Shown here: positions 1 to 64,000 of the stretch, piece after piece
Numbering within the stretch: position 1 is the first letter of the stretch
How the letters are laid out: the number at the start of each line of letters is the position of its first letter
Source of the DNA: Hyphomicrobium sp.
GTDB taxonomy: Bacteria; Pseudomonadota; Alphaproteobacteria; Rhizobiales; Hyphomicrobiaceae
Assembly (NCBI GenBank): GCA_022844105.1
Contig: JALHMJ010000011.1
Span: 35,737-99,736 of the forward strand
Direction of reading: 5' to 3'
DNA: 64,000 nt
Notes under the pieces: generated by a model
The model's database searches: none
The model's input: only the letters and a program-made list of their open reading frames with translations
Told to the model about the DNA's origin: nothing
Translations under genes and position numbers: made by a program

Positions 1-1
1 C

Positions 2-2203
2 TCGCTCGAAGCGCAAACGCGCGACATCCAGGGCCGCGCGCCCGATGTCGTCGAACTTCAAGAGACGACGGAAAAAGGCCACAGGCTCACCGAGCTCTCA
101 GCTCGCCTGGAACAGGAAATCCACGAAGCTGAACTCGCCGTCGCAGCCGCCGCCGAAACCGCCGCCCGCCATCGAGACGACGCCGCTTCCGCCCGACTAT
201 TGCTGTCGAACCTGAAGACCGAGCGCGAGACGCTGGCCAAGCTGCTCATTCCCGTCCGCGATGACGACCTGCCGCCGATCGTCGATCAGATCAGTGTCAC
301 GCCGGGCTATGAAGCCGCCCTCGGCGCCGCCCTCGGCGAAGATCTCACCGCGCCGATTGCCGAAGACACGCCCGTGCATTGGCGCCTTCTGCACATCGAC
401 ACCACCGACCCCGCCCTGCCGCAGGGCGTCGAACCGCTAAGCCGCTATGTCGATGCGCCGCCGGAATTGCAGCGCCGCCTGTCTCAGATCGGCGTCGTCG
501 CGCAGGAGGCGGGACGAGACCTGCAGAAGTATCTCGCCGCCGGGCAGCGCCTTGTCAGTGTCGATGGCGACCTGTGGCGGTGGGACGGCTATGTGGCAAC
601 CAGCGGCGGCGCCACGTTGGCTGCCCAGCGCCTTGCCGAGCGCAACCGCATGGCCGAGATCGAGGATCGCGAAATCGCGGCCCGCGTAGCGGCCAAATCC
701 CTGCTCGATGCCGAAGCCGCGGCCAACGCGACCCACACCGAAACGCAGGCTCGTGAGCGCCTGCTGCGCGCCGAATGGCGCAAGACGCAAGGCGAACTCG
801 GCACAACGCGCAACCACCTCACCGTCATCGAAAAGCAAGCCCGCGAGACCGAAGCCAAGCTGATCGCCGTCAACGAGGCCAAGGAACGGCTCGCGGCGGA
901 CTTTGCCGAAGCCCGCGCTCGCCTGGCCGAGGCCGAAGCCACTCGCAACGCGGAACTGCAATCGGAAAATCTCGATCCCGTCGCCAACGCAGCCCACGAT
1001 GCCGCCCAATTGGCCCGCCGCGTGGCCGGCGAAAGCCGCGGCAAGCTGCATGCGCTGCGCCGTGAACGCCAGCTCAATGCCGAGCGGCAGGCCGCTGCAC
1101 GCACCGATCGCGACCGCTGGAGCGCGCGCCAGAGCGGGGCCGAACAGCAGATCAAGAGCCTGGACGAGCGCCTCGCCGAAACCCGCACGGAACTCGATAC
1201 GCTGGCTGACCTGCCCGCCAAGATCACCGAGCGGCGCAGCGCCATCCTCTCCGCCATCAGCTTAGCCGAGGCCGACCGGCAAGCCGCCGCCGACCAGTTG
1301 GCCCTCGCCGACACCGGCTTGCGGCAGGCCGTCCAAGCCCTGCGGGCGGCGCAGGCTCAGGTCGGCGAAGCCCGCGAGGGTCGCGCCCGCGTCGAAGCCC
1401 GCCTCGAAAACGCTCGCGCGCGCCGGCAGGACGAGGCCCGACGCATCCGCGACACCTTCGAAGTCGCCCCCGAATCCTGCCTATCCCTAGCCGGCATCGC
1501 GGCCGGTACGGCTCTCCCGCCCCTGGTCGAGATCGACCGTCAGTTGCAGCGCCTGAAATCCGACCGCGAGCGCCTGGGCGGGGTCAATCTCCAGGCCGAC
1601 GACGAGTTGACGGTACTCCTTGAGCAAATCAGCTCCATGGAGACCGAAAAGGCGGACGTCGAGCAGGCGGTGGCCAAGCTGCGGTCGGCCATCGGGCAAT
1701 TGAACAAGGAAGGCAAGAAGCGGCTGGAGGAAGCCTTCGTCACGGTCAACGGCCACTTCCAGCGCCTGTTCACGACATTGTTTGGAGGCGGCGAAGCCCG
1801 TCTGGAAATGGTCGAGTCGGAGGAGGACCCGCTCGAAGGCGGCCTCGAAATCATCGCCAAGCCGCCGGGCAAGAAGCCGGCGACCCTGTCGCTGCTCTCG
1901 GGCGGCGAACAGACGTTGACCGCCTTGTCATTGATTTTCGCAGTCTTTTTGACCAATCCGTCGCCGATCTGCGTGCTCGACGAGGTCGACGCCCCCCTCG
2001 ACGACGCCAATGTCGATCGCTTCTGTACGCTGATGGAAGCCATGGCGAGGGAGACCGCGACGCGCTTTCTGGTCATCACCCACCACCCCATGACCATGGC
2101 GCGCATGAACCGCCTGTTCGGCGTCACAATGTCCGAGCGCGGCATCTCCCAGCTCGTCTCGGTCGACCTCGAAACCGCCCGCTCCTTCCGCGAAGCCGTC
2201 TAA
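2..2203 (+). CDS. smc: Chromosome segregation protein SMC, C-terminal part (5' end upstream of window)
   Basis: Frame is open from nt 2. Long Ala/Glu/Arg/Leu coiled-coil, then ABC signature LSGGEQTLTALSLIFAVF and Walker B ICVLDEVDAPLDD, then FLVITHHPMTM. Confidence 0.93.
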   Translation, partial: SLEAQTRDIQGRAPDVVELQETTEKGHRLTELSARLEQEIHEAELAVAAAAETAARHRDDAASARLLLSNLKTERETLAKLLIPVRDDDLPPIVDQISVTPGYEAALGAALGEDLTAPIAEDTPVHWRLLHIDTTDPALPQGVEPLSRYVDAPPELQRRLSQIGVVAQEAGRDLQKYLAAGQRLVSVDGDLWRWDGYVATSGGATLAAQRLAERNRMAEIEDREIAARVAAKSLLDAEAAANATHTETQARERLLRAEWRKTQGELGTTRNHLTVIEKQARETEAKLIAVNEAKERLAADFAEARARLAEAEATRNAELQSENLDPVANAAHDAAQLARRVAGESRGKLHALRRERQLNAERQAAARTDRDRWSARQSGAEQQIKSLDERLAETRTELDTLADLPAKITERRSAILSAISLAEADRQAAADQLALADTGLRQAVQALRAAQAQVGEAREGRARVEARLENARARRQDEARRIRDTFEVAPESCLSLAGIAAGTALPPLVEIDRQLQRLKSDRERLGGVNLQADDELTVLLEQISSMETEKADVEQAVAKLRSAIGQLNKEGKKRLEEAFVTVNGHFQRLFTTLFGGGEARLEMVESEEDPLEGGLEIIAKPPGKKPATLSLLSGGEQTLTALSLIFAVFLTNPSPICVLDEVDAPLDDANVDRFCTLMEAMARETATRFLVITHHPMTMARMNRLFGVTMSERGISQLVSVDLETARSFREAV

Positions 2204-2218
2204 ATCGCCTCCGGCCCA

Positions 2219-2466
2219 TCGCTTCCGGCCGGCTCCCCAATGGGCAGTCGGAAGCGAAAAACAAAAATTCAAGTCGGAAGCGACAAACACAGCCCGTCGC
2301 TTCCGGCCGGCTCCCCGACAGGGGAGTCGGAAGCGACAGACATAATCTCGCTTCCGGCCGGCTCCCCGACAGGGGAGTCGGAAGCGACAAACAAAAATTC
2401 AAGTCGGAAGTGACAAACACAGCCCGTCGCTTCCGGCCGGCTCCCCGCCAGGGGAGTCGGAAGCGA
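2219..2466. repeat. REP/BIME-like array: four ~40-bp palindromic hairpin units arranged as two copies of a 129-bp composite unit
   Basis: Units tcgcttccggccggctcccc-NNNN-gggnagtcggaagcga at 2219-2257, 2297-2336, 2348-2387 and 2427-2466. The 39-bp spacers (2258-2296 and 2388-2426) are near-identical to each other and contain an extra half-site agtcggaag(c/t)ga. Confidence 0.85.
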
Positions 2467-2605
2467 CAACTAAAGACTCTCTTCCCTGCGCGGTTTCGCC
2501 GTACCCATGCCTCCAACCACCGCAGCCACCCTTTCTTGACACCCCTGGGGGGCGCTCATATGGTGCGGCGCGCTCGAAAACCTTCGCGTTTTCGGCGGTT
2601 TCCCG

Positions 2606-3034
2606 TTGAGGAACTCGATGTCGGACCCAGACCATGGGGCTGCCCCTGAAAAGGGACAACTGAGCCCCGAGGATATCGCTGAGTTCAAACGCCGGGCCTC
2701 TCAATTGGGCACGCGTATTGAGAGTGCCCAGGCGGAGAAACAGGCCGAAATCGAGGAGCAGCAGGACCGGGCCAACCGCTCACGCGGCATGGCGTACGGT
2801 CTGAGAATGTCGTCCGAACTCGTCGCGGCCATTCTGGTCGGTGGGTTCATGGGCTACATGCTCGACACCTGGCTTGGCACCAAGCCGTGGCTGTTTCTTG
2901 TGTTCATGATGCTGGGGTTCACGGCAGGCATCCTCAATATATTGAGGGCCTTCAAGCGGATACAGGCCGAAATCGAGTCCCAGAAGGACTTTAACGTAGG
3001 GCGGTCCGCGCCCGACAGCAACGACGACCGATAA
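2606..3034 (+). CDS. atpI: ATP synthase protein I (AtpI-like small membrane protein)
   Basis: Sits directly upstream of atpB. Two TM helices (ELVAAILVGGFMGYML, WLFLVFMMLGFTAGILNIL). GAGGAA SD before the ATG. Confidence 0.75.
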   Translation: MRNSMSDPDHGAAPEKGQLSPEDIAEFKRRASQLGTRIESAQAEKQAEIEEQQDRANRSRGMAYGLRMSSELVAAILVGGFMGYMLDTWLGTKPWLFLVFMMLGFTAGILNILRAFKRIQAEIESQKDFNVGRSAPDSNDDR

Positions 3035-3064
3035 ACGAACGACCATAAGAACCGGGGTAGGGAC

Positions 3065-3847
3065 GTGGCAGCAGAACACGGAGCACAAGGTGGTGTCGGG
3101 ATGCCGGACCCCATCCATCAATTTGAGGTCAAGCGCCTCATCCCGCTCGATTTCTTTGGCGTCGATGCCACCTTCACGAACTCCGCCCTGTTCATGGTCG
3201 CTGGCGTGCTCTTGAGCTTCGGCTTGCTTATGTATGCCTCGCGCGGCCGCTCGCTCGTGCCCAGCCGCCTTCAGTCGGTGGCCGAGAGCCTCTATGAATT
3301 CGTCGCCGGCATGGTCCGCGACAGCATGGGCGAGCAGGGCATGAAGTTCTTCCCGCTCATCTTCACGTTTTTCCTATTCATTTTGACCTTGAATATGCTC
3401 GGCATGGTCCCGGGTTTCTTCACGGTCACGAGCCAGCTTTGGGTCACCGCGGCGCTCGCCGTCTTCGTGTTTCTCACCGTCATCGTCATCGGCTTTGCCA
3501 AGAACGGGCTTGGATTTCTCAAGCTTTTCGTGCCCGACGGCGTCCCGATCTATGTTCTGCCGCTGGTGTCGATGATCGAAGTCATTTCGTTCTTCTCACG
3601 CCCGCTCAGCCACTCGCTGCGCCTCTTCGCCAACATGCTGGCTGGACACATCACGCTCAAGGTCTTCGCCGGCTTCATCATCATGCTGCTCGGCGCCGGT
3701 GGCGCGGCATCTGCGATCGCCCCCTTGCCGCTGCTTGCGGTTCTGGGCATTACCGCGCTCGAGTTCCTCGTCGCATTCCTGCAGGCCTACGTTTTCACGA
3801 TGCTGACCTGCATGTACCTGAACGACGCTCTGCATCCGGGCCACTAA
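3065..3847 (+). CDS. atpB: F0F1 ATP synthase subunit a
   Basis: DPIHQFEV N-terminus, polytopic membrane protein, conserved [15 protein letters not shown] motif with the essential Arg. Start could instead be ATG 3101. Confidence 0.93.
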
Positions 3848-3904
3848 GGGCCGCGGACGACGGGCAATCACTCAAACACCACGATCAACATAGGGAGAGA
3901 GTTT

Positions 3905-4129
3905 ATGGATCCTCAATCGGCAAAGTATATCGGTGCGGGCATTGCAGCGCTCGGCATCGGCATCGCAGCCATTGGCGTCGGCAACCTGTTCGGCCAGTTC
4001 CTGCAGGGCGCACTGCGCAACCCGTCGGCCGCTGATGGCCAGTTCGGCCGCCTGATTTTCGGCTTCGCCGTGACGGAAGCCCTGGGCATCTTCGCCCTCG
4101 TCATCGCATTCCTGCTGTTGTTCACCTGA
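3905..4129 (+). CDS. atpE: F0F1 ATP synthase subunit c
   Basis: 74-aa hairpin proteolipid, GxGxGxG helix (GIGIAAIGVGNLFG), carboxylate helix FGFAVTEALGIFALV. GGGAGAG SD. Confidence 0.95.
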   Translation: MDPQSAKYIGAGIAALGIGIAAIGVGNLFGQFLQGALRNPSAADGQFGRLIFGFAVTEALGIFALVIAFLLLFT

Positions 4130-4314
4130 TATCGGGCACGGCAGACACCATTGCCGGGGCGCCATGGCTGGCGCCTTGGCGTCACTCTTACGAACGGTTG
4201 TGCGACGCACCGGCCGCAAGGCTGATTCGTTGCATCCCGCGCGATGAAGACCAGAGCCGTGTGGCCCATCCGGGCTGCCGACCCTGATCAGGCCCAATCA
4301 TACAAGGCCATCCA

Positions 4315-4860
4315 ATGACCGAGCCCGTCATCACGGGAACTGAAGTCCCGCACGGCGGCACCGCGAACAAGGTGTTCCCGCCGCTCGACCCGACGACCGT
4401 TTCGCCCCAGCTCGTCTGGCTGGCGATTACGTTTGTCGCTCTCTATTTTCTTCTGAAGAAGCTCGCGATCCCCCGCATCGGCGGTGTGATCGAAGAGCGC
4501 CAGAACCGCATCCAGCGCGACATCGACGCGGCCGAACGACTGAAGGACGATGTTGACGGGGCCATGAAGGCTTACGAGAAGGCCCTCACCGACGCGCGCG
4601 GCAACGCGACGTCGATTGCCCGCGAAACGCGCGACCGTCTCACCTCTGAAGTTGACCGCGAACGCGCTGCGGTCGAAGCAGCAACGTCCAAGAAGCTCGC
4701 CGAAGCCGAAGCCCGCATCGAAGCGACAAAACTCAAGGCACTTTCGAGCGTCGACGAAATTGCCGCTGACATCGCAGGCCCGGTGGTCAAGCAGCTGACC
4801 GGCAAGGATGTTGGCGCCGATGAAATCAAGCGCGCCCTCAGCGCCGCGGCCGGGGAGTAA
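4315..4860 (+). CDS. atpF2: F0F1 ATP synthase subunit b'
   Basis: Single N-terminal TM helix followed by a long charged Ala/Glu/Lys/Arg helix. Position between atpE and atpF is typical of the alphaproteobacterial F0 operon. Confidence 0.85.
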   Translation: MTEPVITGTEVPHGGTANKVFPPLDPTTVSPQLVWLAITFVALYFLLKKLAIPRIGGVIEERQNRIQRDIDAAERLKDDVDGAMKAYEKALTDARGNATSIARETRDRLTSEVDRERAAVEAATSKKLAEAEARIEATKLKALSSVDEIAADIAGPVVKQLTGKDVGADEIKRALSAAAGE

Positions 4861-4865
4861 CGCGC

Positions 4866-5384
4866 ATGATCAGCCTCATCGCAATGGTCAATTATTTCGA
4901 CCCGAAAGACACCTACTTCTGGACGTTACTTGCCCTGATCGGCTTCTTCGGCGTCCTGTATTACTTCAAGGTCCACGAAAGCGTCGGCAAATCGCTTGAT
5001 GCGCGCGCCGATGCCATCCGCAAGGAACTGGACGATGCCCGCCGCATGCGGGAAGAGGCCCAGCAGCTGCTTGCCGATTACCAGCGCCGCAGCAAGGAAG
5101 CGGAAGAAGAAGCCAAGGAAATCATCGCCGCCGCCAAGCGCGAAGCTGAAACGCTGGCCGCCGAAACGCGCCGCGCTTTAGCCGAAACGCTGGAACGTCG
5201 AACCAAATCGGCCGAAGAGAAAATCGCCCGTGCGGAAGCGCAGGCCGTCGGCGAAGTCCGCGCTGCGGCCGTTGATGTGGCGCTGGCCACCGCCGAGAAA
5301 ATCATGCGGGCGAAGGTCATCGGTTCGGAAGCCGAAGCCCTCATCGCAACCAGTATTCGCGACCTGAAGGGCAGCCTCAACTGA
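4866..5384 (+). CDS. atpF: F0F1 ATP synthase subunit b
   Basis: N-terminal TM helix (FWTLLALIGFFGVLYYF) plus a long charged helix. GGGGAG SD. Last gene of the F0 operon. Confidence 0.88.
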   Translation: MISLIAMVNYFDPKDTYFWTLLALIGFFGVLYYFKVHESVGKSLDARADAIRKELDDARRMREEAQQLLADYQRRSKEAEEEAKEIIAAAKREAETLAAETRRALAETLERRTKSAEEKIARAEAQAVGEVRAAAVDVALATAEKIMRAKVIGSEAEALIATSIRDLKGSLN

Positions 5385-5406
5385 GGTCGCCCGTCGTGAC
5401 AAATGC

Positions 5407-5434
5407 AAAAGGCCGGGTTCGCCCGGCCTTTTTT
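5407..5434. terminator. Bidirectional rho-independent terminator
   Basis: aaaa-GGCCGGG-ttcg-CCCGGCC-tttttt, between convergent atpF and the lipoprotein gene. Confidence 0.75.
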
Positions 5435-5458
5435 ATTGCGCTTGAGGTTATGCGCGGC

Positions 5459-6112
5459 TCAGCCGGCGCCCGGCGTCGCGCGATCGAAGGCGACGAAGAC
5501 CTGATAATCGCCGGGACGTGAGCCCTCCGGCAGATCGAAGGTGATCGTTCGCACGGCCGAGAAGTAGCCAATCGGATTGTCGACGCTGACATTCACGTCG
5601 ACCGTGAGCTTGTCGTTGATCAGGCGGTTGCGTTTCTCGTCGGTCACGAAAACCGAGACCGGAAGCACGACGGGCCCCGGCCGTCCTTTAGGACCCAGAA
5701 GAATACGGCCGGAAAACCCGTACTTCACCGTGACGCGGCCCGGCTCGATCGAGCACTCGCGCGCCGTCTTGGTGATCTCGCCGCGGTGCATGACGGCCAT
5801 GCCGTCGCCGACGCGGCCCTGCTCATAGATTGTAACAAAATTGTCCTTGGGCCACGGCACGAACCGCGGGCAGCCGGCTGATATCTCGATGCCGCCCGTC
5901 GACGCGCCGGCATCGCCGTTTTGCGCCGCCGTCAAAAGTTGCGCCTCGCTGACTGCGCCCGTCTCGGTCTTGGCGGTGCTCCCGCCCATGATGCCGGAGC
6001 CCAGCCCCGACGTGATCGACGACAAACCGCACCCACCCAGAAGGCTGGCAGCCCACAGCGCCATCGCGAGCTTCGAAGCCCGGTACGCAGCCGTAGGGAT
6101 AGATTGCGTCAT
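5459..6112 (-). CDS. Hypothetical lipoprotein
   Basis: Signal peptide with lipobox ASLLGGC|G. High-GC3 coding frame. No family recognised. Confidence 0.6.
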   Translation of the reverse strand: MTQSIPTAAYRASKLAMALWAASLLGGCGLSSITSGLGSGIMGGSTAKTETGAVSEAQLLTAAQNGDAGASTGGIEISAGCPRFVPWPKDNFVTIYEQGRVGDGMAVMHRGEITKTARECSIEPGRVTVKYGFSGRILLGPKGRPGPVVLPVSVFVTDEKRNRLINDKLTVDVNVSVDNPIGYFSAVRTITFDLPEGSRPGDYQVFVAFDRATPGAG

Positions 6113-6280
6113 TGCGTGCCCATCCGCATAATGCTGCCGCGAGCGAAGACTAATAAGGCGGACGGTTGATCGGCCATATTCGTTACGTCTTCTCCCGCGT
6201 CATGATTCGAACTGTAACACCCCGCCGACAGCGCGGACAATTCCGTAAGCGCCTCCATCCGCCACAGACTATGCAGGAAC

Positions 6281-7321
6281 TTGAAGCCGATGTCGGTTAC
6301 GCCACAGGACGGATTAACCACACGCCCGCGACTCGATGTTCTTCTGGCCGCGCCGCGCGGCTTTTGCGCCGGCGTGGATCGAGCCATCCAGATCGTGGAG
6401 TTGGCATTGGCCAAATACGGCGCTCCCGTCTACGTCCGGCATGAGATCGTCCACAACAGGTTTGTCGTTGATGCTCTCAAGGCAAAAGGTGCCGTTTTTG
6501 TGGACAACCTCGATCAGATCCCCGCCACCGATCAACCCGTGATCTTTTCGGCACACGGAGTCGCCAAGTCGGTCGTCGCCGAAGCCCGCCACCGCAATAT
6601 GTTCTCACTCGATGCAACCTGTCCGCTTGTCTACAAAGTCCACATCGAGGCGCAGCGTCATCATCTGGAAGGCCGGGAGATTGTTCTGGTTGGACATAAG
6701 GGCCATCCGGAAGTCGAAGGCACGATGGGACAACTGCCGGACGGCGCCGTGCGGTTGATCGAAACGGCCGCCGATGCCCGCGCATTCGCCCCGATCGACC
6801 CTGACAAGCTCGCGTTCGTCACCCAAACGACGCTATCGGTCGACGACACCGCCGAGATCGTGGCGATTCTCAATGAACGTTTCCCCGGCATTGCCGGCCC
6901 GATGAAGGAAGACATCTGCTACGCGACCACCAATCGCCAGGCCGCCGTCAAAGCCATCGCTCCAAGGCTCGACTGCCTGCTCGTCATCGGAGCACCCAAT
7001 TCGTCCAACTCCGTCCGCCTCGTTGAGGTGGCGGAGCGGGCCGGCTGCGCCAATGCCGCGCTCATCCAGCGCGCCGCCGATCTGCCGTGGCCGCGTTTGG
7101 AGGGCGTGCGCACGCTCGGCATTACCGCCGGCGCGTCGGCTCCCGAGCAACTGGTCAACGAAGTTATCGACGCATTGAAGACCCGCTTTGACGTTCATAT
7201 CGACGTCGTCTCGACCGCCACGGAAAACATCGCCTTCAATGTGCCGCGCGAACTGCGTGACGTCCGCGCCCCCGGCTCTACCTCGTCGCTCGCCGCCGAG
7301 AAGCCCGTCCCGACCATGTGA
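6281..7321 (+). CDS. ispH: 4-hydroxy-3-methylbut-2-enyl diphosphate reductase
   Basis: [60 protein letters not shown] are classic IspH/LytB motifs. Start may be ATG 6290. Confidence 0.93.
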
Positions 7322-7331
7322 GTAGAGCCGC

Positions 7332-8303
7332 ATGGCCGTTTACACCGAAGTCACCGACGACGACCTGTCGGCATTTCTCGCGCGATACGATGCCGGCAGC
7401 CTCGTGGCCTACAAAGGCATTGCCGAAGGCGTCGAAAATACGAACTACCTCGTGCAGACGACGGCCGGCCGTTTCATTCTCACCCTTTACGAAAAGCGCG
7501 TCGCGCCGACCGACCTGCCGTTCTTCCTCGGCTTGATGGAACACGTCGCCGAGCGCGGCGTCTCCTGCCCCCGCCCTGTGCACGCCCGCGACGGCACCGT
7601 GCTGTCGCAACTGGCCGGCCGCAGCGCGGCGATGGTGACGTTCCTCGACGGCTTTTCGGTCAGGAAACCGCGCGCCGACCACTGCCTGAAGCTCGGCCGT
7701 GCACTGGCGCAATTCCACCTCGCCGCCGCCGATTTTGAATTGAAGCGATTCAACGCGCTCGGCGAAACGGGGTGGCGGCCATTGTTCAAAAAGATCGAAG
7801 ATCGCGCCGATGACATCGTCCCCGGATTGCAGGCTCTCATCGGTGCCGAACTCGATGGTCTCGACGCCAACTGGCCGCGTGGTTTGCCGGGCGGCATCAT
7901 CCACGCCGACCTTTTCCCCGATAACGTCTTCTTCCTCGATGACCGGCTGTCCGGCCTGATCGATTTCTACTTCGCCTGCAACGATGCCTTCGCCTACGAC
8001 ATCGCCATCTGCCTCAACGCGTGGTGTTTCGAACCCGATTATGCATTCAACCTGACCAAGGGCCGCGCCTTGCTCGAAGGTTACGACAGCATCCGCACGC
8101 TTGAGCCGGCCGAGCGCCAAGCCATGCCGATCCTCGCCCGCGGTGCCGCCGTCCGCTTCCTGCTGACGCGGTCGTACGATTGGCTGAACCGGCCACCCAA
8201 CGCGCTTGTGACGCCGCACAACCCGTTCGATTACGTCCGCCGGCTGCGCTTCCACCAGTCGATCCGCTCCATTGCGGCTTACGGTCTGGGCGACGCCGCA
8301 TGA
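7332..8303 (+). CDS. thrB: Homoserine kinase (ThrB, APH-fold type)
   Basis: [20 protein letters not shown]...[12 protein letters not shown]-terminus. [13 protein letters not shown] catalytic loop. LIDFYFAC. Confidence 0.9.
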
Positions 8304-8758
8304 CCCACGCCGAAACAAAGAAAATCGTGATCTATACCGACGGCGCCTGCTCTGGAAATCCAGGGCCCGGCGGCTGGGGCGCCATTCTCATCTGGGGCGA
8401 CCACCGCAAGGAACTGTGCGGCGGCGCGGCCGACACCACGAACAACCGTATGGAGCTTCAGGCCGTCATCGAAGCGCTCGGCGCGCTGACGCGGGCCGGC
8501 CATATCGATCTTTATACCGATAGCGCCTACGTCAAGAACGGCATCACGGCCTGGATTCATTCCTGGAAAAAGAACGGCTGGAAAACGGCCGATAAGAAGC
8601 CGGTCAAAAATGCCGACCTTTGGCAACAGCTCGAAGCTGCACGCCACCTGCACGAGATCGACTGGCATTGGGTCAAGGGGCACGCCGGCCATCCCGAAAA
8701 CGAACGTGCCGACGAGTTGGCGCGTCAGGGCATGAAACCTTTCAAACCCGCGCGCTGA
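8300..8758 (+). CDS. rnhA: Ribonuclease HI
   Basis: [55 protein letters not shown]. The ATG overlaps the thrB stop (ATGA). The ORF-track extension back to 8180 is rejected. Confidence 0.93.
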
Positions 8759-8772
8759 CCCAGTGCAAAAAA

Positions 8773-8806
8773 GACCGCGCCACCATTTTGGCTGCGCGGC
8801 CTTTTC
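8773..8806. terminator. Possible rho-independent terminator between convergent rnhA and prx
   Basis: gaCCGCGC-13 nt loop-GCGCGGcc followed by ttttc. The stem is short and the loop long. Confidence 0.4.
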
Positions 8807-8821
8807 TATTGTAACGGATGA

Positions 8822-9325
8822 TTAGACCACGTTGTCGATCATCGCGCACATCGTGTCCGCACTCGATTTATCGTGCGCCGGCGGCGACGGGTCGACATTC
8901 AAAACCTTCACCACACCGTCGTCGACCAACATCGCATAGCGCTTTGAGCGCACGCCGAGCCCGATGCCGGCGCCCGTCAGATCGATGTCGAGACCGATGG
9001 CCTTCGCGAACGCCGCACTATCGTCGGTCAGCATCACAATCCGGCCCTTTGAACCCGTGGCCTTTGCCCATTCGTCCATGACGAAAACATCGTTGACGGC
9101 GGTGCAGGCAATCGTATCGACGCCCTTCGCTTTCAAATCGTCGGCGCGGTGAACAAATCCCGGCATGTGTTGCAAATGGCAAGTTGGAGTGAACGCTCCC
9201 GGCACGGCGAAAAGCGCCACCTTTTTACCCTTGAAGATTTCGGCCGTGGTGAGCGGCTTCGGCCCGTCATCCGTCAGTGTCATGAACTTTGCGTCGGGCA
9301 GCCCGTCGCCAACTTTGATCGTCAT
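8822..9325 (-). CDS. Peroxiredoxin, Prx5 subfamily
   Basis: FAVPGAFTPTCHLQHMPGF peroxidatic-Cys motif. 167 aa. Confidence 0.9.
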   Translation of the reverse strand: MTIKVGDGLPDAKFMTLTDDGPKPLTTAEIFKGKKVALFAVPGAFTPTCHLQHMPGFVHRADDLKAKGVDTIACTAVNDVFVMDEWAKATGSKGRIVMLTDDSAAFAKAIGLDIDLTGAGIGLGVRSKRYAMLVDDGVVKVLNVDPSPPAHDKSSADTMCAMIDNVV

Positions 9326-9413
9326 ACGTGTGCTCCTTTACGTCGTGGTCCGTGTGTGATGCATGATAGGCGGCGGCCCCGGCTATTCGATCATGGGTTC
9401 AATCGTTCATGGG

Positions 9414-10310
9414 CTAGTCGATAACGAACGTGTCTTCCGATTGCCCCTTGCTCCCTTTCATGGTCACGCTCACCTGCTCGCCCTTCAATGCGGCCAATTC
9501 TTCGTCCGCCATCGTCACCGCGAACGTGACCGTCTCGCCCTCGACGCCCGCCCGTTGCGGCATGGCAATGTAGCGCCCATCCGCGACCGCAAGATAAACG
9601 GCGGCGTCGGCGGGATCGCCTGGGAACGTCGCCGAAAGTTTGAGGGTTTTTGATCCACCTTGCGACGGGTCATTGCCGGGAGGTTCAATCTTGAAGCCCG
9701 TTGGATCGCCCGACTTCACTGCGGCGCCCGAACGTGGCACGGCGGCATACGCCCGCTCGGCATCGGTTCCGGCAGATGCCCGCGGCGCCGGCGGCACATC
9801 CAGCGACAGCGTCACCTCGGCCGGCACGCACAACTTTTCGCAGATGCCATAGTTGGCGGTGACCACGATCGTGACCGGCAGGGCCGGGTCCTGCGGCGTG
9901 ATCCGGATCGGAAACATCACATACTCACGGTATCCGATGACGTCGCCCGCCTTGTCGCTGATCACCTGCGGCACGGGAAACAACGCTTCGGCATGGGCGA
10001 CGTTCTTTGATCCGCCGAAGTTGAACTCAGGCGGAATGCCGCCCGCCGTCCCTGGATTTTTCCAGTAGGTCTTCCAACCCTTGTTTAAGGCGAGTTCGAG
10101 AAACGCCGTCACCGTGTCCGGCATCGCGCCAGGCACATCTCCCGCCAAAAGACGCACACGATGCCGCTCGCTTTCCATCCAGTCCGTCGCGATCTCTTGC
10201 GCGCCAACCGGCGCTGCTGCCCCAATGGCGATGGCCGCCGCGACCATGCCGGCGACGAACGCCCGCCCGCGTCCCGTCACCTTGCGGCCCGCATCCTGCA
10301 CGCTCCTCAT
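9414..10310 (-). CDS. Periplasmic DsbD-alpha-domain-like protein (thiol:disulfide interchange family)
   Basis: Signal peptide AAAIAIGAAAPVGAQE. GWKTYWKNPG and NYGICEKLCVP Cys-pair motifs. Start chosen at MRSVQ (10310) rather than the ORF-track 10364. Confidence 0.65.
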   Translation of the reverse strand: MRSVQDAGRKVTGRGRAFVAGMVAAAIAIGAAAPVGAQEIATDWMESERHRVRLLAGDVPGAMPDTVTAFLELALNKGWKTYWKNPGTAGGIPPEFNFGGSKNVAHAEALFPVPQVISDKAGDVIGYREYVMFPIRITPQDPALPVTIVVTANYGICEKLCVPAEVTLSLDVPPAPRASAGTDAERAYAAVPRSGAAVKSGDPTGFKIEPPGNDPSQGGSKTLKLSATFPGDPADAAVYLAVADGRYIAMPQRAGVEGETVTFAVTMADEELAALKGEQVSVTMKGSKGQSEDTFVID

Positions 10311-10432
10311 AGAGCCGTTCCTCTTTCGCCGCGAATTATGGCAACAAGCATGGAAATTATTCACCTGCGAGCATCATTTCTACACACGCCAGACCCTTCA
10401 CAGATCCGCCTCAGACGCATTACATTGTTCCG

Positions 10433-11047
10433 ATGATGACGCCTAAGTCCAAGCGCAGGCCGGGCACGGGCACGACCCTTGAAGGGCAGTTGCTCCTGGC
10501 CATGCCGATTATGACGGACAAGCGGTTCGCGCGCTCCGTCATCTACCTGTGCGCCCACTCGAAAGAAGGCGCCATGGGCCTCATCATCAATCATCGGGCC
10601 GACCATATAACATTTCCCGACCTGCTCGATCGCCTCGGCATCATTCCGCGCGGCCCCGATGACACGATCGCCTCGGATTTCCTCGATCGCGAAGTGCACT
10701 CCGGCGGCCCTGTGGAAACGGGCCGCGGCTTCGTCTTGCATACCGCCGATTATCACGCGAGCGATAGCACCTTGGCGATTGCCGGCGGCATTAGCCTCAC
10801 GGCCACGATCGATATTCTGAAGGCGATCGCCGCCGGTCGCGGACCGCAGCGTTCGATACTCGCACTCGGTTACGCGGGCTGGTCAGCCGGTCAACTCGAA
10901 AATGAAATCCAGGCCAACGGTTGGCTCAATTGCCCAGCCGATGCAGACATCATGTTCGAGACCGACCTTGACTTGAAGTATGAGATGGCGATGGCACGCA
11001 TCGGCGTCAACCCGTCGTTCCTCGTCGCTGAAGCCGGCCACTGCTAA
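10433..11047 (+). CDS. yqgE: YqgE/AlgH family protein (UPF0301)
   Basis: LEGQLLLAMPIMTDKRFARSVIYLCAHSKEGAMGLIINH and GYAGWSAGQLENEI motifs. Confidence 0.85.
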   Translation: MMTPKSKRRPGTGTTLEGQLLLAMPIMTDKRFARSVIYLCAHSKEGAMGLIINHRADHITFPDLLDRLGIIPRGPDDTIASDFLDREVHSGGPVETGRGFVLHTADYHASDSTLAIAGGISLTATIDILKAIAAGRGPQRSILALGYAGWSAGQLENEIQANGWLNCPADADIMFETDLDLKYEMAMARIGVNPSFLVAEAGHC

Positions 11048-11102
11048 CGCCACTTTCGTCCACCTGCCACGTCCGCAATTCGTGTTCAGCGCGCCGTGCC
11101 GT

Positions 11103-14100
11103 TCATTCGGCGGCATCCGAGTCGGGCTTGTCGGGAGCGGGTGGTCCGCCAGCCAGCCGCTGCAAACTGGCGGCGATATTTGGCGGCAGCTTGTCGTAAT
11201 TCGCCAATGGCCGCACCGTCGTCGGCGTTCGCGGCGGTGCCGTGCGCACAGGCTGCTGCAAGGGAGTGGCGCGCACTGGCGCTATCGACTGCTGCGGAGC
11301 GGACATGGGCGGCGCTTGCGGCGCCGATTGCGCTGCCGCGGACGACATTGGCTGCGGCGCCTGGGCTTGTGGCATGTGCGTCTGCGGTGCGGACGCATGC
11401 GCTGATGCGGCCTCGGCGGTCTGGAACGCAGCCGAGAGATCGCGCAGGGGATGCCCGACGTGAGGCGGCTGCGACATCGGATTAAGCCCGGCCGGACCGG
11501 CATCACCGGTATCGAACATTGGCGGCATCGGCGGAACGGGCGATGAGTTGGCCGGTTGGCTGTGTGGATGCAGGGCTTGCGGCCGTAAGGCGGCCAGCCC
11601 CGGCACCTCGAACGGCGCCGGCGTCATGGCCGGCGGTGGCATGGGTGGCATCATGGGCTGCAGCGGTGCGGGCGCGGCCGGCGGAGGCGGCATCGGCGGC
11701 TTAGTGTCGGCGCGCGGCCGAACATTCGACTTCGCCATACCGTTGCGCGGACGCAGCGGCACCGTCGTTGGATCGTCCTGCGGAACCTGCGGCGGCCGCT
11801 GACCTGGCTGGAGACCTGGCTGGACGCCTTGAGGCGGCGGAGGCGGCTGTCCCTGCGGTCCGGCGGCCACAGCCGCAGCCATGACCGGCGCGGCAACGCC
11901 ATCCATCGGCGGCGCGACGGCCTGCTGCGCGGCATCGGCTTTGGCGGCGACCTGTTCGGCCGCGTCGTCCTTGCGCTTGGTGCGGACCGCCGCCCGGAAC
12001 AAACCGCGCGGCTGAATACGCCGCTCCGATTTGCGCACCAGCTTCAAAAGCTGCAGCACGTCGCGCTCGCTGATCGGGTCGCCGTAATAAAAGCCCTGAC
12101 CGAATTCGCATTCAATCGAGCGCAGATAGCCGACGTCCTCATCGGTTTCCACGCCTTGCACGATGACCTTGCGCCCGAGTTCGTGCGTCATGGCGGTCAC
12201 GGCGCGCAGCATGCCGCTGGCTGTCGCATCCGCCCCGCCGTTGCCATCGAGCAAACCGCGATCGATGCGCACGGCCTCGAATGGCAACCGCCCGAGATAG
12301 AGCAGCGACGAATAACCGGTGCAGAAATCATCCAGCACGAGTTCCGCTCCCGCGCTGCGCAACCACTCGAGCATTTCTCCCGAGTGCTCCGGATTATCCA
12401 TCACCATGGCTTCGGGCACGCCAAGCTTAAGCGAGCCCTTGACCACCTGATGCCGGGCCAGCGCCTGCCGAATATCCTGCGCGGTCGTCTGGTCGACCTT
12501 CAGTGCCAGCGGCAGGTTGAAATTCACAAACAGCGCATTGTCAGCGCGCGGCAATTCCTTTTGCCAATGCGCGCAATCCTTCAGCGCCTGATTGACGACC
12601 ATCTGGACAGTTCGCACCCACAGGTCCGCCGACCCCTCCCACTCCAGATAGCCGAAGGGATTGATCAGCCCATGCTTGGGATGATCCCAGCGCACGATGG
12701 CCTCGAACCCCGCCAGCTCTTCCATCGGCATATAGACGATGGGCTGATAGAGCACCTTGATCTGGCCCTTCTCCACCGCCTTGCGGATTTCCGCATCCGC
12801 CACCGCGCGCTCATCCGTCTGCTGGCGCATATCGGGTCGGAAAATTTCGATCCGGTCAGCACCGCCGCGCTTGGCGCGATACATCGCCGTCTCTGCCTCC
12901 CGCAAGAGTTCCCGGTCATCCGCCTGATGCCCGTCGTAAATCGCGATGCCGAGCGAACCGGTCAGCACGATTTCCTGTCCCGCAAGCTTGATCGGCGATC
13001 TCAGGCTGCGCCGCACGCGCTCGGCAAGCCCCGCCAACTCCTGCGCCGGTCGCTCCTTGATCAGCAAGATCGCGAAACGGTCTCCGGCCGCCCGCGCCAG
13101 CGTGTCTTCCGGCTCCAAGTGCCGCTGAAGCCGCCGCGCCACCGTCAACAGCAGACTGTCGCCGACCACCACGCCATACGAAGCATTGACCGACCGGAAC
13201 TTGTCGATGTCGATAAACAGAATTGTCGGCCTCACCGTCGGCTCGCTGCGCGCCCGCTGCATCGCAATCGAAAGCCGGTCTTCCAGCAGCTGTTTGTTCG
13301 GCAGCCCGGTCAGCGAACACTTCACCGCGTCGGTCATCAGACGTTCCTGCGCCCGCTTGATGTCCGTCACATCGCGCAGCAGTCCAACGCTTTTCACCGT
13401 CCGACCGTCCTGGCTCGGAATGGTTGACGCCTCGACCTCGAACCAGCGATAGGCATTGTCCGTGTGTCTGAGCCGGAACACACACCGCATCTGCCCGTCG
13501 TTTCGCTCCTCGTTCGAAACCAGCGACAGCCGGAACCGTTCCCGGTCGGCCGGATGAATGTGCCGGCAGAAATCTTCCACCTTGGTGTTGAGTTCACCTG
13601 GGTTCAGCCCGAGAGCCGCTTCCACGTTGGAGGAAACCTTCACCTCGTCGCGGCGCGCACTCCACTCCCAGACGCCCGCGCCCGCCGCCTCGACGGCGAC
13701 CGAGCGCAATTGCAGTTCCGTCGGTGATGAACCGTAGATCGGCTCCAGCGATTTAAAGGCGAACTGCGTCACCGTGAAACCGATCAGCAAGACGATCAGC
13801 ACCAGCCCTGCCACAAGCCCCGACACGACCATGTCACCGGCAAGTTGTCCGGTCAGCGTCACCGCCGTGCCGAAGCACCACACGAACAGCAATAGCCACG
13901 TCGGAATGAGTGCCAGCGCTCGATCCTGGCCGCGCAACGCAAGAAACAGCGTGACCAACATGCCTCCGACGGCCAGCAACGCGAACGAGAGCCGCGCAAA
14001 CGTCGAGGCGAGCCGCGGATCGATGACCGCCACCGCGACGAGAGCCAACTGCGCCACGATCCACACGCTGAACAGCATCCGCGCCAGCCCGTGCCACAGC

Positions 14101-14915
14101 GGAATGCGCAAAAAGAAATACAGAAAGATGGCGAGGCTTGCCGCCATCGACGCTTCCGTCGCCGCTCGGTAGACAGCGTTATTCTCGGCCTTGAGCTGAA
14201 ACAGCTTGTGGAAGAATCCGAAATCGACGCACAGGTAGCCCAGCACGCACCACGCGACGAGCGCGCCGGCTGGAAAGATGACCTTGTGATTAGCCGCGAA
14301 GATCGCGGTCAGAAACACCGCCAAAAGGCCCGTCAAGCCGAGCATCACGCCGTTGAAAAGCTGCCGTTCGCGAACCTTCAACTCGTAGTCGAGCGGCTTC
14401 CAGACGAAAATGCGCGCGAACCGCTCCGACGACAATTCTGCGACGTAGGTGATCGTCTGTCCAGGTTCCAGCGTGATCCGGAACAGGTCGGCACGATCGC
14501 TGTCGATGCGTTCCGGTACGAAGCCGATCGAGGGAGTCACGGTCTCGATGCGCCGCGCATCGAGGTCGGGCCACACCACGCCGGACCCGATGATGGTGTA
14601 CCGGTCCGCCGAGATCCAACGCTCGACGGCGATTTCACCCGGATTGTGCAGGGCAAACACCATCCAGCTCGGGTTCGTCCCCGGCGTGGTCGCGCGCACC
14701 GAAAGTCGCCCGGTCGTTCCGTCGGCATTGGCCGCCGTTTCGATCTGCAAGCTGTCGCCGCGGCCCTCGTAAAGCTCACCCCGCGTCGTAATCTCGATGC
14801 GCCCCTGGTCCGGCGCCACCGTAATAGCTTCCAGCGCGACAGCCGGCGCACTGACCGCCATCCAAGCGGAAAAGCAAATGGCAACGAGCGCAGCGATGCG
14901 GGCGAAGAGCGTCAC
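11103..14915 (-). CDS. 7TMR-DISM sensor / PAS / degenerate GGDEF / degenerate EAL protein with a Pro/Ala/Gln-rich C-terminal tail
   Basis: Signal-like N-terminus, periplasmic domain, 7 TM helices. PAS (GVWEW...RFRLS...YRWFEVEA). AGDRF in place of GGDEF. EAL domain (QPIV...GFEAIVRW, DDFCTGYSSL, QGVET, GQGFYYG). GTG start at 14915 overlaps the upstream GNAT stop (GTGA). Confidence 0.85.
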   Translation of the reverse strand: MTLFARIAALVAICFSAWMAVSAPAVALEAITVAPDQGRIEITTRGELYEGRGDSLQIETAANADGTTGRLSVRATTPGTNPSWMVFALHNPGEIAVERWISADRYTIIGSGVVWPDLDARRIETVTPSIGFVPERIDSDRADLFRITLEPGQTITYVAELSSERFARIFVWKPLDYELKVRERQLFNGVMLGLTGLLAVFLTAIFAANHKVIFPAGALVAWCVLGYLCVDFGFFHKLFQLKAENNAVYRAATEASMAASLAIFLYFFLRIPLWHGLARMLFSVWIVAQLALVAVAVIDPRLASTFARLSFALLAVGGMLVTLFLALRGQDRALALIPTWLLLFVWCFGTAVTLTGQLAGDMVVSGLVAGLVLIVLLIGFTVTQFAFKSLEPIYGSSPTELQLRSVAVEAAGAGVWEWSARRDEVKVSSNVEAALGLNPGELNTKVEDFCRHIHPADRERFRLSLVSNEERNDGQMRCVFRLRHTDNAYRWFEVEASTIPSQDGRTVKSVGLLRDVTDIKRAQERLMTDAVKCSLTGLPNKQLLEDRLSIAMQRARSEPTVRPTILFIDIDKFRSVNASYGVVVGDSLLLTVARRLQRHLEPEDTLARAAGDRFAILLIKERPAQELAGLAERVRRSLRSPIKLAGQEIVLTGSLGIAIYDGHQADDRELLREAETAMYRAKRGGADRIEIFRPDMRQQTDERAVADAEIRKAVEKGQIKVLYQPIVYMPMEELAGFEAIVRWDHPKHGLINPFGYLEWEGSADLWVRTVQMVVNQALKDCAHWQKELPRADNALFVNFNLPLALKVDQTTAQDIRQALARHQVVKGSLKLGVPEAMVMDNPEHSGEMLEWLRSAGAELVLDDFCTGYSSLLYLGRLPFEAVRIDRGLLDGNGGADATASGMLRAVTAMTHELGRKVIVQGVETDEDVGYLRSIECEFGQGFYYGDPISERDVLQLLKLVRKSERRIQPRGLFRAAVRTKRKDDAAEQVAAKADAAQQAVAPPMDGVAAPVMAAAVAAGPQGQPPPPPQGVQPGLQPGQRPPQVPQDDPTTVPLRPRNGMAKSNVRPRADTKPPMPPPPAAPAPLQPMMPPMPPPAMTPAPFEVPGLAALRPQALHPHSQPANSSPVPPMPPMFDTGDAGPAGLNPMSQPPHVGHPLRDLSAAFQTAEAASAHASAPQTHMPQAQAPQPMSSAAAQSAPQAPPMSAPQQSIAPVRATPLQQPVRTAPPRTPTTVRPLANYDKLPPNIAASLQRLAGGPPAPDKPDSDAAE

Positions 14916-15526
14916 GCGCCACCTCCCGCCTCGGTTGGATCGATGAGCCCAAACAGGAAATGATCGCGCCAAACCCCATCGATCCGCAGGTAATCGCGCG
15001 CATAGCCCTCGCGTACGAAGCCGCAGCGTTCCAGCACCCTGATCGACGCCGTATTCGACGGCTGTGTCGCCGCTTCGATGCGATGCAGGTGCAGCACGCT
15101 GAACGAGAAATGCAGAATGGTGCGCACCGCATCGGTCATGAACCCGCGCCCGGTTTCCCCCCGGCCGAGCCAATACCCAAGCGACGCCGATTGCGTCACC
15201 CCGCGCTGCACGTTAGTCAGCGCAACGCCGCCGACCAGATGCTCGTCGATGGCATCGAGCACCAGAAAGGCATAGCCCTGGTCCGCCCGCGCCTCGCGAT
15301 GATGATGCTTCGCCCGTCGCTTGAAGGCGGCCTTCGTCAGATCATCACGCGGCCACGTCGGCTCCCACGGCTGCAGATGTGTCCGGCTCTCGGCGCGCAA
15401 TTCGGCCCACGGTCCATAATCCGCGATCTGCGGCATCCGCAAAATCACGCGCTCCCCGCGTAAGGTGGACGGCACATCCGGAACAGGGCTCGATCTCAGA
15501 AAAGCCATGGCTGCGTGTTCCGCCAA
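14912..15526 (-). CDS. GNAT family N-acetyltransferase (RimJ/RimL-like)
   Basis: LVGGVALTNVQRGVTQSASLGYWLG...GRGFMTDAV...LHRIEAATQPSNTASIRVLERCGFVREG. Confidence 0.82.
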   Translation of the reverse strand: MAEHAAMAFLRSSPVPDVPSTLRGERVILRMPQIADYGPWAELRAESRTHLQPWEPTWPRDDLTKAAFKRRAKHHHREARADQGYAFLVLDAIDEHLVGGVALTNVQRGVTQSASLGYWLGRGETGRGFMTDAVRTILHFSFSVLHLHRIEAATQPSNTASIRVLERCGFVREGYARDYLRIDGVWRDHFLFGLIDPTEAGGGA

Positions 15527-15529
15527 TCC

Positions 15530-16801
15530 TCAAGCCACGAGTTTCAGCCGCAGACCAGCGCGCTGCGCAAGATCATCGCTCTTTCGGCCCGCGCCGACAA
15601 CGCTCACCGCGGCATCAGACCGGCGCAGACCGCGCGCGACCGCGACCACCTCTTGCGCGGTGACGCGATCAACGCAGTCGATCAGCTCCGACGTCGGCAA
15701 CACGCGGCCATGTAACAGCATTTGACGCGCCATCTGCTCGGCTCGCGCGGAACTCGATTCAAGGCTCATCATCAGCCCGGCCTTGAGCTGCGCCTTCGCA
15801 CGCGCCACTTCCGCGTCTGTTGGTCCCGCGTCGGCCATGCGGTCGATTTCGTCGCTCACCACGTCGATCAGCTCCCCGACCATGCCGGCCCCCGTCGCCG
15901 CGTGCACGGCAAAAAGCCCGGTGTCCTTTAATCCCCATGCCGTCGAATAGATCGCGTAACACAAACCGCGCCTCTCCCGGACCTCCTGGAACAGGCGTGA
16001 CGACATCCCGCCACCGAGCAAGCCCGAGAAGACCTGCGCGGCAAAAAACGCTTCATCCCGGTACGACGGCGCCTCAAACCCCACGATGAGATGCGCCTGT
16101 TCGAACTTGCGCGAACTCGATCGAACCCCGCCCTTGTACTTGGCCGGCTCTTCCGGTCCCGGACTGACGTTAGACAGCCCGCCGAATAGGGCTCTAGCGT
16201 GGCGGACGGCATCTTCGTGTCGGATAGCCCCGGCACCGGCCAGAACCATGCCCTTCGGGTGATACCGCTCCGCCAGGAACGCCTTCAGTTTGTTGCTCGA
16301 AATGGATTTGACGCTTTTGGGCGTGCCCAGGATCGTCCGCCCCGCCGGCTGGTCGGGAAAGGCCGCATCGTGCACCAGGTCGAACGCCAGATCGTCCGGA
16401 CTGTCGAGCGTGCCCGCGATCTCCTGCAGAATCACTTCCCGCTCCTTCTCCAGCTCCTCGTCCGCAAAAGTCGAGTTCTGGAGAATGTCAGCGATGATCC
16501 CGAAGGCGACGCCTTCGTCGCCCTTCAGAACGCGCGCGAAGTAGGCCGTGCTCTCCAGCCCGGTCGCGGCGTTCAGCTCCCCACCGACGGCCTCGATCTC
16601 CTCGGCGATGTCGCGTGTCGACCGTGTCCCGGTGCCCTTGAAGGCCATATGCTCCAGGAGATGCGACAGCCCATGCTCGTCGGCCCGCTCGTGGCGTGCC
16701 CCGGCATCGACCCACACGCCCAAGGCGCTGGTTTCCAGATGCGACGCTGTTTGCGTGACGACGGTGATCCCGTTGGCGAGCCGCGTGACTTCGGCACTCA
16801 T
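15530..16801 (-). CDS. M16 family zinc metallopeptidase (pitrilysin-like)
   Basis: Inverted zinc motif HLLEHMAFKGT. 423 aa. ATGA overlap with the thrC stop. Confidence 0.9.
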   Translation of the reverse strand: MSAEVTRLANGITVVTQTASHLETSALGVWVDAGARHERADEHGLSHLLEHMAFKGTGTRSTRDIAEEIEAVGGELNAATGLESTAYFARVLKGDEGVAFGIIADILQNSTFADEELEKEREVILQEIAGTLDSPDDLAFDLVHDAAFPDQPAGRTILGTPKSVKSISSNKLKAFLAERYHPKGMVLAGAGAIRHEDAVRHARALFGGLSNVSPGPEEPAKYKGGVRSSSRKFEQAHLIVGFEAPSYRDEAFFAAQVFSGLLGGGMSSRLFQEVRERRGLCYAIYSTAWGLKDTGLFAVHAATGAGMVGELIDVVSDEIDRMADAGPTDAEVARAKAQLKAGLMMSLESSSARAEQMARQMLLHGRVLPTSELIDCVDRVTAQEVVAVARGLRRSDAAVSVVGAGRKSDDLAQRAGLRLKLVA

Positions 16802-18243
16802 GCAGTCGCCCCCGCGGCGCGCGATATCTTTTCGACGAAACTCTCCACGTCTTTCAGATCGTTGTTGAGCACAGGATATCGTTCCGGTGCGGACATCAGC
16901 GACGACAGCCTCTCTGGCAGGCCCGGCCGCGCTCCGGTGATGTGCTGCATCGCATCGGGAAACTTGGCCGGATGCGCTGTCGCCAGGATCACCCGCGCTG
17001 TGTCACCGCAACCGCGGGTTTCCAGCACGGCCTTGGCCGCGTGAACCGCGCACGCGGTATGCGGGTCGAGAAGGTATCCGCTCGCCGAAAGCGTGTCGCG
17101 GATCGTCGCCGCAACCTCGACTTCTGACGCGCCCGCCGCCCCGAACTCCATCCGCAAAGCGGCCGCCTGCGCCTCCGTCAAAACAAATCGACGGCCCTGC
17201 GCCAGCATCTGCATTTGCCGCGCGACAAGGTCCCCATCCCGGCCCGACGCTTCAAACAGAAAGCGCTCGAAATTTGACGAAATTTGAATGTCCATCGACG
17301 GCGATGAGGTCACCACAACATCGCGCATCTCGTACACGCCGGTCTCCAGCGTTCGCGGCAGGATGTCGTTCTGGTTCGATCCGATGACCAACAGCTCGAT
17401 CGGCAACCCCATCCGCCGCGCCACGTAACCAGCGAAGACATCCCCAAAATTGCCCGTCGGAACCGAGAACACGATTTTGCGATCGGGCGCGCCGAGAGCC
17501 GCGGCGGCCACAAAATAGTAGGTCACCTGCGCAACGATGCGGCCCCAGTTGATGGAGTTGACACCCGACAGATTGACCCGGTCGCGGAACGCATGATCGT
17601 TGAACATGGCCTTCACGAGAGCCTGGCAGTCGTCGAATGTTCCTTTCACCGCCACGGCATGTACGCTCGTCTCCGTCGGCGTCGTCATCATCCGCCGCTG
17701 CACGTCCGAGACGCGCCCGTCGGGAAACAGCACCACAACGTCAACGCGCTCCGAGGAGCGAAACGCTTCAATCGCCGCCCCGCCCGTATCGCCCGAAGTC
17801 GCCCCGACGATTGTCGCGCGCTGACCGCGCTTTGTCAGCACGTGATCCATCAGCCGCGCCAGCAGCTGCATGGCGACGTCCTTGAACGCCAGCGTCGGAC
17901 CGTGGAACAGCTCAAGAACGAAGGTCTGCGGATCGATCTGCACGAGGGGCGTTGTCGCCGGATGGCCGAAGGTGGCATAGGCGCCCTGCGCCATCTCCGT
18001 CAGCTGCGCATGCGTCAGCGAGCCGCCTGTAAACGGCCCGATGACCTCGACGGCCACCTCCGCAAATGGGCGGCCGGCAAACGATGCGATCGTCTCCGGG
18101 TCGATCACGGGCCACGTCTCGGGCAGATAGAGCCCGCCATCGCGGGCAAGTCCGGCCAGCAGCACGTCTTCGAAGCTGAGAACGGGCGCACGGCCTCTGG
18201 TGGAAATGTAATTCACGAGGGTATTTGAGCTTTCGTCCGACAA
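16798..18243 (-). CDS. thrC: Threonine synthase
   Basis: YISTRG N-terminus, PTLAFKDVAMQ PLP-lysine motif, ATSGDTGGAA. Confidence 0.92.
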   Translation of the reverse strand: MSDESSNTLVNYISTRGRAPVLSFEDVLLAGLARDGGLYLPETWPVIDPETIASFAGRPFAEVAVEVIGPFTGGSLTHAQLTEMAQGAYATFGHPATTPLVQIDPQTFVLELFHGPTLAFKDVAMQLLARLMDHVLTKRGQRATIVGATSGDTGGAAIEAFRSSERVDVVVLFPDGRVSDVQRRMMTTPTETSVHAVAVKGTFDDCQALVKAMFNDHAFRDRVNLSGVNSINWGRIVAQVTYYFVAAAALGAPDRKIVFSVPTGNFGDVFAGYVARRMGLPIELLVIGSNQNDILPRTLETGVYEMRDVVVTSSPSMDIQISSNFERFLFEASGRDGDLVARQMQMLAQGRRFVLTEAQAAALRMEFGAAGASEVEVAATIRDTLSASGYLLDPHTACAVHAAKAVLETRGCGDTARVILATAHPAKFPDAMQHITGARPGLPERLSSLMSAPERYPVLNNDLKDVESFVEKISRAAGATA

Positions 18244-18337
18244 GAATTGGCCCCCGATCCCGTGGTTCGGTGGCGTGGCATGACCCTAAGCCCCGGCTCC
18301 GGCGCGAACAAGTCCACGTCCTCCAGGCTTCGACGGC

Positions 18338-19114
18338 TTACGCACGATCATCCGACGGGCGGGGCGGGTTGATCCGCTGGATGGCATACAGAATATAGAT
18401 CGCCGCCAGCGCCACGGCGAGGCCGAACCACGTCATCGCGTATTCCAGATGCCGGTTCGGCAAAGCCAGCAGGGTTGTACCACCTCTCGGCCATCCGCCG
18501 GGTGCGGCGCCTTCAGCGTCGACGAACAGCGGGATGAGTTTCGCCGGTTCCGCATTCGCGGGATATGACGCTGCGATCATGCCGTCAAAGTCGCGCCAGA
18601 ACCAAAGGTTCGCCTTCGGATCGTTGTCGGGCACGAAGCGCGCATGCTGTCCCGGCAACCGGATCAGGCCGGCCACGTCGGTCTCTCCCGCGATCTGCCC
18701 CTGGGCGCGCGAAGCAGGATCTTTGAACTGCTCCGGCACGAAACCGCGGTTGACGATCAGGGTTTCGCCGGCTTCCGCAAGAACAAAGGGCGTGAACACT
18801 TGGAAGCCCGGCCCGATTTCCAGACTAGGCGCATACAAATACATTTCCTTGTCATTGAGAAATCGCCCGCGCATGGAGACGTGCTTGTATTCCAGGTCGC
18901 CCCACCCGCCCGGCATGTGGCCCGCAGCCTGATCGAGCGCCTGCCGGATCGGAACCGGGGCCGAGGTGCTGCGGTCGGCGATCGCCTGTAACAGACTTTC
19001 TTTCCAGGCCAGCCTATCGAGCTGCCAGAACCCCAGCCACGTCAGCAGAGGCAGCGCCACGGCAACCATCAGCGTTGGCAGCAACAGCTTTGTTTCGCGC
19101 AAACGTGCCAGCAT
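18338..19114 (-). CDS. SURF1 family cytochrome oxidase biogenesis protein
   Basis: LGFWQLDRLAWKE, VNRGFVP, NRHLEYAMTWFGLA motifs. Start taken at MLARL (19114). Confidence 0.88.
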   Translation of the reverse strand: MLARLRETKLLLPTLMVAVALPLLTWLGFWQLDRLAWKESLLQAIADRSTSAPVPIRQALDQAAGHMPGGWGDLEYKHVSMRGRFLNDKEMYLYAPSLEIGPGFQVFTPFVLAEAGETLIVNRGFVPEQFKDPASRAQGQIAGETDVAGLIRLPGQHARFVPDNDPKANLWFWRDFDGMIAASYPANAEPAKLIPLFVDAEGAAPGGWPRGGTTLLALPNRHLEYAMTWFGLAVALAAIYILYAIQRINPPRPSDDRA

Positions 19115-19142
19115 GATTTTGAGCTTCCTTCGCCCCGCTCCC

Positions 19143-19508
19143 TTACGGAGCCAGCCGGCCCTCTTCGGCCTTGTGTTTATATTGCAGGGCAATGAGCAGC
19201 GCCTTCAGGAAGCGCAAAAGCCCCAGTGCAATCAGCGGCGTGAGAAGTCCCCACAGCACCACGTGCTGCCAGACCGGCGGATTGAACGTGAACTCGAACC
19301 ACAGCGCCGCGCCGAGGATGCCGAAGCCCAGAATGAAAATCGCAAACACCGCCGGACCGTCGCCCGTATCGATGAATGCGTAGTCGAGACCGCACGCGCC
19401 GCAAGTATCGCGCAGCACCAGCACCTGCTTGAACAGCGCGCCCTTGCCGCAGCGTGGACAGCGCGCCAGTGCCGCGCTGTTCATGACGGCTGCCTTGCGT
19501 TCGGTCAT
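19143..19508 (-). CDS. DUF983 family zinc-ribbon membrane protein
   Basis: CPRCGKGALF...CGACGLDY followed by two TM helices. Start taken at MTERK (19508). The ORF-track upstream extension is rejected because it overlaps ctaE. Confidence 0.75.
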   Translation of the reverse strand: MTERKAAVMNSAALARCPRCGKGALFKQVLVLRDTCGACGLDYAFIDTGDGPAVFAIFILGFGILGAALWFEFTFNPPVWQHVVLWGLLTPLIALGLLRFLKALLIALQYKHKAEEGRLAP

Positions 19509-19593
19509 CGCGGCCTCCAGCCGGCGTTTCGAAAACGGCAAGGGCGGCCTCGTCGGACCGCCCCCGCCAATCTCAAACCTTGCCGGCCCTCGA

Positions 19594-20553
19594 TCAGTGC
19601 GCGGCGGCAGCAACGATCTTGCCGGCGCCCCAAACGTAGATGCAGGCGAACAGGAACAGCCAAACGACGTCGACGAAGTGCCAGTACCAGGCGGCCGCTT
19701 CAAAACCAAAGTGCTGCTTTGGACTGAAATGGCCCTTCATCGCCCGCAACAGGCAGACCAGCAGGAAGATCGTGCCGATGATGACATGCGCGCCATGGAA
19801 GCCCGTAGCCATGAAGAACGTCGAGCCATAGGAATGGCCGGCGAACGTGAAGCCGGCGTGGCTGTATTCGACAAACTGCAGCACGGTGAAGGTCGCGCCG
19901 AGCACGACGGTGGCGGCGAGGCCGGCAATAAGCTGGCCGCGCTTGTTCTCCAGCAGCGCGTGGTGCGCCCACGTCACCGTGCAACCCGAGAGCAGCAGGA
20001 TCAGCGTGTTGACGAGGGGCAGGCCCCACGGATCAAAGGTGTGCGAGAAGTTTCCCTCCGCCGGCGCGCCGGTTGCGGGAATTGTTGCTTCCGTCATCTC
20101 GACCGGTACCGGGGGCCACTGGCCGCCGAACAGTTCGTTGCGTTTCACGAGGCCAACGGCGGTCTGCATGTTCTCGTAGGAATAAGTCCCGTTGGGGAAC
20201 AGCGCGACATCGAAGTAGGCCCAGAACCAGGCCACGAAGAACATCACCTCCGAGGCGATGAACAGCAGCATCCCGTATCGCTGATGAATCTGCACCACCG
20301 GTGTATGCTGGCCGGTCTGCGCTTCTATCACGACATCGCGCCACCACATGAATGAGATGATGCAAAGACCGAGTATGCCGGCGGCAAAAATGCCGGGGCC
20401 CTGCACACCAAAAAGACCCGTGCCGCCGCCCGTCGAGCGCATCCAGATGATGGACCCGACCGCGGTGACGAATGCCGACAACGCGGCGAGGATCGGCCAC
20501 GGACTCGGATTGAGCAGGTGATAGTCGTGCTGATTGGCATGCGATGAGGCCAT
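19594..20553 (-). CDS. ctaE: Cytochrome c oxidase subunit III
   Basis: [64 protein letters not shown]. Confidence 0.93.
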
Positions 20554-20646
20554 AGTCGTCTCCGATTTCCCCGTAGTCTCTTGTTGCATCCAGTCCTCGG
20601 GAAGATTTGCTGCCGCAAGGTTCCGTCACGAACCCGCACCGGCAGC

Positions 20647-21258
20647 CTAGCTTCTGTTATCCTTGCCCGTACCGGCGTCGACCTGCCCCTCAACCTTCGC
20701 TCCCTCGACGGGATAGAACGTATAGGACAGCGTGATTTCCTTGATCCGCGAAGATTCTGGGTCCGTCACCAGCGCCGAATCGACAAAAAACGATACCGGC
20801 ATCTCAATGCTCTGCCCCGGCTCCAGCGTCTGCTCCTTGAAGCAGAAACATTCAATCTTGCTGAAGTAGAGTCCCGCGGCGTCCGGCGACACGTTGAACG
20901 TCGCGGTGCCCGTGATCTTGCGGTCTGTGGTGTTCGTGGCGCGATAGAATACGAGCATGTTCTCGCCGATGTGCGCGTCGACAGTGCGCTGGACCGGCTC
21001 GAACGCCCAGCCGAGCTTGGGCGAAACGTTGGCGTCAAAACGCACCCTCACGATGCGATCGAGAACGGTATCGGATGGTTTGATCGCCCGTTGCGTCGTG
21101 CCGCCGAACCCGGTCACTTGGCAGAACATCTGGTACAGCGGCACCGCCGCGTATGCCATGCCCGCCATCCCCACCGCGCCGGCAACGCACAGGAGCGCCA
21201 CCTTCGTGTCGTTTGATAAGGGCGCGCGAGGCGCCGGCATCTGAAGGTCTGCGGTCAC
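20647..21258 (-). CDS. ctaG: Cytochrome c oxidase assembly protein CtaG/Cox11
   Basis: AAVPLYQMFCQVTGFGGT, KIECFCFKEQTL, TLSYTFY. Confidence 0.92.
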   Translation of the reverse strand: MTADLQMPAPRAPLSNDTKVALLCVAGAVGMAGMAYAAVPLYQMFCQVTGFGGTTQRAIKPSDTVLDRIVRVRFDANVSPKLGWAFEPVQRTVDAHIGENMLVFYRATNTTDRKITGTATFNVSPDAAGLYFSKIECFCFKEQTLEPGQSIEMPVSFFVDSALVTDPESSRIKEITLSYTFYPVEGAKVEGQVDAGTGKDNRS

Positions 21259-21273
21259 TCTGCTCCGACTTTC

Positions 21274-21468
21274 TCAGATAGCCCGGTTGGCGACATTGGC
21301 GCCCAGATGAACAATCGTTGCCGCATAGAACATAATCACGAGGAACCCAAGCCCGAGCGCGATCGCAATCGAACGGATCCGCCGTCGCTTGGCTTCCGCG
21401 GCCGCCGCGGCCGCATCGATTTCGGCAACCGTGTTCGACATATCATTCATGACATCAGAACCTTTCAC
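21274..21468 (-). CDS. Small single-pass membrane protein between ctaB and ctaG
   Basis: TM helix [20 protein letters not shown]. Abuts the ctaB stop. A small ORF at this position is recalled from rhizobial coxBAEFGC-type clusters. Confidence 0.5.
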
Positions 21469-22397
21469 GCCAAAAGGCGGTTCATCGCACCCTCGACGAC
21501 GAGGATGGCGAACAGAGCGTAAAGATACAAGATCGAGAACCAGAACAGCTGCTTGCAGGCCTTATCGGCTTCGCGCCCTTCCGTTATGCGCCAGACGTTG
21601 AACGCAAACCACAGAAAGATCGCGCCGAGCCCAACGGAGGCGATGCCGTACGTCAGTCCACCGAGCCCGATGAAGGCCGGCAGGATTGCGAGCGGCACGA
21701 GCACGATGGAATAGAGCAAGATCTGCTTACGGGTCTCCGCTGGCCCCGCCACGACCGGCAGCATCGGCACGCCGACCCGCTCGTAGTCGCGCGAGCGCAG
21801 CAGCGCCAGCGCCCAGAAGTGGGGCGGCGTCCACATGAAGATGATGAGAAACAGCAGAATGCTTTCCAGGCTCACCGTTCCGGTCACGGCCGCCCAACCG
21901 ATCATTGGGGGAAAAGCACCGGCCGCGCCACCGACGACAATGTTGTGCGGCGTCAGCCGCTTCAGCCACATCGTATAGATGAAAAGGTAATAGGCGATTG
22001 TCAGGGCGAGCAGCGCACCGGCCACCCAATTGACGAGCACACCGAGCGTCAAGACCGACATGACCGACAGCACGCCGCCGAACTGCAGCGCTTCGTCCGG
22101 CGTCACGCGGCCGCGCGGAATGGGCCTCGCGGCAGTGCGGGCCATGTTTTCGTCGATGTCGGCATCATACCACATGTTGAGCGCACCGGACGCGCCCGCG
22201 CCGACCGAAATTGCGATCATGGCGATCAGTCCGATCACAGGATGGATCGCACCGGGAGCAAGCAACATCCCCGCCAACGCTGTCAGGATGACAAGCGTCA
22301 TCACGCGCGGCTTCATCAGCGTCACGAAATCACCGACGCCCGGTTCGAGAACCTTGAGCGATTGCCCAACACCGGCGTCGGATGCGGCCGTCGTCAT
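21465..22397 (-). CDS. ctaB: Heme o synthase (protoheme IX farnesyltransferase)
   Basis: UbiA-family polytopic protein. [21 protein letters not shown] and PPHFWALAL motifs. Confidence 0.92.
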
Positions 22398-22580
22398 ATC
22401 GTGAACTTCCCTTGCGCGAAACCGGCGGCCTTTGCGGCTCTCCCGGTTGAAAACCCATCCCTGGGCATTTCCTCGACTTCAGTACCGCCCGCGCCGTGTC
22501 CGTTTTTTGCCGGATCGATTTCGCAGCGCGAACGGGAAAGGTCTCGGGCGGCTGCAACCACCCGAGATCCAAGCTTTGCG

Positions 22581-24200
22581 TTAGTGACGCTCGGACGTTG
22601 CCGCAATGCGCGGCAGCGTTTCGTACGAATGGAAGTTGGGCGGCGAGGGCAGCGTCCATTCGAGGGTGGTGGCGCCTTCACCCCACGGGTTGCCGGCGGC
22701 CTTCTCCTTACGGGCGAAGGCGACAGCAAGACCGATGAAGAAGAACACCGTGCCGACCGCCGTGAGGTAGGACCCATACGACGAGATCTGGTTCCAGAAA
22801 GCGTAGGCGTCCGGGTAATCGGCGTAACGGCGCGGCATGCCGGCGGCACCCAGGAAGTGCTGCGGGAAGAACAGAATGTTGGCGCCGAGGAACGTGGTCC
22901 AGAAATGCAGCTTGCCCCAGAACTCGGAGTACATATAGCCGGTCATTTTCGGGAACCAGTAGTACCAGCCCGCAAAGATCGAGAACACCGCGCCGAGCGA
23001 CAGCACGTAGTGGAAGTGCGCCACGACATAGTAGGTATCATGCAGCGCGCGATCGACGCCGGCGTTCGACAGCATCACTCCGGTCACGCCACCGACGGTG
23101 AACAGGAAGATAAAGCCAAGCGCCCAGATCATCGGCAGGCGGAATTGGATCGAACCGCCCCACATGGTTGCGATCCACGAGAAGATCTTCACACCCGTCG
23201 GCACCGCGATCACCATGGTGGCGAAGACGAAGTAGGCCTGCGTGTTCACCTTCATGCCGGCTGCATACATGTGGTGTGCCCACACGATGAACCCGACGAG
23301 CCCGATGGCGACCATGGCATAGGCCATGCCGAGATAACCGAATACCGGCTTGCGCGAGAACGTCGCCACGATGTGGCTGACAATGCCGAAGCCGGGCAGG
23401 ATGAGGATGTAGACTTCCGGGTGGCCGAAGAACCAGAACAGATGCTGGTACAGCACTGGATCGCCGCCGCCGGCCGGATTGAAGAACGTGGTGCCGAAGT
23501 TGCGATCCGTCAAAAGCATCGTAATCGCACCGGCAAGAACCGGCAGCGACAAGAGCAGCAGGAACGCGGTGATCAGCACGGACCAGACGAACAGCGGCAT
23601 TTTGTGCAGCGTCATGCCCGGTGCGCGCATATTGAAGATCGTGGTGATGAAATTGATCGCGCCCAGGATCGACGACGCGCCCGCGATGTGCAGCGCCAGG
23701 ATTGCAAAGTCCATCGCCGGACCAGGATGCCCAGACGTCGACAGCGGCGCATACATCGTCCAGCCCGCGCCGACGCCATTCATGCCCGTCGGACCTTCGA
23801 CGAACATGGAGATGACGAGCAACGTCAGCGCCATCGGCAGCAGCCAGAAGGAAATATTGTTCATGCGCGGGAAGGCCATGTCCGGTGCGCCGATCATCAG
23901 CGGCACGAACCAGTTGCCGAACCCGCCCATGGTTGCAGGCATCACCATGAAAAACACCATGATGAGGCCGTGACCGGTAACGAACACGTTGTAGACATGC
24001 GCGTTGCCGAAGTACTGCAAGCCCGGCTCGGCGAGTTCGAGGCGAATACCGATCGAGAGCGCGCCGCCGATGATGCCGGAGATCATGGCGAAGATAAAAT
24101 ACATCGTGCCGATGTCTTTATGGTTCGTCGAGAACAGCCAACGGCTGATGCCGGTCGGTGCGTGGTCATGATGATCGGCATGTGCCGCAGTGCTACCCAT
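22581..24200 (-). CDS. ctaD: Cytochrome c oxidase subunit I
   Basis: [47 protein letters not shown]. Confidence 0.97.
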
Positions 24201-24284
24201 GGTCTTCGACCTTCTCGTCTCGGGTTGTCGTCATTCGGTGCGCGTTGGTCACCAAAGCCGATTGGCTGTGGTGGAAAGAGCTGG

Positions 24285-25211
24285 TCAGCGCGTCACTCCG
24301 GCTTCAGCCACCGACTTGATGCCCGCCTGCTCCATAGCCACGCGATCGTTAATTTCCTTGGCCTTCTTGCGGTCGCCGGCCTTCATGGCCGTGGTCCACT
24401 GATCGTAGGTGTCCTGCTTCACGACCCGCACCGCGATCGGCATGAAAGCGTGATTCATGCCGCATAGTTCCGAACATTGCCCGTAGTAGATGCCCTCACG
24501 CTCGGCACGAAACCACGTCGCTGTCAGACGCCCCGGCACGGCATCGATCTTCGAACCGAAGGACTGGATGGTCCAGTTGTGGATCACGTCGTTGGACGTG
24601 ACCAGCATGTGCACGACCTTGTTCACGGGCACGAGTATTTCATTGTCGACAGCCAGCAGGCGCGGCGTCGGAATGCCGGATTTCACTTTTTCAGCCACTT
24701 CTTCGTCCGTCAGCATGTTCGAAGTGACGGTGAACGTTTTGTCTTCGGCCGTGGCGCCGGGATACTCATGCTCCCAGAACCATGCGTTGCCGATGGCTTT
24801 GATCGTCACATCGGGCTTGGGATACGAATACTGCAGCATCAGCAGTTTGAACGACGGAATTGCAATCGCAACCAGGATGAGGATCGGCAGGACCGTCCAC
24901 GCCACTTCCAGAAGCGTGTTGTGAGTTGTCTTCGATGGAACGGGATGTTTCGATTCGCGGAAGCGCCACATGACGTAAAGCATGAGGCCCAGAACGAAGA
25001 GCGTGATGGCAATGATGATGATGTTTACGAAGTCATAAAACCAGCTGATGTCGCGCGCCACCTCTGTGACGGCGCCCTGAAGGCCAGTTTGCATCGGGAC
25101 CGACTGGCCAAAGCTCTCAGCCAGCGCCGGATCAAGGCCGAAGCCGATCGCGCTGGCGAACATCACAGCCGCGGCTGCAACAGCTCCCGGTGTCCATCGA
25201 CGTGTCATCAT
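24285..25211 (-). CDS. ctaC: Cytochrome c oxidase subunit II
   Basis: CuA site GQCSELCGMNHAFMP and VIHNWTIQSFG. Signal peptide plus two TM helices. Confidence 0.95.
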   Translation of the reverse strand: MMTRRWTPGAVAAAAVMFASAIGFGLDPALAESFGQSVPMQTGLQGAVTEVARDISWFYDFVNIIIIAITLFVLGLMLYVMWRFRESKHPVPSKTTHNTLLEVAWTVLPILILVAIAIPSFKLLMLQYSYPKPDVTIKAIGNAWFWEHEYPGATAEDKTFTVTSNMLTDEEVAEKVKSGIPTPRLLAVDNEILVPVNKVVHMLVTSNDVIHNWTIQSFGSKIDAVPGRLTATWFRAEREGIYYGQCSELCGMNHAFMPIAVRVVKQDTYDQWTTAMKAGDRKKAKEINDRVAMEQAGIKSVAEAGVTR

Positions 25212-25730
25212 TCCAATCGCTCCCCAGATCCTCCCGGATCAAGCCGGGTATCGCTTTCGAGAAGGGGAGGTGCCAACGCCTCAAGGATCGACCTCGAGAT
25301 CGGTTTTCGGGCGCAGCCGTGACATCGCGAAGCGGCAAAATCAGCCGCGCGTGTGACCCGTTGCAGCCCTTGGCGTCCAGGCAATCGGCGCATATGGAAA
25401 GCCGACCATCGTATGTCCAGATGCCTCTCAGCCAATTGCGACGATCTTCCCCTTCGTCGCGCACAGATCAACCGCCAACCCGTAACTAAGTCAAGTTTTT
25501 TGCGGCAAATATTCGCATGAAGTCATCCATTCCCGGCAAGTCATCGTCCGTCTGCGGCCGAGTTCAATTTGCATGTTCCAATCTGTTGAAATCGTCTCGT
25601 TTCGGCCTCTTTCGTGGGAGAACGACAACACCGCAGCGTGCTAGGACCGCCTCCCGGGTGACCGCACGACGCCGCGGCGGGGGTCACAACTGTGCGCCCT
25701 TGTCGCGTCTTCTGCACAGCCAATCCTGAG

Positions 25731-26312
25731 ATGAAAAAACCCATGCCCGTCCAAGTGCACCGCCGTGTTGCAACGCAGCAAGCTTGCGCTGTGCTTCTTC
25801 GATGGGGATTTGCAGCTGCATGCGCCCTGCTCATTGCATCTGGCGTGGCCGAGGCGCAGGAAAATAAGGCCCCTGAACTCGCCGATGGCACCGTCAAAGC
25901 CCAACACGGCGATTGGCAAGTCGTCTGCAAACCGCCGCCCGCCGGCGCAAAGAACGAAATCTGCGCGCTTGTGCAAAGCGTCACAGCCGAGGATCGCCCC
26001 AACGTCGGCCTGACGGTCTATTTCCAGAAATTTTCGCAAGGCATTCGCGTCTTGCGCGTTTTCGCACCTGTCGGGGTGCTGCTACCGCCCGGCATCGGCC
26101 TCAAGATCGACAACGTCGACGTCGGCCACGCGCCATTCCTGCGCTGTCATACCTTCGCCTGCTACGCGCAAGTAACGCTTGACGACAAGCTGATCAGCCA
26201 GTTCACCAATGGCAAGACGGCCATTTTCATCATCTTCCAGACGGAAGAGGCGGGCATCGGCATCCCGTTGTCACTCAATGGTTTCGGTCAGGCGCTGGCT
26301 GCCCTGCCCTGA
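25731..26312 (+). CDS. Invasion-associated locus B (IalB) family protein
   Basis: Signal peptide ending VAEAQ. GDWQVVC...EICALVQ and CHTFACYAQ Cys pattern. Start taken at MKKPMP (25731). Confidence 0.7.
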   Translation: MKKPMPVQVHRRVATQQACAVLLRWGFAAACALLIASGVAEAQENKAPELADGTVKAQHGDWQVVCKPPPAGAKNEICALVQSVTAEDRPNVGLTVYFQKFSQGIRVLRVFAPVGVLLPPGIGLKIDNVDVGHAPFLRCHTFACYAQVTLDDKLISQFTNGKTAIFIIFQTEEAGIGIPLSLNGFGQALAALP

Positions 26313-26348
26313 GCGGGATGCGACCCGTCGCAGCGGCCTTGCTTGCCC

Positions 26349-26840
26349 TCAGTCGCTGCGGCGACGGCTGGCCGGAACGCGAATGAGTTCGCTGGATCGC
26401 TTGTCAGCCGGCTTTGGCGGCGCGCAACTCGAAGCGCCGGGCTTTGGAAACGCGATGCCGGCGACATTCGACATTGGACTGGCGGCTTGCGGCAAGTGGG
26501 CGAACAGCTCGGCCCATGCGTTCGCGATACGCGACGTGGTGTCCTGATATTGTGACGAGGCCGTCTGCCAGAAGCGCATCTGTTCCTGGACCACATCGCT
26601 CTGCGTCCGGCACCGCGCCAGTCTTTGCGGAATTCCCAAATACGCCTGCGCCCTGCGGCTCGCCAGCGTGATGAGTTCCATCTGCTGCACGGTCAGCACT
26701 TTCATCGGACCGAAGCCGGCCGATAAGGTCTCCAAAATCTGTTTGGGATCGAAGGCGTTGGCATCGAAAGCTTTGGCCGCCATCTTTGGCTCGCTCAGCC
26801 AATCGTGCATATGCGGATTGTTCGGGGAGGGCTTGTCCAT
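26349..26840 (-). CDS. Hypothetical protein, possibly phasin-family-like
   Basis: Good coding frame. The helical region LITLASRRAQAYLGIPQRLARCRTQSDVVQEQMRFWQTA resembles phasin-type proteins from memory only. Confidence 0.35.
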   Translation of the reverse strand: MDKPSPNNPHMHDWLSEPKMAAKAFDANAFDPKQILETLSAGFGPMKVLTVQQMELITLASRRAQAYLGIPQRLARCRTQSDVVQEQMRFWQTASSQYQDTTSRIANAWAELFAHLPQAASPMSNVAGIAFPKPGASSCAPPKPADKRSSELIRVPASRRRSD

Positions 26841-27120
26841 GACACGCGATACTCTCGTCTACACGACCTCTACGAAGTGTCTAAGTGGCAACGGTATAGG
26901 CGATCTTTCCATACGTTTGGCAACAATCTCAATCCACTTCGCGATTTTCAATCACGCTCCGTGACGCCAACCGAGCCACATCCGCTCTCACACGACCGCA
27001 ACAACCTTAAATTGTGACGAGGTGAATTAAGCAACCATATGATGTAATTACCAAAATTTGGTTAAAGTGATTTGACGACGTAACTGTGGCCGCCGAAGTT
27101 AGATGTGTTCATTTATGTAA

Positions 27121-28002
27121 TTGCCGTTGAGTTTGCGTATGCGGGAATTCCTGCAAAGGCCGGTCTGGGCCAAGTTCAGAACCGCATTCCTTGCGGTTTT
27201 GGCTCTCGCGGCTGCTCTGGCAAACACCGCCCCGGCCGTCGCCGATGACCAGCACCCCTCGTGGCGCGAAATCTGGAAGTGGCGCGAAGTCTGGTCGGGC
27301 GTCGACGTCGCTGAAGACAACTGGCTCGCCTACACCGGCGTAACCATTGCCCCCTTCAACCACATCCACGAGGAAGGCCTGCGGCTACGCTTCACTGGCG
27401 GCTACGGTCAGTATGCCTACACCGGCAATCGAACGACGAGCGCAGCAAGCATCGTGCAATCGTTCAACGCCTCAACCTATTATGGGGATGCGCTGATCGG
27501 CTATCTCGATCGCTTCGGCCCACTCACCGCCAAAGCATTCGCGGGCATCGCCTACAGCGCTCACGACATCACACCGTTCGATCCCGATAATCTCGTCATC
27601 GGCGATGACGTCGGCTTGAAAGGCGTCCTCGAACTCTGGCTCGACATCGGCGACATCGGTTTTGCCTCGCTCGATTTGTCGTGGTCGCAAGCCCACGAAA
27701 CCCGCGCGGCCCGTTCGCGCCTTGGAGCCCGTTTTGCACCATCGCTGTCGGCGGGTCTCGAAGCCTGGCTCAACCTTGATGCGCAAAGCGATTGCGATCT
27801 CGGCTGGGACAACAGCGCCGCCTGCTATTCGGATGCAGAAACCAGCTTGATTGACTACACCCGCGCCGGCCTCTTCCTTCGCCACGAGTGGGACGGCGGC
27901 GAAATCTCTGCCTCTGCCGGAATTTCCGGCGGCAGTTTCATGTCGTCCGGTGATGCCAACCCAGAGCCTTTTGGCACCGTCAATTGGATGACGCAGTACT
28001 GA
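27121..28002 (+). CDS. Putative outer-membrane beta-barrel protein (BcsS-like)
   Basis: Signal peptide AAALANTAPAVA. EVWSGVDVAEDNWLAYTGVTIAP...GLRLRFTGGYGQYAYTG. Alternating beta pattern, C-terminal aromatic (MTQY). Start may be ATG 27139. Confidence 0.5.
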   Translation: MPLSLRMREFLQRPVWAKFRTAFLAVLALAAALANTAPAVADDQHPSWREIWKWREVWSGVDVAEDNWLAYTGVTIAPFNHIHEEGLRLRFTGGYGQYAYTGNRTTSAASIVQSFNASTYYGDALIGYLDRFGPLTAKAFAGIAYSAHDITPFDPDNLVIGDDVGLKGVLELWLDIGDIGFASLDLSWSQAHETRAARSRLGARFAPSLSAGLEAWLNLDAQSDCDLGWDNSAACYSDAETSLIDYTRAGLFLRHEWDGGEISASAGISGGSFMSSGDANPEPFGTVNWMTQY

Positions 28003-28082
28003 GCCGGCGCCAGCATCGCCGCATTCCTTCAGCACCTCGTCCGGCGTACCTCCCTCGAGTTGCACTAACATCGTCATAAAAA

Positions 28083-28145
28083 GAACAATTGTTCGGCTTG
28101 ACGTGTTTACCGTGGCGAGCGATTGATCTAAAAATAACGATCGTT
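28083..28145. promoter_or_regulatory. Candidate TetR operator palindromes upstream of the tetR-MFP-RND operon
   Basis: Perfect 12-bp palindrome GAACAATTGTTC (28083-28094) and 10-bp palindrome AACGATCGTT (28136-28145), 80-140 bp upstream of the TetR start. Confidence 0.3.
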
Positions 28146-28223
28146 CGTTTTGCCCTACAATCCAAGGACGACTAGAGTTGCCGTCCGGACAAGTCTGAAA
28201 CCCAAATCTACCTTTGAAGTATC

Positions 28224-28871
28224 ATGCCGAGATTGAAACCCGATACCCAGCGCGCCCGCCGCGAACACATCCTCGACGCCGCTGAGCATTGCTTTGCCCG
28301 CGCAGGATTTCACGCATCAAGCATGCAGGACATCTGCCGCGAGGCCCACGTTTCTCCCGGCGCGCTCTATGTTTACTTTGCATCCAAGGAAGCACTCATC
28401 GCAGGCCTTGTCGAACGCGACCGGCAGAATTTTCAATCGCGCTTCGCTCAACTCGCCGAAGCGTCCGATTTTTTCGCCGCACTCGAAGCGATCGGCAATG
28501 CCTACTTCGTCGAGGACGAATCGTATCGCCGCCGCATGTGCATCGAGATCGGCTTGGAATCGACACGCAACGAACAGGTCGGCGAGATGCACCGCTCCGT
28601 CGATTCATTCGTGCGCACAAGTTTTGAAACGCTGTTCCAGCGCATGATCGATGAGGGCCGCATCCGTCCGTCACACGACGCTCAGGCACTCGCACGGATC
28701 TTCATGGTCATCGGTGATGGCCTGTTTTGGCGCAGCGCCATCGACGCAGGGTTTGATATGGCCAAAACCATTCCCGATGTCGTGGAAGTCATCCGCCAAC
28801 TTTTGAACCCCGTGTCCGAAGCTGCAGCACGCCGCTTGGCAGCGCCGGGCATCGAGGAGGCCGCAGAGTGA
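28224..28871 (+). CDS. TetR/AcrR family transcriptional regulator
   Basis: N-terminal HTH ILDAAEHCFARAGFHASSMQDICREAHVSPGALYVYFASKEALI. Confidence 0.9.
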   Translation: MPRLKPDTQRARREHILDAAEHCFARAGFHASSMQDICREAHVSPGALYVYFASKEALIAGLVERDRQNFQSRFAQLAEASDFFAALEAIGNAYFVEDESYRRRMCIEIGLESTRNEQVGEMHRSVDSFVRTSFETLFQRMIDEGRIRPSHDAQALARIFMVIGDGLFWRSAIDAGFDMAKTIPDVVEVIRQLLNPVSEAAARRLAAPGIEEAAE

Positions 28872-30103
28872 CCCGATCGCAATTCATCAAATACGGCTTG
28901 GCCGCCGCTGCCGCCACCGCGTTGTGGGCGACAGGCGCCTATAAGCCGATCATCGACATTCTTGCTCACCGCTCTGCCCAAAAGCAAGAAGTGGCAGCAG
29001 TGGCGCCGCCCTCTGTTACGGTCGCGCGCGTCAAGCCTTCCGATTTCATCGAAACCGTTCTCGTGTCTGGCTCGCTCGTCGCCCGCGAAGACGTGCTTGT
29101 TGCGCCTGAAGTCGAAGGACTGCGCATCCTCGAACTTCGCGCTGATCAAGGCGACTGGGTCAAGAAGGGCGACATGCTCGCCGTGCTCGAAACCGAGACC
29201 CTTGACAGCCAACTCGCCCAGAATGCAGCTAATCTTGCACGCGCCTCCGCTGCAATCGCACAGGCGAACAGCCAGATCACCGAGGTTCAAGCCCGTCTCA
29301 CCGAAGCCAAGGCGCAGCTTGAGCGCGCCAAGCCGCTGTCCGAACAAGGCTACCTCTCGCAGAGCACGCTCGATGCTCGCACCGCCGCGCAGCGTTCGCT
29401 GTCTGCGCTGCTGATTTCCGCGCAAAGCGGTTTGACAGCCGCCGAAGCCGAGAAGACGCAACTTGAAGCCGCCCGCCACGAACTGAAATGGCGCCTATCT
29501 CGCTCAGAAGTTCGCGCGCCCGTGGATGGCGTGATTAGCCGTCGCTCCGCAAAGACCGGCGGCATCGCAACAGCCGTCGGCGTGGCGGCCGGCGACCCGA
29601 TGTTCCTCATTATCCAGAACGGCGAGATCGAACTCGATGCCGACGTCGGCGAAACCGATGTTCGCAAACTGAAGGCCGGACAGAAGGTCACCATCACCGT
29701 GGCCGACGGTATCTCGACGACGGGCACGGTGCGCCTCGTCTCGCCAGAAGTCGATAACACCACACGCCTTGGCCGCGTCAGAATTTTTATCGGCGCCGAT
29801 AACCGTCTGCGCGTCGGCACATTCGCCAGCGGCCGCATCGAAACCGCGCGCGAAACCGGCCTCGCCGTGCCGGTGTCCTCCGTCAGCACGTCCAACAACA
29901 TTTCGACCGCGTTGGTGCTTGATGGCGATACGGTCCGTGAGCGCAAGATTGAATTGGGCTTGAGTGCCGGCGGCCTCGTACAGGTGCGCAACGGCCTCGT
30001 CGACGGCGATCGGGTCATTGCGCGCGCCGGGACCTTCCTGAAAGACGGCGACGTTGTCCGCGCCGTCGAAATCGAACCCCGTGCCGTGAGCGACGCCCGA
30101 TGA
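28868..30103 (+). CDS. Efflux RND transporter periplasmic adaptor subunit (MFP/HlyD family)
   Basis: Lipoyl/coiled-coil/beta-barrel pattern (VAPEVEGLRILEL...GDMLAVLE...VRAPVDGVISRR). 4-nt overlaps with the flanking genes. Confidence 0.9.
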   Translation: MTRSQFIKYGLAAAAATALWATGAYKPIIDILAHRSAQKQEVAAVAPPSVTVARVKPSDFIETVLVSGSLVAREDVLVAPEVEGLRILELRADQGDWVKKGDMLAVLETETLDSQLAQNAANLARASAAIAQANSQITEVQARLTEAKAQLERAKPLSEQGYLSQSTLDARTAAQRSLSALLISAQSGLTAAEAEKTQLEAARHELKWRLSRSEVRAPVDGVISRRSAKTGGIATAVGVAAGDPMFLIIQNGEIELDADVGETDVRKLKAGQKVTITVADGISTTGTVRLVSPEVDNTTRLGRVRIFIGADNRLRVGTFASGRIETARETGLAVPVSSVSTSNNISTALVLDGDTVRERKIELGLSAGGLVQVRNGLVDGDRVIARAGTFLKDGDVVRAVEIEPRAVSDAR

Positions 30104-33100
30104 GTTCGACATCGCAGATCAATTTTTCGGCCTACTCGATCCGTCGGCCGCTGCCCGCGATCCTGCTGTTCGTCGTGCTGCTGTTTCTCGGCATCATGAG
30201 TTTCAAGTCGCTGCCCGTCACGCGATTTCCCAACATCGATATTCCCCTCGTTCAGGTGACGATCAATCAGTCGGGCTCCACGCCGGCTGAGTTGGAAACA
30301 CAGGTCGCCAAACTTGTCGAAGACTCGGTCGCCAACATAACCGGCGTCAAACATGTCATCTCGACGCTCAGTGACGGGTCCTCCACGACGGCCATCGAAT
30401 TCCGGCTCGAAATCGACACCGATCGCGCCTTGAACGACGTCAAGGATGCCATTGAAAAAATCCGGCCCGATCTGCCACGCACCATCGACGAGCCGATCGT
30501 TCAGCGCATCGATGTCGAAGGTCAGGCGATCCTCGCCTTCGCCGCCGTGTCACCGGGCATGACGCTCGAACAGCTGTCCTGGCACGTCGACGATGTGATC
30601 AAACGCGACCTTCTAGTTGTGAAGGGCGTCGGCCGCGTCGAGCGTTATGGCGGCGTCAAGCGCGAGATCCGCGTCCTGCTCGATCCGGACCGATTGCTGG
30701 CCTACGGCGTGACCGCTGCCGACATCAGCAAACAAATACGAGCCACCAACGTCGACATCGGCTCGGGTCGCGGTGAAGTTGGCAGCCAGGAGCAAGCGAT
30801 CCGTATTCTGGCCGGTGCCAAGACAGTCGCCGAGCTTTCGGAAACGAAAATCGCCATTACCGGCGGCCGCTACGTGCGCTTGAACGATCTCGGCCGCGTG
30901 CTTGACGACGCCGAGGAGGCCCGTTCTTTCGCACGCCTCGATGGCCAGCCGGTGGTCTCATTTTCCATCTTCCGCTCGAAGGGTTCGAGCGAACTCTCCG
31001 TTGCCGAAGCTGTCGAAAAGCGTCTCGCTGACTTAAAGCAGCGCTACCCCGACGTGACGTTGAGCAAGATCGATGACGCCGTGTCGTATACGCGCGGCAA
31101 CTACGAAGCCGCCATGACGACGCTGATCGAAGGCGCCATTCTCGCCGTCATCACCGTATTTCTCTTCCTGCGCAATGCGCGGGCAACGCTCATCACGGCC
31201 ATCGCCCTGCCGTTGTCGGCCATACCGACCTTCTGGGCGATGAGCCTGATGGGCTTTTCGCTGAACCTTGTATCGCTGCTCGCCATCACGCTCGTGACGG
31301 GCATTCTCGTCGATGACGCCATCGTCGAGATCGAGAACATCGTGCGCCACATGCGCATGGGCAAGTCACCCTACCGTGCCGCCATGGAGGCGGCCGACGA
31401 AATCGGCCTCGCCGTCATCGCCATCACGCTGACGATCGTTGCGATCTTCGCACCCGTGTCATTTATGGGCGGCGTCGCCGGTCAATATTTTCGCCAGTTC
31501 GGCCTGACCGTCGCCGTCGCGGTACTATTTTCTCTGCTCGTCGCGCGCCTGATAACGCCGATGATGGCGGCCTACCTGATGCGACCGGTGGAACCGCACG
31601 ACACCGAAAACAGCCGGACTATGCGGGCGTACGTGGCGTTCCTCGCGACGACCTTGCGTTGGCGCTACGTCACGCTGATCATTGGCCTGGGCATCTTTGC
31701 CGGCTCGATCTACGCCACCAGCATTCTGCCGACAGGCTTTATCCCGGACGAGGACACCTCGCGCGTCGTCATCTCGGCCGAGCTTCCTCCTGGCGCACGG
31801 CTCGATGACACGCGCCTCATGACCGATGAGATCACTCGCCGCTTGAAGCAGGTGCCCGAGGTTGCGAGTGTTTTTGCATTGGGCGGAGTATCGCCGACCG
31901 GCGCGCTCGAAGTTCGCCGGGCCGCGGTCAACGTGCGCCTCGTGCCGAAAACCGAACGCGACAAGCCGCAAAAGGAGCTGAAGGCGATTGTCTCTGCCGT
32001 TATTGCCGACATTCCCGACGTGCGCGCCTGGTTTGTCAACGAACGCGGCGAACGTGAGTTGTCGTTCTCGCTCCTGGCCCGCGACGGCGATGCCCTTGCC
32101 GAAGGCGTATCGAAAGTTGAATCCGCCGTCCGCAAGCTGCCCGGATTTTTCAACGTCGCCTCCAAGTCGGCTCTCGATCGTCCAGAGATCCGCATCGTAC
32201 CCGAACTCGATAAGGCTTCAGCCCTTGGCATCACGCCCGATCAAATTGCCGAAACGGTGCGCGTCGCCACCATCGGCGACGTCGATGCCAATCTGGCCAA
32301 GTTTACATCCGGCGATCGCCTGATCCCGATCCGTGTCCAGGTCGAGGAGAGCGCTCGCGAAAATCTGCAGCGCATCGCCAACCTGCGCATGACCAACGCT
32401 GCCGGAAAGTCGATCCCTCTGTCCGCCGTCGCCAACATCTCATTTGGGCGCGGGCCAAGCGCCATCGACCGCTACGACCGCGAGCGCCGCGCCGAGATCG
32501 GCGGCGACCTCGTCAAGGGTTACGCACTCGGCAGCGCGCGCGAAGCCTTCGTCGCCGAAGTCGACAAAGTCGGCCTGCCCGCGGGCGTGCGCCTGCAGGC
32601 AACGGGCGACGCCGAAATCCAGGACGAGGTGGCGACCGGCTTCATCACCGCCATGGGCACCGGTCTCATGATCGTGTTCGGCCTGCTGATCCTGCTCTTT
32701 GGCAGCGTCGTCCAGCCGATCACCATCCTCTTGTCCTTGCCGCTGTCGTTCGGCGGCGTCGTCATTGCGCTAATCGCAACCGGCAATCCGATCAGCATGC
32801 CGGTCTACATCGGCCTCCTGATGCTCATGGGTATCGTGACCAAGAACGCGATCATGCTCGTCGACTTCGCGGTGGAGGAAATTGCCCGCGGCACCGAACG
32901 GACCGCTGCTCTTTTGGAAGCTGGCCGCAAACGTGCCCGCCCCATCGTCATGACCACCATCGCCATGGCAGCTGGCATGTTGCCCAGCGCTTACGCACTC
33001 GGCGACGGCGGCGAATTCCGGGCCCCCATGGCCATCGCCGTGATTGGCGGCCTGCTTGTGTCGACAATCCTGTCCCTCATTTTCGTGCCGTCGTTCTTCA

Positions 33101-33279
33101 CGGTCATGGACGACCTCTCGCGCCTCATGACGTGGCTCGCCTCGTTTGTCATCAAAACGAACGCCGCCGACGAAGAGGCCGATGAGGTCGAAGCAGCCCC
33201 TCGCGTCCCGCCCCGTGCCACGCAGGAGCCGTCACGCCAAGCCGCGCCATCACCGCCAGGCCGGATCGCTGCGGAATAA
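30100..33279 (+). CDS. Efflux RND transporter permease (AcrB/HAE1-like)
   Basis: 1059 aa, 12 TM helices with two large periplasmic loops. FSIRRPLPAILLFVVLL N-terminus and VTGILVDDAIVEIENI motif. Confidence 0.93.
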   Translation: MSSTSQINFSAYSIRRPLPAILLFVVLLFLGIMSFKSLPVTRFPNIDIPLVQVTINQSGSTPAELETQVAKLVEDSVANITGVKHVISTLSDGSSTTAIEFRLEIDTDRALNDVKDAIEKIRPDLPRTIDEPIVQRIDVEGQAILAFAAVSPGMTLEQLSWHVDDVIKRDLLVVKGVGRVERYGGVKREIRVLLDPDRLLAYGVTAADISKQIRATNVDIGSGRGEVGSQEQAIRILAGAKTVAELSETKIAITGGRYVRLNDLGRVLDDAEEARSFARLDGQPVVSFSIFRSKGSSELSVAEAVEKRLADLKQRYPDVTLSKIDDAVSYTRGNYEAAMTTLIEGAILAVITVFLFLRNARATLITAIALPLSAIPTFWAMSLMGFSLNLVSLLAITLVTGILVDDAIVEIENIVRHMRMGKSPYRAAMEAADEIGLAVIAITLTIVAIFAPVSFMGGVAGQYFRQFGLTVAVAVLFSLLVARLITPMMAAYLMRPVEPHDTENSRTMRAYVAFLATTLRWRYVTLIIGLGIFAGSIYATSILPTGFIPDEDTSRVVISAELPPGARLDDTRLMTDEITRRLKQVPEVASVFALGGVSPTGALEVRRAAVNVRLVPKTERDKPQKELKAIVSAVIADIPDVRAWFVNERGERELSFSLLARDGDALAEGVSKVESAVRKLPGFFNVASKSALDRPEIRIVPELDKASALGITPDQIAETVRVATIGDVDANLAKFTSGDRLIPIRVQVEESARENLQRIANLRMTNAAGKSIPLSAVANISFGRGPSAIDRYDRERRAEIGGDLVKGYALGSAREAFVAEVDKVGLPAGVRLQATGDAEIQDEVATGFITAMGTGLMIVFGLLILLFGSVVQPITILLSLPLSFGGVVIALIATGNPISMPVYIGLLMLMGIVTKNAIMLVDFAVEEIARGTERTAALLEAGRKRARPIVMTTIAMAAGMLPSAYALGDGGEFRAPMAIAVIGGLLVSTILSLIFVPSFFTVMDDLSRLMTWLASFVIKTNAADEEADEVEAAPRVPPRATQEPSRQAAPSPPGRIAAE

Positions 33280-33368
33280 CCTTCGCACCGCGCAAGCGTT
33301 GTGCTCACGTCACTGAGCTCCTATATCGCTCGCAGACTTTTGTCGCATTCCACCGAAAGGGATTGATC

Positions 33369-34442
33369 ATGTTCGACGCGAAAGCACTTTTGGAGCAGAT
33401 CGCCGGTAACGTTCAACGCCCCTCTGCCGCACCTTCCGCATCCGGCGCATCAGGCGAAGGATTGAACGACCTTTTCAGCCAGATCGCAGCCGCCGTGCAG
33501 TCGTCGGGCCAGAGCGCTCAAAGTAACCTGGGCGCTCAAAGTAACCTGGGTGGCCAAACCAATCTGGGTAATTTGTCCGATCTTATGCGCAATATCACCG
33601 GTGGCGCGGGCGGCGGCGCTGGCCTCGATCAGATCCTGGCCCAAGTCAAAGAGCAGGCCGCCAAATACGGCGGTGCATCGGGCGCCGACCTCGTCGACAC
33701 GTTGACGAAGGCGTTCGGCCAAGCGACCGAAGGCGTCAAAGAGGGCGCCACCAGGATCGGCGACGCGACGGGTACACGTGACGCGGTCTCCAACGCCACC
33801 GGCGGCAGGTCCGCCGACGAACTGATCGCCCAGGTCAAGGATCTGATGGCCAAAAACCAGCTCGGAACCGGCGCCGTCCTCGGCGGGCTTGGCGCCATTC
33901 TGTTTGGTACGCGGACCGGCCGCGGCATGGCAACCGGTGCCGTCAAACTCGGCGCGTTGGCCTTGATCGGCGGCCTTGCCTACAAGGCCTATCAAAACCA
34001 TCAGGCCGGCAGGCCGCTAATCACCGGGCCGCAGAATGCCGCCACTGAAGCACCGACCGGCTCGGGTTTTGAACCGGCCGCGATCAGCAACGAGGCCGCA
34101 ACACTTATCATCCGCGCCATGATCGCCGCGGCGGCCGCCGACGGTCGCATCGACGATCGCGAATATGGGCGCATCCTGGAATCGGCCGGCGGCGTGGCGG
34201 CGAGTCCGGAGGCAAAGGCTTTTCTCGAAGCCGAATTACGCAGCCCCGCCACGGCCGCGTCGCTTGCCGCTTCCGTCACCTCGGCCGAAGAAGCGCTACA
34301 GATTTACACCGCCGCCCGTGTCGCGGTGGACGCCGACAACGCATCAGAGACAGGCTTCCTCGCCGAACTCGCGTCCACACTTGGCATCGACGCCGATCTC
34401 GCCCGCCAAGTCGATGCGACAGCGAAAAGCACCGCCGCTTGA
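33369..34442 (+). CDS. DUF533 (YebE-like, TerB-fold) membrane protein
   Basis: Central TM helices (AVLGGLGAILFG, LGALALIGGLAYKAY). C-terminal AMIAAAAADGRIDDREYGRI TerB-like motif. Confidence 0.7.
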   Translation: MFDAKALLEQIAGNVQRPSAAPSASGASGEGLNDLFSQIAAAVQSSGQSAQSNLGAQSNLGGQTNLGNLSDLMRNITGGAGGGAGLDQILAQVKEQAAKYGGASGADLVDTLTKAFGQATEGVKEGATRIGDATGTRDAVSNATGGRSADELIAQVKDLMAKNQLGTGAVLGGLGAILFGTRTGRGMATGAVKLGALALIGGLAYKAYQNHQAGRPLITGPQNAATEAPTGSGFEPAAISNEAATLIIRAMIAAAAADGRIDDREYGRILESAGGVAASPEAKAFLEAELRSPATAASLAASVTSAEEALQIYTAARVAVDADNASETGFLAELASTLGIDADLARQVDATAKSTAA

Positions 34443-34463
34443 AGCAACCACGAACGACGGAAA

Positions 34464-34494
34464 CAAAAAAGCGCGGGAGAAATCCCGCGCTTTT
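34464..34494. terminator. Bidirectional rho-independent terminator
   Basis: aaaaaaa-GCGCGGGA-gaaa-TCCCGCGC-tttt between convergent genes. Confidence 0.78.
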
Positions 34495-34517
34495 ATGATC
34501 ACTCGTGAAACGATGGC

Positions 34518-35576
34518 CTACGACGCCGTATCCGACTTGAAGAACACGTCAACGCGCATGCCCGTCAACAGAGGCGGCTGACCGTCCAGCGCCACCATCA
34601 CTTCGAGGACTTCGACGTCGTTGGGACGCCGCGGTCCACGCGATGTAATCCGTTGCGGTCCAAGCGCCGGTGCGATTGACGTCACCGTGCCGGTGAATTC
34701 CTGATTGCCGAACGCATCGGCTTTGACGATGGCCTTCTGCCCAATCCGGATCTTCGTAACATCGCGTTCCTCAACTTCGGTCCTGACGCGTAGTGCGCCG
34801 AGATCGCCGAACAGTGCCACCGGGGCATCCGGCGACGTCACCGCAACTTCACCCTGTTTGGCCCAGATGTTGAGGATGCTGCCATCGCCGGGAGCGCGCA
34901 CGCGAGCCCGATCAATCGCATTCAAGACCTGCGTCACATCCGATCGCGCTAGTGTCAATGATGACTCCAGCCGTGTCGGCAATGGCATGTCGCTGCGTGC
35001 CGCGACCTTGGCCAAAGCCGCACGCTCGCTGAAGAACTTTGCCTGTGCATCAGCGAGCTTCGTGCGGGCCGATGTCAGTTCGCCCGCCGCCGCCGTTCCA
35101 GCGCGTATGTTACGTGCTGTCTCGTCGATCGTTGTTTGCGCTGCATAGACCGCACGCTCTGCGGCGGCAGCCGCGTCCTCGGCGTTGCGCCGGTCGAGCG
35201 CTGGACCCTTTGCGATTTCTTCATCGCGCTCCAGAACGCGCACAGCCTCTTCCGCAAGCGCAGCGGTCAGCTTGGCCTGCGCGTCGCTATCGTCGAGACG
35301 CACCAGAAGGTCACCGGCCTGCACTTTGTCTCCGGTCTTGGCTGCCACCTCGAGAATCACACCGGGCGTTTGCGCAACGACACGGATTTCACCTTCCTTC
35401 GGTTCGACGCGACCCGTCGCCGATGCGGCCCACGTTCCCTTCGCCAACTCCGCAACTTTGACAGGCGGCTTGTCCTGGCTGTGCGACGATAGAGTGCCGC
35501 TGACAAGCACGCTGATCGAAATCGCGAGGATGCCCGCAACCGTCAGGGTCTGAACGGTTGGATCAATTCTAAGCAT
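34518..35576 (-). CDS. HlyD/DevB-type periplasmic adaptor of an ABC exporter
   Basis: N-terminal TM helix, coiled-coil, VRAPGDGSILNIWAKQGE beta-barrel motif. Overlaps the upstream ATPase gene. Confidence 0.85.
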   Translation of the reverse strand: MLRIDPTVQTLTVAGILAISISVLVSGTLSSHSQDKPPVKVAELAKGTWAASATGRVEPKEGEIRVVAQTPGVILEVAAKTGDKVQAGDLLVRLDDSDAQAKLTAALAEEAVRVLERDEEIAKGPALDRRNAEDAAAAAERAVYAAQTTIDETARNIRAGTAAAGELTSARTKLADAQAKFFSERAALAKVAARSDMPLPTRLESSLTLARSDVTQVLNAIDRARVRAPGDGSILNIWAKQGEVAVTSPDAPVALFGDLGALRVRTEVEERDVTKIRIGQKAIVKADAFGNQEFTGTVTSIAPALGPQRITSRGPRRPNDVEVLEVMVALDGQPPLLTGMRVDVFFKSDTAS

Positions 35577-36327
35577 TTGCCTTACGCCTCTTTTTCGTCA
35601 AATCGGTGATTTCGGGCGAGTTCACGCCCTCCGGCCGGCGCTCTTCGCCGACGATTTTTCCGTCTTCAATGCGCACCACGCGATCGGCATAACCAAGCGT
35701 GCGTGGATCGTGCGTCACGGCAAGCACGCTGCGGTGCTGCTCTTTTGCAATACGCGCCAGCAGCGCCATGACCGCATGACCGTTTTCGCTGTCGAGAGCC
35801 GCGGTCGGTTCGTCGGCAAGCACGATCGAGGGTGACGCGGCGATGGCACGGGCGACCGCGACGCGCTGCTGTTCACCGCCTGACAGATTGCTCGGATAGT
35901 TTTGCAGGCGATGCCCAAGGCCTACCTCGCGCAGAACCTCCTCGGCCCGCGCCGCCGCCGGATAGCCCTTCTGACCCAGCACATCGAGTGCGATGCGCAC
36001 GTTCTCGACGGCATTGAGCGTTGGAAACAAATTGTAGCTCTGGAAGATGAAGCCGATGTGTTTGCGCCTCAGCTCTGCGAGCTCTTCCGGACCCAGTCCG
36101 CTGGTCGAGAGGCCGGCAATGCGGATATTTCCCGACGTCGGCGACAGGATGCAGCCGAGTATGGAGAGCAATGTCGTCTTGCCTGAGCCCGACGGCCCCA
36201 TCAGCAGCGTCAGCTCTCCTGGGACAAGCGTCAGGCTGACGCCTTTCAAGGCCATCACCTTTCCGGCGCCTTTGCCAAGCTCCTTGACGATGTCTTTTGC
36301 TTCGAGAACGGGGGCTTCGTTCGTCAT
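35569..36327 (-). CDS. ABC transporter ATP-binding protein (MacB/LolD/DevA class)
   Basis: Walker [10 protein letters not shown], signature [14 protein letters not shown], Walker [13 protein letters not shown]. Confidence 0.93.
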
Positions 36328-37463
36328 CTGCTGAACACCGTTGCTGGATCGATTTTAGTAACTTTCATGATCGCCGACACCGCCGAGATCGCGCACATAA
36401 ACAATGTCAGTGCGAACAGAGACACGGCCAATCCCGGCGTCATGACGAGCGGCAGCGGCGAGTTTCGGCTCACATAAAGGATGATCAGGGCGATAATCAT
36501 ACCGAGGCTATAGCCGATCACCGCACTGAGACCCGCCTGTGCCAGGATCACTTTGTGGATATAGGAAGCCGATGAGCCGAGCGCACGCAAGGTCGCAAAT
36601 TCGTTGATATGGTCCTTCGTGCTTGAATAAAGCGTCTGGGCGACGATCACGGTGCCGACCAGAATGCCCAGCAGTGCGCCGCCGATCAGGGCGATGCCCG
36701 CGCCAGTCTTGAACAGCCATTGGCCAAGACTGCGGTCACGGAATTCTGCTTTCGTCAGGACGTCGGTGCCCTCCAGCCGCTCACGCAGCGCCGCACGGAC
36801 CGTTTCAAGGTTCGCACCCGGCTGTAGCTGGACCAGGAAGAACGTGCTCTTGTCGCCTTTTTCGCCGTCGAGATTCATGAGGTTTCGCGCCCGTTGCAGC
36901 GGCGTGAATACGTAAGGCGACTGCGTGAACGACCGAATGCCGTCCGTCAGGGCCCTGACCCGCACCCGTCCGAGCGCGATTTGCGCCGTGCTGCCGATCC
37001 CCTCGATGCCAAGGTCCCGCAAATACGACTGATCGACCGCGATCGCATCAGGTGCGCGGATATCGTCCCACGTGCCTTCGATGAGATTCCAGGGTTCAAG
37101 CCCACCATCCTCGGCATCGATACCGACAAGGGCGACACGCGTTGATCCGCCGCCAGGCTTGCGCCATTCGGCAAAGGCCGAGACCATGGGTATGACGGCC
37201 TTCACGCCTGGGGTCGCCAGCGCCTGATGGCGCTGCCCTGGCGTCAGCAGGATGCCACCTTCTTCAAAACTTTTGGCACCAAAAGTTGTGATCCATAGAT
37301 CGCTGTTCGTCTTCTCGATCATGTTCGTGATCATACGGCTGGAACCAAGGTACAGCCCGAGCTGAACAGCCACCAGCACGATCGAAAACAGGATGCCGAC
37401 AAGCGTCACCGCCAATCGGATGCGATCGTGAAACAGATTGCGAAACGCGAGTGTCAGGATCAT
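36324..37463 (-). CDS. ABC transporter permease, FtsX/MacB-type (DevC-like)
   Basis: MILTLAFRNLFHDRIRL N-terminus, large periplasmic loop, C-terminal FtsX 3-TM bundle. Start taken at 37463. Confidence 0.85.
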   Translation of the reverse strand: MILTLAFRNLFHDRIRLAVTLVGILFSIVLVAVQLGLYLGSSRMITNMIEKTNSDLWITTFGAKSFEEGGILLTPGQRHQALATPGVKAVIPMVSAFAEWRKPGGGSTRVALVGIDAEDGGLEPWNLIEGTWDDIRAPDAIAVDQSYLRDLGIEGIGSTAQIALGRVRVRALTDGIRSFTQSPYVFTPLQRARNLMNLDGEKGDKSTFFLVQLQPGANLETVRAALRERLEGTDVLTKAEFRDRSLGQWLFKTGAGIALIGGALLGILVGTVIVAQTLYSSTKDHINEFATLRALGSSASYIHKVILAQAGLSAVIGYSLGMIIALIILYVSRNSPLPLVMTPGLAVSLFALTLFMCAISAVSAIMKVTKIDPATVFSR

Positions 37464-37809
37464 CGCAGCAATAATTCCAGGTTTGGGTCCGCGCCAGTGG
37501 CGGCATGAGCGCGGGCCGTGACGCGGCCAGCCGGGGTCGATCTCTTTTGCGGAAAATACCGTGGGGCACGAACGGCGTCGAACATGTAACGCGTCCCAAA
37601 AACCCACCAGAACTTAGCATTGGGCCAAAACTTATCGTCGAGTTTGTACTACCAATGATGGGATAGGTTAAGTGCAAAGCGCTTTGGCGAAAAAGTGTTC
37701 AGGGCCCGCGACCGTTCGACAGCCCAATTTTAGTCAAAGGCAAGGAGCACGTGTTAAGTTCCTGTTTTTGCCGCTTTCCTGTTCCACCATCTGACTTTAA
37801 TTCTTCGTC

Positions 37810-38400
37810 ATGACCGGGCCAAAGAACATGACTGTTTCATTACGCGGCACCACGACGCGCTCGTCGCGCCACCTACAATTTGCAGCCGCGGCCATGGCAA
37901 TGGTCGTGACAGGGCTCATGAACTCGCCCGCGACTGCCGGGCAACCCCAACCGATGGAAGTCGGGTTATGGTACGATGAGACCGGTAGAGGCGCTGTGGA
38001 ACTTTTGCCCTGCGGACCCAAGCTCTGCGGGCGCATCGCTTGGCTCAGAGAACAGGTGAATGCCGAAGGCCGGCCACTCGTCGATCGTTACAATCCCAAC
38101 GCTGGCCGACGCACGACACCGATCTGCGGTCTCCAGGTCATCGGCGATGCGCAAAAGATGGCTGCAGGCTCCTGGGACTCAGGATGGATCTACGATCCCA
38201 AGACCGGCTCGTCTTATAGCGTCGCGCTTTTGCTTCAAGGCCCCGATCAGCTCAAGGTCACGGGCTACAAGGGCATGAAGCTGCTCTCGAAGAGCTTTAT
38301 CTGGAAGCGTGCCCCGGCCGATCTTCCGCGCTGTTCCACGACGGAGGGAGGAGCCGAGACAGCACCTGGCGGCGAAGCCCTGCCGTGGGCCAATCGATAA
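37810..38400 (+). CDS. DUF2147 domain-containing periplasmic protein
   Basis: Signal peptide. GLWYDETGRGAVELLPCGPKLCGRIAWL and GWIYDPKTGSSY...LKVTGY motifs. Confidence 0.75.
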   Translation: MTGPKNMTVSLRGTTTRSSRHLQFAAAAMAMVVTGLMNSPATAGQPQPMEVGLWYDETGRGAVELLPCGPKLCGRIAWLREQVNAEGRPLVDRYNPNAGRRTTPICGLQVIGDAQKMAAGSWDSGWIYDPKTGSSYSVALLLQGPDQLKVTGYKGMKLLSKSFIWKRAPADLPRCSTTEGGAETAPGGEALPWANR

Positions 38401-38480
38401 TTCGTGGCGGCACGAAACAAAAAGCGCCCCGCCGGTCCACCGTCGAGGCGCTTTGATTGGGTTCAACTACGAAAGCGGCG

Positions 38481-39359
38481 CTACTCGCCGACGCCATGGC
38501 CCTTGACGAGCTGCTTGACTGCGGCCTTCTCCTGCAGCTTCGCCGTCAGGCGCACTGCAAACTCAACCGCGCGATCGACCACCACGGAACGCTGCCGATC
38601 GAGCGTTACCATGTGATAGCAATCGTCAAGCACCGTACATTCGACCATACCGCCAAGGTTCTTCTGCAGCGTCAGTGCGTTCCACAATCCGCTCTGGTCG
38701 TCCTCGCGCGGATGGAAAATAGCTACATCTTGTTTGATACGCGACAGCCCGCGGCGAACATCCTTGGCCAGTTGCTTGAACTCGAACACCAGACCGCCGC
38801 CCCGACCGAAGAGATCCTCGATTGGGCGCTCATCGCTCTTGAAGCTCTCGATGACGAAGTTGCGGATGCGCTCGTCCTTGATGCCGTAGGGCGCGCGCTG
38901 GCGGAAGTGAAATAGCCGCGCAAACCACTTTTGGTGCACGAGCTTGAAGAAATAGAAGCTGCGCGGAATCGCCCAGCCGTTCGGCCACAGCGTCGGCGCA
39001 AACAGCATGATGCCCTGCACCTCGTCCGGACGCTCGCGCGCAAGCCGCAGGGCCATCATCGCTCCGGCCGACAAACCGCCGACGAGAACCGTGTCGCAGC
39101 GAGCCTTGAGTTCATCGTGTGCGATTTCGATAGCCCGGTACCAGTCCATCCATGTCGACAAGCCCGACACGTCCGTGCCGCCTCCCAGACCTGGCAGCAA
39201 CGGGCAATAAACAGTGTAACCCTGCCGCGCGAGGCCCTGCGCAACAAAGCGCAATTCAATCGGATTTCCGCCGAGCGAATGCACGAGAAGCACGCCCACA
39301 CGACCGCCGGGAATGACCAGGCTTCCCCGAAATCCGGTAAACTTTTCTTTAGGTTTCAT
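38481..39359 (-). CDS. Alpha/beta hydrolase (esterase/lipase-like)
   Basis: VLLVHSLGGNP oxyanion region, nucleophile elbow GGLSAGA, C-terminal CYHMVT His. Start taken at MKPKEK (39359). The ORF track allows 39392. Confidence 0.8.
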   Translation of the reverse strand: MKPKEKFTGFRGSLVIPGGRVGVLLVHSLGGNPIELRFVAQGLARQGYTVYCPLLPGLGGGTDVSGLSTWMDWYRAIEIAHDELKARCDTVLVGGLSAGAMMALRLARERPDEVQGIMLFAPTLWPNGWAIPRSFYFFKLVHQKWFARLFHFRQRAPYGIKDERIRNFVIESFKSDERPIEDLFGRGGGLVFEFKQLAKDVRRGLSRIKQDVAIFHPREDDQSGLWNALTLQKNLGGMVECTVLDDCYHMVTLDRQRSVVVDRAVEFAVRLTAKLQEKAAVKQLVKGHGVGE

Positions 39360-40152
39360 TAAGTTAGCCACGACTGCTCGCACTCCGCACAATCCGAATT
39401 AAACCGATCGCGCCGCCAAAGCCAAGCACATCATGATAAAGTGCCGCTGCTTCAGGCTGTCCACCACCGGTCCAAAGCGTCCGGGCGATCGATTCGTTTC
39501 TATTGCTTCCGCGACAGCGGGCGCCGTCACGTCCATACGTTTGCTGCGCCGCAGCAATTCCATCGGTAGGTTTTCGCCCGGCTTGAGGGTTCTGACGATG
39601 GGTCAGTGTGCCGCAACGGCCAATCCAATCAAGTGATCGGGAAGGCCGGGGAAAATTACTGAACGAAATAGAGCGGTTAGCTGGGATGTTCTGCCCCCGG
39701 ATGAGTTTAGAAATGAGCGCCGCGCGGCGCTCCAGTGGGGCAAAATCATGACCGCGCCAGACGAGCAGGCACATGTAGGGGTGCTGTTTGGTTGGCATTC
39801 TCAAGCGCTTGGCACCTTAAAAGATGATGTCAGCTGCAAATTCGCCCCCTCACGTTGCCATTCCCAAGTGCTGCAAGTTACCCGAATTTACTGCCGGCAA
39901 ACTCGAACTGCGAAGCCGAGGTTAACGGTTGTGAGTGCGGGTCGGCCCCTTCAGCAGCGACGATTCCCGATAAGTCTGAACATTTGCCTCACAATTTGAG
40001 GTCCGCCCGCTTGGCGGCTAAATCGCAACGCGTCGTCAAAGTGTTTCTTGCGCTGCAAGAAAGTGCGCCTACGTGAGGCCGAAACACACGCTATAATTGT
40101 GCATTAATATTGCACGCATCAGCTATGGCCAATCGGCGGGAGTTCGGAGCAA

Positions 40153-42027
40153 TTGAATTCGGCATTGAAAGTGGCGAGGCACACCGTCTCCATAACGCTG
40201 ATCATGTCCCTCGTGGCGAGCACGGGGGCTCCGGCCCTCGCCGCGTCGCCTTCCTCCGGCAACTATGCGGCGTGCCAGACAACGAGCGAAGCCGATTTCC
40301 GCAAGGCCGTCCTCGATATCACCAGCACGAGCCTGTCACGCGGCACATCCAACATCGACTACCGAGCCGCTGTTACCGACGAATGGCGGCGCCTGGACGT
40401 AGGTCACACCATCGACACCGAAGTCGATAAAGCCTTTGCCACCGTCAAGGACGAGCAGAGCTGGGGTAGTCTGCTGCAATCACTCGGCAGCGAAGACAAG
40501 GCGCGCGAACTCACCGTGGCTCTGACCGAGCGCGTCTACCGCTCGCCCGCGATGAAAACGGCGATCGAAGAGCTGGCCACCGGAGTGGGCCGCAGCATTG
40601 GCAGCCGCATCGAGATTGCAACGTCGGATGCGGCGGGCCCCGCGATCGAATGCATGAAGGCCTTCCTCGGTCCACGGTATGGGTCCACGGTCGCCGGTGT
40701 CGTGACCGGCACGGCGGGCAAGGAATTCGAAGTCGGCGCGAATACAGCCGGTGGCGATGTGACCGCCGGCGGCGTCCTTAATCAGACCGCCGGCGGCATC
40801 ACCGGCGCGGCCATTCTGGTCATGCGCCGCCAGCTTGCCAACATGGCCGGCCGCCTTGGCCAACGCCTCGTCGGCAGCGTGCTGTCCCGGCTGGTGTCCG
40901 TCGTTGCCGGCGGAGTGGGCCTCGTGCTCATCGCCAAGGATGTCTGGGATTTGCGCTACGGCGTACTCCCGATCATCGCCACGGAACTGAAGTCGGCCGA
41001 AAGTAAGGAAAAGGTCCAGGACGAACTCGCCACATCGATCTCCGATCAGATCCGCGACCACGTGGCCGAGATTGCCCGCCACGCCTCTGACCGCATCGTC
41101 GACATCTGGAAAGAATACCGCGCCGCCCATGCTTTGGTTCTGGACCTCGCCGAGCGCCAGCCCGAGTTTCGCGGGTTTCTCGATCGCGTCCGCCCCGACG
41201 TTCTGCCGCGCGTCGACGAAGTAACGGCACTCTTGCTTCCCGCCGAAGGCGAGGCCGGCGTAATGCGCCGCCTGTCGGATGGCACCCTGGATCAGGCCGT
41301 CAACAAACTGCCTGAGCCGGCCATGGAGATCGCGCGCCAGACCCGTTCACTGGAAACGGCGCTGGCGTGGAGTGCGGTCGCTGGGGTCCAAATCGATAAG
41401 GTGTTGGAGCATGACATTTTTCAGCGTGCCAAGCCTGCGGATTTCACGGCTCGATCGCTGGAACAGATTGTGTCGCTCGATGACCCGCTGGCTATCAAAC
41501 GCCTAGCCGCCGTCCCGCCGCAAACCCGCGATGCCCTCTTCGACCTCGATCCGAAAATCCTGACCACTGTCGCGCGCAGCCTCGACGCGGCGGAACTGAC
41601 AATTTTTAGCGGGTACCTGACGGGTCTATCGTCACAAACGCGCCAGCAGTTGCTCGACAAGGTGGCGACCGATCCGACGTCGATCAAAATCCTGACCCGC
41701 CCGCGTGTGCGCGCCGCCGTGCTCGCAAGCCGCGATCAGGCCGCGGCTTTGGAAATTCTCCTCAGAAACAGCCAGGGCGACACACCGCAAATGCTCCAGA
41801 ACGATGTTCGCCTGGCGTGGCAGGGTGACATCGCCCCAGAAATCCTGTGGCATCGCCACCCGATTCTGGTCGTTCTCAGTGGTTTCGCGGCCCTCCTCCT
41901 GCTTCTGCTCTTGCGGCGCATTTTTCGCGGTAGCGGCCCCCGCGCCGGTTCCGGTCCATGCCGCCGATCTGAGGCCGGCCCCACATCTGCATCCGCCCCG
42001 CCCTCACCTAAACCTGTCGAGAGTTGA
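40153..42027 (+). CDS. Hypothetical secreted/membrane-anchored protein (624 aa), no recognised family
   Basis: Signal peptide ...GAPALAAS, an internal hydrophobic segment, C-terminal TM helix ILVVLSGFAALLLLLLL followed by a basic/Pro tail. Consistent high-GC3 frame. Confidence 0.6.
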   Translation: MNSALKVARHTVSITLIMSLVASTGAPALAASPSSGNYAACQTTSEADFRKAVLDITSTSLSRGTSNIDYRAAVTDEWRRLDVGHTIDTEVDKAFATVKDEQSWGSLLQSLGSEDKARELTVALTERVYRSPAMKTAIEELATGVGRSIGSRIEIATSDAAGPAIECMKAFLGPRYGSTVAGVVTGTAGKEFEVGANTAGGDVTAGGVLNQTAGGITGAAILVMRRQLANMAGRLGQRLVGSVLSRLVSVVAGGVGLVLIAKDVWDLRYGVLPIIATELKSAESKEKVQDELATSISDQIRDHVAEIARHASDRIVDIWKEYRAAHALVLDLAERQPEFRGFLDRVRPDVLPRVDEVTALLLPAEGEAGVMRRLSDGTLDQAVNKLPEPAMEIARQTRSLETALAWSAVAGVQIDKVLEHDIFQRAKPADFTARSLEQIVSLDDPLAIKRLAAVPPQTRDALFDLDPKILTTVARSLDAAELTIFSGYLTGLSSQTRQQLLDKVATDPTSIKILTRPRVRAAVLASRDQAAALEILLRNSQGDTPQMLQNDVRLAWQGDIAPEILWHRHPILVVLSGFAALLLLLLLRRIFRGSGPRAGSGPCRRSEAGPTSASAPPSPKPVES

Positions 42028-42180
42028 TCCGGCGGCGCGATCCCCACGGCCCTGACGGTCGACCGACATTCTTTTTACGCACAGTGTTGTTGCCGCGCCC
42101 GTGTCAGCGCCCGACCTGTCCTGCTATAAGCGCTGCAGCATTGGGCCAGCATTAGGAATGAGCGGCCGTGGGGGAATCGC

Positions 42181-42402
42181 ATGGCGAAGGCGATGAAAAT
42201 CCGGACGCAAGGGGAGACGAAAATGGGATTGAAGGCACCGGGCATCTTGACGTTCATGATCTCCGTGATCCTGACGGTTGCCGTCCTTTTCACGATTTTC
42301 TTCAAAGCCGAGGTTCCCGGATTGTCGGGAGATAATGGCTTTTGGGCACTCTTGCTGGCCCAGCTTGTTCTCATTCTAGGCTGCACGATGCGCGGCCTCT
42401 GA
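42181..42402 (+). CDS. Small two-TM membrane protein
   Basis: GILTFMISVILTVAVLFTIFF and FWALLLAQLVLILGC helices. The start may be the internal MGLKAP. Confidence 0.5.
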   Translation: MAKAMKIRTQGETKMGLKAPGILTFMISVILTVAVLFTIFFKAEVPGLSGDNGFWALLLAQLVLILGCTMRGL

Positions 42403-42570
42403 CGACCGGGTGTCCAGCCGATTGGCTTGCGTTCGACGGTCACACCAGGGCCGGCAGGATAGGCGCGGCCACTCCACGCAGTTGCGATCAATCAAGGTCA
42501 TCTGTGCGCAACTGACGCGCGACATGCAGGTGTCTGGCGAGCCGCGTTTCGCAGCGCCACTATCGTTCCC

Positions 42571-42750
42571 ATGAAGACACGGATCGAAATTTCCAGTTCG
42601 TCCCACCGCGCCCGCCGGGTTACGGGGGAAATCATTCTGGCCAGCGCCATTACGCTGGCAGCGATCTTCGTCTTTGCCCTGTCCCGGAACGAAACCGAGT
42701 ACGCCTCGGCGCCACCGGCTGACAACACAGCCATACCCGCACAGCAATAG
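42571..42750 (+). CDS. Small single-pass membrane protein (59 aa, below the ORF-track cutoff)
   Basis: Own translation: MKTRIEISSSSHRARRVTGEIILASAITLAAIFVFALSRNETEYASAPPADNTAIPAQQ. One clear TM helix and good GC3. Competes with an antisense 78-aa ORF. Confidence 0.4.
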   Translation: MKTRIEISSSSHRARRVTGEIILASAITLAAIFVFALSRNETEYASAPPADNTAIPAQQ

Positions 42751-42762
42751 ACGGTCTCTGCC

Positions 42763-44688
42763 CTAAGTCATGGCCCGCGCGACGAGCAATCCGCGCACTG
42801 AATTGCCCAGATAGACTGTCTTCGCCGCGACGAGATCCTGCAGCGTGAGTATCCCTTCCACCGCGCGCCCGGTCGCGAGCAGTTCAGCCCGCAGCACGCC
42901 CGGCAGCAACCCAGCGGGCAGGGGTGGCGTAACGAGTTGGCCATCCCCCCGGTCGACGAAAATGTTTGTCCGGCTACCCTCGGCCAGCTGGCCATGCTCG
43001 TTGAGGTAAATGACTTCGTCGGCGCCCATCGTGTCGGAGTAGTGCTTCCACTCCTGATCGTAGAGTTCGCGTCGCGTCGTTTTGTGGAACAAGAAAGCGT
43101 CGGCGCTGTCCAGACGCGTCGGCGAAACCACATAGTGCATCACGGCATCCGGCCGCGCCGCGGGCAATGGAGCCGACGCTACTGTGACGCGGCCATCTTC
43201 CGCCAGCAACAGTCGCACGCGCAGCCGCGGCTGATCACGACCTGCCGTGGCGACCTCGCGCTCAAGCGCGGTTCGCGCCGCCGCCTCATCGAGTTTGAAT
43301 GAAAAATACTGTGCCGACGCCCCTAGCCGCTCAAAATGCCGGTCTGCGAGCCAGAATCCGCCGTCCTGCTCCCAAAGCAATGTCTCGATCAGCTCGAACG
43401 TCTTCGGCGGATCGGTCAGAAACTTCATCTTGAGCAGGCATTCATCGTACTCTTTACCCCCGACGCTGTCATAGACGACGCCCGAGCCAATCCCCATTTC
43501 GCCCGAGCCGTCGCGGAATATGATCGGCGACCGGATAGCGACATTGAACAACGCCTCACCATCCGGCGACAATGAGCCGATGGCGCCGCAATAAACGCCG
43601 CGGGGTTCCGTTTCATAATCGGCGATCAGTTCCTGGGCGCGAATCTTCGGCGCTCCGACGACCGAACCCGGCGGGAAGATCGCCCGCCACAAGTCGATCA
43701 GCGTAACACCCTCAAGCAGTATTGCCCGCACACCGGACGTCATCTGGTGCAGCGTTCGATAGGTCTCGACCGTAAAGAGGTCGGTCACGTGCACACTCCC
43801 GATCTGCGAAATCCGCCCGATATCGTTGCGCATAAGGTCGACGATCATCAGGTTCTCGGCCCGCTGCTTTACATCACTCGAAAGCACATGCCTTGCGGTG
43901 GCATCCGCTTCCGGCGTGCCGCCGCGTGGCGAGGTCCCTTTCATGGGCCGCGTCTCGATCGTGCGACCCATCATTTCGACGAACAATTCCGGACTGGCCG
44001 TCAGCACCGTCACTTCGCCGGTATCCACGATGCCGCCATAGGCCACGCGCTGCCGCTGCCTGAGATCGCGGTAAAAAGTCAGCGGTGATCCCGACAGCCG
44101 GAACCGGGCCTTGAACGTCAAGTTGAGCTGGTAAATATCGCCGGCGCGGATCTTCTCCTGCACCTTTTCGAACCGCGCGATGTATTCATCCTTCGTCCAG
44201 GCGCGCGTGACATTGCTGAACTGATAGCTGCCGCTTTTCGTGTGCGTCGTCAGCCAGCGATCCACCTCCGCTTCCGACAGCAGTTGTGGCGCATCGTAAA
44301 GCCCAAACCACAGCAGTGGCACGTGCCGTTCGGCCGGCAGTAGCGCGGCCAGCTTAGGCTCCAGAACATAGCCAAGCTCGAATGAAAAGAACCCCGCCGC
44401 ATGCAGGCCGGCCGCGCGTCCTTTTTCCAGCCGCGCGAATGCTTCCGTCACCTCTTCGGGCGTCTCAGCGGTGATGATCTCCTTCGGCGCCGTGAAGAGT
44501 TGCGAAGGTGGCCCCCGCCCCGAGCTGTTGTCGAGGAGTACGAACGCCTCCTCAAGCCGCACATGAGCCGGCGTCGGCCGAACCCCGTTGCGTGCGCCCG
44601 GTTCGTCTTTATTCATCTGTCTTCGTCCCGAATGCTCCGGCCATGGGGCAACCCTCGCGCCCGTCTTCAGTACGGGCATTGGCGCCAT
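42763..44688 (-). CDS. pabB: Aminodeoxychorismate synthase component I fused to aminodeoxychorismate lyase (PabB-PabC)
   Basis: Chorismate-binding domain (GDIYQLNLT, PMKGT, GSVVGAPKIRAQELI, RGVYCGAIG) followed by a class IV aminotransferase-fold domain (FELIETLLW...HFERL...LPGVLR). Start may be MNKDE at 44616. Confidence 0.88.
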   Translation of the reverse strand: MAPMPVLKTGARVAPWPEHSGRRQMNKDEPGARNGVRPTPAHVRLEEAFVLLDNSSGRGPPSQLFTAPKEIITAETPEEVTEAFARLEKGRAAGLHAAGFFSFELGYVLEPKLAALLPAERHVPLLWFGLYDAPQLLSEAEVDRWLTTHTKSGSYQFSNVTRAWTKDEYIARFEKVQEKIRAGDIYQLNLTFKARFRLSGSPLTFYRDLRQRQRVAYGGIVDTGEVTVLTASPELFVEMMGRTIETRPMKGTSPRGGTPEADATARHVLSSDVKQRAENLMIVDLMRNDIGRISQIGSVHVTDLFTVETYRTLHQMTSGVRAILLEGVTLIDLWRAIFPPGSVVGAPKIRAQELIADYETEPRGVYCGAIGSLSPDGEALFNVAIRSPIIFRDGSGEMGIGSGVVYDSVGGKEYDECLLKMKFLTDPPKTFELIETLLWEQDGGFWLADRHFERLGASAQYFSFKLDEAAARTALEREVATAGRDQPRLRVRLLLAEDGRVTVASAPLPAARPDAVMHYVVSPTRLDSADAFLFHKTTRRELYDQEWKHYSDTMGADEVIYLNEHGQLAEGSRTNIFVDRGDGQLVTPPLPAGLLPGVLRAELLATGRAVEGILTLQDLVAAKTVYLGNSVRGLLVARAMT

Positions 44689-44996
44689 TGGTTCGGCCGT
44701 CGGGCCGTGTTCTAGCGCAGGCCGTGACTGCCGGAAAGCCGCGTTCGAGGGTGTCGACCCCGATCAACCGGCCAAGGATCATCGGGAGCAGCGGACAGAG
44801 GGCTCAACTGTCGCGGCCCAACGGCAACCACCTGTGCACACCGGACTTCACACGGCCAAAAAACATGCTATAGACCCCCCACAAGCCGCCCACCTGGGCG
44901 GCTTTTGCATCGGCAGTGGCGATCGGGGCCACGCCGTTATCTCCGAGCGAACAGGATCTTTCGCAAGATCGCGTCTCGTTTCGGCTCCGTCGGTGA

Positions 44997-46787
<1,791 letters not shown>

Positions 46788-46799
46788 GGCTTGTCTTCT

Positions 46800-46973
46800 C
46801 TATTCGTTGTCGTTGGCGGCCTCCTGCGCCTTTACCAAGGCGGCATAGTCCTTCTCAGCTGCTTGCCGTGCGAGAAGCCTTACAATCGCGATCAAGGTGG
46901 CATCAGCACGGCTCTCGGGCTTTTGCCGAGCCGTTGGCCGATCCTGTGATTTGCGCGTAGCGTCTCGCGGCAT
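46800..46973 (-). CDS. 57-aa ORF immediately upstream of the recombinase (below the ORF-track cutoff)
   Basis: Own translation: MPRDATRKSQDRPTARQKPESRADATLIAIVRLLARQAAEKDYAALVKAQEAANDNE. GGGAGA SD 6 nt before the ATG. The stop lies 12 nt before the recombinase ATG. Confidence 0.5.
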   Translation of the reverse strand: MPRDATRKSQDRPTARQKPESRADATLIAIVRLLARQAAEKDYAALVKAQEAANDNE

Positions 46974-46986
46974 TCAGATATCTCCC

Positions 46987-47015
46987 ATTCTAGTGTTCGC
47001 AGGAGAACAAAGCAA
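46987..47015 (-). promoter_or_regulatory. Candidate sigma70 promoter for the small ORF-recombinase unit
   Basis: On the minus strand: TTGCTT - 17 nt - TAGAAT, 13 nt upstream of the small-ORF ATG. The spacer contains the inverted repeat GTTC-n6-GAAC. Confidence 0.4.
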
Positions 47016-47609
47016 GATTTCCAAGCGGCAGAACGCAAATAAATCAATATAATTCAATGCGCTATTGGCTCGGGTCGCATAGCTTTGTTCCAGTATTTTC
47101 CAGAATACCAAGCGAGGGCAGCAAGCTTGGGTGAAAGAGCCCAAAAGCCCGAGCGCATCCCATAGCGTCGGACAGCGTGTTTGCGTCCGGGATGGAAGCC
47201 GCAAGGCCGAGACCGGCCCGCAGCCGGGCTCGGTTCACGACAGCCCAGTCCCGGCAATCGGCCGGGAGACGCCCGGTGCTCTGAAGAATTCCAGTCAATT
47301 GTCCAAGCGTTCGTAGTGCTGGTTTTCGGAGCCTGCCTGTCGCGCCGCATCAAGGCCACCGGAGTGGCGGCGGTGTCATACCCCCAAAGCGCAGCGCAGC
47401 GGGGTTGACACGGCAAGCCGCCCGAAGGTGGCAGGATGCGAGAGCGATAGGGGCCGAAGGCCCGCACGAAGCAAGGGGCTGGTTTTAGGTGGGTCTTGGA
47501 GCGGAAGTTTAGAATAGCAGCGAGGTTGTGGACTTCTCATGCGGGACCCTTGCAACAGAATACACAATGTAGCCACAATAGCTCCATCGTCGATTCGTGG
47601 AGTGGCAAG

Positions 47610-47825
47610 ATGCAAACTATATCTGCCCGCGAGGCCAAGAATGGATTTGGGCGCTTGATGGATATGGCCCGTGCCGAGCCCGTTACTATTGAGAAGCACG
47701 GCCGAGGGGTTGTCGTCGTATTGGCGATCGAAGAATATGAAAGGCTAAAAGAAAGAAAAGGAACAATGACTAGCGAAGGAGCAATGAACCGTGCAGGGAC
47801 GAAAGAGAAAACCAAAATCAAATAG
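47610..47825 (+). CDS. Phd/YefM family antitoxin-like protein with no adjacent toxin gene
   Basis: MQTISAREAKNGFGRLMDMARAEPVTIEKHGRGVVVVLAIEEYERLK is the Phd/YefM N-terminal fold signature. GGAG SD 7 nt upstream of the ATG. Confidence 0.8.
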   Translation: MQTISAREAKNGFGRLMDMARAEPVTIEKHGRGVVVVLAIEEYERLKERKGTMTSEGAMNRAGTKEKTKIK

Positions 47826-48576
47826 AGAAGTCTCTATTATTGCTCCTCGTCTTACGGCAAAGACTGCAGTGAAAGCTTCCGGCGGCATATCTCGCAGCAA
47901 GTCCATAACAGCTGTGAGAAATCAGGCTAACGTCGAAGACTTTAGTCATAAAGGAACCTTGCTCTCCGGCTCTTCAACGTCCTATCGCATGTCCTTCTCC
48001 ACTGGTGGACTCTTCGTGACTGAGAGCGTCGCGCTGGCGAAGCTATACCAAGCGAAACTTGACTGGGAAGAAGTGAAGGACTTTGCCAACGACCAAAAGG
48101 TCCTCGGCTTCCGGACACAAAGCTCTTCAAAGAGGACTGTGCGGGAGCTTATAGCTCGCTTGCAGAAACTCTCCAATGCTGAGCTGGAGCTTTTGTCAGA
48201 AGCAAATAAAGAGGAGCAAGCACTGCTCCTTTGGTTGGCTGTATGCCGAACCTATCTCTTCGTCGCGCAATTTGCGATTGAGGTCCTGCAGGAGCACTTT
48301 CTGTCGCTCCGCATGGCCGTGGCTCATGACGACTTCGATAAATTCTATGATGCCAAAGCCGAGTGGAATGATGCTCTCGCACAGATCAGCCCGTCAACGC
48401 GAGCAAAGCTTCGGCAAGTCCTATTTCGCATGATGCGCGAGTCCGGAATTCTCTCGAAAGACGGAACGCTTCATCCGATCTTTTTGCCTCCAGCGATCAA
48501 AATCAGCATCGCCAGCCACGACCCAGACGGCCTGTCCTATTTTCCCGGGCCCAAAACAGACCGTGGAGTTCGATAA
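47791..48576 (+). CDS. brxA: BREX protein BrxA (DUF1819); N-terminal extent uncertain
   Basis: First gene of the BREX-1 order. DUF1819-like helical protein (SFSTGGLFVTES..., LLWLAVCRTYLFVAQF). GTG 47791 is preceded by GAAGGAG at a 9-nt spacing. Alternative starts are 47914 (GTG) and 47989 (ATG). Confidence 0.8.
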   Translation: MQGRKRKPKSNREVSIIAPRLTAKTAVKASGGISRSKSITAVRNQANVEDFSHKGTLLSGSSTSYRMSFSTGGLFVTESVALAKLYQAKLDWEEVKDFANDQKVLGFRTQSSSKRTVRELIARLQKLSNAELELLSEANKEEQALLLWLAVCRTYLFVAQFAIEVLQEHFLSLRMAVAHDDFDKFYDAKAEWNDALAQISPSTRAKLRQVLFRMMRESGILSKDGTLHPIFLPPAIKISIASHDPDGLSYFPGPKTDRGVR

Positions 48577-49187
48577 TGGCGCCGGCTCCAGCAGAATCCA
48601 CTCCCAAGCGCCGCTTCGACCATCTAGTCAAGGTCATATCGAGTGAGCGCTTTCTCTCCATGCGAGGGCTCGGCAAAGAGCTTCCCTTTTTCATCTGCCC
48701 TTTTCCAGCTGAAGACGCTGTTGAGATGCGCCGGCAGCAATCGCAGCTCATCAACCAACTCAGCAACCGCGGCCTGTCTGTCCTCCAGCTCGATCTGTAC
48801 GACTTAGCAATAGAAATGCTGACGGAGCGTGGCATCTGGACCGAAGTCTTGGCAACGGAAGCAGGAGTTGCAAAAGAAGAATTGAAGGACCTACTACAGG
48901 GTGTTCTGGACCCCGAGAAACATCTGGTGCCGCTCATCGGCCAAAAAATCGCATCTGGTAGGTTTGACGTTCTGATCATATCGGGAGTCGGAGAGGTCTT
49001 TCCATTTATTCGCTCCCACAACGTGCTGAACAATCTTCAGCGCGTAGCTGGCCGTCTCCCTACCGTGATGTTTTTCCCTGGCACCTACACGCACGGGCTC
49101 GCCACTGGAGCATCTCTCGACCTTTTCGGTCGGCTCCACGACGACAAGTATTACCGGGCCTTCAACATCTTCCACTATGAGGTCTAG
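48576..49187 (+). CDS. brxB: BREX protein BrxB (DUF1788)
   Basis: Second position in the operon. RFDHLVKVISSERFLSMRGLGKELPFFICPFP is DUF1788-like. TAATG overlap with brxA. Confidence 0.85.
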   Translation: MAPAPAESTPKRRFDHLVKVISSERFLSMRGLGKELPFFICPFPAEDAVEMRRQQSQLINQLSNRGLSVLQLDLYDLAIEMLTERGIWTEVLATEAGVAKEELKDLLQGVLDPEKHLVPLIGQKIASGRFDVLIISGVGEVFPFIRSHNVLNNLQRVAGRLPTVMFFPGTYTHGLATGASLDLFGRLHDDKYYRAFNIFHYEV

Positions 49188-49191
49188 CGAT

Positions 49192-52100
49192 ATGACAACC
49201 CAACTTAAAGCCCTGTTCGAAAAACCAATAAACCGTCATATCGAGGGCGTCATTAAGGCCGACGACGATGCAGGCCTTCGCGGTGAGATTGAAGAATACG
49301 TTATAACGAATGAGATCGAGAAACGGCTAGAGGGGCTTCTTGACGCTTACAACAATTATGAAGGTGCAAATGGGGTATGGATTTCGGGGTTCTTTGGATC
49401 AGGTAAATCGCACTTATTAAAGATGCTTTCCCTCACCCTGGAGAATAAGGGCGTTGATGGCATAAACGCTGCCGACGCATTTATGGCAAAATGCGACAAG
49501 AATGAAATTCTCCGGGGCGACCTTAAACGATCAACAGGAATTCAGTCGAAAAGCATTCTGTTCAACATAGATCAGAAGGCAGACGTCATTAGCAAAGACC
49601 AAATAGACGCCCTGTTAGGCGTCTTCCAAAAGGTCTTTGACGAAATGTGTGGCTACTATGGCAAGCAGGGCCACATCGCTAAGTTCGAGCGTGATCTCGA
49701 TAGCCGCGGTCAGCTCGCGGCTTTCAAAGACGCCTATGCCCGAATAGCAGGGAAACCCTGGGAGCGCGGCCGCGAGCAAGCCTTACTTGAGGGGCCGAGT
49801 ATTGCGAGTGCCTATTCTGAGGTTAGCGGCACTGATGTTGCTGCCGCGCAGGGACTGCTCTCAGGCTATCGCAACGACTACAAAGTCTCGATTGAGGACT
49901 TCGCCCAGCAGGTCAAAGACTACATTGATCGCCAGGGGCAGAATTTCCGACTCAACTTCTTCGTCGACGAAGTCGGGCAATACATCGCCGATAACGTCAA
50001 GCTCATGACTAACCTACAAACCATAGCAGAGAGTCTCAACACGAAGTGTCGTGGCCGTTCATGGATCTTTGTGACAGCCCAGGAGGACATGAACGCCGTC
50101 ATTGGAGTTATGTCGAGCCGCCAAGCCCACGACTTCTCCAAAATTCAAGCTCGCTTCGCCAACCGAATGCCGCTTACTAGCGCTGATGTTGCTGAGGTCA
50201 TCCAGAAGCGATTGCTAATGAAGACTGATGAGGCGGTCGCTGAATTGTCAGATCTTTACCATGCGCATACGAACAACCTCAAAACACTTTTTGACTTTTC
50301 CGACGGATCGGTCCGCCTCCAGAATTTCAAGGATCGTGAACACTTTATCCAGAGTTACCCGTTCATTCCATACCAGTACACGCTGTTTCAGATGGCAATC
50401 CAGGGCCTCTCTCAGCATGGCGCATTTGAAGGGCAGCATAGTTCGGTCGGAGAGCGGTCGATGCTTGGCGTCTTCCAAGACGTCGCCATCCATATTGCCG
50501 ATATGCCGGTCGGTCGACTTGCAACCTTTGACCTCATGTTTGAGGGCATACGCTCCGCTCTGAAATCCACGGTTCAGCAGTCTGTGCAAATTGCCGAGCG
50601 GAACTTGAACAACGAATTTGCGGTGCGGGTGCTTAAGGCACTTTTCCTGCTGAAGTACGTGCGCCCGTTTAAGGCGACCGTTCGCAACATCTCTGTTCTC
50701 ATGCTGGATGATTTTGATGAGGATGTTGGCAAGCTACAGAAGCGGATCGAGGAATCCCTCGCAATGCTGGAACAGCAGACCTACATCCAGAGAAATGGCG
50801 ACCTGTACGAATTTCTCACAGATGAAGAGAAAGACATTGAAGAGGAAATCAAGGCGATCGATGTCGACAGCGCCGACATCGATCGTGAGCTGGAGCAGCT
50901 GATCTTCGATAGCGTCATCAAGAGCCGGAAAATCCGACATGACAGTTTGGCCCACGACTACGCGTACTCCCGGAAGCTCGACGATAGGCTAGTCGGCCGG
51001 GAGTATGAGCTCACCGTCAATATCATTACGCCGTTCCACGAGCATGCCGGCAAACCAGACAATATTCGCATGCAAAGCATGTCCCGCGACGAGCTTGCTG
51101 TTGTTCTGCCTGCTGATGCGCGCTTCGTTGCGGACCTCCTGACTTACAAGCGCACGGACAAGTTCGTTAAACAAAGCCGCTCGACTACACAGCTACCCGC
51201 CATAGAACGTATTGTCAGCGAGAAGGGAAGCCAGAACGCCATGCGGCAGCGGGAGCTTGCTGCCAGGGCCGCCAGTCTTATTGCACAGTCCCAGCTATTC
51301 GTCCGAGGAGATGAACTGGACATTCGCTCTGAAGATGCGCAGGAGCGATTAGCGCGCGGCTTCCAAACACTGATCGACAAGACCTATGTTAATCTCGGCA
51401 TGCTGAAGGGCGTGACTTACGCTGAAACCGACGTTGGGCGCTTCCTCAAGCAGGCAGAGGATGGGCTATTCGGCAACCACGCTGCACCGCTCACTGAGGC
51501 GGAGCAGGAACTTCTCAACTTCGCACAGTCCAACAACCGGACCGGCATTCGAACGACCGTCAAGGCGATGATCGAGAAGTTCGAGCGCAAGCCATATGGC
51601 TGGCCCTACGCCGCCATCATCTGCAATGTCGCGAGCCTATGCGGGCGGGCGAAACTGGAAGCAAGAGCAGACGGGAGCGTCCTGTCAAATAGCGATCTCG
51701 ACAAGGCGCTTCGCAACACCCACGCTCAGAGTAACATCGTACTGGAGCCGCAGGTCGAATATTCTGCTGCACAGATCCGGCAGCTCAAGGAGTTCTTTTC
51801 CGAGCTATTCGACGCGCAGCCGGCCAACTCGGATGGACGATTACTTGCCAAGGAAACAGCGGAACGCATTGGCCAGCTCGCCGCTGAATTAAAGTCGATG
51901 GTCGGGCAATCCGCGCGCTATCCATTCCTGAGCCAGCTGCGACCGATCCTGGACAAATGCCAGGAGATCGCCGGCAAGCCTCACGCTTGGTACTTCAGCG
52001 ATCTGCCCAAGATGACGGACGAGCTTTTGGAAGCCAAGGAAAAAGATTTCGATCCCATCCGCAAGTTTATGAATGGACCGCAGAAGGGCATCTATGATCG

Positions 52101-52761
52101 GGCTCTCTCGGTGCTGGAACAGCAGGCACAAAACCTCGCCTACATCGGGCGCGAAGAAGGCGACCGGCTTCGCGATCTCCTACGTGATCCAAGCTGCATT
52201 CGCGGCCAGGCGATTCAGAAGATCAAATCCGAAGCGGACGCGCTCGAAGGTGCCATCAACACGTACATCGACGGCGAGGTGGCGCGCCTCGAAGCGGAAG
52301 TCGGCGACGCCCGAGCGAAGATCGAGAACCTGCACGATTTCAGCAAGCTCAGTGAGGCTGATCAAGCCACCATTCTTGCGGCGATCGTGGAGGCAGCCGC
52401 GACCGCGAAGACCGGCAGATCCATCGCCTTCATCCGTGAGCGCGAGCAAGCATTCAAGACGGCTCTTTACCCACAGCTTCTATCAAAGGTAGCTGAGCTA
52501 GCGCAGCCCAAGACATCGGCAGCAGCGTCTGACGACTACATAGAACCGCCCTCGTCCTCCATGGGCGGTTTAAGCGAAGGCACACAAATCAAGCCCAAGC
52601 CGAAGGCTGCGGCGCAGCCGACTTATGTGTCAAGCGCCACGGTCAAAGTGCCATTTGCAAAGCCCTACCTCGCAACCGAGACCGATGTGACCGAATACCT
52701 CGATGCGATGCGCGATGCGCTGATTGCCGAGATCCGGATCGGCAAGAGGATCACCGTTTGA
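49192..52761 (+). CDS. brxC: BREX ATPase BrxC/PglY
   Basis: About 1190 aa, P-loop GFFGSGKSHLLKML (around 49386-49412), third position. ATG 49192 has a GAGG SD. An in-frame ATG at 49177 lacks one. Confidence 0.92.
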   Translation: MTTQLKALFEKPINRHIEGVIKADDDAGLRGEIEEYVITNEIEKRLEGLLDAYNNYEGANGVWISGFFGSGKSHLLKMLSLTLENKGVDGINAADAFMAKCDKNEILRGDLKRSTGIQSKSILFNIDQKADVISKDQIDALLGVFQKVFDEMCGYYGKQGHIAKFERDLDSRGQLAAFKDAYARIAGKPWERGREQALLEGPSIASAYSEVSGTDVAAAQGLLSGYRNDYKVSIEDFAQQVKDYIDRQGQNFRLNFFVDEVGQYIADNVKLMTNLQTIAESLNTKCRGRSWIFVTAQEDMNAVIGVMSSRQAHDFSKIQARFANRMPLTSADVAEVIQKRLLMKTDEAVAELSDLYHAHTNNLKTLFDFSDGSVRLQNFKDREHFIQSYPFIPYQYTLFQMAIQGLSQHGAFEGQHSSVGERSMLGVFQDVAIHIADMPVGRLATFDLMFEGIRSALKSTVQQSVQIAERNLNNEFAVRVLKALFLLKYVRPFKATVRNISVLMLDDFDEDVGKLQKRIEESLAMLEQQTYIQRNGDLYEFLTDEEKDIEEEIKAIDVDSADIDRELEQLIFDSVIKSRKIRHDSLAHDYAYSRKLDDRLVGREYELTVNIITPFHEHAGKPDNIRMQSMSRDELAVVLPADARFVADLLTYKRTDKFVKQSRSTTQLPAIERIVSEKGSQNAMRQRELAARAASLIAQSQLFVRGDELDIRSEDAQERLARGFQTLIDKTYVNLGMLKGVTYAETDVGRFLKQAEDGLFGNHAAPLTEAEQELLNFAQSNNRTGIRTTVKAMIEKFERKPYGWPYAAIICNVASLCGRAKLEARADGSVLSNSDLDKALRNTHAQSNIVLEPQVEYSAAQIRQLKEFFSELFDAQPANSDGRLLAKETAERIGQLAAELKSMVGQSARYPFLSQLRPILDKCQEIAGKPHAWYFSDLPKMTDELLEAKEKDFDPIRKFMNGPQKGIYDRALSVLEQQAQNLAYIGREEGDRLRDLLRDPSCIRGQAIQKIKSEADALEGAINTYIDGEVARLEAEVGDARAKIENLHDFSKLSEADQATILAAIVEAAATAKTGRSIAFIREREQAFKTALYPQLLSKVAELAQPKTSAAASDDYIEPPSSSMGGLSEGTQIKPKPKAAAQPTYVSSATVKVPFAKPYLATETDVTEYLDAMRDALIAEIRIGKRITV

Positions 52762-55700
52762 TGGATACCGGCAAGCTCAAGAAATTCGCACAGTCTGCAC
52801 GGCGCACCTTGATGGAGCAGACCGCCATTAAGCTCGGACAGGTGCTGACCAACGGTAGCGCCGCACGGCGCGAACAGCCAAAGGCCGTCAAAGAACTCGA
52901 AGGCCAGATCGCGACCCACGGTAAAGAGCAGGTGATCGAGCGCGTAGCTTACACGTGGTTTAACCGTCTGTCGGCTCTTCGCTTCATGGATGCCAACGGC
53001 CTCAACCGTGTACGCGCTGTGTCACCAGCGCAAGATCAGACGCGGCCAGAGATCCTTTCAGAGGCGGCTGCGGGGGTCGTCGATGATGACATCGTCCCCG
53101 AGCGTATCCGCGAGGACGTGGCCGCGCTACTCGAAGGGCGCACTCCGAGCCGAGACCCGCAGGGTGAAGCCTACCGACTCCTTCTTGTTGCGGTCTGCAA
53201 CCATTGGCATGCGGCGATGCCGTTCATGTTCGAGAAGATTGCAGACTTCACCGAACTTTTGATGCCCGAGGGTCTATTGGCCCCAGATAGCGTGCTCGCT
53301 GAAATGCGCGAGGTGATGACGGATGAGGCCTGCCAGGATGTCGAGATCATCGGCTGGCTCTACCAGTTCTATATCTCCGAAAAGAAGGACCAGGTCTTCG
53401 CGGGTCTCAAGAAGAACGTGAAGATCACGCCCGAGAACATCCCCGCCGCAACTCAGTTATTCACGCCGCACTGGATCGTTCGTTACCTCGTGGAAAACTC
53501 GCTGGGACGACTTTGGCTCTTAAACCGGCCGGGCTCAAAGCTGGCAGGGCGGATGGACTACTACATCGCGTCGGAAGAAGCTGAGATGGACTTTCTCCAC
53601 GTCAGCAAGCCAGAAGATATCCGCATCTGCGATCCAGCGTGCGGATCAGGGCACATGCTGACCTATGCCTTCGATCTTCTCCACGCGATCTACGAAGAAG
53701 AGGGGTATGAAGCTAGCGAGATCCCGGTCCTTATCCTCAAGCACAACCTGACGGGCATCGAGATTGATGACCGGGCGGGGGCTCTCGCAGCCTTCGCGCT
53801 GACCATGAAGGCAGCGGCAAAGCTTGGGCGTCGTCGATTTCTGCGGATCGAGGTGAAGCCGGCCATCATCGTGTTGCAGAACGTAGCTTTTACCCCGGCC
53901 GAAATGCAGGACGTCGCCGCTGTGGTCGGCAAAGACCTGTTCACCGACGCGCTACGCGAGACGCTGATGCAGTTCGAGCAAGCCAAGAACTTCGGCTCGC
54001 TGATCGTGCCGAAACTGCGCGACCCCGCCGAGACGCTTCGGGTGGTTGAGGCGCGGGACTTCGGCTCCGACCTGCTGCTGAAAGAGGTGCAGGCGCGCCT
54101 CGTATCCGTGCTGCGCATGGGCGAGGCGCTGTCGCCCAAGTATCATGTGGTGGTAGCTAACCCACCGTATGCCGGATCAAGGGGGCTTAACGATACCCTA
54201 TCGTCTTGGCTGCAAGTTAATTATCCACGAGGGAAAGCGGATATGTTTTCCGCATTCATTGAACGTGGATTCGGCTTATCAATTAGCGACGGATTCGTTT
54301 CCATGGTTACCATGGAAAGCTGGATGTTTCTTTCGTCTTATTTAAACTTCCGATCCTGGCTGCTTTCAAATGGCACGCTTAACACTCTGCTGCATATGCC
54401 TTATCTCGGCAAAGGCGGAACAAGCATGGGTATCAGCTTCGGAACCGCTGCCTTCGTGCTTCGGAAGAATTACGATCCAGCAAGCAAAGGTGAGTATTGC
54501 TGCGTTCGTTATTTTGAGACAGACGACTTTGGCATTCCGTTAGAGTTTCCGCCAAAAAATGAGAGACGGACGCAAGCATCTACAGAAGATTTTAGCAAAA
54601 TTCCAGGCAGCCCAATTGCCTATTGGGTCAGCGATGGAGTTCTCAAGGCTTTTGAAGAAGGAAAGAGGCTTGATGAGTTGGCGACTACACGTAAGGGCAT
54701 GGTAACCGCACGGAACGAAGTCTATGTGCGAGATTGGCATGAAGTTTCGTCCAATAAGTCGGGGCTGGACAAGCTCAAGGAACGAGAAGCAGCTAAAGCA
54801 TCGGGTTTGAAATGGTTCTCCTATTTGAAGGGTGGCGGCTTCAAGAAATGGTATGGAAACAAATTTGACCTTGTGAACTGGCAGGATGATGGCCACGCCC
54901 TTCAAACCACAATGCACCCCAAAGAAAATCGAGTTTGGGCCACCAATTTCAATTTGGATTACATCTTCAAATCTAATGTGAACTGGGGCGCAGTTACCTC
55001 TGCTGAGTTTTCTGCAAGATTGAGCTTCGGCGGCGAACTCTTCGATGCTGGTGGATCGGCGTGTTTCCCGGAAGGCTGCGCGCCTGAAGTTATTGTTGCG
55101 CTACTCAACTCCAAAATTACTGGCTCTCTTCTGAAAGCGCTAAACCCAACGTTGAATTTTCAAGCAGGCAACATTGCCAGTATTCCAATCGCTTCGGATC
55201 TTAAGGAAGCAGAAATTGAAGCGAACACCAAGTCCTGTATTTCTGCAACAAAGTCAGACTGGGACGCCTATGAAACCTCCTGGGATTTCACCACTCTTCC
55301 GCTGCTCCAACCCCACCATCGCGCCGAGACGCTGGAGGATACCTACACCGCCCTCCGCACCCATTGGCAGGGCATGACGTCCGAGATTCAGCGGTTGGAG
55401 GAAGAGAACAACCGCATCTTCATCGAAGCCTATGGCCTGCAAGACGAGCTTATCCCCGAGGTACCGTTCGAGGAAATCACCCTCACCTGCAACCCCGCCT
55501 ATCGTTATGGCGTGAAGGCAACCGAGGAAGACCGCGAAACCCGCCTGCGCGCCGACACCATGGCCGAGTTCCTCAGCTATGCCGTGGGCTGCATGTTCGG
55601 CCGCTACAGCCTCGACGCGCCGGGCCTGATCCTCGCCAATCAGGGAGAAACGCTGGCCGACTACCTTGCCCGCGTGCCGGAGCCCAGCTTCCTACCCGAC

Positions 55701-56282
55701 GAGGACAACGTCGTCCCCGTGCTGGATGCCGACTGGTTCCCCGACGACATCGTGAACCGCTTCCGCAAGTTCCTGCGCGTGACCTTCGGCGAGGCGCATT
55801 TCCGCGAGAACCTCGCCTTCATCGAGGCGCAAATCGGGGACATTCGGAAGTATTTCACGCGCAACTTCTACGACGACCACGTGAAGCGTTACAAGAAGCG
55901 CCCGATCTACTGGATGTTCTCCAGCCCGAAGGGAAGCTTCAACGCCCTCATATATATGCATCGTTATCGCCCGGATACCGTCTCGATCGTGCTCAACGAC
56001 TATCTCCGCGAGTTCCGCAACAAGCTAATCGGACATCGCAAACAGCTCGAAGCCGCGAGCATCAGCGGCGAGGCCAGCCAGGGCGAGAAGACACGAGCCT
56101 TGAAGGAGATTGAAAAGCTCGGACGGGTGATTGAGGAACTCGATGATTACGAGCGCAACACTCTTTATCCGCTGGCGACGAAGCAGATCGAAATCGACCT
56201 CGACGATGGCGTAAAGGTCAACTACGCGAAATTCGGCAGAGCCCTGGCAACGATCAAGGGCCTCGGCGATGCGGAGGATTGA
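52761..56282 (+). CDS. pglX: BREX N6-adenine DNA methyltransferase PglX
   Basis: About 1170 aa. AdoMet motif ICDPACGSGHML. Catalytic NPPY (VVANPPYAGSRG, 54159-54170). TGATG overlap with brxC. Confidence 0.93.
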   Translation: MDTGKLKKFAQSARRTLMEQTAIKLGQVLTNGSAARREQPKAVKELEGQIATHGKEQVIERVAYTWFNRLSALRFMDANGLNRVRAVSPAQDQTRPEILSEAAAGVVDDDIVPERIREDVAALLEGRTPSRDPQGEAYRLLLVAVCNHWHAAMPFMFEKIADFTELLMPEGLLAPDSVLAEMREVMTDEACQDVEIIGWLYQFYISEKKDQVFAGLKKNVKITPENIPAATQLFTPHWIVRYLVENSLGRLWLLNRPGSKLAGRMDYYIASEEAEMDFLHVSKPEDIRICDPACGSGHMLTYAFDLLHAIYEEEGYEASEIPVLILKHNLTGIEIDDRAGALAAFALTMKAAAKLGRRRFLRIEVKPAIIVLQNVAFTPAEMQDVAAVVGKDLFTDALRETLMQFEQAKNFGSLIVPKLRDPAETLRVVEARDFGSDLLLKEVQARLVSVLRMGEALSPKYHVVVANPPYAGSRGLNDTLSSWLQVNYPRGKADMFSAFIERGFGLSISDGFVSMVTMESWMFLSSYLNFRSWLLSNGTLNTLLHMPYLGKGGTSMGISFGTAAFVLRKNYDPASKGEYCCVRYFETDDFGIPLEFPPKNERRTQASTEDFSKIPGSPIAYWVSDGVLKAFEEGKRLDELATTRKGMVTARNEVYVRDWHEVSSNKSGLDKLKEREAAKASGLKWFSYLKGGGFKKWYGNKFDLVNWQDDGHALQTTMHPKENRVWATNFNLDYIFKSNVNWGAVTSAEFSARLSFGGELFDAGGSACFPEGCAPEVIVALLNSKITGSLLKALNPTLNFQAGNIASIPIASDLKEAEIEANTKSCISATKSDWDAYETSWDFTTLPLLQPHHRAETLEDTYTALRTHWQGMTSEIQRLEEENNRIFIEAYGLQDELIPEVPFEEITLTCNPAYRYGVKATEEDRETRLRADTMAEFLSYAVGCMFGRYSLDAPGLILANQGETLADYLARVPEPSFLPDEDNVVPVLDADWFPDDIVNRFRKFLRVTFGEAHFRENLAFIEAQIGDIRKYFTRNFYDDHVKRYKKRPIYWMFSSPKGSFNALIYMHRYRPDTVSIVLNDYLREFRNKLIGHRKQLEAASISGEASQGEKTRALKEIEKLGRVIEELDDYERNTLYPLATKQIEIDLDDGVKVNYAKFGRALATIKGLGDAED

Positions 56283-56284
56283 CC

Positions 56285-58789
56285 ATGACCGACCGCATCG
56301 CCAAAGCACTGACAAACCTCTTCGACAAACATCGGATCGTATTTTGGTTCGATAGCAAGCGTGAGCTGCGAGACGAGTTTGAAGCTTTGAAACTGAAGGA
56401 CGTACAAAAGGTTGAGATTAACAACAACGAGTTTGGCCTGAAGCACCTCTTGCTACGGCGAGAACCAGATCAGAAGTTTCTGGTCTACAAATACGGTCCT
56501 GAGCCCGATCGCGACATCGACAACTGGCTTCTCGATATCCAACTGTCACACGGGACCTTCCGCACAGACCAAAGCTCGATTTGGCTCAGTGAGCTGGGCC
56601 TCGGCATGCCCTTCGCTGATTTGGTGAAGGCTCACGAGGAGTTTTTCCGGGCAACCAAGCGTATCGAAGCGCTAAAGCGCATTATGAAGCCGGAGGATAC
56701 ACCGGGTGCGCTGCGGATGCGTATGCTCTTCGTCTGCGTCGCAGCTGAAGGAACGTTCGACTCGGTTGTCGAGAATTTGCTGGCAGATCTCGCCGACGAG
56801 CGCGATGACGGTTTAAAGCTCATCCAGCGCTGCCGACTCGATAGCCATCTGTGGCAGCAAATCGAACGGCATTTTGGCTATAAGAGTCAAAAGCCGGATC
56901 TGAGCGACTTCGCCATCGAGCTTTTCAAGTCCTGCTACGCGATGGTATCCGGAGAGAATTCACGGCTGAGTGCCGAGGCGCTCATTTTCTTCCGGCGCTG
57001 GAAGAACAATCGTCACCATGAACTCGCATTCGAGAAGCTATCCGATGTCTACAGTGACATTCTGAACGTTAGGAGCGATGTCAATCAGCGCGATTACCGC
57101 AAGTTGGGCGATACTGACTTTTTCCGCGAGATTGACCGCGAAATCATACGTCAACTTGTGCAGGCTATCGCGACCCAAACGGCGTCTTGGGCCGAAGTTC
57201 AGACGATCATCAAGCAACGTCAAGCAAGCCACTGGTTCGAAGAGTTCGAGCACCTTTACCGGGCAATCGGGTTTGCAGCAGAGTTCTTACAGGCGATGAC
57301 ACAGGTCATCCTGGGCATGACCAGCTTGGCCGAGGGCATCAATCGCTACGCCAGCACTTGGTACCGGATCGACCAGCTTTACAGGAAGTTCGTCTTCCAC
57401 ATGCAAAGATCGGCACAGGCTTCGCTGATGGCAGCTTTGTTTGAACGTATCGAGAATCTCTATGTCAATAACTACCTCTTGAAGCTGAACGATGCTTGGC
57501 AGAAGCATGTCGACGACAGTCCGTCGTGGACGTGCGATGGGGTGCCCTCGCAGCGGCAGTTTTTCGCCAAGCACGTGCGGCCGTTCCGCAGCAAAGAATA
57601 TAAGATCTGCGTCATAATCTCGGACGCTCTGCGTTACGAGATCGCTGATGAGTTGCTCGCAAGTGTTCGAGCACTGGATCGTTACGACGCCGAATTATCT
57701 CCAATGCTCGGCAGTCTTCCGAGCTACACGCAGCTGGGCATGGCATCCCTGCTTCCCAATTCTTCCCTTGCTATTGCGGACAATGACACTGGTACGGTTC
57801 TAGTCGACGGCAATAGCTCACAAGGTCTAGCCAATCGGCAAAAGTTATTAGAGGCCGGGGCTCGCGGGGATGCCACCGCCGCCTTGAAGGCAGAAGATTT
57901 TATGGATTTGAAGGGTGACGATGCGCGTTCACTGGTTCGAGAACACGACATTCTCTACATCTATCACAACCGGATCGACGCCACCGGCGACAAGCTAGTT
58001 TCGGAGGAGAGAGTATTCGAAGCCGTAGACGACACTCTGGAGGAGTTGATTAAGCTCATCAAGAAACTGACGGGCGCAAACGCCAATAACATCATTGTCA
58101 CGGCTGATCACGGGTTCATATACCAGAATCGACCTCTCGAAGAGAGCGACTTTTCTTCTTCCGATGCGATTGGAGGGCAAACACTGTTTCGCGACAGACG
58201 CTTCGTTATCGGGCGTAGCTTCAGGGATCAAGCCGGTTTCAAAAGGTTCTCGGCACGCGACCTTGGGCTAGAAGGAGATGTCGATCTTCTCTTCCCCAAA
58301 TCGATCAATCGACTCCGCCTTAAAGGCTCCGGGAGCAGATACGTTCATGGTGGCGTTTCGCTCCAGGAAGTGGTCGTCCCCGTGGTGACCATAAACAAGA
58401 AGCGGCATAGCGATATAGCATCCGTCGATGTGGAGATCGTTGGAAGCTCCAACCAGACCATAACGTCGGGTCAGCACACGGTCATGCTCTACCAGTCCAT
58501 ACCAGTAACAGACAAGATCCAGCCTCGGCGTCTGCGTGTCGGCATCTATTCCCAGGCGGGCGACCTAATCTCGGACAGTCACGAGATGGCATTCGACTTC
58601 CGTTCAGATAACGCCCGTGAAAGGGAAGTGCGCATCCGGCTTCTTCTCTCCAAACAAGCCGACCAGTACAACGGGCAGGAGGTGATCTTAAAGCTGGAGG
58701 AGCAGCACGGAACAACATCACACTACAAAGAGTATCGAAGCAGCCGCTACATGCTACGCCGCAGCTTCACAAGCGACTTTGACTTCTGA
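56285..58789 (+). CDS. pglZ: BREX alkaline-phosphatase-fold protein PglZ
   Basis: About 835 aa. PglZ-domain region ICVIISDALRYE...TADHGFIY...HGGVSLQEVVVP. GGAGG SD 7 nt upstream. Confidence 0.92.
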   Translation: MTDRIAKALTNLFDKHRIVFWFDSKRELRDEFEALKLKDVQKVEINNNEFGLKHLLLRREPDQKFLVYKYGPEPDRDIDNWLLDIQLSHGTFRTDQSSIWLSELGLGMPFADLVKAHEEFFRATKRIEALKRIMKPEDTPGALRMRMLFVCVAAEGTFDSVVENLLADLADERDDGLKLIQRCRLDSHLWQQIERHFGYKSQKPDLSDFAIELFKSCYAMVSGENSRLSAEALIFFRRWKNNRHHELAFEKLSDVYSDILNVRSDVNQRDYRKLGDTDFFREIDREIIRQLVQAIATQTASWAEVQTIIKQRQASHWFEEFEHLYRAIGFAAEFLQAMTQVILGMTSLAEGINRYASTWYRIDQLYRKFVFHMQRSAQASLMAALFERIENLYVNNYLLKLNDAWQKHVDDSPSWTCDGVPSQRQFFAKHVRPFRSKEYKICVIISDALRYEIADELLASVRALDRYDAELSPMLGSLPSYTQLGMASLLPNSSLAIADNDTGTVLVDGNSSQGLANRQKLLEAGARGDATAALKAEDFMDLKGDDARSLVREHDILYIYHNRIDATGDKLVSEERVFEAVDDTLEELIKLIKKLTGANANNIIVTADHGFIYQNRPLEESDFSSSDAIGGQTLFRDRRFVIGRSFRDQAGFKRFSARDLGLEGDVDLLFPKSINRLRLKGSGSRYVHGGVSLQEVVVPVVTINKKRHSDIASVDVEIVGSSNQTITSGQHTVMLYQSIPVTDKIQPRRLRVGIYSQAGDLISDSHEMAFDFRSDNAREREVRIRLLLSKQADQYNGQEVILKLEEQHGTTSHYKEYRSSRYMLRRSFTSDFDF

Positions 58790-58800
58790 GGAGCGGAATC

Positions 58801-60864
58801 ATGAGCACACTAGACGATAAAATCAATGAACGCTTCCCAGGGCTCGTCGTCCGCAAGGACCTCGTGAAGGCCGTAAAGGGCAATGCCATCGTTCCCACCT
58901 ACGTGCTGGAGTATCTGCTCGGGCAATACTGCGCGACGAACGATGAAGCGAGCATCAAGTCTGGCATTGAGACGGTCAAGGAAATCCTGAGCCGTCACTA
59001 CGTCCACCGGAACGAAGCCGGGCTGGTCCGCTCCAACATCCGTGAAAAAGGACGTTACAAAGTCATCGACAATATCAGTGTGGCGCTCAACGACAAAAGC
59101 GACACCTACGAGGCGACCTTTGCCAATCTTGGCATAAAAAAAGTACTTGTCGATGCCACCACCGTCAAGGCTCACCCAAAGCTTCTCGTGAGTGGCGTCT
59201 GGTGCATAGCAGACATTGAGTACGAGGCCAGCGAAGATAAGAATGTCACCCCGTGGATTCTAAGCAGCCTCAAGCCGATCCAGCTGTCGCACTTTGACTT
59301 CGACGCTTATCTTCAGGCACGCTCCGCGTTTACCACCGATGAGTGGATTGATCTGCTGATCCAGAGCCTCGGCTTCAACCCGGAGCTGTTTGGGAGGCGA
59401 AGTAAGTTTATCCAACTCATGCGGCTCGTGCCGTTCGTCGAGCGCAACTACAATCTCATTGAGCTTGGCCCGAAAGGAACGGGCAAGTCACACATCTATT
59501 CCGAGTTCTCACCACATGGAATTCTGATCTCGGGCGGCGAGGTTAGTGTTCCCAAGCTATTCGTCAACAATAGTAGCGGCAAGATCGGTCTAGTCGGCTA
59601 CTGGGACGTTGTTGCGTTTGACGAGTTTGCCGGCAAGCAAAAGCGCGTCGATAAAGCCCTTGTCGACATCATGAAGAATTATATGGCCAACAAGACGTTT
59701 TCTCGTGGAGTGGAAACACTCGGTGCCGAAGCTTCAATGGTCTTTGTTGGCAACACGAAGCACAACGTTCCCTACATGCTGAAGCATTCTGATTTCTTCG
59801 ATGAACTCCCAGACAAGTACTACGACTCCGCTTTCATCGATCGTCTCCACGCCTACATTCCCGGGTGGGAAACCGAAGTGATCCGCGGTGAAATGTTCTC
59901 CACCGGATATGGGTTCGTCGTCGACTACCTAGCCGAGATATTGCGGCATCTGCGCAATCAGGATTTTTCAGATCGCTACAAAGGCACGTTCGAACTGTCG
60001 TCTGATATCTCGACGCGTGACCGTGATGGCATTAACAAAACCTTCTCCGGTCTCATGAAGACTCTGTTCCCCTCTGGGGACGCCGAACCTCAGGAACTCG
60101 AAGAACTGCTCAGATTCGCAATCGAGGGTCGGAAGCGGGTCAAGGATCAGCTAAAGCGCATTGATGCGACATACCCTGACACCGATTTCTACTATCAGGA
60201 TGTCGAAGGAAACAAAGTGGGTGTGACCACACTCGAAGAGGCGGAGTATCCGAGCTATTATCACCGTAGAGCGATGTCGAAGGAATTGGACAGTGGACCA
60301 GAAGAACATTCCTCGGTAGCGCCCAGCGGCAAAGGCGATCGGCAGTTGAGCCAGGACTCGAAGTCGTCTGCTAGCACTCCCAAGCCGGGACACTTCACAT
60401 TTTCTGAAAACCAGAAGGGCGTTTCTTATGATGGTTTGCTCGGTCCCTACTTGACCGGTGCCCGGCAGATCACCCTGACCGATCCCTATCTTCGCCTGTT
60501 CTACCAGCTGCGTAACCTAATGGAGTTTATCGAAACTGTAGCAAAGCGAAAAGCACCGGAAGATGAAGCTGCCGTTCACGTCGTAACAGTCGAAGACGTA
60601 TCAAAACCGGACCAGCAACGCGAGCAGCTTGAACGTATTCAAGAGGCGAGCAGGTCGGCAGGCATTGCCTTCACATGGGAGTTCGATAACTCCGGGACAA
60701 TTCATGCTCGGCACATTGTGACTGATACGGGGTGGAAGATCTCACTGGATCGAGGGCTGGACGTATTTCAGCGCTACGAAATGAACGATACCTTCAGCCT
60801 CGCCAATAGAATGCAAGAGTTCCGTCCATGCAAGGCTTTTGAAATGACGAGCATTCGACTGTAG
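58801..60864 (+). CDS. brxL: BREX Lon-like protease BrxL
   Basis: 687 aa. LVVRKDLVKAVKGNAIVPTYVLEYLLGQYC N-terminus, P-loop GPKGTGKSH (59467-59490). Last gene of the BREX-1 order. Confidence 0.92.
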   Translation: MSTLDDKINERFPGLVVRKDLVKAVKGNAIVPTYVLEYLLGQYCATNDEASIKSGIETVKEILSRHYVHRNEAGLVRSNIREKGRYKVIDNISVALNDKSDTYEATFANLGIKKVLVDATTVKAHPKLLVSGVWCIADIEYEASEDKNVTPWILSSLKPIQLSHFDFDAYLQARSAFTTDEWIDLLIQSLGFNPELFGRRSKFIQLMRLVPFVERNYNLIELGPKGTGKSHIYSEFSPHGILISGGEVSVPKLFVNNSSGKIGLVGYWDVVAFDEFAGKQKRVDKALVDIMKNYMANKTFSRGVETLGAEASMVFVGNTKHNVPYMLKHSDFFDELPDKYYDSAFIDRLHAYIPGWETEVIRGEMFSTGYGFVVDYLAEILRHLRNQDFSDRYKGTFELSSDISTRDRDGINKTFSGLMKTLFPSGDAEPQELEELLRFAIEGRKRVKDQLKRIDATYPDTDFYYQDVEGNKVGVTTLEEAEYPSYYHRRAMSKELDSGPEEHSSVAPSGKGDRQLSQDSKSSASTPKPGHFTFSENQKGVSYDGLLGPYLTGARQITLTDPYLRLFYQLRNLMEFIETVAKRKAPEDEAAVHVVTVEDVSKPDQQREQLERIQEASRSAGIAFTWEFDNSGTIHARHIVTDTGWKISLDRGLDVFQRYEMNDTFSLANRMQEFRPCKAFEMTSIRL

Positions 60865-60894
60865 CGCAATGACGCGGCGCTGCTCCATGTGCGG

Positions 60895-63800
60895 TCATAT
60901 TGGCAAGGCGTTCAAGTTCGCCGGGGCAGTTAGTACTTTGATTTGATCGTTGCTTGAATTTCCAATTCGAGTTCCCTGAGCGAGCTCCACAAACCTGCAG
61001 AACGCATTCACCAGCTGTATCTGGCGCGGTGTCCGGCACTCGGCTTCGAGCAGCTGAGGGGAAGCCACGACAATCGAGATGCACTTTGCCCGCGACGTCG
61101 CGACATTCAGCCGATTCAGGCTGTAGAGGAACTCCATGCCGCGCGGCGCATCGGCGTGACTGGATGTGGCCATGGAGTAGATAGCGATGGGAGCTTCCTG
61201 CCCCTGGAATTTATCGACGGTTCCGACGCGAGCTCCCGGAATGCGCTGCTGAATCTCAAAGACCTGCGCGTTGTAGGGCGTGATGATGACAATGTCGTCC
61301 AAGGTGAGAGCGGCCTCGTGGCCGTCCCTATCGATCCACTGAGGGCTCGTGCCAAGGATGCTTGCAACAAGCGAACGAACAGCCTCCGCCTCTTCGGGCG
61401 AACAATTCTGATTTCCGGTATGCGAAACGGGAAGAAATCGAAGGCCCGCGCCACTGACCGGCCCATCTGACTTTACCGTCTGAATATCGAGCCCATCCTT
61501 CGAGGCCAGCTTACCATCATAGAACAGCTCTGACGTGAAAGCCGTAATGGACGGGTGAAGACGCCAGGTCTCAGCGAGGAACAGCCCCTTGTCGGCCGGC
61601 ACTGTATGCGCACCATCGAGAATGTAGGATAGCGCCGAAACATCGGTCTCCTCGGGATGTGTGCCTTTCATGGGCTGATCAAGTTGCTGCGGATCGCCGA
61701 GGAGAACGACGGTCTTCGCCGACTGCGAGACGGCCAGCACATTGGCCAGCGACATCTGGGCCGCCTCATCGACAAACAACACGTCGAGACGCTCAAGCGC
61801 TTCTGGCCGCGACCAAAGCCATGCCGTGCCGCCGCCAACCTGGATGTTTGAGCCCAGCGCTTGGAAGAAGACGGGATTGTCTTTCACGAGAGTCAGCATC
61901 GGCAGCGCAGGGCTTGGATCGGGCGTTTTGTGAGCGCAGTCGATCGTCATATTCTGCTTGGTGGCTTCCTTGATCACGCCATCGATCAAATTGCGAATGA
62001 CCTTATGACTGTTACCCGTGATCCCGACGGTCTTTCCCTGACGGACCAGTTCGCAGATCATTTGCGCGCCGGTAAAGGTTTTGCCGGCTCCCGGTGGTCC
62101 CTGGATTGGCAGAACGCCTCCGGCGAGATGCTGAGCCAGTCTGACGGCAGCCTCCGTGGCTGTTTCGCCATCGCATTTGAGCGGCTGCCCGCCTGTGCGC
62201 GGCGGAGATTTGAGCAAGAGATCCCGCGCGGCCTGATATTGGCCACTGCCGGAGAGGCCATGCTCGACTACATATTCAGCAAGGCGGGCCAGCGCTTCAG
62301 AAATCTCTTCGGTGCCGACGTGATCATGTTCGAAGACAGCGGGCGGATGGGTTCCCGCGAAGGCCCCACTCTTCTTGATATCGATCGTGCGCTTCTCAAA
62401 ATCGATTGCGCAAACCTCACCGACCTGACCACCGCCTGGAGCCGAGACCTTCTTATCTGTTCGGATATCAGTGTCCTGTGGCGGGAAGCTGTAGCGATGT
62501 ATGGGATTGCGCGCTTTGCTGCCCGGCGGGTGTGGAATAGTAATCACGAACTGCAAACCGCCCAATCCGGCACGCTCATCCAGCAGATCCTCAGAATCCA
62601 AATCGCGAAGCCGGAAATACTCCCACCACGTGGCCTTCTCCTCGCGCCGATGGAAGTCGAGAATATTGGCCAGAATCCATCGCCCATGCTGTTCGGGTGT
62701 TCGCTCGGCCGGGTCGATGGGCACATCGGCGGTTAGGCTCTCGATCAGCGGCTCAATCCGCTGCAACCAAGCGGTTATTTTTTCCTGTGGCGCTCCATCT
62801 TGGCCGGGGGGCGGCCGAGCCACGTCAGTACCATTGGCAATCTGCTCAGACCGTAAGCGCTCCAGCCAATCACGCAAACTGGAAGCAGAGCGGCAATCAT
62901 CCTTATTGTAGGCGCGAACGGCCTCTTTGGTATCCTCCGGGATGCCTTGTATGTCACCCAGTTCAAGCCCGGCTTGGAGCGTTGCTAATGCGGTGCTGGC
63001 GTCGGTCAGTGGCATGTCGCGTACAAAGTCGAAGAAGGGCTCCAGCTGCTTGATTGAGTAACTCTCGACGCTGGCGCGAAGTGCGCGGCGAACCACCTGA
63101 TAAAGATCGACGAAGAGCCCGGCGCGGAGCATCCGATCGATTTCTTCTTCGCGCGTTGCATAACGCCCCATCAACCGCTTGAGCGCGGCTGGTTCGTAGG
63201 GCGCGTAATGATAGATGTGAAGGCCAGGGTGCTGTTCCCGGCGCGCCATGATGAAATCGACAAAATCTTCAAAGGCCTTCTTCTCATCAGCGCGCGAGAA
63301 CGCCCAATCACACTGATAGTGATCAACGCCATCGTCGCTGTAGAGATAGCCGAACAGGTATTCGATCCCATGCTCGCCAACAAACGGATCTCCCTCGAAG
63401 TCTAGGAAGACATCGCCTTGAGATGGTTCCGGCAAGCACGTGAGCCCAAACCCTGCTTCGACCGGCAGCACTTCGAACTGGCGCTCACCAGTCAGTCGTG
63501 CATCCAGCTGAAGACTCGCCTGCTCACGGATGCGCGTATAACTTTCGGCTGAGCCTCTATCGGGCTTCCACCCCAGAGGAAGGAGAACGGCCGCTAGTTG
63601 GGCCAGGGTTGAAACGCCGCGCGATTTGAGTTCCGCCGTTTGAATTTTGCTGATGCCGGCTACGAGACACAAATGGTCGTCATCTCTTCGCCGCTTATCG
63701 CAAGTCTGCCGCCAGCGGCAGATATCGCAATGCTCTTTTGGCTCGGGGTAGACATCGCCAGTGTCAGCCAAGGCAATGGCACCAGAGAGCCCGCGCTTTA

Positions 63801-64000
63801 CTTTGCGGAAGTAGGCCGCACAATCAGCGTAGCGGAACCGCTGCGGGACAAAGTCCGACCAGGGCGCAACAACATACATGTACTCCGGTTCGACGCCTTG
63901 AGCAGCCGTTAGAAGGTCGGCATAAAGGCAGAGCTGCAGAACAGCACCCGCCTTCGTTTCACGGGCCAGCTTGGTGTCGATGACTTCGTAAGACCAGGCA
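60895..64000 (-). CDS. Cas4/RecB-like Fe-S nuclease + RNase-H-fold exonuclease + Upf1/DNA2-like SF1 helicase fusion (N-terminus beyond the window)
   Basis: The frame stays open upstream of the ORF-track ATG (63879) to nt 64000 (…YEVIDTKLARETKAGAVLQLCLYADLL, an ExK-type PD-(D/E)xK segment). CDICRWRQTC (63700-63729). DVFLDFEGDPF...EYLFGY (around 63382-63414). Helicase motifs GPPGAGKTF (around 62069-62100), FVDEAAQMS (around 61753-61776), LLGDPQQL, WRLHPSI, DKFQGQEAP, LNVATSRAK. Confidence 0.85.
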   Translation of the reverse strand, partial: AWSYEVIDTKLARETKAGAVLQLCLYADLLTAAQGVEPEYMYVVAPWSDFVPQRFRYADCAAYFRKVKRGLSGAIALADTGDVYPEPKEHCDICRWRQTCDKRRRDDDHLCLVAGISKIQTAELKSRGVSTLAQLAAVLLPLGWKPDRGSAESYTRIREQASLQLDARLTGERQFEVLPVEAGFGLTCLPEPSQGDVFLDFEGDPFVGEHGIEYLFGYLYSDDGVDHYQCDWAFSRADEKKAFEDFVDFIMARREQHPGLHIYHYAPYEPAALKRLMGRYATREEEIDRMLRAGLFVDLYQVVRRALRASVESYSIKQLEPFFDFVRDMPLTDASTALATLQAGLELGDIQGIPEDTKEAVRAYNKDDCRSASSLRDWLERLRSEQIANGTDVARPPPGQDGAPQEKITAWLQRIEPLIESLTADVPIDPAERTPEQHGRWILANILDFHRREEKATWWEYFRLRDLDSEDLLDERAGLGGLQFVITIPHPPGSKARNPIHRYSFPPQDTDIRTDKKVSAPGGGQVGEVCAIDFEKRTIDIKKSGAFAGTHPPAVFEHDHVGTEEISEALARLAEYVVEHGLSGSGQYQAARDLLLKSPPRTGGQPLKCDGETATEAAVRLAQHLAGGVLPIQGPPGAGKTFTGAQMICELVRQGKTVGITGNSHKVIRNLIDGVIKEATKQNMTIDCAHKTPDPSPALPMLTLVKDNPVFFQALGSNIQVGGGTAWLWSRPEALERLDVLFVDEAAQMSLANVLAVSQSAKTVVLLGDPQQLDQPMKGTHPEETDVSALSYILDGAHTVPADKGLFLAETWRLHPSITAFTSELFYDGKLASKDGLDIQTVKSDGPVSGAGLRFLPVSHTGNQNCSPEEAEAVRSLVASILGTSPQWIDRDGHEAALTLDDIVIITPYNAQVFEIQQRIPGARVGTVDKFQGQEAPIAIYSMATSSHADAPRGMEFLYSLNRLNVATSRAKCISIVVASPQLLEAECRTPRQIQLVNAFCRFVELAQGTRIGNSSNDQIKVLTAPANLNALPI

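What the first reader, a model, noticed from the sequence alone, without database searches (positions are those of the whole stretch)
60895..64000. Giant three-module nuclease/exonuclease/helicase gene docked tail-to-tail on BREX
**What the sequence shows**
- One ORF of more than 1030 aa, still open at the window edge, carries three modules.
- Module 1 is a PD-(D/E)xK nuclease with a Cas4/AddB-style Cx2Cx5C iron-sulfur motif (CDICRWRQTC).
- Module 2 is an RNase-H-fold, PolB-exonuclease-like segment (DVFLDFEGDPF...EYLFGY). Together with module 1 this is the architecture I associate with TM0106-family RecB-like nucleases.
- Module 3 is a complete Upf1/DNA2-type SF1 helicase (motifs I, II, III, IV, V and VI are all readable).

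**Why it matters**
- The gene sits inside the same tRNA-borne island as BREX and is convergent on brxL, with only 30 bp between the stop codons.
- Single-polypeptide nuclease-helicases are known as stand-alone defence proteins (for example Nhi-type).
- I do not recognise this particular three-module arrangement as a named system or as a known BREX accessory. It is the best candidate in the window for an uncharacterised defence or anti-MGE effector.
Basis: partly seen in the sequence, partly recalled or inferred. Interest (0 to 1): 0.72.

Follow-up and report, generated by a model that had tools for sequence, protein, structure and literature searches.

The report
Island-borne Dna2-like nuclease–exonuclease–helicase gene
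The gene next to BREX is a real, intact member of a very large but experimentally unstudied bacterial family (named "TM0106 family RecB-like putative nuclease") that fuses two DNA-cutting enzymes to a DNA-unwinding motor; its relatives sit in defence islands and mobile elements, so it is a good candidate stand-alone immunity gene, but it is neither a new architecture nor a BREX part.

Summary
A minus-strand ORF (stop at 60895-60897) stays open for 1034 codons to the window edge. It carries a Cas4/Dna2-like Fe-S PD-(D/E)xK nuclease, a PolB-exo-like RNase H-fold exonuclease (PF13482) and an Upf1/Dna2-type SF1B helicase.

A 97%-identical full-length homologue (1160 aa) supplies the missing 126 N-terminal residues. 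Catalytic residues of all three modules are invariant across 40 homologues down to 37% identity.

The architecture is not new. It is the long form of COG2251/TIGR03491, was described in 2014, and has thousands of about 1135-aa members in more than 12 phyla and on 69 plasmids. I found no experimental study.

There is no conserved partner gene. BREX adjoins it only in this one element, so it is not a BREX accessory.

All 11 Pfam-annotated neighbourhoods (49-97% identity) hold restriction or defence systems, or integrase, relaxase or anti-restriction genes. A WYL regulator precedes the gene in about 8 loci.

The closest solved fold is Dna2. The closest characterised bacterial analogue is Geobacillus Bad.

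Best reading: a stand-alone, DNA-end-dependent nuclease-helicase that defends against phages or other mobile DNA. This rests on context and is untested. Interest is moderate.

The parts
60895..64000 (-). Nuclease-exonuclease-helicase gene of the TIGR03491/COG2251 long form. It is 3'-complete (stop at 60895-60897) and its 5' end is cut by the window edge, with about 378 bp (126 codons) missing.
   Evidence: Window 55257-64000 aligns at 94% DNA identity to L001 19122-10378, where the full gene spans 10001-13483.
63682..63999 (-). C-terminal part of the Cas4/Dna2-like Fe-S PD-(D/E)xK nuclease domain. It holds motif III EVIDTK (63970-63987), QLCLY (63922-63936) and Cx2Cx5C (63700-63729).
   Evidence: Pfam PDDEXK_1 is weak, and cas4 is below cut-off. 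D134, K136, Q148, Y152, C217, C220 and C226 are invariant in 40 homologues. Foldseek on the N-terminal model hits the Dna2 nuclease and type I-C Cas4.
63592..63666 (-). Helix-hairpin-helix-like segment LVAGISKIQTAELKSRGVSTLAQLA between the nuclease and the exonuclease. A DNA-binding role is inferred.
   Evidence: The AF2 model shows two short helices at P0001 residues 244-252 and 258-262. L238, V239 and A240 are invariant in the 46-sequence alignment of closer relatives (A3); A240 is near-invariant in A1. There is no HMM hit, so this is my reading of the sequence.
62863..63411 (-). RNase H-fold, PolB-exo-like 3'-5' exonuclease domain (PF13482). It holds ExoI DFE (within 63382-63414), the ExoII-like HYAPYE (63172-63219) and ExoIII YNKDD (62893-62910).
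   Evidence: Pfam RNase_H_2 scores E=1.5e-19 over window aa 197-379. D326, E328, H390, E395, D424, Y490 and D494 are invariant. Weak Foldseek hits go to family-B polymerase exo domains, Rrp6, DnaQ and RNase T.
62323..62790 (-). Long-helix 'stalk' and beta-barrel preceding the helicase, a feature of Upf1/Dna2-like helicases. It includes the conserved WWEYFRL (62608-62628).
   Evidence: AF2 secondary structure shows helices at 532-591 and strands at 604-683 in P0001 numbering. The full-length Foldseek alignment to Dna2 5EAN supports this. The stalk/OB feature of the family is described in PMC11090510.
60973..62136 (-). SF1B Upf1/Dna2-type helicase core with motifs I-VI. Walker A GPPGAGKT lies at 62077-62100.
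   Evidence: Pfam AAA_12 scores 4.3e-25, AAA_11 3.1e-10 and AAA_30 1.1e-8. PDB sequence hits are Setx, Upf1, IGHMBP2, Sen1 and DNA2. All motif residues are invariant.
60865..60894 (.). 30-bp spacer between the convergent stop codons of brxL and the nuclease-helicase gene.
   Evidence: No consensus terminator or promoter was found in 60600-61200.
47791..60864 (+). Neighbour, not a component: a complete type 1 BREX operon (brxA, brxB, brxC, pglX, pglZ, brxL).
   Evidence: PADLOC and Pfam matches. BREX is absent from all other loci that carry a homologue.
44997..46787 (.). Island boundary features: tRNA-Met (44997-45073, plus strand) overlapped by the 3' end of a large serine recombinase gene (45033-46787, minus strand).
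   Evidence: GC drops after about 46 kb.

Best explanation
**What it is (shown)**
- The gene encodes a full-length, apparently active member of the long form of COG2251/TIGR03491.
- It is a single polypeptide of about 1160 aa with six parts, from N- to C-terminus:
  1. a Cas4/Dna2-like PD-(D/E)xK nuclease held by a four-Cys Fe-S cluster;
  2. an HhH-like linker;
  3. a PolB-exo-like DEDDy-type exonuclease;
  4. a helical stalk;
  5. a beta-barrel;
  6. an Upf1/Dna2-type SF1B helicase.
- It is an accessory, horizontally mobile, single-gene unit. It travels in defence islands, integrative elements and plasmids.
- In this window it has simply landed tail-to-tail beside BREX.

**What it does (inferred)**
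- It is most likely a stand-alone effector against phages or other mobile DNA that destroys DNA with free ends or flaps.
- The exonuclease would trim the 3'-ended strand and expose a 5' tail.
- The SF1B motor would load on that tail and move 5'->3'.
- The Fe-S nuclease would thread and cut the 5' strand, as in Dna2 and Bad.
- Together this makes one chain do the dual-nuclease, end-dependent degradation that AddAB or RecBCD do as complexes.
- Intact circular host DNA would be spared because it lacks ends.
- In some loci, expression is probably gated by upstream WYL or HTH/ImmA-type regulators.
For: **Identity and integrity**
- TIGR03491 scores 216.6 bits against a cut-off of 97.45. RNase_H_2, AAA_11, AAA_12 and AAA_30 all match.
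- In 40 homologues of 37-71% identity, every catalytic residue is invariant:
  - Fe-S and nuclease: C21, C217, C220, C226, D113, D134, K136, Q148, Y152.
  - Exonuclease: D326, E328, E395, Y490, D494.
  - Helicase: motifs I-VI.
- All of those that lie within the window are present in this copy.

**Fold**
- The AF2 model has pLDDT 85 and pTM 0.76.
- The best PDB match is the Dna2 nuclease-helicase, aligned over about 1200 columns at E=2e-24.
- The N-terminal half matches the Dna2 nuclease, type I-C Cas4, Exo5 and ACE1.

**Accessory and mobile**
- No neighbour family is shared by more than 8 of 86 loci, and there is almost no synteny even within genera.
- Homologues lie on 69 plasmids, 26 of them conjugative.

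**Context, 11 of 11 Pfam-annotated loci**
- BREX.
- Integrase, relaxase and CRISPR I-E.
- Res/RE_endonuc and Schlafen-AlbA.
- WYL regulator, Dcm/Vsr and McrBC.
- GmrSD and HsdR.
- Type III RM, Abi_C and an SMC-like ATPase.
- Type I RM and AbiE.
- Mrr-helicase, Dcm/Vsr and VapE/AlpA.
- Type I RM, SIR2-HerA and ParE.
- CBASS and ArdA.
- ArdC with an SNF2/Mtase/Res cluster.

**Wider family**
- Among 113 nearest neighbours from diverse phyla, PADLOC at E<1e-10 finds WYL in 6, plus SngA/SngC, HmaC, JetD, GajA, Hhe, MkoA, a type IV REase and several PDC candidates.

**Mechanistic precedents**
- Bad is a 5'-3' helicase and threading ssDNA endonuclease (PMC7430649).
- ACE1 threads ssDNA through a Cas4-fold channel.
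- In Druantia III a 3' exonuclease creates the 5' overhang that loads a helicase-nuclease.
- Nhi is a single-protein nuclease-helicase defence.
Against: - There is no experimental evidence for any member: none for defence, for substrate, or for DNA versus RNA.
- The enrichment near defence genes is qualitative. My far-flank 'control' (6-10 kb away) also contained defence genes, so it gave no clean baseline.
- In the wider family some nearest neighbours are ordinary genes, such as rpoC, MFS transporters, M28 peptidases and RmuC.
- No PADLOC model covers the whole protein.
- The order of events is pure inference: exonuclease first, then helicase loading. Nuclease polarity and self/non-self discrimination are also inferred.
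- The promoter and start of the gene lie outside the window.
Confidence: 0.55

Rival explanations
1. It is a housekeeping DNA-repair or recombination enzyme. It would act as a single-chain end-resection or flap-processing factor, a bacterial Dna2 or AddAB substitute that merely happens to lie next to an island.
For: - The best structural match is Dna2.
- The biochemically similar Bad has no proven defence role.
- The family is broad, spanning more than 12 phyla.
- RmuC neighbours occur in 3 of 113 cases, and other housekeeping genes also appear.
Against: - There is no conserved neighbourhood and almost no synteny, even within Amycolatopsis or the mycobacteria.
- All 11 Pfam-annotated contexts are defence or mobile-element regions.
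- Homologues lie on 69 plasmids.
- Here the gene sits in a low-GC stretch beyond a tRNA-linked recombinase.
- WYL regulators lie upstream in several loci.
Confidence: 0.15
2. It serves the mobile element that carries it rather than the host. It might compete against rival plasmids or ICEs, process transfer or replication intermediates, or help element maintenance.
For: - Relaxase/MobC, RepB-primase, VapE, ArdA, ArdC and integrase genes lie nearby in several loci.
- In one plasmid the gene lies about 650 bp from repC of the repABC replication module.
- 26 of the 69 plasmids are conjugative.
Against: - Defence genes are themselves typical cargo of such elements, so these contexts do not separate the two ideas.
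- There is no fixed position relative to transfer or replication genes.
- Many loci lack any recognisable element gene.
- The gene is rare in viral contigs, and there it sits near contig ends.
Confidence: 0.2
3. It is a BREX accessory or effector. The nuclease-helicase would supply the missing DNA-degrading step to the adjacent BREX system.
For: - It is immediately adjacent, 30 bp from brxL.
- The arrangement is kept in L001 and L002.
- BREX is known to host accessory genes (my background knowledge).
Against: - L001 and L002 are the same element, at 94-95% DNA identity.
- BREX proteins are found in none of the other about 90 loci then held.
- The orientation is convergent, so the gene is a separate transcription unit.
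- There are no PADLOC BREX-model hits.
Confidence: 0.05
4. It targets RNA rather than DNA. An Upf1-like helicase would feed phage transcripts to the nucleases.
For: - The helicase is closest in sequence to the RNA helicases Setx, Upf1, IGHMBP2 and Sen1.
- Upf1-like helicases in CoCoNuT systems are predicted to act on RNA.
- PADLOC's best hits are the Mokosh helicases.
Against: - Both nuclease modules belong to DNA-acting clades: Cas4/Dna2/AddB and PolB-exo.
- The closest full-length fold is the DNA enzyme Dna2.
- Bad acts on DNA.
Confidence: 0.05

Closest known systems
COG2251 / NCBIfam TIGR03491 'TM0106 family RecB-like putative nuclease' (long form with C-terminal helicase)
   Same: - It is a member. 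The HMM score is well above the cut-off.
- It has the same Cas4-like nuclease plus PF13482 exonuclease. The 'tandem AAA domains' were noted for COG2251 in 2014.
- Its length and architecture match thousands of database proteins.
   Different: - Nothing structural differs.
- The family itself has no characterised member in the literature I could search.
Eukaryotic Dna2 nuclease-helicase (PDB 5EAN/5EAX/5EAW)
   Same: - It has an N-terminal Fe-S PD-(D/E)xK nuclease, a stalk and barrel, and a C-terminal SF1B helicase in one chain.
- It is the best Foldseek hit for both the whole model and the N-terminal half.
   Different: - Dna2 has no RNase H-fold exonuclease.
- Sequence similarity is marginal, E=5.6e-5 and confined to the helicase C-terminus.
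- TM-scores are only 0.33-0.38.
- Dna2 is essential and universal in eukaryotes, whereas this gene is sporadic and mobile.
Bad, bacterial DNA2-like helicase-nuclease of Geobacillus stearothermophilus (PMC7430649)
   Same: - It has an Fe-S RecB-family nuclease, a roughly 650-aa central region and an SF1B helicase, with similar spacing between nuclease motif III and Walker A (D150 to K815 in Bad, D134 to K766 here).
- It is sporadic in distribution and lies next to a restriction-type methyltransferase.
- Its role is unknown, and its authors suspected a restriction function.
   Different: - Bad's central domain had no detectable homology, and the protein was annotated as an AAA+ ATPase. Here the centre is a readily detected PF13482 exonuclease, and the protein is named by TIGR03491.
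- I could not obtain the Bad sequence, so homology of the central parts is untested.
Nhi (SERP2475), single-protein nuclease-helicase immunity of staphylococci
   Same: It is a stand-alone defence protein with an N-terminal PD-(D/E)xK nuclease and an SF1B helicase, and it shows 3'-5' exonuclease activity.
   Different: - Nhi's nuclease is HsdR-like and has no Fe-S cluster.
- Its helicase is DUF2075/Dda-like, not AAA_11/AAA_12.
- It has no RNase H-fold domain.
- Nhi does not appear among the PADLOC hits at E<=0.01.
AddAB / RecBCD / AdnAB helicase-nuclease complexes
   Same: - The logic is the same: a motor plus one nuclease for each strand, acting from DNA ends.
- The AddB and AdnAB nucleases share the Cas4-type 'iron staple'.
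   Different: - Those are multi-subunit complexes with SF1A and/or two motors, and both nucleases are RecB-type.
- Here there is one chain, one SF1B motor and one DEDD exonuclease.
- The recD model hit is far below its cut-off, 20 bits against 310.
- This is a 'works like' comparison only.
Druantia III DruH/DruE
   Same: A 3' exonuclease makes a 5' overhang that recruits a helicase-nuclease to degrade forked or replicating phage DNA. These are the same three activities proposed here.
   Different: It consists of two proteins from unrelated families. The PADLOC DruK hit here is weak and covers only the nuclease.

Membership tests
TIGR03491 / COG2251 (TM0106 family RecB-like nuclease) | Whole-protein HMM score above the curated cut-off | tested here: met
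   The score is 216.6 bits against a cut-off of 97.45, E=6.3e-64. Model positions 108-462 are matched, and the remainder lies beyond the window edge.
TIGR03491 / COG2251 (TM0106 family RecB-like nuclease) | Cas4/DUF83-like PD-(D/E)xK nuclease with four Cys | tested here: met
   D113, D134-x-K136, Q148...Y152, C21 and C217-x2-C220-x5-C226 are invariant. Three of the Cys and motif III lie in the window. The fold matches Cas4 and Dna2.
TIGR03491 / COG2251 (TM0106 family RecB-like nuclease) | PF13482 RNase H-like (PolB-exo-related) domain following the nuclease | tested here: met
   RNase_H_2 scores 71 bits against a cut-off of 22. The family description is in PMC3985635.
Upf1/Dna2-like SF1B helicases | AAA_11 and AAA_12 domains with motifs I-VI | tested here: met
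   AAA_12 scores 88.9 bits and AAA_11 40.7 bits, both against a cut-off of 27. Motif residues are invariant. PDB hits are Upf1, IGHMBP2, Sen1 and DNA2.
Upf1/Dna2-like SF1B helicases | 5'->3' translocation on ssDNA or RNA | not testable with these tools
   This needs biochemistry.
Dna2 / Bad-type nuclease-helicases | Fe-S RecB-family nuclease at the N-terminus and an SF1B helicase at the C-terminus of one chain, with a stalk and barrel between | tested here: met
   This holds at model level, and the Fe-S cluster is inferred from four invariant Cys.
Dna2 / Bad-type nuclease-helicases | Sequence-level orthology to Dna2, or to the Bad-specific central domain | tested here: inconclusive
   For Dna2, only a marginal hit in the helicase C-terminus was found (E=5.6e-5), and an extra exonuclease domain is present. 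The Bad sequence could not be retrieved.
BREX accessory genes | Recurrent co-occurrence with BREX, or co-orientation within the operon | tested here: not met
   BREX proteins are found only in L001/L002, the same element, among the about 95 loci then held. The gene is convergent on brxL. No BREX model hits it.
Nhi | HsdR-like PD-(D/E)xK nuclease plus a DUF2075 helicase | tested here: not met
   Pfam gives AAA_11, AAA_12 and AAA_30 and no DUF2075. Nhi does not appear among the PADLOC hits.
Mokosh (MkoA/MkoC) | Full-length match to an Mko model, with a PLD nuclease fused or adjacent | tested here: not met
   The hits cover only the helicase: protein aa 716-1004 against model positions 767-1094 of 1112. 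No PLD partner is present in the window.
Known anti-phage defence systems in general | Experimentally shown protection against phage or plasmid | not testable with these tools
   No paper on this family was found.

The most novel reading that the evidence does not exclude
The long-form TM0106/COG2251 proteins may be a widespread single-gene immune system that nobody has yet recognised. Each would be a portable, single-chain equivalent of AddAB/RecBCD. A DEDD 3'-5' exonuclease and a Dna2-like Fe-S 5'-strand nuclease would ride on one SF1B motor and erase any DNA with a free end. Such a system could also serve as a back-up when phages inhibit the host's own end-degrading complex. Bad would then be a divergent relative of the same class.
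Probability: 0.35. Interest if true: 0.7.

Novelty: new variant of a known kind. Interest (0 to 1): 0.45.

Why it matters
If the family is a defence system, it would add a very common and phylogenetically broad single-gene module to the known arsenal. The family has thousands of members in at least a dozen phyla and on conjugative plasmids.

It would also offer a simple model for how one polypeptide coordinates two nucleases of opposite polarity with a helicase. That question is currently studied in the multi-subunit RecBCD, AddAB and AdnAB complexes and in Dna2.

It could give the orphan enzyme Bad a biological role. For annotation, it shows that 'TM0106 family RecB-like putative nuclease' hides a complete helicase and a second nuclease.

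If it is not a defence gene, it is an ordinary, already-catalogued hypothetical enzyme next to BREX.

Tried and rejected
- **Text searches.** 'TM0106' returns only corrosion-standard papers. 'PF13482', 'COG2251' and 'TIGR03491' give classification papers only. Combined Pfam names give nothing.
- **Solved relatives by sequence.** Only the helicase part matches PDB entries, and nothing matches the first roughly 740 aa.
- **Phage carriage.**
  - PHROGs and GenBank phages show only helicase-level similarity.
  - IMG/VR has about 8 near-full-length copies among 2.9 million contigs, mostly at contig ends.
  - I therefore rejected the idea that it is a phage gene.
- **Conserved partner gene.**
  - All-against-all BLAST of 1228 neighbour ORFs found none; the maximum was 8 of 86 loci, a WYL regulator.
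  - A sacsin-like GHKL ATPase directly upstream is shared only by L010 and L096.
- **Far-flank PADLOC control.**
  - The set also contained CBASS, Hma and Mokosh genes and kinases.
  - The tool reports only family counts.
  - No quantitative enrichment could be derived.
- **Small tblastn panel.** A panel of integrases and RM proteins run against the 80 genome loci was too insensitive to be informative.
- **Island borders and signals.** The attR search in L001 was negative. A terminator/promoter scan of the 30-bp junction was also negative.
- **Bad sequence.** Retrieval from the paper's supplement failed because the figures are images.
- **ACE1 and CoCoNuT CnuH.** I considered and rejected both as the same family. 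ACE1 is a 278-aa nuclease only, and CnuH has no nuclease of this type.

Full report

Yes. On the minus strand, window 60895-63999 translates to 1034 sense codons ending in a single stop at 60895-60897, with no upstream stop before the window edge. brxL ends at 60864, so exactly 30 bp (60865-60894) separate the two convergent stop codons.

- CDICRWRQTC lies at 63700-63729.
- DVFLDFEGDPF lies at 63382-63414, and EYLFGY at 63346-63363.
- Walker A GPPGAGKT lies at 62077-62100.
- Motifs II to VI are DEAAQ, GDPQQL, WRLHP, GTVDKFQGQE and LNVATSRA.

Profile searches put this far beyond chance. NCBIfam TIGR03491 ("TM0106 family RecB-like putative nuclease") scores E=6.3e-64, 216.6 bits against a curated cut-off of 97.45. 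Pfam gives RNase_H_2 (PF13482) at 1.5e-19, AAA_12 at 4.3e-25, AAA_11 at 3.1e-10 and a weak PDDEXK_1.

The TIGR03491 match starts at model position 108, so the N-terminus is cut off by the window. A 97%-identical protein from a metagenome (P0001, 1160 aa) shows that 126 residues are missing. The window aligns to that contig at 94% DNA identity right up to the edge.

**2. Anatomy**

I aligned 40 full-length homologues with 37-71% identity to P0001 (alignment A1, mean column identity 46%). The invariant columns are exactly the catalytic residues of three enzymes:
- **Nuclease:** Cys21 plus Cys217-x2-Cys220-x5-Cys226 form the Cas4/AddB/Dna2 "iron staple". Also invariant are Asp113, Asp134-x-Lys136 and Gln148...Tyr152, the RecB-family PD-(D/E)xK motifs.
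- **Exonuclease:** Asp326-x-Glu328, His390/Glu395, Asp424 and Tyr490-x3-Asp494 make up a DEDDy-type set.
- **Helicase:** all SF1 motifs are invariant, including GPPGxGK766, D870EAxQ, GDPxQL, R939, GTxDxxQG and RxNVAxSR.

All three activities are therefore under purifying selection, and the window's copy keeps every one of these residues that falls inside it.

An AlphaFold2 model of P0001 from a 46-sequence alignment is confident (pLDDT 85.3, pTM 0.76). It gives this layout in P0001 numbering:

| Residues | Part |
|---|---|
| 1-232 | nuclease |
| 238-262 | helix-hairpin-helix-like pair |
| about 300-515 | RNase H-fold domain |
| 530-600 | long helices |
| 604-683 | beta-barrel |
| 690-1135 | two RecA-like helicase domains |

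Foldseek against the PDB puts mouse Dna2 nuclease-helicase first (5EAN, E=2.3e-24, aligned over about 1200 columns). IGHMBP2, Upf1, Setx/Sen1, ZNFX1 and nsp13 follow.

A separate model of residues 1-525 (pLDDT 88) matches the Dna2 nuclease, type I-C Cas4 (8D3L, TM 0.60 on the target), Cas4-Cas1 fusions, Exo5 and ACE1. For the second domain it matches, more weakly, family-B polymerase exonuclease domains, Rrp6, DnaQ, RNase T and ExoI.

**3. How common is it, and is it already known?**

It is very common. A word-indexed search of 5.8 billion proteins returned more than 7,600 hits at E<1e-10. The best 120 are all about 1130-1160 aa with the same Pfam set. Several are named by NCBI "TM0106 family RecB-like putative nuclease" or by JGI "predicted RecB family nuclease".

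An exhaustive HMMER search of 1.84 billion cluster representatives gave 3,454 representatives at E<1e-30. About nine in ten of the best 150 are near full-length, at 38-63% identity.

A scan of one genome per species found at least 400 relatives. The 80 best span the following groups:
- Alpha-, Beta- and Gammaproteobacteria
- Acidobacteriota
- Chloroflexota
- Actinomycetota, including Mycolicibacterium and Amycolatopsis
- Bacteroidota
- Verrucomicrobiota
- Planctomycetota
- Myxococcota
- Thermotogae MAGs
- Pelagibacteraceae

Sixty-nine plasmids carry it, 26 of them conjugative.

The architecture is in print. Majorek et al. 2014 place PF13482 members of COG2251 among predicted 3'-5' exonucleases related to the PolB exonuclease. 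[quoted passage not shown] Steczkiewicz et al. 2012 group COG2251 with Cas4.

So the arrangement is a catalogued but uncharacterised family, not an unrecognised one. I found no experimental paper on it.

**4. Context: core gene, BREX accessory or island cargo?**

*BREX accessory.* tblastn with the six BREX proteins of the window against all loci then held found BREX only in L001 and L002. These are the same element as the window. None of the about 90 other loci has BREX. With the convergent orientation and the absence of any BREX-model hit, a functional BREX link is unlikely.

*Conserved partner.* I called ORFs in 86 loci (1228 neighbours) and clustered them by BLAST.
- The most widespread neighbour family occurs in only 8 loci. 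It is a roughly 350-aa WYL/WCX regulator lying directly upstream in five of them.
- Synteny between loci is almost nil, even within Amycolatopsis or among mycobacteria.

*What the neighbours are.* For 11 homologues of 49-97% identity, pre-computed Pfam annotation of +/-10 kb was available. All 11 are defence or mobile-element regions:

| Locus (call) | Neighbours |
|---|---|
| L001 (13) | BREX |
| L003 (18) | tyrosine integrase, AlpA-type HTH, relaxase/MobC, CRISPR-Cas I-E |
| L006 (19) | Res/RE_endonuc, Schlafen-AlbA, IS elements |
| L007 (20) | integrase, RepB primase, WYL regulator, Dcm/Vsr, McrBC |
| L008 (27) | GmrSD, HsdR, kinase/PP2C/FHA |
| L010 (28) | type III RM, Abi_C, sacsin-like ATPase, SMC-like ATPase, integrase |
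| L091 (56) | tail-to-tail with a type I RM that also holds AbiE and DUF4276/ATPase genes |
| L092 (57) | Dcm/Vsr, Mrr-helicase, HATPase, ScoMcrA-SBD, VapE/AlpA |
| L093 (100) | type I RM, HNH, integrase, ParE/Phd, SIR2-HerA |
| L094 (101) | relaxase, ArdA, CBASS cyclase and patatin, HTH/ImmA |
| L095 (102) | ArdC, SNF2/DUF4391/Mtase/Res |

In the wider family (33-60% identity), the 113 nearest neighbours of 65 loci matched 97 different Pfam families.
- These include ordinary genes such as rpoC, MFS transporters and peptidases.
- At E<1e-10 they also match PADLOC models for WYL (6), Shango SngA/SngC, HmaC, JetD, GajA, Hhe, MkoA, a type IV REase and several PDC candidates.

I tried to obtain a baseline from genes 6-10 kb away in the same loci. 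That set also contained CBASS, Hma and Mokosh genes and kinases, and the tool gives only per-family counts. The enrichment therefore remains qualitative.

The gene is essentially absent from phage genomes. It is rare in IMG/VR, where the few full-length copies lie near contig ends.

In the window itself the gene lies beyond a tRNA-Met and a serine recombinase, in DNA of lower GC than the flanking chromosome. The far border of the island is not visible.

**5. Most likely mechanism**

*Shown:* three intact catalytic modules of defined families in one chain, a Dna2-like overall design, and an accessory, mobile, defence-island distribution.

*Inferred from characterised relatives:*
- Cas4-family and Dna2 nucleases thread ssDNA through a narrow channel braced by the Fe-S cluster. 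This is seen in the ACE1 structure and in Dna2 and Bad.
- SF1B Upf1/Dna2-type motors move 5'->3'. Bad prefers 5' flaps or overhangs and cuts the translocated strand.
- PF13482 belongs to the 3'-5' exonuclease clade.

Putting these together, the protein can act on both strands of a DNA end:
1. The exonuclease removes the 3'-ended strand.
2. This exposes or lengthens a 5' tail.
3. The motor loads on that tail.
4. The Fe-S nuclease chops the tail as it is reeled in.

This is the division of labour of AddAB or RecBCD compressed into one chain. It is also the same sequence of events just described for Druantia III, where the DruH exonuclease makes the 5' overhang that activates the DruE helicase-nuclease. 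Nhi shows that a single nuclease-helicase polypeptide can be a complete defence system.

Discrimination would rest on free ends or replication intermediates, which a circular chromosome lacks. The WYL or HTH/ImmA regulators upstream in a minority of loci suggest inducible expression. I rate the identity near-certain, the defence or anti-MGE role about 0.6, and the specific order of events about 0.35. Taken together as one statement, these give the 0.55 entered as the confidence of the best explanation.

**6. Rivals**

- **Housekeeping end-resection or flap enzyme (0.15).** This fits the Dna2 fold and some neighbours, but not the distribution.
- **Serves the carrying element, for example inter-element competition (0.2).** This is hard to separate from defence on present data.
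- **BREX accessory (0.05).** The lack of any recurrence argues against it.
- **RNA targeting (0.05).** The helicase's nearest sequence relatives are RNA helicases, but both nucleases are of DNA-acting clades.

**7. Comparison and verdict**

It is a member of TIGR03491/COG2251 and of the Upf1/Dna2-like SF1B helicases, since the defining features were tested and met. It works like Dna2, Bad, Nhi and AddAB but is not a member of those families.
- Dna2 similarity is at fold level only, and an extra exonuclease domain is present.
- Nhi uses different nuclease and helicase families.
- Bad's central domain could not be compared because its sequence was not retrievable.

It is not a Mokosh or BREX component.

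The finding is a correct and careful reading of the sequence, and its defence hypothesis survives the context test. Its novelty was overstated, however. This is a new variant of the known nuclease-helicase kind, belonging to a large, already named, experimentally untouched family. Interest is moderate (0.45). It would rise if a phage or plasmid phenotype were shown.

Noticed in passing
window 52758-56282 (pglX), especially 54171-55256: Between the window and the otherwise 94-99% identical element in L001, BrxC, PglZ and BrxL are 97-99% identical, but PglX is only 72%. The DNA alignment breaks between 54170 and 55257. This looks like a swapped target-recognition segment in the BREX methyltransferase, meaning a change of specificity between near-identical BREX operons.
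   Followed up: partly
window 44997-45073 and 45033-46787: The 3' end of a 585-aa large serine recombinase gene (Resolvase, Recombinase and Zn_ribbon_recom domains) overlaps the 3' part of tRNA-Met. This suggests integration into the tRNA gene. No second copy of the tRNA 3' end was found in the window or in the 10 kb beyond it (L001).
   Followed up: partly
L007 8163-9152; also L027, L037, L038, L053, L062, L070: A WYL/WCX-domain regulator of about 350 aa (BrxR/CapW-like) is the only recurrent neighbour. It occurs in 8 of 86 loci and sits directly upstream of the nuclease-helicase gene in 5 of them. An HTH plus Peptidase_M78 (ImmA-like) pair lies within 2.5 kb upstream in L008 and L094, directly upstream only in L094.
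   Followed up: partly
L010 6903-10004 and L096 4885-7989: A roughly 1033-aa sacsin-like GHKL ATPase lies immediately upstream of the gene in two unrelated replicons, a Roseiarcaceae chromosome and an Ensifer conjugative plasmid. The two copies are 32% identical over their full length (E=8e-126). There is a 4-bp overlap in L010 and an 11-bp gap in L096. This may be a two-gene sub-type. It was not seen in the other loci.
   Followed up: partly
L056, L061, L064, L070, L007: McrB/McrC-like pairs recur next to or near the gene in 4-6 loci, at positions +1 and +2 in L056 and L064. SNF2-family helicases related to the one in L096 occur within 10 kb in about 8 loci.
   Followed up: no
L001 1-10000 (DNA that continues beyond the window's right edge): Upstream of the gene lie five small to medium ORFs on the same strand with no Pfam, PADLOC or PHROG match. 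Beyond them are a 1040-aa CHAT-domain protein on the opposite strand and a fragment similar to a phage DNA methyltransferase (phrog_799, PADLOC mad2). The island therefore continues for at least 10 kb.
   Followed up: partly
window 47791-48576 (brxA): The longest ORF for brxA is 261 aa, but the BrxA domain starts at residue 62. The true start is probably an internal codon, which would leave about 1.2 kb of unassigned DNA between the recombinase gene and brxA.
   Followed up: no
window 60000-64000 versus 48000-60000: GC of the nuclease-helicase gene (0.55-0.58) lies between that of BREX (0.52-0.54) and the chromosome (0.60-0.67). The island may be a mosaic of separately acquired pieces.
   Followed up: no
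P0001 residues 1114 and 1127 (window about 60997-61038): Two further Cys near the C-terminus (EAECRTPRQIQLVNAFCRF) are nearly invariant across the family. They lie outside any recognised motif, and their role is unknown.
   Followed up: no
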